Position numbers and translations under genes: made by a program
Shown: positions 1-64,000 of the stretch, in pieces
How positions within the stretch are numbered: position 1 is the first letter of the stretch
Layout: each line of letters starts with the position of its first letter
Assembly (NCBI GenBank): GCA_000004695.1
Contig: CM000155.2
Coordinates: forward strand, 2,272,001-2,336,000
Direction: 5' to 3'
Length of the DNA stretch: 64,000 nucleotides
Source of the DNA: Dictyostelium discoideum
Lineage: Eukaryota
Notes under the pieces: generated by a model
Database searches by the model: none
What the model was told of the DNA's origin: nothing
What the model saw: only the letters and a program-made list of their open reading frames with translations

Positions 1-14338: not shown

Positions 14339-16074
14339 TTAAAAATTTGAAAAATTTAAATTTTTATTATTATTAAAATCATCTATTATTAAAGGTTTAT
14401 AACCATTAAATGACACACCAAAATTTTTTAAAAATTTATATTGAATGTCGGATAACTTAAATTGGTTTTCAATAACTGTTTGCTGATTTGATTTGTTTCT
14501 TTTTATATTTATTAAATATTCTAATAGAGAGTCATTTTGTAATTTTACAGATGATTTTAAAATTCTAATTAAAAGGTCACAAAATTCATTTTTAGATAAT
14601 AAAATAAAATCAATTAGTTTGATAGTGAAATAGTGATTATTGGATTGAATGAAAATTTCAAATATATATTCAATTTCCTTTTCACAGAAAAAACCAATTG
14701 AAATTAAATATAAAATAACCCTAGGGTTTGAAGCCAATAAATCATGTAATAATCTTTTCTTAAATGAGTTGCTTTTGTTTAAAACCAATTGTTTCTTTAA
14801 ATACTGATCAATAAAAAAGACCCAATTATTATTTATACAAAGAAATAAAATATTTAAAAATTCATTCTTTTCAAATTGAATTTGATTTTCAGAGTTTGAA
14901 ATTTCGGTTGACCACTTTTTTAAAATAAAAGGTAAAAGTTTTTTATTTGATTGATCATTACTTTCAAATAAATGATGATTTAAAGTTTTTGTTTTATATT
15001 CGAAGGTTTTTTTTGAAATGTAATCATTAAAGTATGGAAGACTATTCAATTTATTAAAAAATTTACATCTTGATACTCTGCAAAGAGGAGGTGATTGTAA
15101 TAATCTTTCAAACATATTTTCAAATAGATTTTTATTATCTTGAATCTTTAATGTTTTAACAAAATTCAAATTCAAGTTATTGAATAGTAATTGTTGATCA
15201 TATTTAATTGAGGATTCTAATAAAGCAAAATAATTATATACACTATTAATAATTTGAGATTGATTCTCGATTGAGGTTAATTGAATTTTAAAGTGATCAA
15301 ACCAATAATTTTCAAATAAATAATTTAAAATTTCTTGATGATTTTCATTTGCTACAGATATTAATAAAGTTAGCGGTGGTTTATAATATTTAGTATATAG
15401 TTTTACTAAAGGTAAATCATTTTGAATGGAAAATGTACGATTTGAATCAAAAATCTTTTGAAGATTTATACCATTTTTTAAAAAGAATTGAAACTTTTCA
15501 ACTGTTAAATATTCAGATGATGATAAACCTCTCCATATTGTCGTTGGTGCTTTCTTTGAAAGTTCAATTGCATTTGATAAATCATTATTTATACATGTTG
15601 GTAAAAATTTAATATTATTTATTAATGAATCGAATGCACGAGTTTTTAAAATGTATTGAGCAATACTTGGATCTTTAACTATAATTGAACTGGTATAGGA
15701 ATTCTTTAATTTCTTTATAAAATCATCAGGTAAAGAAATCATAACTTTTAAAAGTACCAACATTGATGATTTCATTAATGAACATGGTCTAATTTTAAAT
15801 TGATCAATGGTTTTAATTGAAACTTTTGTATCATAAACTTTTATTTTCGAATCAAAAGGATCCATATTTGAATTTAATTTTTTCTTAAAAATTTCTAAAA
15901 CCATTTTAAACATAAATTCATCACTGTATTCTATAATCTTTTCTAAAAATGTTAAATTTGAAGAATTTGATTCAAATAAACCAATTTTATTCAATACCAT
16001 AGGTCCAAACTCTTTTGATAATTTCTTTTCAACAATTTTTTCTAAAACTTTAAAAATTGATTCTTCAAAATTTA

Positions 16075-16129
<55 letters not shown>

Positions 16130-16645
16130 GTTATTAGCTTGAGGAGTTATTAAATCTAATAAAATTTTAAATCTTCTTTTAGAATCACAACTTGATGAGA
16201 ATGAAAATTTTTCTAAATTTTTACAATCATAAATTGTTGGATTAAATATATCTACAATAAATTTCAATGTTTCATAATTTTCTATTGAAACTAATAATGA
16301 ATCTAAAGAATTTGAAACTTTTTTAAATTGTTGTTCAATTTCAAATTGAAAAATCTTATAAATCTTGTAAAATATTTGAAAATCTAATTCCTTCCATTTA
16401 AATAATTTATATAAACAATAATAATTAAAATTTATAAAATGTTTATAATTATCTTTTTGAGAATTTTCAAATAAATAATTTAATTTCTCTATTAATAAAA
16501 CTTCATTCTTGGTTTTAATTATTAATGAAAGTGGAAATTCATAATAATTATATGTTAGATAATATTGATTACTAATTTTTAAAAATTGAAAAATTTTTTT
16601 CCTTAAAAATGAATTTCTATAAACTTTAAAAAATAAATCTCCCAT
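14339..16645 (-). CDS. Paralog family member A (uncharacterised Dictyostelium-specific family)
   Basis: 768-aa ORF. N-terminal MGDLFFKVYRNSFLRKKIFQFL...YNYYEFPLSLIIKTKNEVLLIEKLNY, a motif shared with six downstream paralogs. Asn19 tract. Confidence 0.7.
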
Positions 16646-16715
16646 TTTAAATTTGTACTGTGCTTATTTAAAAAAAAAAAAAAAAAAGAAAAAATCAAAA
16701 AAAAAAAAAAAAAAA

Positions 16716-16748
<33 letters not shown>

Positions 16749-17489
16749 TAAAGATTTAATTATTTTATAAATAGAAAATTTAAAAAAAATTATTGTCCTT
16801 TTATTTTAAATTAAATATTAAATAAATAAAAATAAACATATACATATATATTAATTTTTGGTGATTATAAATTCAATCTTTAGCTTTATTACAAAAAAAA
16901 GTGGGTGAAAATAAGAAATTGTTTTTTTTTTATTTTTATTTTTTTTTCATTTTTTTTTTTATTTTTTTTTTAAAAAAGATAAAACATTGTTATTAACTTT
17001 TTTTTTATATCTTAAAATCATTAAGAGTTTCTAATTAAAAAAAAAAAAAAAAATTAAAAATAGAAATAAATAATAATAACTATTTTTTGAAATTATCAAT
17101 CTATTTTTATCTTTTTTTTTTTCAATTATCTAATTTGGGATATCTAAATTAAATTCCAAGATTAAAATAGTGTGTTATTGTTGGTTGATTCAATACCCCA
17201 AAAAAAATAAAAAAAAAAATAATAAAAAATCAGGTTCACTTAGAGACACTAGTTCTCATTAGTCGGGTCATTTTTTTTTTTTATTTCTTAAATTAATTGT
17301 GTTCAATTTTTTTTTTTTTTTTTTTTTTTTTAATAACCTTCTATATTTTGTTAATAAACTTTGAAATGTTCAACTATTTTTTTTTAAAAGTTTAAACTCT
17401 TTTTAATACAAATAAATAATAAAGGGTTATTTTCAAAATAAATTAAAATTAATAATTATTTTTTTTTTTTTTTTTTTTGAAGATAAATT

Positions 17490-19847
17490 TTATTTAAAAG
17501 TTAAAGAATAATTAAAAATAGTATTTAAATTTTTAATGAAAAAATTATAATGTTGAGAAGAAGTTTTTTTTGATAAATAATTAATTTTTGAATTATTAAT
17601 TGATAAATGACCAATTAAAAATAATTTAATTAAAATTTTATGTAAAATAAAACTATTACCTAGTTTTCTTTCTAATGAAATTGAACAAAATGATAAATCA
17701 TTTAAAAAACCACCATTATAAACAGAAATGAACAAAAGTTCAACATTTAAAGAAAAACCAAAAGATTTAATTTGAGAATTTGTAAAGATAATCGAATTTA
17801 AAATTGCAAAACGAATAATATTTAATGCAAAGGTTTTTGATCTCCATTTCGAAAGTCCTTTTAAAATATTTTCATTTGAAATTAATTGAGCAATTACAAA
17901 TTTAGAATTTTTTTTATTTATTTTACTAATTGAACTATAGATTTGACCTAAAATTTCGAAAACCATATTAGATACGATATCAGTATACACCTTTCTCAAT
18001 TGAGAATTGTAAAGCCACTTTCTTGCAGTTCCTGGGTTACTTTTTAACCATGACACAAACTCTGGATTAAATTTAAAATTTAGTATACTAATATCATAGA
18101 TTTTATTATCATCTTCTTGATTAAAAAAAAAAGAAGACCTTTCATCAAGTTCTACATAATGTTGTAAAATTATTGGTGAAATGTAATTAAAAAGGTCAAT
18201 TAAATTACATTGAATTGAATGAATTAACAATAAAATAAGATTTGTTTTAAAAAGTGATGGAGATGATCCATCACCAAAGCATATATTACCATGGTTGATA
18301 ATATTCTCTAAAAAACATTTATGTAATTCTTTATTACTACTACTACTGCCAGATTCAAATGCTTTTTTAATTTGATTATAATTATACTTTTTTGGAAACC
18401 TTTTAAAATAAGATTTTAATGCATTCACATCTTGATTCTTGATAATAACATTAAGAATTTCTAATGGATTATAAAAAAATGGTATTTCTTTTTCAAAAAG
18501 ATTTGATTCTATCATTTCTTTATTAACTGATTGTAAAAAGTAGTAATCAATATATTTGTGTTGTGGGAGTGGTAAAGTCTCAAACTTGACCTGTTCTCTT
18601 TTTCCAATTTTTCTAAGTTGGTAATCACAAACCCAAGAGATTTTAACATTATATAAGTTTTTTAATTCTTCAAAATAATTATCATTTAACCATATTGCTA
18701 CATCTGAATCATATATTAATCTTTGTTTGTGAATTGGTTCTTTATCTCTTTGAAAATATTTCCAGTAAAAATTTTTACATAAAACTTTTACAATATCTAG
18801 GTTAAAACTTTCAAAAATAAATCCAATTGGTATATCGAATGATTCCAATATCGATCTCTCTATACTAATTCCTAATAATTTCACAATTTCATCATTATTT
18901 TCTAATAGTGCTAAAGGTAACTTTGTTGGTGGTAGTGGTGTATATTTATATTTTTCTAATAATAATTTAAGCATAAATTGATCTTGGTATTTACTAATTG
19001 CACTAAATAAATTATTTATTGCTGAATAGAATGGATCATACAATATTTGAAATTTATTTGGGAAATATTCTAAAATTAGTGAACCAAATAGTTTTGATTG
19101 ATTTGTTTTAATTATATACTCTAAATAATGTACCAATTCTCTGAATGATACATCAATTTTTAATTCACTAAGGATGTATCTAAAAATTTCTTTTTTCTTT
19201 TTAATTTCATCATCATCATCATCATCATCACCATTTACTGTTCTTTTAAATTTATCAAACATTTTAAATATTGGTTCTATATCTATGGTTTCAATTTCGA
19301 GATACTTATTATTTATCAAGTATTTAAGTTTCTTTAAATCACAAATACCAATTATAATTGAATTATAATCAATTCTAACCAATCGAGCTATATATGGACT
19401 ATTATAATTTAATTTATTATGATATTTAATTTCCTTATTGGTTTTTTTAATTTGTTTATTAATTTCTGTTATTTCATTTTTAAATGTTTCAAAAACAATT
19501 TCAAATAATTCAAATGGTAATTCCCTCCATTTATATAATCTTTTTAAACAATATTCACTAAAATTTAAAAAATGTTTACTTTCTATTATTGATTTATTAT
19601 TATTATTATTATTATTATTTTTAAAATATTTATTATAATTATTTATTTTTTCAATTAATAATGGTTGATTTTTTGTTTTTAATATTAATTCAAGTGGGAA
19701 ATCATAATAGTTATATCCAATATATGTTTGTTCTTTATTGTGTTGTGTAATATATGAATAGATTTTATTGATTAAATATTTATTTTTGAATACTTTATAA
19801 AATAAAAAATCCATTTTCATGTTTGGGTTGGGGGAGAAAATGATCAT
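17490..19847 (-). CDS. Paralog family member B
   Basis: 785-aa ORF. The track ORF starts at 19847 (MIIFSPNPNMKMDF...). The family-consistent start is the Met at 19814 (MDFLFYKVFKNKYLINKIYSYI...YNYYDFPLELILKTKNQPLLIEKINNY). Confidence 0.7.
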   Translation of the reverse strand: MIIFSPNPNMKMDFLFYKVFKNKYLINKIYSYITQHNKEQTYIGYNYYDFPLELILKTKNQPLLIEKINNYNKYFKNNNNNNNNKSIIESKHFLNFSEYCLKRLYKWRELPFELFEIVFETFKNEITEINKQIKKTNKEIKYHNKLNYNSPYIARLVRIDYNSIIIGICDLKKLKYLINNKYLEIETIDIEPIFKMFDKFKRTVNGDDDDDDDEIKKKKEIFRYILSELKIDVSFRELVHYLEYIIKTNQSKLFGSLILEYFPNKFQILYDPFYSAINNLFSAISKYQDQFMLKLLLEKYKYTPLPPTKLPLALLENNDEIVKLLGISIERSILESFDIPIGFIFESFNLDIVKVLCKNFYWKYFQRDKEPIHKQRLIYDSDVAIWLNDNYFEELKNLYNVKISWVCDYQLRKIGKREQVKFETLPLPQHKYIDYYFLQSVNKEMIESNLFEKEIPFFYNPLEILNVIIKNQDVNALKSYFKRFPKKYNYNQIKKAFESGSSSSNKELHKCFLENIINHGNICFGDGSSPSLFKTNLILLLIHSIQCNLIDLFNYISPIILQHYVELDERSSFFFNQEDDNKIYDISILNFKFNPEFVSWLKSNPGTARKWLYNSQLRKVYTDIVSNMVFEILGQIYSSISKINKKNSKFVIAQLISNENILKGLSKWRSKTFALNIIRFAILNSIIFTNSQIKSFGFSLNVELLFISVYNGGFLNDLSFCSISLERKLGNSFILHKILIKLFLIGHLSINNSKINYLSKKTSSQHYNFFIKNLNTIFNYSLTFK
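19818..19845. repeat. Inverted-repeat arm 1 (CATGTTTGGGTTGGGGGAGAAAATGATC)
   Basis: Its reverse complement lies at 20190-20216. Arm 1 overlaps the 5' end of family gene B. Confidence 0.85.
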
Positions 19848-20189
19848 TTTTATTTTTTTTTTTTTTTTTTTATTTTTTTTTTTTTTTTATTAATTTATTA
19901 ATAAAAATTTTTTTTTTTTAACTTATTTTTTATTTTTTATTTTTTTATTTTTTTTTTTTTTTTTGTGATTTAATTTTATTTTTAGTATGAATTTAGTGGA
20001 GAGAACTCAAAATACACACGATATAATATATAAAAATTAATGTAATCATTCTGTTTATTTTTTTTGTTTTTTTTTTTTTATTTTTAGAATTCAATTATTT
20101 ATCATTCTTTTTTTTATGTAATTGTTTTTTTTTATTTTGAAAAGAGAGGGAATATATTTTATATCAATGATAAAAAAAAAAAAAAAAAA

Positions 20190-20216
20190 GATCATTTTCT
20201 CCCCCAACCCAAACAT
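20190..20216. repeat. Inverted-repeat arm 2 (GATCATTTTCTCCCCCAACCCAAACAT)
   Basis: Perfect 27-bp reverse complement of 19819-19845, flanked by complementary A/T homopolymers. Sits just 3' of the stop of family gene C. Confidence 0.85.
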
Positions 20217-20228
20217 TTTTTTTTTTAT

Positions 20229-20631
20229 TTAAAATTTTAATTTATTAAAATTTTTATTAAAAATAGTAATATTGTTATAACTAGCATTATGTATCATTGA
20301 AAAAGAAAATAATGCATTGATTTCTGGAAATTTATTTGTTGATGATATTGTTCTTAATAAACAATTATCTACATTTTTAAATGACATATATCCATTAAAA
20401 AACATTTTAATTAAAATTTTATGAAATACAAATCCTTTACCATTATTTTTATCCAAAAATGGTCTACAACATAATATTTCATTAATACTATTTTCATAAA
20501 ATGATTTTACCAAATTTTCATCATCGAAACCAAATGATTTGAATTGATTATCTGAATCTAAAACAATACCATTAATAACAGCAAAACGAATGATATTTAA
20601 AGGAATATTTTTCAAATCCTTTTTATTTTCA

Positions 20632-20669
<38 letters not shown>

Positions 20670-20673
20670 TTTA

Positions 20674-20768
<95 letters not shown>

Positions 20769-22702
20769 TTTATGATTATTATTATTAATATTTTCATACA
20801 TAATTTGATTTGATGTTAATTCTCTAATGATAAACTTTGAATCTGATTTTAAAGTTTTATTAATAATTTTATAATCAACTTTTTCATTTAAAATTTGAAA
20901 GACAGTGTGTGATAATGCATCAAAATAAAATGATTTTAAATGTGAATTGAAAAACCATTTTCTTGAGATATTATTATTTTTAGCACTTTTTAAACATTTA
21001 ATAAATTGGTGATTATATATAAAATCTTTTAAAGTAATCTTTTCATTATTCTTTATTGCTAATGAAATAAAATTAAAAAGTTCAAAAGAACCATAATCAA
21101 CACATGAAGCCAAAAATGAAATAATTGAATTCATATTATGATTTTTTGGAAAATTACAATTAAATATATTTTCTATAAAACAATTAAATAATTGTTTATT
21201 TCCACTATAAAATGCACTATTAACTTGATCGAAATTGTAATAATTTGGAAAAATATTAAAATAAGCAATCAATACTTCAACATTTTCTTCCTTTATTATA
21301 ATATCAACTAATGATGTTAAAAATGAATATTTATTATGAAGTTGTGCTAAAATTGAATATTCATTATAATTATTATTATTATTATTATTATGCTGTTGTA
21401 CTAAAAATTGTTCAGACTCTATCATTTCTTTATTGATAAAATCAAAATAACAATTTGCAATATATTGAAAAGTTTCAAATTTAACCTGTTCCCTTTTATT
21501 ATTGATTCTTAAATGTAAATCACATAGACATGAGATTTTAATTTCGTTTTTCTTTTTTTTTAATAATAAAAAATAATTATCACTTAAAAACAATGCAATT
21601 TTAGGGTCATATATTATTTGAATAGTTGAATTTCTATAAAATCTATCTGTTGTTTCATTGAATAAACTTGATTTTAATGCTTCACAAAGTACCTTTACAA
21701 TTTCTAAATCAAAATTGTTTAAAATAAATTCAAGTGGAAAATTCATTGCTTCTAAAGTTGATTTACTTATTCTAATACCTAACAATGTAAAAATTTCTGA
21801 TTCAGTTGTTGGTGTTAGTGTTGGTGTTGCTGTTGGTGGTGCAAGTGTTGTTGTTGTTGTTGTTTTTGTTGATGATGATGGTGGTGCAGGTGTTGTTGGT
21901 GCAAGTGTTGTTAGTGTTGGTGTTGGTGGTGGGGGTGGTGGTGGTGTTGGTGTTGTTGGTGGCGCAAGTGTTGTTAGTGTTAGTGTTGGTGTTGGTGTTG
22001 GTGTTGGTGTTGGTGTTGGTGTTGGTGTTGGTGGTGTTGGTGGTGTTGGTGGTGGTGTATATTTATATTTTTCTAATAATAATTTAAATATATATTGGTC
22101 TTTGTATTTAGAAATTATTTGAAATACATTGGTTAATTGATTATGTATAATTGGTAATTCTTTTGGGAATAAATCTATAATTTGTTTTCCAAAAATTTTC
22201 GATTGATCTTTAATCATAATTTCACATAAATATGTTGTTAATTGAGTAAATGATAAATCAATTTTAGATTCGTTTATTAAATATTGAAATATTTCTTTTA
22301 ATTTTATTTCTTCATCATGATGATCATGATTCACTTGGATTCTATAAATCATTTTTCTTTTTCTTTTTAATTTTCTTGAATGTATTAAACTAAAAACTGA
22401 ATTGATATTGATTGACTCAGTTTCGAGTAATTGATTATTTATTATATATTTGAGTTTATCTAAATCTCCATTAATGATTAGATAACTATGGTATAGTATT
22501 TTTTCTTTTCCATATTTATTTATTTTAATTTTTCCAATTATTTTTTCAATTTCTTTTTTAAATGTTTGAAAAATAAGTTCAAATAATTCTAATGATAATT
22601 CACTCCATTTATATAATAGTTTTAAACATTGTTCATTAAATGTTAAAAAATGTTTACTATTTAATATTGATATTTCTGAATATTTATTATTTTTATTATT
22701 AC

Positions 22703-22760
<58 letters not shown>

Positions 22761-22955
22761 TATAAAATATTTAATATAATTATTTAATTTTTCAATTAAT
22801 AATGGTTGATTCTTTGTTTTTAAAACAAGTTCTAATGGGAAATCATAATAGCTGTATCTGATTAATCTTTGTTCTTTATTATACTCTGAAATATATGAAT
22901 AGATTTTTTTCTTTAAATAAATATTTTTAAAAACCTGACTGAATAATAAATCCAT
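20229..22955 (-). CDS. Paralog family member C (expanded Pro/Thr linker and poly-Asn)
   Basis: 908-aa ORF. About 90% identical to members D and E outside the low-complexity inserts. PTPTPT...TTLAPP linker of about 130 aa. N55-like tract (ATT)n at 20640-20790. Confidence 0.75.
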
Positions 22956-23095
22956 TATATATATATAAAATAATATGTTGCTAGTTAAAAAAAAAAAAAA
23001 AAGAAAAAGAAAAATGAAAAATGAAAAAAAAAGTTTTTATAAATATATTTTTTTTTTTTTTTTTGATAAATTCTCAAAAAAAAAAAAAAACAAAA

Positions 23096-23103
23096 TCCCA
23101 CAA
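23096..23103 (+). promoter_or_regulatory. DUSE-like box (TCCCACAA) upstream of a Class I RNA gene
   Basis: Matches the Dictyostelium upstream sequence element consensus [AT]CCCA[CT]AA. About 75 nt upstream of the GTTGAC stem start. Confidence 0.55.
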
Positions 23104-23178
23104 CCAAAAATAATAAAATATGTATCACGATATATATTAATAATTATAAAAATAATTAAATGTGCAAAAACACAAATA

Positions 23179-23242
23179 AGTTGACCTTACAGCAATCTTA
23201 ACAATTTTATCACATTATAAAAAAAAACCTCAGTCAACTGTA
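23179..23242 (+). ncRNA. Class I small ncRNA gene (copy 1)
   Basis: aGTTGAC-CCTTACAGCAA-tcttaacaattttatcacattataaaaaaaaacctca-GTCAACt. The 5' and 3' ends form a 7-bp stem (AGTTGAC/GTCAACT), with the conserved 11-nt Class I motif CCTTACAGCAA directly after the 5' stem. Length about 60 nt. Confidence 0.65.
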
Positions 23243-23608
23243 TAAAGTGATAAATTTTTTTAAGTTCCTAACTTCCGAATATTAAGAGAGGTCCGAGGTT
23301 CGAAACTCCGTATAGTAACCAATAAAAGTGACCCAAATGGGGCTCAGCTTAGTTGTAGGCCCACTAAAGCTAAAAACTACAAAAAACAATTTGAATCACC
23401 CAAAAACCAAAAACCAATCAAAAAAAAAAAAAAAAAGATTTAAAAAAAGAATGGAAAAAAAGTTATACATAACTTTTTTTTATTTAAAATTTTAATTTAT
23501 TAAAATTTTCATTAAAAATAGAAATATTATTATAACTAGAATTACGTATCATTGAAAAAGAAAATAAGGCATTGATTTCTGGAAATTTATTTGTTGATGA
23601 TAATGTTC

Positions 23609-25951
23609 TTAATGAACGATTTCCTTTATCTTTAAATGACATATATCCATTAAAAACATTTTAATTAAAATTTTATGAAATACAAATCCTTTACCATTAT
23701 TTTTATCCAATAATTGTTTACTACATAATATTTCATCAATACTATTTTCATATAACGATTTTACTAAATCTTCATCATCGAAACCAAATGATTTGAATTG
23801 GTTATCTGAATCTAAAACAATACCATTAATAACAGCAAAACGAATGATATTTAAAGGAATATTTTTCAAATCCTTTATATTTTCATTATTATTATTAATA
23901 TTATTATCATTATTATTACAATACATAATTTGGTTTGATATTAATTCTCCAATGATAAACTTTGAATCTGATTTTAAAGCTTTACGAATAATTCCATAAT
24001 CAACTTTTTTATTTAAAATTTGAAAGACTGTATGTGATAATGCATCAGAATAAATTGATTTTAAATGTGAATTGATAAACCATTTTCTTGAGATATTATT
24101 ATTATTTTTTGCACTTTTTAAACATTTAATAAATCGATAATTATTAATAAAATCATTTAAAGTAATCTTTTCATTATTCTTAATTGTTAATGAAATAAAA
24201 TTAAAAAGTTTAAAAGAACCATAATCGATACATGAAGCCAAAAATGAAATAATTGAAATTATATTATAATTGTATGGAAAATTACCATTAAATATATTTT
24301 CTATAAAACAATTAAATAATTGTTTATTTCCACTATAAAATGCACTATTAACTTGATCGAAATTGTAATAATTTGGAAAAATACTAAAATGAGCAATCAA
24401 TACTTCAACATTTTCTTCCTTTATTATAATATCAACTAATGATGTTAAAAATGGATATTTATTAAAATTAATTTGCTGTTGCGCTAATAATGAATTATTA
24501 TAATAATTATTAATATTATTATTATTTTGTCGTGCTAAAAATTGTTCAGACTCTATCATTTCTTTATTGATAGTATCAAAATAACAATTTAAAATATATT
24601 GAGAAGTTTCAAATTTAACCTGTTCCCTTTTACCAATGATTCTTAATTGTAAATCACATAGCCATGAGATTTTAATTTCATTTTTCTTTTTTTTTAATAA
24701 TAAAAAATAATTATCACTTAAAAACAATGCAATTTTAGGGTCATATATTATATGATTAGTTGGGCATGTATTGAATTTATCTGTTGTTTCATTGAATAAT
24801 CTTGATTTTAATGCTTCACAAAGTACCTTTACAATTTCTAAATCAAAATTGTTTAAAATAAATTCAAGTGGAAAATTCATTGCTTCTAAAGTTGATTTAC
24901 TTATTCTAATACCTAACAATGTAAAAATTTCTGATTCGGTTGTTGTTGATGTTGCTTTTGTTGCTGTTGTTGGTGGTACAAGTGTTGGTGTTGGTGTTTG
25001 TGTTGGTGTTGGTGTTGGTGTTGGTGGTGTTGGTGGTGTATATTTATATTTATCTAATAATAATTTAAATATATATTGATCTTTAAATTTAGAAATTATA
25101 TCAAATACATTGGTTAATTGCTTATGTATGATTGGTAATTCTTTTGGAAATAATTCTATAATTTGTTTTCCAAATATTTTCGATTGATCTGTAATCATAA
25201 TTTCACATAGATATGTTGTTAATTGAGTAAATGATAAATAAATTTTATATTCATTTATTAAATATTGAAATATTTCTTGTAATTTTATTTCTTCATCATG
25301 ATTCACTTGGATTGTAATTTCAGAACGAATCATTTTTCTTTTTCTTTTTAATTTTCTTGAATGTATTAAACTAAAAACTGAATTGATATTGATTGACTCA
25401 GTTTCGAGTAATTGATTATTTATTATATATTTGAGTTTATCTAAATCTCCATTACTGATTAAATTAATATGGTGTTGTATTTTTTCTTTTCCATCTTTAT
25501 TTATTTTTTTAATTTTTCCAATTATTTCTTCAATTTCTTTTTTAAATGTTTGAAAAATAAGTTCAAATAATTCTAATGATAATTCACCCCATTTATATAA
25601 TAGTTTTAAACATTGTTCATTAAATGTTAAAAAATGTTTACTATTTAATATTGATATTTCTGAATACTGATTATTATCGTTATTATTATTATTTTTATTA
25701 TTACTATTATTATTATTTTTTTTTTTATTACTATTATTTTTATTATTATTATTATTTTTAAAATATTTATTAAAATTATTTAATTTTTCAATTAATAATG
25801 GTTGATTCTTTGTTTTTAAAACGAGTTCTAATGGGAAATCATAATAGTTATATCTGATTAATCTTTGTTCTTTATTATACTCTGAAATATATGAATAGAT
25901 TTTTTTCTTTAAATAAATATTTTTAAAAACCTGACTGAATAATAAATCCAT
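23609..25951 (-). CDS. Paralog family member D (C-terminus altered by a 1-nt deletion)
   Basis: 780-aa ORF. Collinear with C and E up to ...GKGFVFHKILIKMF, then a frame change (ttaaaaacatttt versus E ttaaaaaacaattt) gives a short aberrant tail. DNA homology continues 3' of the new stop. Confidence 0.7.
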   Translation of the reverse strand: MDLLFSQVFKNIYLKKKIYSYISEYNKEQRLIRYNYYDFPLELVLKTKNQPLLIEKLNNFNKYFKNNNNNKNNSNKKKNNNNSNNKNNNNNDNNQYSEISILNSKHFLTFNEQCLKLLYKWGELSLELFELIFQTFKKEIEEIIGKIKKINKDGKEKIQHHINLISNGDLDKLKYIINNQLLETESININSVFSLIHSRKLKRKRKMIRSEITIQVNHDEEIKLQEIFQYLINEYKIYLSFTQLTTYLCEIMITDQSKIFGKQIIELFPKELPIIHKQLTNVFDIISKFKDQYIFKLLLDKYKYTPPTPPTPTPTPTQTPTPTLVPPTTATKATSTTTESEIFTLLGIRISKSTLEAMNFPLEFILNNFDLEIVKVLCEALKSRLFNETTDKFNTCPTNHIIYDPKIALFLSDNYFLLLKKKKNEIKISWLCDLQLRIIGKREQVKFETSQYILNCYFDTINKEMIESEQFLARQNNNNINNYYNNSLLAQQQINFNKYPFLTSLVDIIIKEENVEVLIAHFSIFPNYYNFDQVNSAFYSGNKQLFNCFIENIFNGNFPYNYNIISIISFLASCIDYGSFKLFNFISLTIKNNEKITLNDFINNYRFIKCLKSAKNNNNISRKWFINSHLKSIYSDALSHTVFQILNKKVDYGIIRKALKSDSKFIIGELISNQIMYCNNNDNNINNNNENIKDLKNIPLNIIRFAVINGIVLDSDNQFKSFGFDDEDLVKSLYENSIDEILCSKQLLDKNNGKGFVFHKILIKMFLMDICHLKIKEIVH

Positions 25952-26088
25952 TTAATATATTAATAGGTTGTTAATCAAAATAAAAGAAAAAAAAAAGAAA
26001 AAGAAAAAAAAAGTTTTTTTAATTTTTTTTTTTTTTTTTTGATAAATTCTCAAAAAAAAAAAAAAAATAAAAAAAAGAGGAAAGAAAA

Positions 26089-26096
26089 TCCCACAA
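26089..26096 (+). promoter_or_regulatory. DUSE-like box (TCCCACAA), copy 2
   Basis: Same spacing (about 75 nt) to the second Class I RNA. Confidence 0.55.
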
Positions 26097-26170
26097 CCAA
26101 AAATTATAAATATTTATCAGGATATATATTAATTATTTTAAAAATAATTAAATGTGCAAAAACACAAATA

Positions 26171-26233
26171 AGTTGACCTTACAGCAATCTTAACAAAATT
26201 TTTTCTGAATAAAAAAACCTAAGTCAACTGTAT
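26171..26233 (+). ncRNA. Class I small ncRNA gene (copy 2)
   Basis: AGTTGAC-CCTTACAGCAA-tcttaacaaaattttttctgaataaaaaaacctaa-GTCAACTgtat. A partial copy of the 3' half (aaaacctaagtcaactgtatc) recurs at 26321-26345. Confidence 0.65.
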
Positions 26234-26559
26234 CTTTTATAAAATTTTTTCTAAAACCTAAGTCTTTTTTTTTTGAATTGGATAACGCAATTATTATTTG
26301 CTTCTCCTTGAGGTTATTCTAAAACCTAAGTCAACTGTATCTTTATAAAATTTTTTAAGGTTCGAACTCCCAAGCTAAAGATGTCCTAGGTTCGAAACTC
26401 GGTCACGAATCAAATTAATGTGACCCAAAATGGGGCTCACCTTGTTGTAGTCTTACTAAAGCTAAAAACAATCAAACCACCCAAAAACAGTAAAAAACTA
26501 AAAACCAACCAACATTCAAATTTAAAAAAGAATGGAAAAAAGTTATATATAAATATATT

Positions 26560-26982
26560 TTAAAATTTTAATTTATTAAAATCTTCATTAAAAATAGTAA
26601 TATTGTTATAATTAGCATTACGTATCATTGAAAAAGAAATTAATGCATTGATTTCTGGAAATTTATTTGTTGATGATAATGTTCTTAATAAACGATTTCC
26701 TTTAACTTTAAATGACATATATCCATTAAAAAACAATTTAATTAAAATTCTATGAAATACAAATCCTCTACCATTATTTTTATCCAATAATGGTCTACTA
26801 CATAATATTTCATTGATACTATTTTCATAAAATGATTTTACCAAATTTTCATCATCGAAACCAAATGATTTGAATTGAATATCTGAATCTAAAACAATAC
26901 CATTAATAACAGCAAAACGAATGATATTTAAAGGAATATTTTTCAAATCCATTTTATTTTCATTATTATTTTCATTATTGTA

Positions 26983-27072
<90 letters not shown>

Positions 27073-29019
27073 ATATATAATTTGGTTTGATGTTAATTCT
27101 CTAATGATAAACTTTGAATCTGATTTTAAAGCTTTATGAGTAATTCTATAATCGACTTTTTTGTTTAAAATTTGAAAGACAGTATGTGATAATGCATCAA
27201 AATAAAATGATTTTAAATGTGAATTGATAAACCATTTTCTTGAGATATTATTATTACTTTTAACACTTTTTAAACATTCAATAAATTGATAATTACTAAT
27301 AAAATATTCTATACTAATATTTTCATTATTCTTTATTGTTAATGAAATAAAATTAAAAAGTTTGAAAGAACCATAATCGATACATGAAGCCAAAAATGAA
27401 ATAATTGAAAATATATTATAATTGTATGGAAAATTACCATTAAATATATTTTCTATAAAACAATTAAATAATTGTTTATTTCCACTATAAAATGCATTAT
27501 TAACTTGATTGAAATTGTAATAATTTGGAAAAATATTAAAATAAGCAATCAATGCTCCAACATCTTCTTCCATTACTATAATATCAACAAATGATGTTAA
27601 AAATGAATAATTATTATTATAATAATTATTATGCTGTTGTGCTAAAAATTGTTCAGACTCTATCATTTCTTTATTGATAAAATCAAAATAACAATTTGCA
27701 ATATATTGAGAAGTTTCAAATTTAACCTGTTCCCTTTTACCAACGATTCTTAATCGTAAATCACATAGCCATGAGATTTTAATTTCGTTTTTCTTTTTTT
27801 TTAATAATAAAAAATAATTATCACTTAAAAACAATGCAATTTTAGGGTCATATATTATTTGAATAGTTGAATTTGTATTAAATTTATCTGTTGTTTCATT
27901 GAGTAATCTTGATTTTAATGCTTCGCAAAGTACCTTTACAATTTCTAAATCAAAATTGTTTAAAATAAATTCAAGTGGGAAATTCATTGCTTCTAAAGTT
28001 GATTTACTTATTCTAATACCTAACAATGTAAAAATTTCTGATTCGGTTGTTGTTGGTGTTGGTGTTGGTGTTGGTGTTGGTTTTTTTGTTGGTGTTTGTG
28101 GTGGTACAAGTGTTGGTGTTGGTGTTGGTGGTGGTGTTGGTGGTGTTGGTGGTGGTGTATATTTATATTTATCTAATAATAATTTAAATATAAATTGGTC
28201 TTTGTATTTAGAAATTATTTGAAATACATTGGTTAATTGATTATGTATAATTGGTAATTCTTTTGGAAATAATTCTATAATTTGTTTTCCAAATATTTTC
28301 GATTGATCTTTAATCATAATTTCACATAAATATGTTGTTAATTGAGTGAATGATAAATCAATTTTTGATTCTTTTATTAAATATTGAAATATTTCTTGTA
28401 ATTTTATTTCTTCATCATGATGATCATGATTCACTTGGATTGTAATTTCAGAACGAATCATTTTTCTTTTTCTTTTTAATTTTCTTGAATGTATTAAACT
28501 AAAAACTGAATTGAAGTTGATTGATTCAGTTTCGAGTAATTGATTATCTATTATATATTTGAGTTTATCTAAATCTCCATTACTGATTAAATTAATATGG
28601 TGTTGTATTTTTTCTTTTCTATATTTATTTATTTTTTTAATTTTTCCAATTAATTTCTCAATTTCTTTTTTAAATGTTTGAAAAATAAGTTCAAATAATT
28701 CTAATGGTAATTCACTCCATTTATATAATAGTTTTAAACATTGTTCATTAAATGTTAAAAAATGTTTACTATTTAATATTGATATTTCTGAATACTGATT
28801 ATTATTATTATTAATATTATTATTTTTAAAATATTTATTATAATTATTTAATTTTTCAATTAATAATGGTTGATTCTTTGTTTTTAAAACGAGTTCTAAT
28901 GGGAAATCATAATAGTTATATCTGATAGATCTCTGTTCTTTATTATACTCTGAAATATATGAATAGATTTTTTTCTTTAAATAAATATTTTTAAAAACCT
29001 GACTGAATAATAAATCCAT
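26560..29019 (-). CDS. Paralog family member E
   Basis: 819-aa ORF with an intact family C-terminus (...NNITIFNEDFNKLKF*). Confidence 0.75.
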
Positions 29020-29087
29020 ATTATATATAAAAAAAAAAAAGAAAAAGAAGTTTTTTTTTTTTTTACAAATTGTTGTAGGGAATTTTC

Positions 29088-29157
29088 AATAAAATTTCAC
29101 TACAGTAGCGTAGTGAATTTTATTATTTAATTTCACTACAGTAGCGTAGTGAAAAAA
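29088..29157 (+). repeat. Two direct copies of a 23-bp hairpin-capable motif (ATTTCACTACAGTAGCGTAGTGAA), spaced 40 bp apart
   Basis: Each unit contains the 6-bp inverted repeat CACTAC...GTAGTG around AGTAGC. Lies next to the retroelement remnant. Confidence 0.7.
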
Positions 29158-29580
29158 AAAAATCACTGACCCTAAATTTTTTTTTTTTTCAAAAAACAAA
29201 TAAAGTTTATTAAATTATTATCTTTTATTTGAATATTAGCTCTATTTAAGGTTTTTTAATTTTTTTTTTTTAATTTAATTTTTTTTTTTTTTAATTTAAT
29301 TTTTTTTTTTTTTTTTGCGCCAAAATTTTTTTTTTTTTTCCCCAACAAAACTTTTTTTTTTTTTTTTTTTTTTTTTATTTTCATTTTCCCAAAATGAAAC
29401 AAGATAAATTATTTAAAATTTATTGAAGATAATAATTTTGAAAATACTAAACATAAAAATTATAAATTTTTACATGATGAGTAAATATTTTTCCTTACCA
29501 TAACACAATCATTTTTTAAATTCTGACCAATAAAAAACAGAAACAGAAAAGAAAAATTATTTAGAATTGAAAAAAAAGTC

Positions 29581-30424
29581 ATGAATTGTGGCGGAGATAG
29601 AAATATATCAAAAGAAGTGTGTTTAGAAGTAATTAATGATTATAGAATGGTATCACTCTGGGAAGAAATGCATAAAGGTCATATAGGAAGAGATGCAACC
29701 TATGGGAACTACAAGACTAAATATTATAATATGGGATTGTATTCTTTTGTATCTGATGCAGTAGATACGTGTGACATTTGCCAACGAAATAGAATAAAAG
29801 GTTTGGTATCAATCATTTTTTATATGATGTTTTGTAACTTTTATATTAAAACTCTGTGAAAGTATGGCACTGCGATAATGGACGTGAATTTAAAAACAAA
29901 GTCCAAAAAGAATTCCTAAAACTTTTTCCAGGCTCCAAGTCAGCACATGGAGCTCCTCGTACACCAACAACTCAAGGTATGGTAGAAAGATTGAATCGAA
30001 CTATCAAGGAGAGGATCTCAAAATTAAAACAACAAGAGTATGATATTGTGAACAATATAAATTATCGATATGTTTATTAATTAATCATTTATAAATAAAT
30101 TTTAGTTTTCTTGATGGTACTTCTAGGTCTCTTTCTGAACTATTAAAACAAGCTTTGTATGATTACAATAATACAAAAACAAGAACAATTAAAATGACAC
30201 CATCTCAAGCTGTTGGTATTGTTCCTTTGTTTATTAATGTTCAATCAGAACAAGACTCTCAATCAATTGGTGTTTCAGATGTTTCAAAAGAAGAAAGAAC
30301 AGCTATTATTCTTGAAAATCTCACAAGTTACCAAAATCAATGGAATTCAAAACCACCAAAGGGATTGAAAGTTGGTGATACTGTACTCTTTCTAGAAATT
30401 AAAAAAAATAATGTAAGTAATTAA
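29581..30424 (+). mobile_element. Degenerate LTR-retrotransposon (Ty3/gypsy-type) integrase remnant
   Basis: Three broken ORFs. (1) HHCC zinc finger: H-KGH-IGRDATYGNYKTKYYNMGLYSFVSDAVDTCDICQ. (2) C-terminal half of the rve core: WHCDNGREFKN...GAPRTPTTQGMVERLNRTIKERI. (3) C-terminal SH3-like region (GLKVGDTVLF). The DD part of the DDE triad is missing and the reading frames are broken. Confidence 0.7.
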
Positions 30425-30479
30425 AACATAAAGATTAATAATATATGAAACAGTAATAATTATCAAATTTTATATTTAA

Positions 30480-30698
30480 TTCTAATAGATAATATTGATT
30501 TTAGGTATAATAATAAGGGGGTTCTGGAAGACACTATACTGCTCTATAAACTTGAGTTTTTGGAAGACGGACTAATCGCCTGAATACAAGGTCATACTCT
30601 GTGTTGGNGAAGGGAACAAACCATGGATGTTTATAACATGCGAACTTGATATTGTTAGAGCATTGTCCTCATACATGAAGATACNGACTCTTTTACTT
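30480..30698 (+). other. GC-richer non-coding block adjoining the integrase remnant (possible LTR or UTR fragment), running into the assembly gap
   Basis: Composition differs from the AT-rich spacer. Bounded by the N-run. Confidence 0.25.
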
Positions 30699-30802
30699 CT
30701 GGNNNNNNNNNNNNNNNNNNNNNNNNNNNNNNNNNNNNNNNNNNNNNNNNNNNNNNNNNNNNNNNNNNNNNNNNNNNNNNNNNNNNNNNNNNNNNNNNNN
30801 NN
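30699..30802. other. Assembly gap (N run)
   Basis: 104 N. Confidence 1.
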
Positions 30803-31127
30803 TATTAAAAGTTTCAAAATCTAATTCCTTCCAAACTAGTAATGATTTTAAACATTCTTTATTAAAATCTAAATAATATTTGGTAATGATACTACTACTG
30901 CTAATGACTTCATCATCATTTGATTCACCTTTGATTATATATTTATTATAAAATTTAATTTTCTCTAATAGTAATATTTGATTTCTACTCTTTATTACCA
31001 TCTCTAATGGGAATTCGTAAAAATTATATGTTAAATATAATAAACTCTCATTATATTGTCTAATAAATTTAAATATAATATTATTTAAATAATTATTTTT
31101 AAAAACACTAAAAAATAATGTATCCAT
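30803..31127 (-). CDS. Paralog family member F, N-terminal fragment; the 3' part is lost to the gap and retroelement
   Basis: MDTLFFSVFKNNYLNNIIFKFIRQYNESLLYLTYNFYEFPLEMVIKSRNQILLLEKIKFYNKY... The likely start Met is at 31127-31125. The ORF runs into the N gap. Confidence 0.55.
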
Positions 31128-31390
31128 TGAAAAATGTAAAAAAAAATGCAAAAAATAAAATAATGATGTGTTTTTTCTCCCAAAAATAATAATAATAAAA
31201 AAAAAAAAATTTAAAAATCTTGCAAATATCCAATTAAAAAAAAAAAAAAATTTTTTTTTTATTTTAAAATCTATACTTTTTTAGATAAATAAAGAGTACT
31301 TATAATAATAATACTCTTTATTCTTCAAAATAAAAAAAATGAACGATAAATAATTTAATTGTAAAAATAAACTTTTTGGTTGAAAAAAAA

Positions 31391-33155
31391 TTATTTAAAT
31401 AAAAATGGTTTAAAAACTTTTATTCTTTTTAATCTATCAATATAAATAATTCTATCTTGGTAATTTAATTTTGAAATAACAGAAATTAAATATGATTGAT
31501 ATGTTAAATAAATTCGATAATTAATTTCTTGACTATTATTTTTGAAGAAATTTGAATTATTAGCAACTTCTAATAAATAATTAAATGGATAATCATTTTC
31601 TAAAAGTGATGAAAATAGTAATAATAAATGTAATTGTTTTTTATAGATAACCATTGATGTAAACTGTTTATTATTATTATATTTTGAAAGTAATTTTGGA
31701 ATTATTAAATTGAAAATATTAAATTCATCAATTTCATTACATTCACTAAAATATTTGATAACGTTCATGTCTAGCTCTAATAATAAAGTTTGATAAATCT
31801 CATCAGAGTATTGATTAATTAATAATTCCAATGATTGATAATCGTTTAAAGCAAGTAGACATTTTTTAATTGATAATTTTGAAAAGAATATATATCCATC
31901 AAATTTTATTAAAAACTTTAATTGATTAATTCCAATATATTCACAATCTTTTGAAAAATCCCACCTCAACTGTTCATTTGAAAAAAGTTGGATATTTTGA
32001 TTTAATATTTTATTATTTGATATACTTGAATATGTTAAATAAAATGGTGGATTTTTAACACTACTACCACTATCACTATCACCACTTCCACTACTATTAC
32101 TATTACTATTATTATCAATTTTATTTTGATCAATAGAGTCATATATCATTAAATTTAAATGATTTTTTAATAGATATAGTGATATATATGGGTCAGAGAT
32201 TATGATTCTATTATTTTTTGATGAACTATAATTATAAATGATATTTGGGAATGGTAATTGAAATTCTCTATTGTCTTGATGATCTTTTATAACTAATTCG
32301 TCAAAAAATCCATAAAATAATGAATTTGATTTATAGATTAATAAATAATCAATATCTAATAAATCTATAACCATTTTATTAAATTTAACTTGATATTCAG
32401 TTTTTTCAAATAGATATCTTGGTGGTGGCGGTGATGATGACGATGATGATGATGATGATAATGATGATGATGATGATGATGATAGGTCAATATTATATAG
32501 TTGAACAATTTTTAATATTAATAATTTTATCATTTCTCTATCACCTTTTTCCAATGATATTGATGTTAAATTATATATTTGTTCTATTTTATTTTGATAA
32601 CCACCTATAATTGAAGGTTTCTCTAATTTTTCAATGAAAAATTTACCGTATCGATTTGTTGAATTTTCTTTTACTATCTTTATTAAAATTGTACAAATTA
32701 TACGATTTGTTATTAAAGGTAGTTTGGTAATTGATAATGAAGATAGAAAATCGAAAAATTCAATAACTTGTTCCATTGGGTATGTTGGATTTGAAAATAT
32801 ATCTATCGAATAATTAGCTAAATAATTTGAAAGCATTGATTTAAATACTCGATTTCTTTCTTCTTCTATCTTTAGTGGTGGTGGTGGTGATTGTAGTAAT
32901 GATGATTGTAGATATGGGAGTGGGTATGGTAGTGAATTTAATAAAAATAATTTCAATATTCCAATATTTTCATTTTCAATTAAATCTTGAAAATATTTTG
33001 GATTATCATACATTTCTAGTGACTGAATTTCATTTTCAAATGTTTTAAAAATTAATTTAACAATTTCTGAATCAACTCTCTTCCATTTAAATAAATATCT
33101 TAAACAATCTTTATCTATTTTTAATAAATTTTCATTTTCTATTATTGTTATTTTA

Positions 33156-33238
<83 letters not shown>

Positions 33239-33430
33239 TGTATTATTATGTAATTTTATTTTTTCAATTAATAGGTGTTGATTTTTAGTTTTAATTATTG
33301 ATAATAATGGAATTTGATAATAGTTGTAAGTTTTTGTATATAAAAGTGATTTATTTATTTGTTTTATTTTTAAAAAAATTAATGACCTTAAATATATATT
33401 CTTAAAAACTTTAAAAAAAATATCATCCAT
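31391..33430 (-). CDS. Paralog family member G (divergent)
   Basis: 679-aa ORF. MDDIFFKVFKNIYLRSLIFLKIKQI...YNYYQIPLLSIIKTKNQHLLIEKIKLHNN. Asn29 tract, a Ser-rich run, PPPP. Confidence 0.7.
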
Positions 33431-33520
33431 TTAGTGTTAAAGATATATTTTTCTTTTTTTTAAATTAAAAACAAAAAATGAAAATAAAAAAAAAAATAAA
33501 AAAAAATAAAAAAAAGTTGT

Positions 33521-33578
<58 letters not shown>

Positions 33579-34270
33579 TCATTCTTTTTTTGAAATGGGT
33601 TTTATTTCGATCAACAACGAGTAGGGAATATTTTTTATATAAAAATATAGATTTAAAAAAAAAAAAAAAATATATTTTTTTTTAATTCAAATTTGGATAT
33701 TTGAAAACAGAATGGTTCCATTCATTTTTTTTATTTTTTTATATAAAAAATCATTTTGTGCATTATTGAAGGCTCAATTTTTTATTCCCCAAATCCTTAC
33801 TAAAAAAAAAAAAAATCAAATAATTGTTTTTAAAAAAAAAATGAAAAATAAAATGAAAATATTGGGGATATAATTTTTTTTTTTAGTTTAAAAATTAATG
33901 TTAAAAGAATATAATTCTTTCATTTTGACCAATTATCTTTTTTTATTATTAATATTATAAATTGATTATTTTTTAAAAAAAAATTTTTATTTTGATATAA
34001 AAAATAAATTTTTTTTTTTCATTTTGGTATTAAAAATAGCAAATGAAACCAAATATTTACCAGGGTGATTATATGATAATCACACCATTTTCTTTTTGGC
34101 TTAAGTTACACAATGAAATCTTGTAATTTTCCCAAAATATAACCAATCACAATTTAAATACTTTATCATAATAACTTTAAAAATAAAAATTATTATTTGT
34201 AAAGGAATGATGTTCTTAATAAATTTTTTCCCCCCAATTTTATTAAAAAAAACTAATTAGTTTAGTAAAC

Positions 34271-34315
<45 letters not shown>

Positions 34316-34938
34316 GTAAAATTGTTAGAATTAGTTAAAAAAAAAACTAAAAAAAAAAAAAAAAAAAAAAATACAATTTAGGAAAGACAAAGTTTTTGTG
34401 AAAAAACTAATAAACAAAATTGATATTTTTTTTAAAAAGTAAACGAAAAGTAAATTATACAAAACGATCCTAATTAGGACGTGTCATCATTTTTTTTTTT
34501 TTTCATATTTATGTATAACCCCATTGTTTTATTTTTTTATTTTTTTTTTTATTTTTTATTTCATTTTTTTAATTTTTTTTTTTTTTTTTTTTAATTTTTT
34601 ATTTTTAAATTTTTTTTTTAACAAAAAGGATCTCATTATTTTAAAATTCTTAAAAAATTAACATAAGGATCGTTTTCTTATGATTTTCTCAACAATTTAA
34701 TTCACAAAGAATAAAAAAAAAGTTGGCTATACCGAAAAAAAAAAAAAAAAAAAAAAACTATAAAAAGATTTTCATTTTTTTTTTTTTTTTTTGGAATAAT
34801 TTTATTTTTAGAACCATAAAAACAAAAAAATAAAATAAAAACAAAAAAATAAAAACGATTTTTATTTTTAATCTCACACATAATTATAAAAACGTATTAG
34901 ATTAGTTTAACAAAAACAAAAAAAAAAGAAACTATTGA

Positions 34939-35299
34939 ATGTCTGATGATTATGAACTAAAGGAATTGCAGCCGCCTGAGGGTGCGAACTGCAATTATAA
35001 TATCAATACACCTCAATATGAAAATAACAACAATAATAATAATAATACAAGTGGTAATGAATCACCAAATATTTTAAATAGTGAAAATCAATTCAATCAA
35101 GTTGCAAATGAATTAGAAAATGATTCAAAACAATTCTTTTCAAATCAAGACCCTGAAATGAATGTTGAACATTCTAATGTTGCACAAAATGAACAAGATT
35201 TTAAACTACGTAGTTATTTTGAAAATTCTCAACGTATTGCTTTAGGAAATGGTCAAAAACCAAAGAAAATGGGTATTTCAATTAGAAATTTAACAGTTG
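34939..35299 (+). CDS. ABC transporter G family (PDR-type, full-size), exon 1
   Basis: N-terminus ...[12 protein letters not shown]. Donor GTAAAT at 35300, phase 1. Confidence 0.75.
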
Positions 35300-35529
35300 G
35301 TAAATATTTTTTATTATTTTCATTCGAAATTTCAAATTTTATTTTTATTTTCATTTTTTTTTTATTTTTTTTTTTTTTTTAAAAATATCTTTTTTTTGAT
35401 TTGATTGTTTTGATTGTTTTTTATTTTATTTATTATTATTTTAAAACTAATATTTATTTTATTTATTTATTTATTTATTTATTTTATTTTATCTATTTTA
35501 TTTATTTTTTTATTATAATTAATTTTTAG

Positions 35530-35840
35530 TTGGAAAAGGTGCAGATATATCAGTAATTTCAGATTTATCAACACCATTTGTAACTATTTTTAATTTATTT
35601 AGACCATCAACATGGAGGAAATCAAGTGGTAGCACATTTGATATCTTACATGATGTTACTTTATTTAACCGAGATGCTGAAATGCTTTTAGTATTAGGTC
35701 GTCCAGGCGCTGGCTGCTCAACATTATTACGTGTAATTTCAAACCAACGTAGTTCTTATGTTAGTGTATCAGGTGATGTAACTTATGGTGGTATTAACTC
35801 TGATGAATGGAAAAATTTTAAGGGTGAAAGTATTTATACT
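35530..35840 (+). CDS. ABCG transporter, exon 2 (NBD1 Walker A)
   Basis: Acceptor TAG at 35527-35529. [13 protein letters not shown]...[19 protein letters not shown]. Donor GTATGT at 35841, phase 0. Confidence 0.75.
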
Positions 35841-35847
35841 GTATGTA

Positions 35848-35878
<31 letters not shown>

Positions 35879-35988
35879 TTTTTTTTATTTTTTTTTTATT
35901 TTTTAAAAATGCATAAAAAAATTATTTAAAATATTTATTTATTGTTTTTATTATTATTGTTATTATTATTATTTTAAAAATAATGTAG

Positions 35989-36159
35989 CCAGAAGAGGAT
36001 ACTCATCATCCAACATTAACAGTTCGTGAAACATTGAATTTTGCATTAAAATGTAAAACTATTCATAATCGGTTACCAGATGAAAAGAAAAAAACTTTTA
36101 GAAAAAAAATTTATGATTTATTAGTAGGAATGTTTGGTATTTCAAAACAATCTGATACT
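35989..36159 (+). CDS. ABCG transporter, exon 3
   Basis: Acceptor TAG at 35986-35988. [19 protein letters not shown]... Donor GTAAAT at 36160. Confidence 0.7.
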
Positions 36160-36272
36160 GTAAATATTTAATATTTAATAATATTATTTTATTTTATTTT
36201 TTTTATTTTTTTTATTTTTTTTTTTTTTTTCTAAACATTTTTTTTTTTTTTTTTTTTAAAAAAATATTAAAG

Positions 36273-36392
36273 CTTGTAGGTAATGAATTTATTAGAGGCT
36301 TATCAGGTGGTGAACGTAAAAGATTAACCATTACTGAAGCAATGGTATCATCTGCTTCAATTACTTGTTATGATTGCTCAACACGTGGTCTT
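36273..36392 (+). CDS. ABCG transporter, exon 4 (ABC signature)
   Basis: Acceptor AG at 36271-36272. [25 protein letters not shown]...CYDCSTRGL. Donor GTATGT at 36393. Confidence 0.7.
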
Positions 36393-36471
36393 GTATGTTT
36401 TAATAATTTTTAAAAATTATTTATACAATCATAATTATTTATTAACTTTTTTTTTTTTTAAAAAAAAAAAG

Positions 36472-37128
36472 GATGCTGCATCAGCATTAGATTATGCAAA
36501 ATCAATTCGTATTATGTCAGATACATTACATAAAACAACAATTGCATCATTTTATCAAGCATCAGATTCAATTTTTAATTTATTTAATAATGTTGCAATT
36601 TTAGAAAAGGGTAGATTAATTTATTTTGGACCAGTTGGTTTAGCAAAACAATACTTTCTTGATTTAGGATTTGATTGTGAACCACGTAAATCAACACCTG
36701 ATTTTTTAACTGGTGTAACTAATCCACAAGAACGTAAAGTACGTCCAGGTTTTGAAGGTCGTGCACCAGAAACTTCATCAGATTTTGAAAAAGCTTGGAA
36801 ATCTTCTGATCTCTATCAAGTTATGCTTCAACAACAATTGGAATATGAAAAAAAGATTGAATTGGAACAACCATCAACTAATTTCATTGAACAAATTAGA
36901 AATGAAAATAGTAAAACCAATCCAACAAAATCAATTTATACAACATCTTATTTCACTCAAGTTAGGGCATTAATAGCAAGAAATTCTCAAATCATTTGGG
37001 GTGATAGATTTGCATTGATTTCAAAATATATTTCAATCATTGTTCAAACATTTGTTTATGCTTCATTATTTTATAATATGAAATCTGATGTTACTGGTTT
37101 ATTTAACAGAGGTGGTGCAATTTATGCT
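36472..37128 (+). CDS. ABCG transporter, exon 5
   Basis: Acceptor AG at 36470-36471. [15 protein letters not shown]...[28 protein letters not shown] (PDR family). Donor GTAAGT at 37129. Confidence 0.75.
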
Positions 37129-37221
37129 GTAAGTAAATTAATTAAAAATTAATTATTAAAAAAAAAAAAAAAAAAAAAACAAATTTTAATTGTAATCTAT
37201 TATTATTATTATTATTTTAAG

Positions 37222-61879: not shown

Positions 61880-62492
61880 TTATTTAATTGTTTATTTGTT
61901 GCAATTATTGTGAAGTTGATTTAATAAATAATTCTTTGTGTAATTCAAGATTGGATTTGAGTGAGTTTTCATTAACACCACCTTTAATAAAAAATAAATG
62001 ATAGGGTAGGTTCAATTTTTTTATTATTTTTTTTTTTTTAATATTTTAAAAGATATACTTACTGAATTCAGACACTTTAGCTCCTTTTACGTAAAATTGG
62101 AATGTGGTAAACTTGAAATTGTTGATACTAATGGATGACCATTTGGTTGGTCAATGTCAACATGAAGGAAAGTATATGTTGTATATTCTTTTGAGAACTT
62201 TTTGAAAACTGGAGATATAAATCTACATGGCTAAAATTAAGAGTTAAAAAAAAAAAAAATTTATTTATTATCTATCTTGGAAATCTTTAATAAATTAATA
62301 CATACCACCTAAATAGATATTAACAATTTTAAAAGAAGGAAAAAAAAAACTATTATTAATTTATAGAAATTCATTATATTTCTTCTATAAATAAAAACTT
62401 ACACCATTCGGCACTAAAATCAATGGCTACTCTATCATCTTTCAAATGTTTATCTAATTCTTCATTAGATGAATATGAATTACTCTAGACAT
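61880..62492 (-). pseudogene. Thioredoxin pseudogene (tandem paralog of the intact copy downstream)
   Basis: Same 4-part structure as the intact copy, but exon 1 (62403-62492) has a 1-nt deletion (CAT ATT CA-TCT AAT versus CAT GTT ACA TCT AAT) giving MSRVIHIHLMKN*. Exon 3 (62063-62228) carries further indels that create an in-frame TAA (…SSLPHSNFT*). Confidence 0.6.
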
Positions 62493-62599
62493 TTTTAAAA
62501 AAATTATTTATTTGATTGTGTTATATATTAATGAGAAAATAATAATAATAATAATAAAATAATTAATGTGTTTTTTTTTTTTTTCAAAAGGTTATTTTT

Positions 62600-62646
<47 letters not shown>

Positions 62647-63003
62647 ATAATATAATAAAAACCCCAAATAATTTTATTGTAAGATGTCACATAGCATTTT
62701 TTTTCAAAATAATAACCTAATTGGTTAAAATAGATCTATGAGATAATGTTCAAAAAATCTGGATTAAAGGAAATTTTTTTTTTGGTAAATTTGGATTTAT
62801 AGGATGTGGGGGAGTTCAAACAAGGTGTTTTTTTTTTAATTATATGGTTTGTGTGTTGAATTTAAAATCAATTTTTAGTAAAGAAATTTTTTTTTTTTTT
62901 TTTAAAATATAAATTAAATAAAATAATTTGTGAATTATTTTTTTTTTTTTATTTATTTATTTAATTTGTTGCATTTTTTGTGCAATTATTAATTTAACAA
63001 AAA

Positions 63004-63053
63004 ATTATATGTTTGCTTCTAGAGTACTTCTTAGAGTTGCTTCATTGGCACCA
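63004..63053 (-). CDS. Thioredoxin, exon 4 (SGANEATLRSTLEANI*, includes stop)
   Basis: Acceptor aataaAG at 63055-63054. Total about 104 aa, the usual thioredoxin length. Confidence 0.65.
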
Positions 63054-63128
63054 CCTTTATTATTATTTAATAAAATAAAGATTAGCTTTAATTTTTGATT
63101 TTTTTAATATTTTAAAAGAAATACTTAC

Positions 63129-63297
63129 TGAATTCTGATACTTTAGCTCCATTTACGTAAAAATAGAATGTAGGAACACTTCTAATTTCTTTTACTATTG
63201 GATGAGTATTTACTTTATCAATGTCAACATGAACGAATGTAAATGTTGTAAATTCGTTTGAAAGCTTGTCAAATACCGGAGCTATTGCTCTACATGG
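63129..63297 (-). CDS. Thioredoxin, exon 3 ([56 protein letters not shown])
   Basis: Acceptor ttatTAG at 63300-63298. Donor GTAAGT at 63128-63123, phase 1. Confidence 0.7.
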
Positions 63298-63332
63298 CTA
63301 ATAAAATGAAAATTTTAATTATTAAATATATA

Positions 63333-63364
<32 letters not shown>

Positions 63365-63459
63365 CAAAAAAAACCTATATTTGTTTATTAACAAATTATA
63401 CATACACCTTTTAATTATAATTAAATTGGTAGGAAAAAAATATTAAAAATTATTAATGA

Positions 63460-63491
<32 letters not shown>

Positions 63492-63536
63492 TTATTCATT
63501 ATCTATTTCGAAATATCTATAATAAATTTTATACAT

Positions 63537-63541
63537 ACCAC
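63537..63541 (-). CDS. Thioredoxin, proposed 5-nt micro-exon GTGGT supplying (C)G of the WCGPC active site
   Basis: Preceded by the acceptor ctaatAG. Required to join TGG T (exon 1) to CCA TGT (exon 3) as W-C-G-P-C. Conserved in the pseudogene copy (62304-62308). The 3' boundary would be |ATGTAT, which is non-canonical. Confidence 0.35.
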
Positions 63542-63632
63542 CTATTAGATATAAACAATTTTAAAAGAAGGAAAAAAACTAATATTAATATAAAGAAATT
63601 CATTATATTTTCTTCTATAAACAAAAACTTAC

Positions 63633-63723
63633 ACCATTCAGCACTAAAGTCAACAACTACTCTTTGATGTTGCAAATATTTATCTAATTCTTCATTAGAT
63701 GTAACATGAATTACTTTGGACAT
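63633..63723 (-). CDS. Thioredoxin, exon 1 ([31 protein letters not shown]...)
   Basis: ATG at 63723-63721. Ends TGG T with donor GTAAGT at 63632-63627 (phase 1). The track ORF reads through the intron. Confidence 0.7.
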
Positions 63724-63951
63724 TTTTTTAAATAAATTATTTATTTGATTGTAATAGGAGGAAAAAAAAAAATAATAATAATCACAAAAATTATGTTTTT
63801 ATACTTTTTTTTTTAAAGAAGAATTAAAAAAAAAAAAATTAAAAAAAAAAAAAAATTAAAAAAAAAAAAAATTAAAAAAAAAAAAAACCCCAAAAATATA
63901 ATAAAGATATTGTATTTTGGGTTGAAAAAACTTTTGCAAGTAAACATTTCA

Positions 63952-63984
<33 letters not shown>

Positions 63985-64000
63985 ATAACCTGATTGGTAG

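Follow-up and report, generated by a model that had tools for sequence, protein, structure and literature searches.

A tandem array of Spd-family genes on chromosome 6 of Dictyostelium discoideum, with gap-hidden members and a predicted ankyrin-like N-terminal fold

SpdA regulates both phagocytosis and the spreading of cells: in its knockout, phagocytosis falls to 51% and spreading to 83% of the wild-type level, while truncation of its C-terminus has the opposite effect, both effects depending on cell density (PMC4981364). The family to which it belongs, SpdA-SpdS, was named by Dias et al. (2016, PLoS One 11:e0160376; PMC4981364), for whom the part at the N-terminus was a novel undescribed domain; the tandem array, gene F and the gap-hidden genes described below are not discussed in their paper. 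SpdA is encoded on chromosome 5 and the genes of the array on chromosome 6, and neither SpdA nor the array genes carry a known sequence domain. Knockouts or cell assays of array genes were not found in the literature searched.

The Spd genes of the array and their range

The window analyzed here is a 64,000-nucleotide stretch of AX4 chromosome 6 (chr6 coordinate = window coordinate + 2,272,000). An earlier note, made from the sequence alone, had described seven minus-strand ORFs in it, and all seven are present where it placed them, except that the ORF of gene B had been drawn up to 19847, whereas the annotation has the gene begin with the ATG at 19814. Six are the annotated SpdG, SpdL, SpdN, SpdQ, SpdO and SpdR, for which the names, sizes and chr6 coordinates (window coordinates + 2,272,000) of S1 Table of PMC4981364 agree with ours; gene F is missing from that table.

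14339..16645, minus strand: gene A, SpdG (DDB_G0292932), 768 aa; chr6 2286339-2288645 in S1 Table of PMC4981364
17490..19814, minus strand: gene B, SpdL (DDB_G0292950), 774 aa; 100% match to DDB_G0292950 and to the S1 Table coordinates
20229..22955, minus strand: gene C, SpdN (DDB_G0292952), 908 aa; first of three 3-kb tandem units
23609..25951, minus strand: gene D, SpdQ (DDB_G0292934), 780 aa; second tandem unit; exact match to XP_629452.1 (P0003)
26560..29019, minus strand: gene E, SpdO (DDB_G0292936), 819 aa; third tandem unit
30804..31127, minus strand: gene F, an unannotated Spd gene of which the first 108 codons are present; 100% identical to residues 1-108 of P0012
31391..33430, minus strand: gene G, SpdR (DDB_G0292990), 679 aa; S1 Table

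The proposal that the seven share an N-terminal module is borne out by an HMM of the module, which, scored against the 452 ORFs of the window, recovers 7/7 with E from 1e-22 to 6e-27, the next window ORF standing at 0.046. In all seven the N-terminal ~120 residues resemble those of SpdA (DDB_G0287845), as seen by BLASTP against the SpdA N-terminus (A 1e-13, B 2e-9, C 4e-10, D 3e-9, E 8e-9, F 8e-19, G 4e-9) and by hhalign of array subgroups against SpdA (E 6e-12 to 2e-7); the stretch that BLASTP aligns with SpdA is the N-terminal ~60-115 residues only. Similarly, A and G align by BLAST with other array members over the N-terminal ~110-130 residues only, and profile-profile comparison gives a region common to array members of ~290-400 residues. 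The downstream blocks FETxQYI, ISWLCD, NIIRFA and KSFGF, which had been attributed to all seven, are present in B-E only and absent from A, F and G.

The products had also been described as an orphan, lineage-specific family, of which the second half stands, with 26 matches, and the first does not, since the family has a name (Spd; PMC4981364). Word-indexed protein searches returned 1-7 proteins, and a single one when the N-terminal module alone was the query; they were swamped by poly-Asn and other low-complexity words, so an exhaustive HMM search was needed. This gave 26 matches among 1.84 billion representative proteins, and the source organisms that were looked up were all Dictyostelium or Polysphondylium (20/20). 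As judged by sequence, the Spd family is dictyostelid-restricted. Agreeing with the claim that no catalytic motif is recognizable, sequence comparison detects no Pfam domain, catalytic or otherwise, in the array proteins: the lowest Pfam E was not under 0.07, no score came close to a gathering score, none of the array genes received a domain when six of their proteins were run along with 18 relatives, and a profile search of PDB sequences with the array proteins returned no match.

Lineage-specific tandem expansions are frequent in Dictyostelium. The array is already known and ordinary, its genes being annotated and its family named since 2016, and our additions are modest. What is new here is the ankyrin-like fold prediction, the gap-hidden genes, the half-specific selection and the copy-number difference between strains. 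The array is of little weight in itself, and these by-products may be useful mainly to workers on Dictyostelium.

Assembly gap, tandem units and strain variation

Three further features shape the middle of the array.

20219..29064, minus strand: tandem units C, D and E, period ~3.0-3.1 kb; likeness spans the spacers (self-blastn)
29470..30702, plus strand: fragment of a Ty3/gypsy-type LTR retrotransposon, integrase zinc-binding and core; left boundary approximate
30703..30802, no strand: assembly gap of the AX4 reference, a run of 100 N

The gap (chr6 ~2,302,703-2,302,802) is filled by 14,178 bp in the gap-closed AX4-like assembly GCA_054883475.1, in which two loci (L004 and L005) match the window at 99.4-99.6% identity on either side of the gap. 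The filled stretch holds the remainder of F, a 792-aa Spd gene, an inverted 785-aa Spd gene, an 816-aa copy that is a fourth gene of the C/D/E type, and the remainder of the retrotransposon. Gene F, which is absent from the window beyond codon 108, had been taken for a fragment; it is 863 aa long in GCA_054883475.1 (P0012, locus L005) and is cut short here by the 100-N gap of the assembly, not by biology. The full array has ten genes, including the three further Spd genes inside the gap, two of which are transcribed, and the gap contents account for three 'orphan' transcripts published in 2017 as absent from the reference. That the AX4 reference gap conceals 14.2 kb with four Spd gene bodies may be useful to those who work with Dictyostelium. 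The retrotransposon fragment sits in the spacer upstream of E and is truncated by the gap; its ORF at 29581-29859 matches Pfam Integrase_H2C2 (E 6e-9), integrase-core-like sequence is visible in the fragment, and the called genes of the gap-closed assembly also support its identity.

Origin of the paralogues by tandem duplication is confirmed, the units and their spacers being 85-93% identical by self-blastn (for example, 21969-23261 against 24950-26250 and 23224-23918 against 26321-26995), which also fits the ~90% DNA identity, spacers included, given for C, D and E. To call the three near-identical was too strong, as 85-93% in DNA goes with 77-84% in protein (88% without indels), with 94% identity in gap-free codons outside low complexity. 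Their dS of 0.07-0.11 is as large as that between two D. discoideum strains, so the 'very recent' duplication holds only relatively. The copies do differ in the lengths of the PT linker and of the poly-Asn tracts, which most likely change between copies by slippage, but not mainly so, since there are also ~12% amino-acid substitutions, mostly in the C-terminal half. The linker, put earlier at ~30 to ~130 aa, is ~86 aa in C (aa 299-384, nt 21804-22061, in a protein that also has a 56-aa poly-Asn tract), 34 aa in D and 38 aa in E. In gene D, a T6 run has lost 1 bp, and the reading frame is displaced over the last ~54 codons; the ancestral last ~54 codons and stop are still there out of frame at 23487-23648, and the 780-aa product is identical in a second AX4-like assembly.

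Spd copy number differs between strains. Four copies of the C/D/E type are found in each of two other assemblies examined, with 78-86% protein identity to the AX4 copies; those of a divergent strain have no clear one-to-one orthology to the AX4 copies, and in the other strain one copy lies in several pieces.

Predicted fold and localization

An AF2 model of the gene B protein is helical nearly throughout. Its N-terminal 300 aa were modeled with a pLDDT of 74 and a pTM of 0.67, and when this predicted part was compared with known folds, nearly all matches were ankyrin-repeat domains. We therefore predict that the conserved N-terminal ~300 aa (the 'Spd domain') form a very divergent ankyrin-repeat-like solenoid. 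At the level of sequence the ankyrin signal is found in relatives: a distant one from Polysphondylium (P0025) reaches the Pfam thresholds of Ank_2/3/4, narrowly in the case of Ank_2 (27.7 vs 27.3 bits), another (P0020) has a sub-threshold Ank score, and two Polysphondylium relatives bear the UniRef title 'Ankyrin repeat-containing protein'. Among the array proteins, A-E and G have no match to the Ank Pfam models at E<=1, and ten relatives that were scanned have none either.

A true ankyrin-repeat gene lies 4 kb from the array (8235-10724) and opens with a similar motif, LFFKIxRNKYL. Its likeness to the array N-terminal motif reaches significance in hhalign (E 3.5e-5) but is no more than marginal in HMMER (E 0.046), so we treat it as a lead only. 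A profile of that gene's ten ankyrin repeats against the array proteins gave E 0.007-0.04, which is not significant, and self-hhalign of the array proteins found no significant internal repeats, the best being residues 34-68 against 420-453 of A (E 0.005).

A hydropathy scan of the array proteins gave no convincing transmembrane segment (19-aa means of at most 1.63, in windows with charged or polar residues), and no N-terminus resembled a signal peptide, the first 20 residues being Lys/Arg-rich with a mean hydropathy <0.9. The array proteins thus appear to be soluble, almost wholly alpha-helical and devoid of signal peptides and transmembrane segments, and SpdA has also been described as having no transmembrane domain (PMC4981364).

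These features bear on what the PT tracts might mean. Other polymorphic surface families exist in Dictyostelium, and PT-rich linkers of 34-86 aa that vary between copies, together with copy number and sequence that differ between strains and SpdA phenotypes of adhesion and spreading, would suit secreted or cell-surface mucin-like glycoproteins whose variable copies serve adhesion or self-recognition. We reject this reading for want of a signal peptide or transmembrane segment, to which must be added the description of SpdA, the lack of a PT tract in gene A and the poly-Ser/Pro linker that gene G has at the position of the PT linker in B-E; such a role is hardly credible.

Selection and candidate function

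Constraint is unevenly spread over the array. Gene A is the copy under the strongest constraint, with a dN/dS of 0.11 against its orthologue in another strain (CI 0.05-0.23), followed by B (0.36) and G (0.38). In C, D and E, purifying selection acts on the N-terminal half (omega 0.26-0.35, confidence intervals below 1) and the C-terminal half is near neutrality (0.8-1.3, confidence intervals spanning 1), with whole-length pairs at 0.63-0.77.

The C-terminal values, along with the frameshift in D, are as compatible with decay as with diversification. Either the young copies (C, D, E and the hidden fourth) or the greater part of the array could be functionally redundant and drifting to pseudogenes, in which case the array would be a mere product of unequal crossing-over and have no specific role; the whole-length omega of C/D/E pairs, the copy in pieces in the other strain, the retrotransposon within the array and the reported poor expression of SpdL (RPKM<1; PMC5282741) all point the same way. 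However, ORFs of 780-908 codons have been maintained at a genomic G+C content of 20%, purifying selection is seen in the N-terminal halves of C, D and E, A, B and G are clearly constrained, and two of the gap-hidden genes are transcribed. We regard decay of the young copies or of most of the array as unlikely.

The reading that we prefer, and that taken as a whole we hold to be probably correct, is that this is a dictyostelid-specific Spd cluster, grown in tandem, whose products combine a divergent ankyrin-like solenoid with a variable C-terminus and act as SpdA-like adaptors. The array grew by tandem duplication of whole gene-plus-spacer units, and the retrotransposon came into one spacer by insertion. 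In the proteins, a flexible PT- or Ser-rich linker would connect the N-terminal solenoid with a helical C-terminal half that evolves fast. From the analogy with SpdA alone, they may be non-enzymatic protein-binding adaptors in a pathway that tunes actin-dependent spreading and phagocytosis to cell density, in which all paralogues would bind one partner through the solenoid and differ in specificity through the variable C-terminal half. This transfer of function is weak, as only ~60-115 N-terminal residues are common with SpdA at the BLAST level. For SpdA itself, a predicted solenoid in the 'novel undescribed' Spd domain offers a concrete protein-protein adaptor hypothesis for its part in spreading and phagocytosis.

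A bolder version, which we put forward as a long shot, is that the array encodes fast-diversifying, copy-number-polymorphic cryptic ankyrin-repeat adaptors, with the N-terminus bound to one signaling or actin-regulatory partner and the C-terminal halves under diversifying selection for different targets. If this were true, those targets could be, for instance, different bacterial prey or secreted density factors, and the locus would be the amoebal counterpart of expanded innate-recognition adaptor families.

Constrained N-termini, fast-evolving C-termini and tandem expansion would also be expected if the N-terminal module were an F-box-like or other E3-ligase dock and the proteins were substrate receptors of cullin-type ligases, with substrate-binding C-terminal halves. 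Against this, no F-box, SOCS-box or BTB appeared at E<=10 in 25 N-terminal modules, nor in the full proteins, the matches to ligase receptors come via generic ankyrin folds, and the phenotypes of SpdA do not suggest proteolysis. To our knowledge, no ubiquitin-ligase link has been made for Spd proteins, and we consider this identity very improbable. As F-box proteins in particular, the array products were rejected on the Pfam F-box and F-box-like models, at the same E<=10 in the 25 modules.

The F-box and ankyrin-SOCS-box families are nonetheless an instructive comparison. Unlike them, the array has no detected F-box or SOCS-box, and the likeness is one of evolutionary pattern only; within that pattern, the array resembles them in its tandem birth and death of genes, its constrained N-terminus, its fast-evolving C-terminus and its helical-repeat fold, here a predicted one.

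An array of Spd genes and its flanks

The seven minus-strand ORFs (A to G) reported in the earlier note are present where it placed them, with the start of B at 19814, in a window of about 20% G+C, and the array is flanked by ordinary chromosomal genes:

8235-10724, plus strand, ankyrin-repeat gene, 829 aa (Pfam Ank_4, E 2.5e-33)
14132-14204, plus strand, tRNA-Gln, anticodon UUG, 135 bp past the stop codon of gene A
14339-16645, minus strand, A, SpdG
17490-19814, minus strand, B, SpdL
20229-22955, minus strand, C, SpdN
23609-25951, minus strand, D, SpdQ
26560-29019, minus strand, E, SpdO
about 29470-30702, plus strand, Ty3/gypsy-type LTR retrotransposon fragment, Integrase_H2C2 zinc-binding domain and integrase core
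30804-31127, minus strand, F
31391-33430, minus strand, G, SpdR
downstream flank, ABC-G transporter, large membrane protein and SNF2-type remodeller (PMC3848188)

When 452 window ORFs were scored with an HMM made from the N-termini of 24 family members, all seven reached E 1e-22 to 6e-27, confirming the proposed common N-terminal module; the best ORF outside the seven scored 0.046, and no additional family copy was found elsewhere in the window. ORF B matches DDB_G0292950 of Dictyostelium discoideum AX4 at 100% identity, and ORF D is an exact match to DDB_G0292934. The sizes and coordinates of A, B, C, D, E and G equal those of SpdG, SpdL, SpdN, SpdQ, SpdO and SpdR in S1 Table of PMC4981364, whose coordinates fit the window at chromosome 6, offset 2,272,000. 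That study described an N-terminal "novel undescribed domain" common to 19 D. discoideum genes, named SpdA-SpdS (Dias et al. 2016, PMC4981364). When the family profile HMM was run exhaustively against 1.84 billion representative proteins, it returned 26 matches at E<=0.001, among them DDB_G0287845, which is SpdA, and SpdA was matched directly by all seven array N-termini. Together with the S1 Table listing, these matches mean that the family and six of the genes (A-E and G) were already known, which the earlier note had missed. The 20 matches looked up, all labeled "hypothetical" at NCBI, come from D. discoideum, D. cf. discoideum, D. citrinum, D. dimigraforme, D. firmibasis, D. purpureum or Polysphondylium violaceum. 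The description as an orphan, lineage-specific family holds for this distribution and for the lack of sequence domains, but the family already has a name.

In D. purpureum, the 1100-aa relative P0021 (DICPUDRAFT_153981) aligns to the family profile at two distinct places and seems to contain a pair of Spd N-terminal modules. Either two tandem genes have fused or the gene model has merged them.

Gene F and the contents of the reference gap

F ends at a run of 100 Ns (30703-30802). P0012, an 863-aa protein from another D. discoideum assembly, begins with the same 108 residues as F, and the remainder of P0012 is not in the window. What the earlier note called a fragment is an artefact of this assembly gap. 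Two loci (L004 and L005) of the assembly that encodes P0012, the gap-closed, AX4-like GCA_054883475.1, bridge it, with 99.4-99.6% identity to the window on either side, and replace the 100 Ns with 14,178 bp that contain:

the body of F
a Spd gene, 792 aa
a Spd gene, 785 aa, inverted
a fourth C/D/E-type copy, 816 aa, 84-85% identical to E
the rest of the Ty3/gypsy-type retrotransposon

The real array therefore spans about 33 kb and has ten family genes. The Spd table of PMC4981364 includes neither F nor the three hidden genes. Three AX4 transcripts were reported, with PCR primers, as "novel, not in reference" (PMC5282741). The primers for comp5569_c2, comp4660_c0 and comp4660_c4 match nowhere in the window and map within the 792-aa and 785-aa genes, which are therefore transcribed and explain these orphan transcripts.

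The retrotransposon has inserted into the array, its fragment lying in the spacer between E and the fourth C/D/E-type copy. Between the start of E and this fragment, a 23-nt hairpin-containing sequence (TTTCACTACAGTAGCGTAGTGAA) occurs in two exact copies 36 bp apart (29095-29117 and 29131-29153, plus strand), where none is expected by chance; the pair may be part of the retrotransposon's end. A second 100-N gap (48575-48674) sits upstream of the SNF2-type helicase gene, where G+C is 14-17%.

Tandem units, selection and strain turnover

C, D and E are products of tandem duplication in which each unit, about 3.0-3.1 kb long, comprises a gene and its spacer; the units are 85-93% identical, spacers included. 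For codons free of gaps and outside low-complexity tracts, identity is 94% at the DNA level and 88% at the protein level, and with indels counted the proteins are 77-84% identical. Their Pro/Thr linkers and poly-Asn tracts have changed in length, the linkers measuring 86, 34 and 38 aa rather than the range of about 30 to about 130 aa claimed before. The downstream blocks FETxQYI, ISWLCD, NIIRFA and KSFGF, taken earlier to be family-wide, occur in B-E only. In profile-profile comparisons, residues 1-376 of the B-E group align with residues 1-332 of A. The alignment of this group to full-length F covers about 370-396 residues and that to G about 290-307; no similarity to the C-terminal halves of B-E was detectable in those of A, F and G.

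AX4 was compared with the syntenic array (L001 and L002) of a diverged D. discoideum strain, GCA_054859385.1 (dS about 0.07-0.10). Omega for orthologue pairs was 0.11 for A, 0.36 for B and 0.38 for G, with all bootstrap intervals below 1, and the N-terminal region is under purifying selection. Among C, D and E, overall omega was 0.63-0.77, divided between N-terminal halves at 0.26-0.35 (intervals below 1) and C-terminal halves at 0.8-1.3 (intervals spanning 1), the latter being either relaxed or diversifying. The constrained N-terminal halves mean that these copies are not plain pseudogenes, and we consider it unlikely that the young copies are decaying.

The duplication was also thought to be very recent, but C, D and E differ from one another by a dS of 0.07-0.11, about as much as the two strains do. 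Array copy number differs between strains: GCA_054859385.1 has four C/D/E-type copies, one of them broken, without clear one-to-one orthology to AX4. This sequence comparison points to birth-and-death turnover or gene conversion. Array spacers differ by 5-13% between this strain and the window, and identity is 99.7% over 300 bp of an exon of the adjacent ABC transporter. The unusual divergence belongs either to the strain or to the array locus.

The frame of D is shifted by a 1-bp deletion in a T6 run (23640-23660), and at 23487-23648 its ancestral last ~54 codons and stop persist in conserved form, out of frame. A second assembly encodes the identical 780-aa product. The truncation might not be neutral, by analogy with SpdA, for which loss of the last 41 residues is reported to give a gain-of-function allele.

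Predicted fold and comparison with SpdA

The model of the conserved N-terminal 300 residues (pLDDT 74, pTM 0.67) is ankyrin-repeat-like in its predicted fold. Independent hints agree with such a fold: the Polysphondylium relative P0025 is barely above the Pfam Ank_2, Ank_3 and Ank_4 thresholds and the relative P0020 is below threshold, two relatives carry the UniRef name "Ankyrin repeat-containing protein", and the ankyrin gene at 8235-10724 has near its start an LFFKIxRNKYL motif (residues 51-85, DKLFFKIIRNKYLLKTIGYWI...) resembling the Spd N-terminal motif (hhalign E 3.5e-5; HMMER only E 0.046). All sequence-level ankyrin tests on the array proteins (Pfam, internal repeats and the neighbouring gene's ankyrin profile) failed, and for this reason we do not file them as ankyrin family members.

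The array proteins lack a signal-peptide-like N-terminus and show no convincing transmembrane segment. They would be soluble helical proteins of two parts, an ankyrin-like solenoid at the N-terminus and a variable helical half at the C-terminus, joined by a flexible linker, and would probably act as non-enzymatic binding adaptors. A role as ubiquitin-ligase substrate receptors is improbable, as no F-box or SOCS-box was found, and secreted mucin-like proteins are more improbable still given the lack of a signal peptide.

In conclusion, the array is a real observation, yet its family is already named and annotated in a model organism. We add a predicted ankyrin-like fold, the sequence hidden by the reference gap and its link to orphan transcripts, and the split selective regime, all useful but incremental. 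By analogy with SpdA only, the array proteins may help to control spreading and phagocytosis according to cell density. In spdA knockout cells phagocytosis falls to 51% and spreading to 83% of the wild-type level, truncation of the last 41 residues acts in the opposite direction, and both effects are seen at high cell density (PMC4981364).

Follow-up and report, generated by a model that had tools for sequence, protein, structure and literature searches.

The window analysed here is a 64-kb stretch of chromosome 6 of Dictyostelium discoideum AX4, whose genome is 34 Mb long and has a GC content of ~20%. It carries five tandem paralogous genes on the minus strand, with 75–90% identity among them. 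Gene B and gene C are neighbors in this array, and the DNA between them includes a perfect inverted repeat that is rich in G on one strand. The relevant features (coordinates are those of the window) are as follows.

17490–19820, minus strand: gene B (DDB_G0292950), with an ORF that can be extended to 19847
19819–19845, minus strand: arm 1, read here as the source copy; ATGTTTGGGTTGGGGGAGAAAATGATC on the plus strand and GATCATTTTCTCCCCCAACCCAAACAT on the gene (minus) strand
19846–19863, plus strand: T-rich run beside arm 1, pairing with the A18 run at 20172–20189 with two mismatches
19864–20171, no strand assigned: spacer interior, ordinary B–C intergenic DNA, not inverted
20172–20216, plus strand: AX4-specific replacement patch of 45 nt (A18 plus arm 2)
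20190–20216, plus strand: arm 2, read here as the derived reverse-complement copy; identical to GATCATTTTCTCCCCCAACCCAAACAT and 12 nt past the gene C stop codon
20229–20231, minus strand: stop codon of gene C, a 908-aa paralog that occupies 20229–22955

The annotated start of gene B differs between assemblies, being at 19814 in AX4 (MDFLF) and at 19820 in GCA_054883475.1, an independent assembly of the AX4 lineage (MKMDF). Transposon debris is present in the vicinity, in the form of an integrase-like ORF (29581–29859) and a PF17921 gene.

An earlier note on this DNA, made from the sequence alone, had drawn attention to the repeat, and on re-reading the arms are indeed exact reverse complements (27/27). 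The note gave their length as 27–28 bp; 27 nt is correct, and there is no 28th pair, as positions 19818 (C) and 20217 (T) are not complementary. The arms are separated by a spacer of 344 nt (19846–20189), close to the 340 bp given previously. Their extension into complementary T- and A-runs, also described in the note, is real: 19819–19863 pairs with 20172–20216 at 43 of 45 positions (96%). Arm 2 was said to abut the stop codon of gene C but lies 12 nt from it.

The duplication was considered very improbable by chance, and our controls agree. Within the 64 kb, the two arms are the only copies of the sequence at up to three mismatches, and none of 100 shuffled sequences yielded any. Among inverted repeats with at least five G/C per arm, the longest perfect example in the window is this one, at 27 nt, and the runner-up has 15 nt. 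Chance origin is ruled out. Nor is the repeat an assembly artefact, because GCA_054883475.1 carries the same arms and spacer as AX4, with differences in homopolymer lengths alone. No further copy of the arm was found in the window or in the related sequences L003–L006 (including ~45 kb of orthologous arrays). Exact scans with a 26-mer of metagenome, prokaryotic-genome and viral collections gave no match, a weak null given that such collections are unlikely to include Dictyostelium. The arm sequence was also not found in the literature searched, which yielded nothing of relevance on the assemblies either.

The history of the repeat can be approached by comparison with the orthologous B–C junction of two divergent D. 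discoideum isolates, L003 (GCA_054859385.1) and L004 (GCA_054859355.1). These resemble one another and thus amount to roughly one effective outgroup lineage. Family members from D. cf. discoideum (L005) and D. firmibasis (L006) are non-orthologous, come from another locus, and are uninformative. Junctions were compared using targeted MAFFT alignments and Smith-Waterman alignments with shuffle controls. These superseded small-word blastn of the B–C junction against the paralogous junctions, which was swamped by low-complexity matches.

On the minus strand, arm 1 is the 5′ leader of gene B, or an in-frame N-terminal extension of it (M-IIFSPNPN-M), directly upstream of the family-type start MKMDFLF... 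The orthologous leader occupies the same position before the B ortholog in L003 (...ATGGTCATCATTTTTCTCCAAACCCAAACATGAAAATGG) and L004 (...ATGATCACCATTTTTTCTCCAACCCAAACATGAAAATGG), and in all three strains an in-frame upstream extension covers the leader region. The earlier note had regarded the MIIFSPNPNM extension as artificial. The upstream ATG extension does exist, but the description as artificial is not sustained, given that the other strains have in-frame ...FSPNPNMKMD. Judged from these alignments, arm 1 is ancestral and present in all strains compared. Because the leader orthologs sit at the same position in L003 and L004, the source sequence would already have existed in the ancestor.

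The spacer interior is likewise ancestral in arrangement. Read in gene orientation, it aligns collinearly to L003 16118–16395 and L004 19423–19660, with scores of 143 and 153, respectively, against shuffle means of 69 and 62 (z of ~10 and 17). A non-AT island that the earlier note had pointed out in the spacer lies at ~19985–20030 and shows conservation across the other strains. The flanks are collinear with the other strains too, by the stop codon and TAAATA(n) on one side and by ATCAT[TC][GA]AT... and the spacer interior on the other. As far as these alignments go, then, everything around the patch is in its original order. The AX4 B–C junction is ~600–650 bp shorter than that of the other strains, a change to which we assign no polarity.

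Arm 2 behaves differently. Of seven family genes examined, six (AX4 genes D and E, and four genes of L003 and L004, the direct C orthologs among them) share a 36–38-nt block in the 3′ flank, with the pattern G[CT]TATATA.AAC-T7-[CA]CATTC-T7-AATT (or, written otherwise, G[TC]TAT.T.TAAC-T7-[CA]CATTC-T7-AA). AX4 gene C is the sole examined member with arm 2 in place of the block. Neither the orthologous site of L003 and L004 nor the 3′ flank of any other family gene examined has arm 2. In the comparison of AX4 junctions, as proposed in the earlier note, the block is found at D and E and arm 2 instead at C.

Aligned linearly to the ancestral-like block, the 45-nt patch scores −4 to −5, and the identical columns (27 of 51) are all in T-runs. 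Against AX4's own B leader, taken as its reverse complement, it matches at 43 of 45 positions, whereas the leaders of the other strains, reverse complemented, give only 38/48 and 39/49. Arm 2 has the AX4-specific variants of the B leader (GATCAT--TTTCTCCCCCAACCC), which indicates that the copy was made later than the divergence of the strains and would explain the perfect identity of the arms. By these alignments the change is in the direction of gain of arm 2 in AX4, the ancestral block was replaced, and the replacing sequence is of reverse-complement origin. The direction of change leans partly on the flanks of paralogs, and gene conversion could, in principle, have homogenised these.

We consider it probable, with good confidence, that one short-range template-switch mutation, in the AX4/NC4 lineage of D. 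discoideum, left the inverted repeat as its footprint. Most likely, the start region of gene B was copied as its reverse complement over a short patch just 3′ of gene C. The ancestral 3′ flank of gene C would have been TAA-ATAAAAAAAA-GCTATATAAAAC-T7-CCATTC-T7-AATT-ATCATCAAT, with the gene B leader, (A)n-TAAAAATGATCA..TTTTCTCC..AACCCAAACATGAAAATGG, ~350 nt (AX4 distance) or more downstream. In the course of replication or of repair synthesis, the growing strand would have come off its template within the C 3′-flank A/T run, copied the opposite-sense strand across the B leader for at least 27 nt (probably ~45 nt with the adjoining A/T run), and then rejoined the original template beside the C stop codon. 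On the plus strand, the proposed switch points would be in the order 3 (19819), 2 (~19863), 1 (~20171), and 4 (20217), that is, the “3-2-1-4” pattern, which leaves a single perfect inverted repeat. The outcome would be the overwriting of 36–38 nt of ancestral flank by 45 nt of reverse-complemented B leader.

The T-rich run at 19846–19863 was probably part of the copied template, and it likely provided A/T-run microhomology at a switch point. The inner switch point falls in homopolymer runs, which preclude single-base placement of the switch points. No clear microhomology is seen at the outer one (AAAAAAAAAA|ATGTTT versus the source ATTTTC|ATGTTT). Switching may have been intra- or inter-strand, in replication or in break repair, and the event was presumably selectively neutral. 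The history may also be more complex than a single switch, given the shorter AX4 junction.

Perfect terminal inverted repeats around an AT-rich, non-coding interior of MITE-like size, with the integrase-like ORF and PF17921 gene close by, could suggest a MITE or foldback transposon, i.e., insertion between C and B of a non-autonomous element ~400 bp long, with terminal inverted repeats of 27 bp. Decisive against this is the lack of an empty site, as arm 1 and the interior are both in place in the other strains and arm 2 is all that is missing there. Moreover, arm 2 replaced ancestral sequence and was not inserted, and removal of the “element” would leave just ~18 nt between the C stop codon and the B ATG. 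Nor is there a target-site duplication: ATTTTC| on one side and |TTTTTT on the other share no direct repeat apart from the ambiguity of T-runs. Further arm copies were looked for in the 64-kb window, the ~45 kb of orthologous arrays and the metagenome, prokaryote and viral collections, and none was found. We regard a mobile element here as highly improbable. The geometry is also classic for inversion, in which the arms would flank DNA that flipped, or can flip, by recombination between them, and the AX4 spacer, inverted, is weakly similar to L003 16593–16934 (score of 116 against a shuffle mean of 78). The homology in gene orientation is far stronger and on informative blocks, whereas the inverted alignment matches T-run to T-run with scattered, gapped G/C matches. 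Both AX4-lineage assemblies have the same orientation and are collinear with L003 and L004, which makes an invertible segment barely credible. We judged the inverted similarity to the extra L003 DNA to be driven by T-runs plus a small inverted repeat internal to L003 (AATGATTACATT / AATGTAATCATT).

Alternatively, arm 2 might be ancestral and have disappeared from the other strains, for instance through conversion of the C 3′ flank by a paralog; the repeat would then be old, with its arms kept identical by concerted evolution. Tandem paralogs that are 75–90% identical could convert each other, and there is a single effective outgroup lineage. Even so, the other lineage would have to have undergone conversion over a precise tract, and the two 27-nt arms, which have in common AX4-specific indels not seen in the orthologous leaders, would have had to be homogenised continually. 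The flank of the C ortholog in L003 and L004 runs past the block into AX4-spacer-type ATCATCAAT... and not into paralog-type GATTGG..., and this continuation into spacer-orthologous sequence argues against conversion from D- or E-type flanks. We think ancestry of arm 2 very unlikely.

A further alternative is that the repeat is a selected functional element, either an RNA or DNA hairpin or a C 3′ UTR antisense to the leader and start codon of gene B, regulating B through dsRNA/RNAi or a translational block. The sense strand now holds a perfect 27-bp stem across 344 nt, so positioned that the C 3′ flank is antisense to the B leader and start region, and the complementarity spans the possible start codons of gene B. 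Folding, a check suggested in the earlier note, does predict a long-range stem in a read-through transcript (MFE of −80 kcal/mol vs. −41.8 for shuffles; z = −8.8), and the DNA fold has a z of −5.5, but the pairing is not conserved in L003 and L004. Dictyostelium possesses Dicer-like, RdRP and Argonaute proteins. The expression of gene B is reported as very low (RPKM <1), although the paper suggests no cause for this level, which is therefore not specific evidence for silencing. Arm 2 is specific to one lineage and so offers neither conservation nor covariation that would point to selection, and a 344-nt loop is unlike those of known miRNA precursors. The paralogous C–D and D–E junctions contain Class I RNA genes, which have the DUSE promoter motif. 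An Rfam scan of the B–C junction (19700–20330, E ≤10) gave no match, including to RF01414 (Class I RNA), and the DUSE pattern WCCCAYAA ([AT]CCCA[CT]AA) matches neither arm, so that the C-rich arm was rejected as a DUSE. Binding of the G-box/GBF type by the G-rich arm would be a further, conjectural possibility.

We give selection for such an element very little credence. The stem and the antisense relationship read as by-products of the switch; there is no evidence of their use and no function is indicated. It is conceivable, at very long odds, that the template switch wired C and B together at the RNA level, such that a stem (27–45 bp) or a 27-nt antisense feeds Dicer/RdRP and silences B. If true, this would be a de novo regulatory hairpin born in one mutation, and would fit an RPKM below 1 for gene B.

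The earlier note had offered three readings. The MITE or foldback insertion is not supported, for want of a target-site duplication, an extra copy in the sequences searched, and an empty site. The hairpin-forming regulatory element is unsupported as well: the pairing partner is missing in other strains, there is no Rfam match, and gene B is reported as barely expressed. The scar of a rearrangement comes closest, but the rearrangement would not be the one that created the junction, as the B–C junction exists elsewhere without the repeat. The scar would be that of a later, local event in the AX4 lineage, in which ~36 nt gave way to the reverse complement of sequence ~350 nt distant. A striking, G-rich perfect repeat in a 20%-GC genome is thus most likely an ordinary mutational footprint and neither a mobile element nor a conserved regulator, a clean negative, and a MITE annotation should be avoided. 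The locus provides a tidy example of templated inverted-copy mutation with a known direction of change and with a relatively long copy (27–45 nt) and distance (344 nt). If many such events were found in isolate assemblies, template switching would be a force shaping the repeat-rich, homopolymer-rich D. discoideum genome.

Several known systems are worth comparing. MITE and foldback-type elements, among which the Dictyostelium “thug” elements belong, share with this locus small, non-coding, AT-rich DNA between terminal inverted repeats. The AX4 repeat differs in that a gene leader of ancestral origin makes up one “terminus” and intergenic DNA with orthologs in other strains makes up the interior. 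Class I RNA loci have the same relative position between family genes, and CCCCCAACCCAAAC of the arm superficially resembles the DUSE TCCCACAA. Unlike the C–D and D–E junctions, which have both a Class I hit and a DUSE, the B–C junction has no Class I hit and its arms no DUSE. Quasi-palindrome correction, as described for E. coli and yeast (PMC7202029, PMC3820800, PMC8604942), similarly makes arms identical by template switching at inverted sequences and is linked to replication or repair. That process perfects a pre-existing imperfect repeat with a short spacer, whereas the AX4 repeat appears to have arisen de novo: we found no convincing quasi-palindrome in the ancestral 3′ flank, except for A/T runs and possibly ATGT/ATC.

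The closest comparison is with short-range template switches. The four-point model is credited to Loytynoja & Goldman 2017 in Monttinen & Loytynoja 2022 (PMC8794818), and its definition includes the 3-2-1-4 class with a single inverted repeat (PMC7954356; PMC8794818). Source distances are described as “tens to hundreds of nucleotides” (PMC7954356, Walker et al. 2021). The sequence-level elements of the definition are seen at this locus (a cluster confined to the descendant, a near-100% reverse-complement match, an ancestral source, linear flanks, and the source distance), with support from a simple comparison of alignment scores. We found no report of template-switch mutations in Dictyostelium in the literature searched. 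The AX4 case differs from the events described there in that the 344-nt distance and 27–45-nt copy are at the large end of the range and in that the host is an extremely AT-rich amoeba. Otherwise it resembles them: copying of nearby ancestral sequence in reverse complement accounts in full for a mutation cluster specific to the descendant, both sides align linearly, the stretch of the ancestor from point 1 to point 4 is replaced, and the 3-2-1-4 order would yield a perfect inverted repeat in one step.

The five paralogs of the array are all encoded on the minus strand:

14339-16645, minus strand: gene A, family paralog
17490-19814 or 19820, minus strand: gene B (DDB_G0292950), family paralog
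20229-22955, minus strand: gene C, family paralog
23609-25951, minus strand: gene D (DDB_G0292934), family paralog
26560-29019, minus strand: gene E, family paralog

The inverted repeat is located in the B-C junction of this tandem array. Exact protein matches assign the window, which has ~20% GC and extended homopolymer and ATT runs, to chromosome 6 of D. discoideum AX4. Its arms are exact reverse complements, ATGTTTGGGTTGGGGGAGAAAATGATC at 19819-19845 and its partner at 20190-20216. The earlier note began arm 1 one base early (19818) and gave a perfect length of 27-28 bp (it is 27 nt, because a 28th pair would set C against T) and a spacer of 340 bp (344 nt as measured). As it also described, the arms run into complementary T and A runs, through which the repeat extends to 45 nt with two mismatches. 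Arm 1 spans nearly the entire upstream ORF extension MIIFSPNPN and the AT of the following ATG. Arm 2 was said to abut the gene C stop codon; in fact, 12 nt separate the two. The view that such a duplication is very improbable by chance is borne out: no further copy of the arm occurs in the 64-kb window at ≤3 mismatches, none occurs in 100 shuffles, and among perfect inverted repeats window-wide whose arms each have ≥5 G/C, the runner-up measures 15 nt. The structure recurs in an independent assembly (GCA_054883475.1), differing there in homopolymer lengths alone, so the repeat is not an assembly artefact.

In genes C, D, and E, the Pro/Thr-rich (PTPTPT...) and poly-Asn tracts (21650-22130, 24770-25080, and 27900-28220) vary in length by paralog, and GVGV-rich opposite-strand "ORFs" over these tracts are artefacts of the repeats. 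The gene D ORF ends at 23609 (...FLMDICHLKIKEIVH), and C-/E-like coding sequence (...RTLSSTNKFPEINALFSFSMIRNSSYNNISIFNENFNKLKF) runs on in another frame to ~23484 (23484-23620, minus strand); gene D thus has a frameshift at the C-terminal end, and the 780-aa product is called identically in both AX4-lineage assemblies. The sole tRNA gene of the window, an intact tRNA-Gln(UUG) (14132-14204, plus strand, 67 bits), lies ~135 nt past the gene A 3' end. Upstream of gene E (~29095-29170), a small unit with an internal palindrome, TTCACTACGCTACTGTAGTGAAA (CACTAC...GTAGTG), occurs twice in direct orientation; the 5' flanks of genes C and D lack it. The stretch separating gene E from another family member contains an integrase-like ORF with the zinc-finger motif CDICQRNR (29581-29859 and beyond, plus strand) and, in a second assembly (L002, 4458-6316), a gene of 550 aa that weakly matches PF17921 Integrase_H2C2; it has the look of a retrotransposon fragment that breaks up the array.

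The C-D and D-E junctions are mutually homologous, and contain the following:

23180-23240, plus strand: Class I RNA gene, C-D junction (Rfam RF01414, 53-57 bits)
26172-26230, plus strand: Class I RNA gene, D-E junction (Rfam RF01414, 53-57 bits)
23096-23103: DUSE-like TCCCACAA motif, C-D junction, 76-77 nt upstream of the Class I RNA gene
26089-26096: DUSE-like TCCCACAA motif, D-E junction, 76-77 nt upstream of the Class I RNA gene

Both also hold tRNA-like debris (~23290-23400 and ~26385-26470, minus-strand reading; e.g., gagtttcgaacctcggacctc and the T-arm-like GGTTCGAA in reverse complement). ARAGORN makes no tRNA call for these fragments, which may be what is left of tRNA genes or of retroelement targets. 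The B-C junction has no Class I RNA gene (Rfam at E ≤10), TCCCACAA motif, or tRNA-like debris, and a Class I RNA/DUSE identity for its repeat was rejected on the Rfam and motif tests. The gene C 3' flank agrees with the D and E flanks no further than TAAATA(n), and departs from them where arm 2 has its outer end. The tandem duplication unit of the family includes the Class I RNA genes; given eight further matches in the orthologous arrays of two other strains, genes and RNAs seem to have been amplified jointly.

Those strains, L003 (GCA_054859385.1) and L004 (GCA_054859355.1), are divergent D. discoideum isolates, the two with an orthologous array in a homolog search of other assemblies; being alike, they count as roughly one outgroup lineage. 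Protein identity is ~84% for their B orthologs and 95% for the A ortholog, found in L003 only. Because a recognisable version of arm 1, ATGGTCATCATTTTTCTCCAAACCCAAACATGAAAATGG or ATGATCACCATTTTTTCTCCAACCCAAACATGAAAATGG, immediately precedes the B ortholog in each, arm 1 is evidently ancestral. In all three strains this region lies within an upstream extension that is in frame and ends ...F(S/F)(P/S)NPNMKMD, so the C-rich B leader may be coding and the annotated starts (19814 or 19820) too far downstream. The extensions are MIIFSPNPNMKMD, MKNKNGHHFSPNPNMKMD, and MKNKNDHHFFSNPNMKMD (window 19812-19847, minus strand; L003 17007-17060; L004 20367-20420), and their upstream ATG differs among strains.

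In gene orientation, the spacer interior aligns to L003 16118-16395 and L004 19423-19660 (scores 143 and 153 vs. shuffle means of 69 and 62; informative blocks TATAAAATATATTC, GAATGATAAATAATTGAATTCTAAAAATAAA, AGAATGATTACATT, TGTGTATTTTGAG, and TTCATA.TAAA). Inverted, it scores far lower and depends on T-runs. The interior thus aligned is, by all appearances, ordinary junction DNA in normal orientation. Arm 2 is missing from both isolates. Its site is occupied by GCTATATAAAAC-T7-CCATTC-T7-AATT, a block that also lies 3' of the stop codon in AX4 D, AX4 E, and two more paralogs of L003 and L004; it is present in 6/7 family 3' flanks, the sole exception being AX4 gene C.

We compared alignment scores for the AX4-specific patch (ATGTTTGGGTTGGGGGAGAAAATGATC plus T18, 45 nt, gene orientation). 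Against the 36-38-nt ancestral block, linear alignment scores -4 to -5, with 27/51 columns identical, exclusively in T-runs. When the patch is compared with the B leader of AX4 itself in reverse complement, 43/45 positions agree, vs. 38/48 and 39/49 for the leaders of the two isolates. Arm 2 therefore has the AX4-specific leader form, which dates the copying to after strain divergence and accounts for the arms still being identical. We consider it highly probable, from these comparisons, that the inverted repeat is the scar of a lineage-specific template-switch (inverted-copy) mutation. Pairing of the ancestral-flank T7 with the A/T run that adjoins the B leader would be possible, likely providing microhomology at one switch point; the other would be without clear microhomology.

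A MITE or foldback insertion, as the earlier note suggested, is exceedingly improbable: the repeat has no target-site duplication, no empty site is seen (L003 and L004 have arm 1 and the interior without arm 2), no extra copies occur in the sequence covered (the 64-kb window at ≤3 mismatches, ~45 kb of orthologous arrays from other strains, and metagenome, prokaryote, and viral collections), and one "terminus" is the ancestral B leader. That the segment between the arms is invertible has close to negligible probability, given the gene orientation of the spacer relative to both isolates and the T-run-based inverted alignment. That arm 2 is ancestral and was lost elsewhere is less parsimonious and very unlikely; the C-ortholog flank in L003 and L004 continues into sequence orthologous to the AX4 spacer rather than paralog-type sequence, and AX4-specific indels are common to both AX4 arms. 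The earlier suggestion of a rearrangement scar survives as the scar of an inverted copy, but not as the origin of the junction, which L003 and L004 have without arm 2.

A template switch may not be the whole history, because the AX4 junction (408 nt) is ~600-650 bp shorter than those of L003 and L004 (~1001 and ~1057 nt, to the MKM start codon), a change that could have run in either direction. DNA without an AX4 counterpart (L003 16385-16990, L004 19650-20330) includes strain-specific insertions and a shared hairpin-like CCAAGATATTTTCGAGCTC.TAAAAAACC(C)GTGAAAATATCTT; L003 contains a small inverted repeat of its own as well, AGAATAATTACATT (~16258) and AATGTAATCATT (16815). Indels seem to arise readily in this junction, as may additional inverted-copy events.

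Folding predicts a long-range stem in a hypothetical C-to-B read-through RNA (MFE -80 kcal/mol vs. -41.8 for shuffles, z = -8.8) and the same stem in single-stranded DNA (z = -5.5); any perfect 27-bp repeat would fold so. The proposed hairpin-forming regulatory element finds no support, the stem not being conserved because its pairing partner, arm 2, is lineage-specific. The analysis gave no sign of function, and the arm sequence does not occur in the literature searched. That the gene C 3' end is now antisense to the region where B starts, or that a hairpin in read-through RNA enters the RNAi pathway, is speculative and highly unlikely.

The AX4 scar would be a fresh instance of an already known event type, and of low general interest. 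It shares with the four-point template-switch model (PMC7954356, PMC8794818) differences clustered in the descendant only, a 2->3 fragment that is the reverse complement of ancestral sequence close by, L->1 and 4->R fragments that stay collinear, a 1-4 interval that is replaced, and a 3-2-1-4 order that yields a single perfect inverted repeat.

Follow-up and report, generated by a model that had tools for sequence, protein, structure and literature searches.

The spacer between two minus-strand open reading frames (ORFs) on chromosome 6 of Dictyostelium discoideum raises the question whether it holds a gene for a small non-coding RNA and, if so, which RNA this is, from which promoter it is made and how it relates to its neighbors. 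The spacer lies in a stretch of 64,000 nucleotides that was analyzed as a whole (hereafter the window, to which all positions refer). A first-pass annotation, made from the letters of the sequence, had proposed a Class I small non-coding RNA gene at this place, based on an upstream DUSE promoter element, a terminal GTTGAC stem and a conserved 11-nt motif.

The locus is the DdR-59 gene, an identification that we regard as practically certain and that no observation contradicts. We are also highly confident that the segment 23096-23261 (+) is a complete transcription unit and corresponds to DdR-59, a catalogued Dictyostelium Class I RNA of D. discoideum chromosome 6. DdR-59 is already known: dictyBase and the literature on Class I RNAs have listed it for years, and a study of 2021 validated its expression. 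The gene itself adds no new biology, and the value of the analysis is chiefly one of calibration, namely that a lineage-specific non-coding RNA family could be recognized from raw sequence by its promoter, stem and motif. Additionally, we describe the gap in read numbers between DdR-59 and its tandem paralog DdR-60, a predicted hairpin of the DdR-59 precursor, the probable decay of the neighboring DdR-61 and a GC-rich island downstream of the RNA genes, which are unpublished as far as we found.

Sequence searches and reference data

The whole 64-kb window was scanned against Rfam 15 at gathering thresholds; for the family Dicty_Class_I_RNA (RF01414) the gathering score is 41.5. The curated D. 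discoideum set of 37 Class I genes, with sequences and coordinates, came from the code published as a supplement to Kjellin et al. 2021 (Genome Res 31:436, PMC7919456). Covariation of the closing stem was evaluated in a set of 30 Class I members from D. discoideum and D. firmibasis. A single offset of 2,272,000 places the dictyBase entries r59, r60 (2298172-2298230) and r61 (2298272-2298337) on the window. As one offset fits all three entries, the window corresponds to positions 2,272,001-2,336,000 of AX4 chromosome 6 (DDB0232433), plus strand. The features of the locus are collected in Table 1.

Table 1. Features of the DdR-59 locus and its surroundings, in window coordinates
Feature	Position	Strand	Basis
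DUSE TCCCACAA, upstream promoter element of DdR-59	23096-23103	+	Pattern match; r59 DUSE in MEME output, Tables S2/S3 (PMC7919456)
TGTG box AAATGTG, second promoter element or precursor start	23158-23164	+	Sequence; Table S2 (PMC7919456)
DdR-59 mature Class I RNA GTTGACCTTACAGCAATCTTAACAATTTTATCACATTATAAAAAAAAACCTCAGTCAACTGT	23180-23241	+	Rfam, curated sequence, dictyBase coordinates, published reads
Closing stem, 5' half GUUGAC, starting with the invariant G	23180-23185	+	Minimum free energy (MFE) fold; family covariation
11-nt Class I motif CCUUACAGCAA	23185-23195	+	Exact match; predicted unpaired; first C also closes the stem
Closing stem, 3' half GUCAAC (23233-23238), with CUGU end (23238-23241)	23233-23241	+	Sequence, fold, family consensus
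T7 run, putative Pol III terminator	23255-23261	+	Sequence; ~14 nt beyond the mature 3' end
Paralogous unit: DUSE (26089-26096), TGTG box (26150-26156), DdR-60 RNA (26172-26231)	26089-26231	+	Rfam, curated sequence, alignment
DdR-61 (dictyBase r61), degenerate Class I-like segment	26272-26337	+	dictyBase coordinates; repeat analysis
Tandem orphan genes	17490-19847, 20229-22955, 23609-25951, 26560-29019; fragment 30693-31151	-	ORFs

Identity of the RNA gene

Three Rfam matches were obtained in the window at gathering thresholds, namely a tRNA-Gln and two matches to Dicty_Class_I_RNA that both cover the full model. One of the latter lies at 23180-23240 (+), with 57.0 bits and E = 1.9e-08, and spans model positions 1-56 of 56. 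Even at E ≤ 10, the site is matched by no further Rfam family. This segment is identical to the curated DdR-59 sequence (61 of 61 nt, 100%; PMC7919456), and dictyBase r59 (DDB_G0295633), located at DDB0232433:2295180-2295241, has the same coordinates as window positions 23180-23241. The proposal of a Class I gene with a DUSE promoter is thus borne out by a score above the gathering score, by identity with DdR-59 and by the coordinates of r59. The alignment to known Class I RNAs, which had been suggested as a check, gives the same answer, and the stem and the motif are also common to DdR-21. In Tables S2 and S3 of PMC7919456, r59/DdR-59 is the first-listed D. discoideum locus, with a covariance-model (CM) score of 56.9 and a classifier score of 74.37, the top value among the rows listed.

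The locus is 99.84% identical over 10.7 kb in an independent D. discoideum assembly (GCA_054883475.1), in which both RNA genes are unchanged and which also encodes the 908-aa protein adjoining DdR-59. By the covariance model DdR-59 is 61 nt long, or 62 nt with the terminal U, within the family range of ~42-65 nt (median ~60; 58 in the curated D. discoideum set). Its GC content of 29.5% is slightly below the 32-41% quoted for the family (PMC7919456), which is a descriptive statistic and no criterion of membership. The gene is intergenic, between the minus-strand ORFs 20229-22955 and 23609-25951, and is clustered with DdR-60, which lies 2,992 bp downstream. Every family-defining feature is intact in DdR-59.

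Promoter elements

The DUSE that the first-pass annotation had read upstream of the gene is present exactly where it was placed. In Table S2 of PMC7919456, the r59 row gives the same DUSE (TCCCACAA) and the TGTG box AAATGTG, with an inter_dist of 61 and a TGTG-box_dist of 14. On the window the starts of the two elements are 62 nt apart, with 54 nt between the elements, and the TGTG box ends 15 nt upstream of the +1 G. The distance from the DUSE to +1 is 76 nt, in agreement with the ~75 nt noted earlier, versus a canonical distance of ~60 nt. The gap is this wide because the TGTG box, which had been overlooked, stands in between, ~60 nt downstream of the DUSE. Many D. discoideum Class I genes have their TGTG box ~60 nt 3' of the DUSE, while its spacing to the mature 5' end varies (PMC7919456). 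DdR-59 therefore carries the DUSE of the family, defined as [AT]CCCA[CT]AA ~60 nt upstream of the transcription start or of a TGTG box. A DUSE is present before all expressed Class I genes, whereas the TGTG box, reported upstream of Class I genes only, may be either a promoter element or the start of the precursor (PMC7919456).

The DUSE consensus by itself is not enriched in the 64-kb window (6 observed versus 10 expected), so that only the spaced DUSE/TGTG composite is informative. The composite DUSE-N48..60-AAATGTG occurs twice in the window versus 0.02 times expected, a count of two that was reached in 0 of 100 shuffles, and both copies sit immediately 5' of the covariance-model matches of DdR-59 and DdR-60. 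Expression of DdR-59 is very probably driven by this DUSE/TGTG pair. A scan for bacterial-type promoters and terminators gave nothing above shuffles and is irrelevant to a eukaryote.

Closing stem, motif and 3' end

The closing stem of DdR-59 pairs GUUGAC with GUCAAC in six of six positions, and its first pair joins the invariant 5' G to a C. The two stem halves, of which the 3' one is followed by TGT on the window, had been recognized correctly in the first-pass annotation, but the stem had been counted as 7 bp. In the mature RNA it has 6 bp because the G is the first nucleotide of D. discoideum Class I RNAs (PMC7919456), and the additional pair a23179/t23239 exists in the DNA only. Similarly, the motif CCTTACAGCAA was rightly placed at the 3' side of the 5' stem half, although the notation GTTGAC|CCTTACAGCAA counts twice the one C that stem and motif share. 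The distance to the stem partner, estimated at about 45 nt, is 37 nt from the motif to the 3' stem half and 47 nt from stem to stem. The 5' G is preceded by the genomic AA of the family (...aaataaG, 23174-23180), and the RNA ends in its CTGT (23238-23241). The CUGU 3' end is near-invariant in Class I RNAs (PMC7919456).

Under a first-order Markov model, 0.003 exact occurrences of the 11-mer CCTTACAGCAA are expected in 64 kb versus two observed; with one mismatch allowed, the expectation for the window is 0.5. That it is indeed the family motif follows from the curated set, in which 27 of the 34 distinct D. discoideum sequences carry it exactly and at the same position. In the MFE structure of DdR-59 the motif is unpaired and GUUGAC pairs with GUCAAC. 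The loop is variable and A-rich.

The RNAalifold consensus of the family consists of precisely this 6-bp terminal stem. Across the 30 members, 97.2% of the cells in the stem alignment are paired and four of the six pairs have changed on both sides. None of 500 shuffles equaled the pairing or the covariation score, and the paired fraction fell to ~30-35% when the 3' partner was shifted by a single column. The folding energy of the mature RNA is unremarkable (DdR-59: MFE -3.8 kcal/mol, z = -1.06; DdR-60: z = -0.47), as is to be expected for a 6-bp stem that closes an open loop of 47 nt. The stem consequently rests on family covariation, and thermodynamics alone would have missed DdR-59. T runs such as the one downstream of DdR-59 follow many Class I genes (PMC7919456). 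As they are also common in the AT-rich DNA of this region, the T7 run is weak evidence for a terminator.

DdR-60 and the abundance gap

The second Class I match belongs to DdR-60 (RF01414, 53.5 bits at 26172-26230; 59 of 59 nt identical to the curated DdR-60). The promoter-plus-gene segments of DdR-59 and DdR-60 are 86.6% identical. Both have the same DUSE, the same TGTG box and the same 22 nt leading from this box to +1, whereas the stretch between the DUSE and the TGTG box differs by six substitutions and a 1-nt indel, which changes the spacing by 1 nt. Both RNAs share the stem, the motif, the first 23 nt and the CUGU end, and both genes are part of a duplicated unit of ~3 kb. They differ in the variable part, which is 74% identical, and in the sequence before the 3' stem half, which is CCUAAG in DdR-60 and CCUCAG in DdR-59.

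Published RNA-seq reports 3,416-7,833 reads per library for DdR-59, based on six libraries that cover developmental times of 0, 4 and 8 h (PMC7919456, Table S2). The lack of small-RNA reads that had been named as evidence against a Class I gene is thus not what is seen; the 'Read coverage' column of the same table gives 1 for r59. In every library, the published reads of DdR-60 exceed those of DdR-59 by a factor of 159-199 (~180-fold), which makes DdR-59 the minor partner of the tandem pair. No discussion of this difference was found in PMC7919456. Since the promoters are near-identical and the reads differ ~180-fold, the DdR-59/DdR-60 locus could serve as a natural experiment on what sets the abundance of Class I RNAs and on whether a precursor starts at the TGTG box.

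The two precursors differ in predicted structure. When DdR-59 is folded together with its 3' trailer (MFE -13.6 kcal/mol, z = -2.39), the loop segment 23206-23219 pairs with the trailer segment 23241-23254, thereby displacing the closing stem. Within 23191-23269, the loop and its own trailer form 29-nt arms that are 76% complementary and contain a near-perfect 14-nt core. Unlike this, the DdR-60 precursor retains its closing stem (z = -0.02) and has no equivalent hairpin. Judged from these folding models, the loop-trailer hairpin could impair the processing of DdR-59 and so contribute to its low level.

A further difference is that DdR-60 is followed by a partial duplication, the segment annotated as DdR-61. 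This segment originated as a 107-bp partial tandem duplication of the 3' end of DdR-60, which left a direct repeat (26214-26249 / 26321-26356). DdR-61 has no match to the Class I covariance model at E ≤ 10 and lacks the 11-nt motif, the 5' stem half and a DUSE of its own, on which grounds we rejected it as a third functional Class I gene. We take it for a probable relic that has kept its gene annotation, in line with the curated set of 2021, which does not list it (PMC7919456).

The alternative that survives best is that DdR-59 is itself a decaying duplicate, i.e., a copy of the DdR-60 unit that is transcribed weakly, lacks a function of its own and is going the way of DdR-61. Its read deficit despite a near-identical DUSE, TGTG box and spacing would be explained by such decay, as would a precursor hairpin that replaces the closing stem and is absent from DdR-60, and DdR-61 demonstrates that Class I copies do degenerate at this locus. 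However, DdR-59 retains all defining features, its CM and classifier scores are above those of DdR-60, and several thousand reads per library represent clear expression. Moreover, a corresponding pair in D. firmibasis, of which one member has the loop and 3' positions specific to DdR-59, suggests that both paralogs have been kept. We therefore consider decay unlikely and treat DdR-59 as an intact, expressed Class I gene.

The corresponding pair in D. firmibasis

The D. firmibasis RNAs DfiR-5 and DfiR-3 share one contig (AJWH01006067.1) and one strand. They are separated by 2,913 bp, and their order matches that of DdR-59 and DdR-60, whose distance is 2,992 bp. Each is preceded by a DUSE and an AAATGTG box that are 61-62 nt apart, as in the D. 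discoideum pair. DfiR-5 has UCUUAACAAU, CACAU and CCUCAG in common with DdR-59, and DfiR-3 has AUUUUUUCUGA and AAG in common with DdR-60. DfiR-5 differs from DdR-59 in that its motif contains CCUCACAGCAA and its TGTG box stands 50 nt from +1 versus 14 nt in DdR-59. The variable regions of the DfiR and DdR sequences are 72-78% identical, a range in which, for sequences this short, an ortholog is barely separable from a paralog. Judged by order, spacing and these shared positions, DfiR-5/DfiR-3 are the probable orthologs of DdR-59/DdR-60, and the tandem Class I pair probably predates the split of D. discoideum and D. firmibasis.

The orphan gene array

The Class I pair is embedded in an array (17490-31151) of paralogous orphan genes, at least four or five in number, whose proteins have 780-908 aa and contain poly-N and Pro/Thr-rich tracts. 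No Pfam domain was found in the three array proteins scanned (17490-19847, 20229-22955 and 26560-29019). A search for homologs, run with the family protein's non-repetitive core, returned one further relative only, a D. discoideum paralog according to its NCBI label. Whereas its paralogs end in …NKLKF, the copy at 23609-25951 terminates early (…KIKEIVH), and a frameshift or an unrecognized intron may be the reason. Short plus-strand ORFs within the PT tracts are mirror-frame artefacts. In the duplicated unit of ~3 kb, a single protein gene is combined with a single Class I gene. Class I units are present in two array spacers only; the spacers 19848-20228 and 29020 onward have none.

The first-pass annotation had located the RNA gene about 220 bp upstream of the ATG of a family gene. 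The distance holds, with the ATG (22955) 225 bp away, but the protein gene is on the minus strand and hence divergent from the RNA gene. Such a layout allows the alternative that the DUSE/Class I unit acts mainly in cis, as a bidirectional promoter or insulator for the divergent orphan gene, with the RNA as a by-product. RNA and protein genes were duplicated jointly and the DUSE is only 141 bp from the protein ATG. Against this, Class I genes elsewhere in the genome are found in intergenic settings of many unrelated kinds, as well as in clusters of RNA genes only, the remaining array spacers do without a Class I unit, and conservation resides within the RNA (stem covariation and motif), for which a purely DNA-level role offers no explanation. 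We judge a mainly cis-acting role highly improbable. Finally, a chance co-occurrence of motifs in AT-rich DNA, or another DUSE-driven small RNA such as an snRNA or snoRNA, could draw on the lack of enrichment of the DUSE alone and on the insignificant fold energy, yet it is already refuted by the frequencies of the composite promoter and the exact 11-mer, the Rfam results and the identity with a published, expressed RNA, and its probability is negligible.

Three SNORD28-like matches (20529-20595, 23783-23849 and 26860-26926, all +) reach 23-25 bits versus a gathering score of 50, with E = 2-5. They occupy paralogous positions antisense to the family genes and were set aside as chance matches, most likely spread by duplication.

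The downstream GC-rich island

A GC-rich island is located 3' of each Class I gene, at 23262-23420 and 26379-26511 (+). Its GC content is 38-41% versus a background of ~15%, the two copies are 76% identical, and it is found nowhere else in the window. The islands hold all three GGTTCGAA sites of the 64 kb, including the consensus B box GTTCGAAAC; this B-box match lies at 23298-23306 (+), 57 nt 3' of the end of DdR-59.

Neither a tRNA (ARAGORN) nor an Rfam match at E ≤ 10 was found in the island, and there was no consistent excess fold on either strand, for which reasons a structured RNA or tRNA remnant with a recognizable fold was rejected. No stringent A box (TRRYNNARYNG, 30-60 nt upstream) partners the B box, so the combination of GTTCRANNC B box, A box and tRNA-like fold that marks a tRNA-type Pol III gene does not occur here. 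The B box was also discarded as a significant feature in itself: GTTCRANNC occurs 11 times in the 64 kb, which is the genomic background rate (PMC5391098), and the A box is lacking, which leaves the B box as a weak lead. Possible readings of the island are a TFIIIC site resembling an external B box, a remnant of a tRNA or retroelement, or the 3' UTR of the minus-strand neighbor.

External B boxes are found behind many Dictyostelium tRNA genes. By extension, GTTCGAAAC in the island might be an external B box bound by TFIIIC, in which case a hybrid promoter would make both DdR-59 and DdR-60 Pol III units. In parallel, the hairpin could account for the lower level of DdR-59. We consider this combination very unlikely. 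If it were true, a DUSE/TGTG promoter with a downstream B box would settle which polymerase makes the Class I RNAs.

Transcription and proposed mode of action

Following the family literature, transcription of DdR-59 would depend on the DUSE, would probably be carried out by Pol III and would end at the T7 run. It may start at the TGTG box and give a precursor of ~100 nt, which would be trimmed at both ends to the mature RNA including its CUGU end. The authors of PMC7919456 favor Pol III because T runs follow many Class I genes. However, a DUSE is used by Pol II genes as well as by Pol III genes (PMC7919456, citing Hinas et al. 2006), and the genome is rich in T runs; on balance we lean towards Pol III for DdR-59. 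Dictyostelium snRNA genes (U1-U6; by analogy with PSE-type promoters) have a DUSE of the same consensus ~60 nt before their start. [quoted passage not shown]

Class I RNAs are mainly cytoplasmic. For DdR-21, the functionally studied member, direct binding by Rnp1A, an essential protein with two RRMs, was reported, and this RNA also associates with three further proteins (PMC7919456). [quoted passage not shown] DdR-21 resembles DdR-59 in its GUUGAC/GUCAAC stem, its identical 11-nt motif and its CUG(U) end (55 versus 61 nt), but has another variable region and belongs to a cluster on chromosome 4. The structure probing, the Rnp1A binding and the knockout phenotype are data on DdR-21, not on DdR-59 (PMC7919456).

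By analogy with the family, DdR-59 would act in the cytoplasm as a protein-binding RNA, and its stem and single-stranded motif may provide a platform for Rnp1A (CIBP), an essential RRM protein, and the three other proteins. Through buffering or sequestering of proteins, changes in Class I RNA levels during starvation may tune early multicellular development, as the authors suggest (PMC7919456). For DdR-59 specifically, we put forward an Rnp1A-binding or sponge mode of action as a tentative proposal, somewhat short of an even chance.

Other features of the window

The tRNA-Gln(UUG) gene at 14132-14204 (+) is supported by Rfam (67.4 bits) and ARAGORN and has the internal B box GTTCGAGTC. An external B box, GTTCAAATC, begins 36 nt beyond its end (region 14132-14248). 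Many Dictyostelium tRNA genes are known to have an internal and an external B box arranged in this way. At the end of the orphan gene array lies a retroelement fragment (29581-30802), of which the ORF 29581-29859 (+) matches Pfam Integrase_H2C2 (E = 6e-09). The window contains two assembly gaps, namely an N run at 30703-30802, after the integrase ORF, and another gap of 100 N at 48575-48674.

Follow-up and report, generated by a model that had tools for sequence, protein, structure and literature searches.

Class I RNAs are chiefly cytoplasmic and developmentally regulated (PMC7919456). The RRM protein Rnp1A is directly bound by one of them, DdR-21, and loss of DdR-21 disturbs early development (PMC7919456). 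For an 11-nt motif, CCUUACAGCAA, in vitro probing of DdR-21 and a computational prediction, both published, indicate a largely unpaired state (PMC7919456). Upstream, the genes may carry a TGTG box, which Kjellin et al. found in D. discoideum only, and T-runs lie downstream of many Class I genes (PMC7919456). Transcription of these RNAs by Pol III is a published conjecture, and Kjellin et al. have suggested that Class I RNA titrates the proteins bound to it.

Here we describe a Class I locus on chromosome 6 of D. discoideum AX4 within a 64,000-nucleotide stretch of DNA, hereafter the window, which covers about 2,272,001-2,336,000 of that chromosome and whose positions are used throughout. Our main reading, to which we assign a probability of roughly 93%, is that the feature of interest is DdR-60, a known Dictyostelium Class I ncRNA, adjoining a non-functional fragment annotated as r61. 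Neither these two loci nor the neighboring DdR-59 is new, as dictyBase already lists all three, Rfam includes the family, and papers from 2004 to 2021 cover expression, structure and evolution. What is now provided is a concrete account of how the unusual r61 annotation is composed.

Results

DdR-60 and its paralog DdR-59

The Class I RNA gene DdR-60 (dictyBase r60, DDB_G0295635) occupies positions 26172..26231 on the forward strand and is identified both by its match to RF01414 and by an exact curated sequence. The Rfam model aligns in full length (model positions 1-56) to 26172-26230 with 53.5 bits, where the gathering cut-off is 41.5 (E = 1.5e-7), and the covariance model of Kjellin et al. 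gives a score of 51.2. The same interval reproduces the curated DdR-60 fasta entry letter for letter. In dictyBase, r60 is placed at chr6 2298172-2298230, and r59, r60 and r61 all map to the window with a single offset of 2,272,000. A first-pass annotation, made from the letters of the window, had proposed a Class I ncRNA gene at this place with a DUSE at 26089-26096, and this proposal is borne out by the Rfam match and by identity to the RNA-seq-validated DdR-60. The stem-loop that it drew at 26171-26229 contains the expected elements, although the boundaries of the gene are those given above.

At 59-61 nt, the gene matches the family length of ~60 nt, and its GC content of 28.8% lies slightly under the published family range of 32-41% (PMC7919456). 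The 5′ stem, GTTGAC (26172-26177, +), leads into an exact copy of the 11-nt motif, CCTTACAGCAA (26177-26187, +; CCUUACAGCAA in the RNA), which the 64-kb window contains in exact form only twice. There follow a variable loop, an A-run with CCT, the 3′ stem GTCAAC (26223-26228, +; GTCAACTG at 26223-26230), and the conserved 3′ end CTGT (26228-26231, +). The resulting 6-bp terminal stem, GUUGAC/GUCAAC, has the invariant 5′ G and is present in both the MFE and the centroid folds. The thermodynamic folds of DdR-59 and DdR-60 have z-scores of -0.47 and -0.05, respectively, and are not marked as structured; with values this near 0, the support for the stem in both genes is purely comparative.

Two putative promoter elements precede the gene. 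The DUSE (Dictyostelium upstream sequence element), TCCCACAA (26089..26096, +), was located by a regex match and fits the family consensus [A/T]CCCA[C/T]AA, situated ~60 nt upstream of the TSS or TGTG box. The TGTG box itself, AAATGTG (26150..26156, +), begins 61 nt after the start of the DUSE and precedes the mature 5′ G by 15 nt. Table S2 of Kjellin et al. lists the same DUSE and the same TGTG box for r60, with a duse_dist of 74 and an inter_dist of 60. Other DUSE matches in the window, at 3238, 8092, 7831(-) and 18568(-), were discarded, with nothing ncRNA-like downstream and no Rfam match. SNORD28 matches inside the neighboring protein-coding family genes reach 23-25 bits (cut-off 50) and were taken as chance because they recur in each paralog.

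The same layout is found 2,992 bp upstream at the DdR-59 locus (r59, DDB_G0295633; 23096..23241, +), with a DUSE at 23096-23103, a TGTG box at 23158-23164 and the gene at 23180-23241 (chr6 2295180-2295241). DdR-59 scores 57.0 bits with RF01414 (cut-off 41.5, E = 1.9e-8), and its sequence equals that of curated DdR-59. The repeated arrangement had been recognized at first pass, where the spacing was put at 2.95 kb, and the loops of the two copies do differ as quoted there. Both the DdR-60/r61 and the DdR-59 regions are exactly alike in an independent AX4-like assembly (L004, GCA_054883475.1), and the structure described here is therefore no assembly artifact.

Published RNA-seq data (Kjellin et al. 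2021) assign 543,127-1,555,072 reads to DdR-60 (read-coverage flag = 1), second only to DdR-21, and 3,416-7,833 reads to DdR-59. Thus DdR-59 reads are ~170-fold below those of DdR-60 despite a near-identical DUSE/TGTG promoter.

Conservation of the stem and motif

Between DdR-59 and DdR-60, the loop is 0.58 identical, while the stem, motif and A-run are 1.00 identical. Their stem sequences are alike, and the pair therefore offers no covariation. Conservation was assessed over nine intact sub-family genes from three genomes, namely AX4 and two further assemblies labelled D. discoideum (L002 and L003). Over these genes, the 5′ stem, the motif, the A-run with CCT, and the 3′ stem are each 1.00 identical, whereas lower identities are seen in the loop and the 3′ flank (both 0.69) and in the DUSE-TGTG spacer (0.81). 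The DUSE is invariant in nine of ten sub-family loci, and the sole copy that lacks it, L3d in L003, carries a motif mutation and two changes in the 3′ stem. In a broader set of 54 Group-4 genes, stem pairs 2-5 are changed on both sides; 34 of these genes have the GUUGAC/GUCAAC stem, and the others retain pairing via double changes.

These patterns bear on the proposal that the DdR-59 and DdR-60 stems and motifs are identical only because neutrally evolving spacer was duplicated recently, the RNA being under no selection. Consistent with such a proposal, the promoter spacer is also well conserved within AX4 (0.89-1.00 identity), and there are no compensatory changes between DdR-59 and DdR-60. 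However, the loop within AX4 has diverged while the stem, motif and A-run have not, the same contrast holds across the nine intact genes of three genomes, and mutations of the motif and stem are confined to the DUSE-less L3d. Moreover, orthologous types occur in D. firmibasis, and RNA-seq detects both DdR-59 and DdR-60. The published expression data, together with the sampling presented here, already refute the neutral-spacer proposal, to which we give practically no credence. The first-pass annotation had described a preserved stem and motif with a variable loop, and had named equal conservation of the surrounding spacer as the outcome that would count against a functional RNA. In the wider sampling, the stem and motif are conserved above the spacer, and that description consequently stands.

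Anatomy of r61

A further locus, r61 (DDB_G0295637), is annotated in dictyBase at 26272..26337 on the forward strand (chr6 2298272-2298337; GFF in Kjellin supplement file 7), and was excluded by Kjellin et al. 2021 as truncated or non-canonical. We find that r61 is a chimera of a retro-insert, a target-site duplication (TSD) and a duplicated 3′ stem, and is no Class I gene. More specifically, we infer that ~39-46 nt of the DdR-60 tail were duplicated in tandem and that the copy is now split by a 54-nt retro-insert, which has a poly(A) tail and is bordered by a 14-nt TSD.

The duplication is visible as two units. Over 38 aligned nt, unit 1 (26195-26240) and unit 2 show no mismatch, the alignment having gaps of 7 nt and 1 nt, and unit 2 reproduces the 3′ loop of DdR-60 together with its 3′ stem and flank. 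The first part of unit 2, AAAATTTTTTCTAAAACCTAAGTC, spans 26241..26264 (+), and the unit resumes at 26333-26346 after the insert. Every duplicated unit opens with AAAATTTTTT. When up to 3 mismatches are allowed, the 19-mer AACCTAAGTCAACTGTATC has 3 occurrences, compared to 0.02 expected. The partial 3′ copy reported at first pass is real and corresponds to the annotated r61, but the fragment, ctaaaacctaagtcaactgtatc, lies at 26319-26341 rather than at 26321-26345. Likewise, its description as a 3′ half only has to give way to a short tandem duplication split by a retro-insert.

A third copy, missed by the earlier reading, consists of the 14 nt CTAAAACCTAAGTC at 26251..26264 (+). This is the left of two direct repeats that we read as a TSD; the right one, at 26319..26332 (+), continues into AACTG(TA), with which the duplicated 3′ stem ends. 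Both 14-mers include a 'CT' that is present only at the duplication junction. Between them, the 54-nt insert (26265..26318) reads on the forward strand as T10 followed by GAATTGGATAACGCAATTATTATTTGCTTCTCCTTGAGGTTATT and on the minus strand, its apparent sense, as a 5′-truncated, poly(A)-tailed retro-copy. The T10 run abuts the left repeat, and the remaining 44-nt tail is AATAACCTCAAGGAGAAGCAAATAATAATTGCGTTATCCAATTC. A second copy of this retro-tail (AATTGCGTTATCCAATTC plus A9 on the forward strand) is present at 61051..61077 (+) within its own 11-nt direct repeat, GTGGTAATTAA, and is identical at 27 of 27 nt to insert positions 2-28 of 54 (26266-26292). The 18-mer shared with this copy has, on its own, an E-value of 5.6e-5 for the 64-kb window searched. 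We had also considered the loop of the downstream hairpin block as the source of the 5′ part of r61, owing to a GGATAA-GCAAT similarity to L003, and this candidate yielded to the 27/27 match.

Neither the DdR-59 locus nor any of the L002 and L003 loci contains the 54-nt insert. A full-text search returned no paper containing the retro-tail 18-mer, which is also not in the text of the TRE5-A paper. Near the second tail copy at 61051 there is no tRNA gene, and no B box lies within 500 nt.

These observations suggest a two-step origin. A tandem duplication of 39-46 nt, bounded by AAAATTTTTT microhomology, would have copied the DdR-60 tail. Next, a 54-nt 5′-truncated poly(A) retroelement tail would have entered the second copy, thereby generating the 14-nt duplication CTAAAACCTAAGTC.

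Alternatively, the three copies of the 3′ end (starting at 26216, 26251 and 26319) could have arisen by repeated slippage or unequal exchange only, with the 54 nt being ordinary spacer. The region is rich in A/T microhomology, with AAAATTTTTT occurring three times, L003 has a different local tandem duplication, the L3e-L3d pair, at the orthologous position, and the source element of the tail did not turn up in the full-text literature search. Nevertheless, slippage leaves unexplained why T10 directly follows the left 14-mer, why the 14-mers are exactly identical and share the junction dinucleotide CT, and why T9-10 plus GAATTGGATAACGCAATT is found again at a distance of 35 kb, within an 11-nt direct repeat of its own. 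We therefore regard an origin by slippage only as improbable.

A somewhat better, though still unlikely, alternative to the tail duplication derives the 3′ piece of r61 from a complete second Class I gene of greater age, of which a deletion between AAAATTTTTT repeats would have removed the promoter and 5′ half. Both models predict the same junction sequence, and in L003 the gene L3e is indeed followed downstream by L3d, a second gene that is complete but decaying. However, the 3′ segment of r61 is identical to that of DdR-60 over the 38 aligned nt, whereas the motif and stem of L3d differ from those of L3e. Furthermore, the L003 duplication has different breakpoints, one just after the DUSE and one in the downstream block, and the two duplication events therefore look independent.

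Finally, r61 might be what the original dictyBase annotation implies, a further Class I RNA gene that functions on its own. In the dictyBase GFF, the Soderbom group labels it class_I_RNA, and r61 ends canonically with ...GTCAACTG(T) followed by a T-run. Yet a regex search between 26097 and 26272 finds no DUSE or TGTG box except DdR-60's own, the 11-nt motif CCTTACAGCAA is not found in r61, and the MFE fold has no terminal stem, the 5′ end being unable to pair with the 3′ stem (z-score near 0). RF01414 gives no match to r61 at E<=10, even with a 128-nt search, and in addition to its exclusion by Kjellin et al., r61 is missing from the published table of candidates with a CM score of at least 15. 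The 5′ two-thirds of r61 is the retro-insert that recurs at 61051-61077. A functional r61 is accordingly most improbable: without a promoter, a 5′ stem or the motif, it is to be considered junk.

The 3′ flank and the question of Pol III

A TTTT run at 26235..26238 (+), which starts 5 nt past the CTG end of DdR-60, is a candidate Pol III terminator, and a second T-run (T6) lies at 26245-26250. The first run of at least four T residues is located at +5 in nine of ten sub-family genes and at +15 in DdR-59. DdR-60 is probably transcribed by Pol III and would terminate at the TTTT run 5 nt past its mature end.

Further downstream is a GC-richer block (26358..26500, +) with 37% GC, compared with ~10% in the neighboring spacer, and this block contains a decayed inverted repeat. 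A perfect version with 20-bp hairpin arms is found at L003 9380-9455 (-45.5 kcal/mol, z -8.7), and an Rfam search of the block in the window returned no family, with chance-level matches only. The best-conserved part of the block is a B-box-like sequence, GGTTCGAAAC, which fits GTTCRANNC and is present at 26389-26398 near DdR-60 and at 23297-23306 near DdR-59. It follows the T-run at 52-58 nt beyond the RNA gene, with which it shares its orientation, and is missing from four of the ten sub-family loci.

Judging from the arrangement of these sequences, the DdR-59/DdR-60 sub-family might be organized like Pol III/TFIIIC units, and DdR-59 could then be scarcer through loss of the +5 T-run (TATAAAGTG versus TATCTTTT), which would account for its lower read number. 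We consider this idea doubtful. It draws on the T4 run at +5, the downstream GGTTCGAAAC, and the retro-tail that in AX4 is inserted between both. If true, it would provide sequence-level support for the Pol III conjecture and would point to a 3′ determinant of Class I RNA abundance. In any case, the B-box-like motif offers a testable lead on the transcribing polymerase, as does the way in which the DdR-59 and DdR-60 flanks differ.

Association with a tandem gene family

DdR-60 is divergent from the family gene DDB_G0292934 (23609..25951, -), which encodes a protein of 780 aa with no Pfam domain; this ORF is 100% identical to 'hypothetical protein DDB_G0292934' (P0003). The distance from DdR-60 to its ATG is 221 nt (26172 to 25951), and that from DdR-59 to the ATG of a paralog with a 908-aa ORF (20229..22955, -) is 225 nt (23180 to 22955), in agreement with the ~220 bp estimated at first pass. 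A third paralog (819-aa ORF; 26560..29019, -) has its stop codon downstream of the r60/r61 block, and its upstream region contains no Class I gene. Only two of the six family paralogs in the AX4 window have a Class I gene beside them, and so the earlier claim of one RNA copy per paralog does not hold, whereas its claim of co-duplication with the family gene does.

This co-duplication is also observed in L002 and L003. In these two assemblies, the distance from a Class I gene to the ATG of its divergently oriented family gene is 187-230 nt. L003 is collinear with the window, and L3e is the positional ortholog of DdR-60. When L002 and L003 were checked against AX4, an exact protein match to the ankyrin gene was found in AX4-type assemblies only.

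The Class I promoter lies within ~140 nt of the start codon of a divergent, fast-evolving, uncharacterized family gene. As a consequence of this proximity, the unequal crossing-over that copied the family gene may also have copied the RNA gene, giving rise to DdR-59 and DdR-60. In D. firmibasis, DfiR-5 and DfiR-3 lie 2.9 kb apart on one contig, AJWH01006067.1, and on the same strand, and by their loops DfiR-5 groups with the DdR-59 type and DfiR-3 with the DdR-60 type. The duplication therefore probably predates the split of D. discoideum and D. firmibasis, with the D. firmibasis gene context taken from published coordinates alone. Protein and profile searches with the family returned 7-8 proteins, of which the sole D. 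firmibasis match (P0005) has 32-34% identity and is encoded in a non-syntenic region that has no Class I gene. With the neighboring ABC-G transporter as query, fungal and other homologs dominated and no D. firmibasis ortholog was returned.

Discussion

The locus illustrates that a lineage-specific ncRNA family can be recognized from raw sequence. The Class I sub-family described here travels with a fast-evolving tandem gene family, and this association offers a reason why Class I genes cluster and why new copies and pseudogenes arise. As to function, the terminal stem of DdR-60 is expected to present the 11-nt motif CCUUACAGCAA and the variable loop. By analogy, DdR-60 may work like DdR-21, with stem and motif serving as a platform for Rnp1A or other proteins; protein binding, cytoplasmic location and a developmental role are established for DdR-21 or for the class, and not for DdR-60 itself.

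Several known systems can be compared with the parts of this locus. The 54-nt insert shares with TRE-type non-LTR retrotransposons an oligo(A) tail, extreme 5′ truncation and a TSD of variable length (for general TRE properties, see PMC5006619, PMC5391098 and PMC5911963), and like them it has, within the 64-kb window, a second independent copy with the same 3′ end. The insert differs from TRE elements in its location, with no tRNA gene near it and only a B-box-like motif nearby. [quoted passage not shown] A TRE5 geometry, in which an A box accompanies a +1 G and the insertion is ~47 bp upstream of this G, was examined and rejected, as the distance to the B-box-like motif is ~57 nt and at least 100 would be expected.

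That motif, GGTTCGAAAC, resembles the external B box (exB) of D. discoideum tRNA genes in its consensus, its orientation and its place after a T-run, and the tRNA-Gln gene of the window has an exB-like GGTTCAAATC 35 nt downstream. Unlike the exB of tRNA genes, GGTTCGAAAC follows a Class I gene and lies within a decayed inverted repeat; it is a candidate TFIIIC site.

With regard to r61, the annotations dropped by Kjellin et al. (r48, r53, r54, r55, r58 and r61) include it by name. Those authors give no anatomy for r61, which is here resolved into a duplicated DdR-60 tail and a poly(A) retro-insert with a 14-nt TSD.

The functionally studied Class I RNA is DdR-21, which shares with DdR-60 the GUUGAC/GUCAAC stem, the motif and the promoter elements. 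Read abundance is also comparable (0.8-1.8 M for DdR-21, compared with 0.5-1.6 M for DdR-60). The DdR-21 loop, however, is unrelated to that of DdR-60, and Rnp1A binding, structure probing and the knock-out phenotype all come from work on DdR-21. Like the Class I family at large (RF01414; Aspegren 2004, Avesson 2011, Kjellin 2021), DdR-60 is intergenic, is clustered with another Class I gene and has published expression. Except for the marginally low GC content, its features match those of the family, of which it is a member.

Results

The first-pass annotation had described a Class I ncRNA gene in which a Dictyostelium upstream sequence element (DUSE) at 26089-26096 is followed by a stem, a motif and a 3′ stem. 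All of these elements are present on the + strand of the window, whose GC content is ~20%: the DUSE TCCCACAA, a TGTG box AAATGTG (26150-26156), the 5′ stem GTTGAC that begins the gene (26172-26177), the 11-nt motif CCTTACAGCAA (26177-26187) and GTCAACTG at the 3′ end (26223-26230). The same layout recurs on the + strand 2,992 bp upstream (DUSE at 23096, gene at 23180-23240), close to the 2.95 kb first proposed. These two loci are the only matches in the window above the gathering score (41.5) of Rfam RF01414 (Dicty_Class_I_RNA), with 57.0 bits for the upstream gene, DdR-59, and 53.5 bits for the downstream gene, DdR-60. Exact copies of both occur under these names in the curated file of Kjellin et al. 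2021, whose Table S2 agrees in DUSE, TGTG box and spacing (PMC7919456). A third class_I_RNA, r61, is listed in the dictyBase GFF of that study's supplement at chr6 2298272-2298337 (window 26272-26337; PMC7919456), and a single offset of 2,272,000 converts the dictyBase coordinates of r59 (DdR-59), r60 (DdR-60) and r61 to those of the window, which places it at about 2,272,001-2,336,000 of AX4 chromosome 6. All three features had therefore been annotated and published before, and the additions made here are minor: the anatomy of r61, co-amplification of the whole unit in other genomes, and motifs downstream of the genes. An independent AX4-type assembly (GCA_054883475.1) shows 99.8% identity across 10 kb, without any difference in the r59 and r60/r61 regions.

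Related loci were obtained via the neighbouring protein family in two further assemblies, both deposited as D. discoideum, L002 (GCA_054859355.1) and L003 (GCA_054859385.1), which contain three and five RF01414 matches above the cut-off, respectively. Among the nine intact genes from AX4, L002 and L003, mean pairwise identity is 1.00 for the 5′ stem, the 11-nt motif, the A-run plus CCT and the 3′ stem, and 0.95 for the DUSE, compared with 0.81 for the spacer between DUSE and TGTG box and 0.69 for both the loop and the 3′ flank. A tenth copy, L3d (L003 9472-9530, minus strand), lies in tandem downstream of L3e, the positional ortholog of DdR-60, and lacks a DUSE because the duplication breakpoint falls directly past that element. 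It is the sole copy with a motif mutation (to CCTTACTGCAA) and with two changes in the 3′ stem (GTCGGC), as loss of expression would predict; scoring 42.2 bits, barely over the cut-off, it offers a naturally occurring case of a Class I pseudogene in decay. In addition, 54 Group-4 Class I genes retain all six stem pairs, with both-sided changes at pairs 2-5. The stem and motif are therefore better conserved than the surrounding spacer when more copies are sampled, and the described pattern of a preserved stem and motif around a variable loop holds. Folding energy gave no support for structure (z = -0.05 for DdR-60 and -0.47 for DdR-59), which fits a 6-bp stem closing a mostly open loop.

The protein-coding neighbours form a tandem array of six uncharacterised paralogs without a Pfam domain (14339-33430, minus strand), plus a 5′ fragment at 30693-31151. 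The proteins, among them DDB_G0292934 and DDB_G0292950, are ~680-910 aa long and share a conserved N-terminus as well as poly-N tracts; identity is 85-86% for three members and 27-47% for the others. DdR-59 lies 225 nt from the ATG of the paralog at 20229-22955 and DdR-60 221 nt from that of DDB_G0292934 (23609-25951, minus strand; ORF 100% identical to the D. discoideum AX4 protein), both in divergent orientation, in agreement with the predicted position about 220 bp 5′ of the ATG. The DUSE is just 138 nt from the family-gene start codon. L002 and L003 have the same arrangement at distances of 187-230 nt, so the RNA gene is indeed part of the duplicated unit in all three genomes. However, the proposal of one copy per paralog, the only part of the interpretation without support, does not stand: a relaxed Rfam scan of 16000-36000 detected no Class I gene beyond DdR-59 and DdR-60, and thus only two of the six AX4 paralogs have one. 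The paralog at 26560-29019, third of the young sub-family, differs in its upstream region: degenerate pieces of LTR-retrotransposon integrase (Integrase_H2C2, rve_3) and a 101-N assembly gap occur there (29581-30080, 30703-30803), at the place where the arrangement in L003 would predict a third Class I gene. Adjoining the integrase remnant, a small hairpin-forming repeat, aatttcactacagtagcgtagtgaa (TCACTAC...GTAGTGA), is present in two tandem copies (29091-29153) that may represent a transposon terminus.

L003 and the window are collinear, with about 90-92% of nucleotides identical. Over 14800-29100, the array is collinear in L002 and L003 at ~83-92%, with differing copy numbers and Class I genes, reflecting either a hypervariable locus or isolates of a distinct lineage. 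The duplication that gave rise to DdR-59 and DdR-60 is probably old, judging from D. firmibasis, where DfiR-5 and DfiR-3 share a strand on a single contig, separated by 2.9 kb, and their loops group with the DdR-59 and DdR-60 types, respectively.

A partial 3′ copy downstream of DdR-60 had also been described, and it is real, although its coordinates were a few bases off (26319-26341) and a 14-nt copy at 26251-26264 had been overlooked. The DdR-60 spacer holds ~107 extra bases relative to DdR-59 and all L002 and L003 loci. In our reconstruction, DdR-60 and its flank extend to 26250, followed by a left copy of the 14-nt repeat CTAAAACCTAAGTC (26251-26264), a 54-nt insert reading T10 plus GAATTGGATAACGCAATTATTATTTGCTTCTCCTTGAGGTTATT on the + strand (26265-26318), and a right copy of the repeat (26319-26332) leading into AACTGTA and normal flank. 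An oligo(A) tail, extreme 5′ truncation and target-site duplications (TSDs) of variable length are hallmarks of non-LTR retrotransposition, described for the TRE retrotransposons of D. discoideum (PMC5006619, PMC5391098, PMC5911963), and we infer that the 54-nt stretch is a poly(A)-tailed retro-insert flanked by a TSD. Its T-run and first 18 nt have a 27/27 identical copy at 61051-61077. That copy reads AATTGCGTTATCCAATTC plus A9 on the + strand and is bracketed by its own direct repeat GTGGTAATTAA; a + strand ATG follows ~90 nt downstream, near 61166, and no tRNA gene or B box lies within 500 nt. A literature search yielded no source element for the insert's tail, and the placement of the insert differs from that expected when TRE5 or TRE3 targets a tRNA gene.

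Once the insert and one copy of the repeat are taken out, what remains is a tandem duplication: unit 1 AAAATTTTTTCTGAATAAAAAAACCTAAGTCAACTGTATCTTTTAT, unit 2 AAAATTTTTTCTAAAACCTAAGTCAACTGTATCTTTAT and then AAAATTTTTT again. Unit 1 and unit 2 match at all 38 aligned nt, and the layout suggests that slippage or unequal exchange took place at the AAAATTTTTT microhomology. From this reconstruction, the annotated r61 would combine retro-insert, TSD and duplicated 3′ stem in one chimeric feature. It lacks a DUSE, the 11-nt motif and a 5′ stem, gave no RF01414 match even in a 128-nt search, and was left out by Kjellin et al. as truncated or non-canonical (PMC7919456). Its 3′ piece could instead be the relic of a full second gene, for which L3d provides a precedent, but this is less likely because the piece is identical to the tail of DdR-60 itself and the breakpoints of the L003 duplication (L3e-L3d) differ from those at r61.

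Kjellin et al. conjectured Pol III transcription from the T-runs that follow many Class I genes (PMC7919456). In nine of the ten genes of the DdR-59/DdR-60-like sub-family, the first run of at least four T lies at +5 nt from the CTG end; in the poorly expressed DdR-59 it lies at +15. The flank TATCTTTT follows nine of the ten genes (cf. 26231-26250) and has been lost from DdR-59, which reads TATAAAGTG (23241-23262). GGTTCRANNC occurs at only three sites in the 64-kb window. One is the external B box (14239-14248) 35 nt past a tRNA-Gln(UUG) gene (14132-14204; Rfam 67.4 bits), which has a T-run and this box downstream and lies 135 nt below 14339, the low-coordinate end of the first family paralog (minus strand). 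The others are B-box-like GGTTCGAAAC sequences in the orientation of the RNA genes, 57 nt past the end of DdR-59 (23297-23306) and 52 nt past that of r61 (26389-26398). Taking the r61 end to be the DdR-60 end prior to the rearrangements, the motif stands about 52-58 nt from both genes. It is also found downstream of three loci in the other assemblies (L3b, L2b and L3e).

The motif is the best-conserved portion of a GC-richer block behind the Class I genes (23258-23400 and 26358-26500; 37-40% GC versus ~10% in adjacent spacer). In L003 (9380-9455) this block folds into a hairpin whose 20-bp arms pair perfectly (-45.5 kcal/mol, z -8.7); in AX4, its inverted repeat is decayed. The block, which matched no Rfam family, may represent a foldback or MITE-like element or else belong to the 3′ UTR of the minus-strand family gene. 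The motif copies go back to a single ancestor, and across the genome the motif is not rare; these downstream sequences offer the Pol III conjecture a lead rather than evidence.

Discussion

RNA-seq reads for DdR-60 number 543,127-1,555,072, exceeded only by DdR-21, and those for DdR-59 3,416-7,833 (PMC7919456), ~170-fold below DdR-60 although DdR-59 has the best classifier score and almost the same promoter. Every expressed Class I gene is preceded by a DUSE, and high-scoring candidates without one at the right distance are not expressed (PMC7919456). Class I RNAs reside mainly in the cytoplasm and are developmentally regulated (PMC7919456). In DdR-21, probing found the stem paired and the motif unpaired; this RNA directly binds the RRM protein Rnp1A, and its loss makes fruiting bodies more numerous and smaller (PMC7919456). 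Kjellin et al. suggest that the RNA titrates RNA-binding proteins (PMC7919456). By analogy, DdR-60 would probably act like DdR-21, since the two share the same architecture and are comparable in abundance.

Follow-up and report, generated by a model that had tools for sequence, protein, structure and literature searches.

A non-autonomous copy of the DNA transposon Tdd-4 very probably adjoins a scaffold gap in a tandem gene array of Dictyostelium discoideum

Background

Tdd-4 has been known since 1999. In the report of that year, Wells is said to have described an element with terminal inverted repeats of 145 bp, six introns and SPXX repeats, and a deleted class of Tdd-4, 3.4 kb in length, was reportedly part of the same work. 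Tdd-4 and Tdd-5 are cut-and-paste DNA transposons of Dictyostelium that encode a Gypsy-integrase-like transposase, and the TDD-4 element of 3,839 bp has terminal inverted repeats, a 5-bp target-site duplication and termini of the form TGTNR (Bao, Kapitonov & Jurka 2010, PMC2836005). Tdd-5 (TDD-5, AF298206) belongs to the same superfamily (Ginger2/TDD) and has the same organisation as Tdd-4. The Ty3/gypsy elements of Dictyostelium (Skipper, DGLT-A and DGLT-P) share with Tdd-4 the HHCC and DDE integrase fold family and short target-site duplications. These elements, however, carry gag, RT and RNase H together with LTRs, all of which the element described here lacks, having an intron-bearing gene instead. 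DGLT-A inserts close to tRNA genes.

The present locus had been interpreted in an earlier note as the remnant of a Ty3/gypsy-type retroelement that had broken a tandem array of paralogous genes and truncated or destroyed one of them, gene F. Our analysis leads, with high confidence, to a different identification, in which a non-autonomous Tdd-4 copy, represented by its left 1.6 kb at positions 29071-30702, lies beside a scaffold gap hiding 14.2 kb. This element has in common with the Tdd-4 reference the HHCC and DDE integrase-like architecture, the TGTNR...CA termini, the inverted terminal repeats, the 5-bp target-site duplication, an intron-containing coding sequence and a C-terminal exon with an SPXX-type repeat tract. 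It differs from the reference in its length (3,426 vs 3,839 bp), in the loss of about 0.4 kb that includes the first catalytic Asp, and in an additional frameshifting deletion of 17 bp in exon 1, and its left 1.6 kb alone is contained in the DNA that was analysed. An autonomous Tdd-4 is about 3.8 kb long and has an intact transposase, and the element is thus a member of the family but a non-autonomous derivative.

Sequences compared

The window, by which we mean the whole stretch of 64,000 nt that was analysed, is from Dictyostelium discoideum (GCA_000004695.1, contig CM000155.2, positions 2,272,001-2,336,000 of the forward strand) and is strongly AT-rich, with a GC content of about 22%. A protein search with the proteins of the window gave matches solely in Dictyostelium. 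The gap-free comparator came from the long-read assembly GCA_054883475.1 of D. discoideum (contig JBTAPE010000034.1). Proteins identical to those of genes E and G are encoded on this contig, which establishes that the same locus is represented in GCA_054883475.1. Because the gap-free assembly is possibly from another isolate than the window strain, what the gap contains in the window strain is something that we infer, though strongly. Bao et al. 2010 (PMC2836005, Additional file 1) supplied the core sequences of TDD4 (XP_629668) and TDD5. Further copies of Tdd-4 used for comparison were those in L002, L003 and L006. The L002 copy is truncated and rearranged, and for this reason it is unfit as a full-length reference.

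Results

Against the TDD4 transposase, the peptides encoded by the window element showed identities of 100% (48 aa) and 97.2% (107 aa), as compared with 56-62% identity to TDD5 in the conserved core and about 31% identity, in the zinc finger only, to the integrases of the RT-bearing elements of L003. The element is therefore Tdd-4, and an assignment to Tdd-5 was rejected on the same values. The Pfam model Integrase_H2C2 matched the coding sequence in the window with 37 bits (cutoff 25.5), rve and rve_3 gave partial matches, and a protein search with the element peptides retrieved Dictyostelium hypothetical proteins only. When all ORFs of at least 60 aa in the complete element of 3,426 bp, as it is found in the gap-free assembly, were listed, no RT, RNase H or protease was found, and a Pfam search of the two large ORFs without similarity to integrases gave no domain. 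RT-bearing genes in L001 and L003, unlike the Tdd-4 element, gave matches to RVT_1 and RT_RNaseH. Tdd-4 is present in several dispersed copies, some of which are truncated and some of which contain nested repeats. The features of the locus are collected in Table 1.

Table 1. Features of the Tdd-4 copy, the scaffold gap and the neighbouring genes; positions are those of the window unless another sequence is named
Feature	Position	Strand	Remarks
tRNA-Gln(UUG)	14132-14204		sole tRNA gene in 64 kb, ~15 kb from the element
Target-site duplication CAAAT, left copy	29066..29070	.	same pentamer after the right end in the gap-free assembly
Left terminal inverted repeat	29071..29216	+	~146 bp nearly perfect; weaker similarity to ~29380
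25-nt hairpin-containing subterminal repeat, first	29093..29117	+	AATTTCACTACAGTAGCGTAGTGAA
25-nt hairpin-containing subterminal repeat, second	29129..29153	+	exact copy of the first
Transposase exon 1	29394..29480	+	17-bp frameshifting deletion at 29403/29404; stop after 10 codons
Intron 1, GT-AG, 60 nt	29481..29540	+	frame stays open on removal
Exon 2, HHCC (H2C2) zinc-binding domain	29541..29800	+	Integrase_H2C2; peptide 100% identical to TDD4
Intron 2, 5' remnant	29801..29855	+	ends at deletion junction 29855/29856; from alignments with L002 and L006
Exon VKVWHCDNGREF...QGMVERLN	29856..30037	+	second Asp and Glu of the DDE triad
Intron, GT-AG, 68 nt	30038..30105	+	...KLKQQDFLDG... of the TDD4 reference restored exactly on splicing
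Exon FLDGTSRS...KVGDTVLFLEIKKNN	30106..30412	+	97-98% identity to the TDD4 reference and P0004 (AX4 DDB_G0282919)
Intron, GT-AG, 76 nt	30413..30488	+	frame stays open on removal
Long C-terminal exon, start (GC-richer block)	30489..30702	+	colinear with Tdd-4 exon ...EDTKQLYKLEFLEDG...DIDSFTSG
Scaffold gap, 100 N	30703..30802	.	corresponds to 14,178 bp of the gap-free assembly
Gene F fragment, first 108 codons from ATG	30803..31127	-	open frame to the gap edge
Gap ORF, 816 aa	gap-free assembly		81-84% identity to E
Gap ORF, 785 aa	gap-free assembly	inverted orientation	family member
Gap ORF, 792 aa	gap-free assembly		family member
Gene F, full length, 863 aa	L004 12304-14895 (gap-free assembly)		KAM9944473.1

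The left terminus of the element, at 29071, starts with TGTTGTAGGG, the TGTTG of which fits the TGTNR rule. The right end lies outside the window and was read from the gap-free assembly, where an inverted copy ends with CCCTACAACA (...CAACA) and is followed by CAAAT, the element being flanked by this pentamer on both sides. In the independent copy L002 the homology begins at window positions 29068-29071, and the first 310 bp of the element were found in inverted orientation at the right end of the L003 copy. The two direct hairpin repeats to which the earlier note had drawn attention were confirmed as exact copies of 25 nt, for which a match was obtained in 0 of 100 shuffles. Each of them contains an 8-bp inverted repeat (TTCACTAC/GTAGTGAA), and the folding of the region gave z = -5.9. 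The complete element has four such 25-mers, two in each inverted repeat, and we take them as putative binding sites of the transposase.

The insertion point is in a spacer, 51 bp upstream of the ATG of gene E. When the 51 bp before the E ATG were joined to the right flank and one copy of CAAAT was removed, the reconstructed empty site gave an unbroken alignment to the paralogous D/E and C/D spacers, and the unoccupied paralogous spacers read ..ATAAAT followed directly by TCTCAAAA.. across the insertion site. These alignments show a clean insertion into an intergenic spacer, by which no gene was disrupted. Inverted terminal repeats, target-site duplication and paralogous empty site together bear out the earlier proposal that a mobile element with an integrase-type enzyme had inserted here, although the element is a DNA transposon and not a retroelement.

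The coding sequence had been regarded as a decayed Ty3/gypsy-type integrase in three shifted frames. The HHCC finger and a partial DDE core without the first Asp are indeed present, and the copy is defective, but its enzyme is the transposase of Tdd-4, and the shifts of frame are not random decay. They are mostly introns, plus one deletion junction: when the three GT-AG introns are removed and the junction is bridged (29800 to 29863), a single open frame of 270 aa is obtained. The internal deletion has its left end within the intron that follows ...QRNRIKG and its right end immediately before VKVWHCDNG, and its size is about 0.4 kb (380 bp by comparison with the slightly shortened L006 copy, 413 bp as the difference between 3,839 and 3,426 bp). 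The sequence that was lost encodes ITKDFAP...FGKP, including the first catalytic Asp, which is kept in L002 and L006, and because of this deletion the DDE triad of the window copy is incomplete. The 17-bp deletion of exon 1 is absent from L002, in which this exon is intact. Both lesions were also found in the long-read assembly, with an identical junction 29855/29856, and they are therefore real. In the complete element the long C-terminal exon contains an SP-rich repeat tract, which presumably corresponds to the SPXX repeats of the 1999 description by Wells. For the C-terminal region, which the earlier note had described as an SH3-like tail, an AlphaFold2 model had a pLDDT of 34.

The GC content of positions 30483-30702 is 36%, vs 26% just upstream, and this stretch contains single Ns at 30608 and 30685. 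The identity between the window and the long-read sequence is 97-100% up to about 30500 and then drops to 72-75% in the last 200 bp only, in which the GC content is 36% in the window vs 28% in the long-read assembly. The GC-richer block that had been described as running into a gap is thus present, but the gap consists of 100 N and not of 104. It had also been suggested that 30480-30698 might match an LTR; this was rejected, as the segment aligns colinearly with the C-terminal coding exon of Tdd-4.

On the two sides of the gap, window 43451-30803 aligned with JBTAPE010000034.1 at 99.70% identity and window 30702-16547 at 99.33%, both alignments ending at the gap edge, and the right contig end was 100% identical to the long-read sequence. 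In the interval that corresponds to the gap, Tdd-4 continues for another 1.8 kb and is followed by four ORFs of the gene family, all of them uninterrupted, in agreement with the earlier suspicion that more repetitive sequence was missing here. The F fragment of the window (108 aa) is identical to the N-terminus of the 863-aa F ORF. Since this ORF continues intact in the gap-free assembly, the cut in F is an effect of the assembly rather than of the transposon. Therefore, the observation that only N-terminal codons of F follow the gap in the window was correct, but the truncation or destruction that had been deduced from it was not, and in the gap-free assembly the gap closes onto an intact F gene, an outcome which the earlier note itself had named as contrary to its interpretation. 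The array had likewise been considered broken at this point, whereas four intact paralogs lie within the gap interval in the gap-free assembly. Gaps of unknown size are by convention filled with exactly 100 N, and we consider it highly probable that the paralog array is unbroken and that the run of Ns reflects a failure of assembly in repeated DNA. A search with the 108-aa fragment of F gave no homologues, with a method of low word-index sensitivity, as the full-length KAM9944473.1 was in the searched collection. No Pfam domains were found in the family proteins A, E, F and G.

Discussion

The reading of the element as a decayed Ty3/gypsy LTR retrotransposon of the Skipper, DGLT-A or DGLT-P type, which would have truncated F and was possibly drawn to the locus by a tRNA gene, is understandable from the window, in which an HHCC finger and an rve-type core are present and F stops at the gap. 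Furthermore, an integrase-like enzyme, TG...CA ends and 5-bp target-site duplications are common to LTR elements too. However, the terminal repeats are inverted and direct LTRs are absent, the complete 3.4-kb element is without RT, RNase H and protease, GT-AG introns split the coding sequence, and the identity to TDD4 is 97-100% vs about 31% to the integrases of LTR elements. The insertion sits in the spacer upstream of E, with F intact in the gap-free assembly. The tRNA gene that had been named as the usual kind of target does exist, but it is the only one in the window and lies 15 kb off, and the element is a DNA transposon that does not target such genes, which leaves it without relevance. 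In view of all this, a Ty3/gypsy origin has practically no probability left. The introns could alternatively be explained without any mobile element if the sequence were a domesticated, integrase-derived host gene, since the introns are canonical GT-AG introns and the homologues are annotated merely as hypothetical proteins. This explanation is hardly credible either, because terminal inverted repeats, a target-site duplication and a paralogous empty site show transposition, because there are several dispersed copies, some truncated or with nested repeats, and because this copy is frameshifted and its catalytic residue is missing.

Two other alternatives concern the sequence around the gap rather than the identity of the element. 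Copy number does vary between tandem arrays of paralogs, and the assemblies are independent of each other; the window strain might truly differ, with the 14 kb absent, F truncated by a rearrangement beside Tdd-4 and only a small true gap, and the divergence of the 200 bp that lead up to the gap could reflect a real breakpoint. We regard such a strain difference as very improbable, because the contig ends fall inside a Tdd-4 exon and inside the F ORF, each of which continues seamlessly in the other assembly, because the flanks are 99.3-100% identical and share one insertion together with its private lesions, and because exactly 100 N is a conventional placeholder. It is also possible, although unlikely, that the GC-richer block is genuine, either because gene conversion brought in a diverged variant of Tdd-4 or because a read from another copy was mistakenly joined. 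Compatible with a genuine block are the perfect match of the 14 bases next to the gap and the absence of a steady rise of mismatches toward the end. On the other hand, the long-read sequence of the same locus and two other Tdd-4 copies share 94-96% identity among themselves in this block, and the window alone is the outlier, with about 27% of positions different, small indels, in-frame stops and the two Ns. The changes are mainly from A/T to G/C or from A to T, as random miscalls in AT-rich DNA would give. The block therefore most likely consists of miscalled bases where coverage was low at the end of a contig. A read that was mis-joined or corrupted in some other way stays a minor alternative because of the perfect match of the last 14 bases, which is unusual for a decaying read tail.

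The element integrated into an AT-rich spacer, 51 bp before the start codon of E, and duplicated CAAAT. It would have arrived by cut-and-paste integration through a DDE transposase, probably with a 5-bp staggered cut. The copy carries two inactivating lesions, the 17-bp frameshift in exon 1 and the internal deletion of about 0.4 kb in which the first catalytic Asp was lost. Given two inactivating lesions, the copy would be expected to move only with a full-length Tdd-4 transposase supplied in trans.

The biological significance of these observations is small and their practical value lies in annotation, since Tdd-4 is already known, the gap is an ordinary assembly gap and the locus is already resolved in the newer assembly. 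Even the deletion in the window copy may be no novelty, as a deleted class of 3.4 kb was reportedly included in the 1999 report. For annotation, a Ty3/gypsy remnant should not be the default label of an integrase-like ORF in Dictyostelium, and apparent frameshifts in such ORFs may be introns. At this locus, the gap of 100 N conceals about 14 kb with four intact members of the tandem family, F should not be counted as a pseudogene, and the 200 bp before the gap are not to be trusted.

That the 3.4-kb derivative is more than dead weight, through a role as a regulator, or that it has an origin in the loss of a nested repeat, seems doubtful, but two observations can be mentioned in this context. 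The deletion junction permits an in-frame splice from 29800 to 29863, and the spliced product, which would keep the zinc finger (HHCC) and the DNA-binding C-terminal part but lack the first Asp, could regulate the transposition of Tdd-4 in a dominant-negative manner. In addition, the right breakpoint of the deletion is at most 2 bp from the site at which a dispersed repeat of 748 bp is nested in the L006 copy of Tdd-4, and from this proximity the deleted class might have arisen by imprecise loss of a nested element. The insertion so close to the ATG of gene E might also alter the expression of this gene. The sequences P0002, P0003 and P0007 are copies related to Tdd-5.

Tdd-4 copies and the dispersed repeat nested within them

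The Tdd-4 copy in the window differs from its counterpart in the long-read assembly by a few substitutions, for example KEERTAI in the window versus KEEITAI in the long-read assembly, and by homopolymer lengths; elsewhere the window and that assembly match at 100% identity. In Tdd-4 copies other than this one, a dispersed repeat of 748 bp is nested, which has inverted ends (CACAGCG...GCTGTG) and contains tRNA-like stretches. The repeat is absent from the window, and the right breakpoint of the 0.4-kb deletion in the window copy lies at most 2 bp from the site at which the repeat is inserted in L006, one of the comparison loci carrying Tdd-4 (L002, L003 and L006). In L002, a truncated Tdd-4 fragment is bracketed by the two arms of an inverted duplication; the left end of Tdd-4 adjoins one arm, and the other arm is unoccupied.

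The tandem gene family and its surroundings

The tandem family comprises at least 10 paralogs of 680-910 aa each. They have in common an N-terminus that follows the pattern MDxLFxxVFKNxYL...YNYYDFPLE, and they contain poly-Asn and Pro/Thr-rich tracts. A Pfam scan of the proteins of members A, E, F and G returned no domains. One of the members hidden in the first gap is oriented opposite to the other paralogs. Within the window, no transposon adjoins the tRNA-Gln(UUG) gene. The Gly/Val-rich ORFs antisense to members C, D and E are almost certainly artefacts of repeat composition. Additional single Ns occur at window positions 3993 and 49335, and the sequence adjoining these and the second gap may be unreliable in the same way as that at 30483-30702. 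The ABC transporter gene is broken into several ORFs by introns.

Coordinates of features in the window and in the comparison loci
Feature	Position	Remarks
Window versus long-read differences	window 30201-30300, 29201-29400	within Tdd-4 copy
748-bp dispersed repeat	L006 6205-6952, 3706-4453, 1-511, 12239-12638; L002 7520-7928; L003 2083-2545, 9733-10236	
Inverted duplication	L002 6000-6430, 9276-9706	98% identical, at least 431 bp
Tandem family paralogs	window 14339-33430; L004 (long-read sequence holding F) 12304-20575; L005 (further comparison locus) 3747-6197	minus strand in window
tRNA-Gln(UUG)	window 14132-14204	short spacer, between ORF ending at 13852 and family gene A
Gly/Val-rich ORFs	window 21658-22122, 24771-25079, 27899-28222	plus strand; antisense to Pro/Thr repeat tracts of C, D, E
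ABC transporter gene, PDR/ABCG type	window 34939-39642	downstream of family array
Second 100-N gap	window 48575-48674
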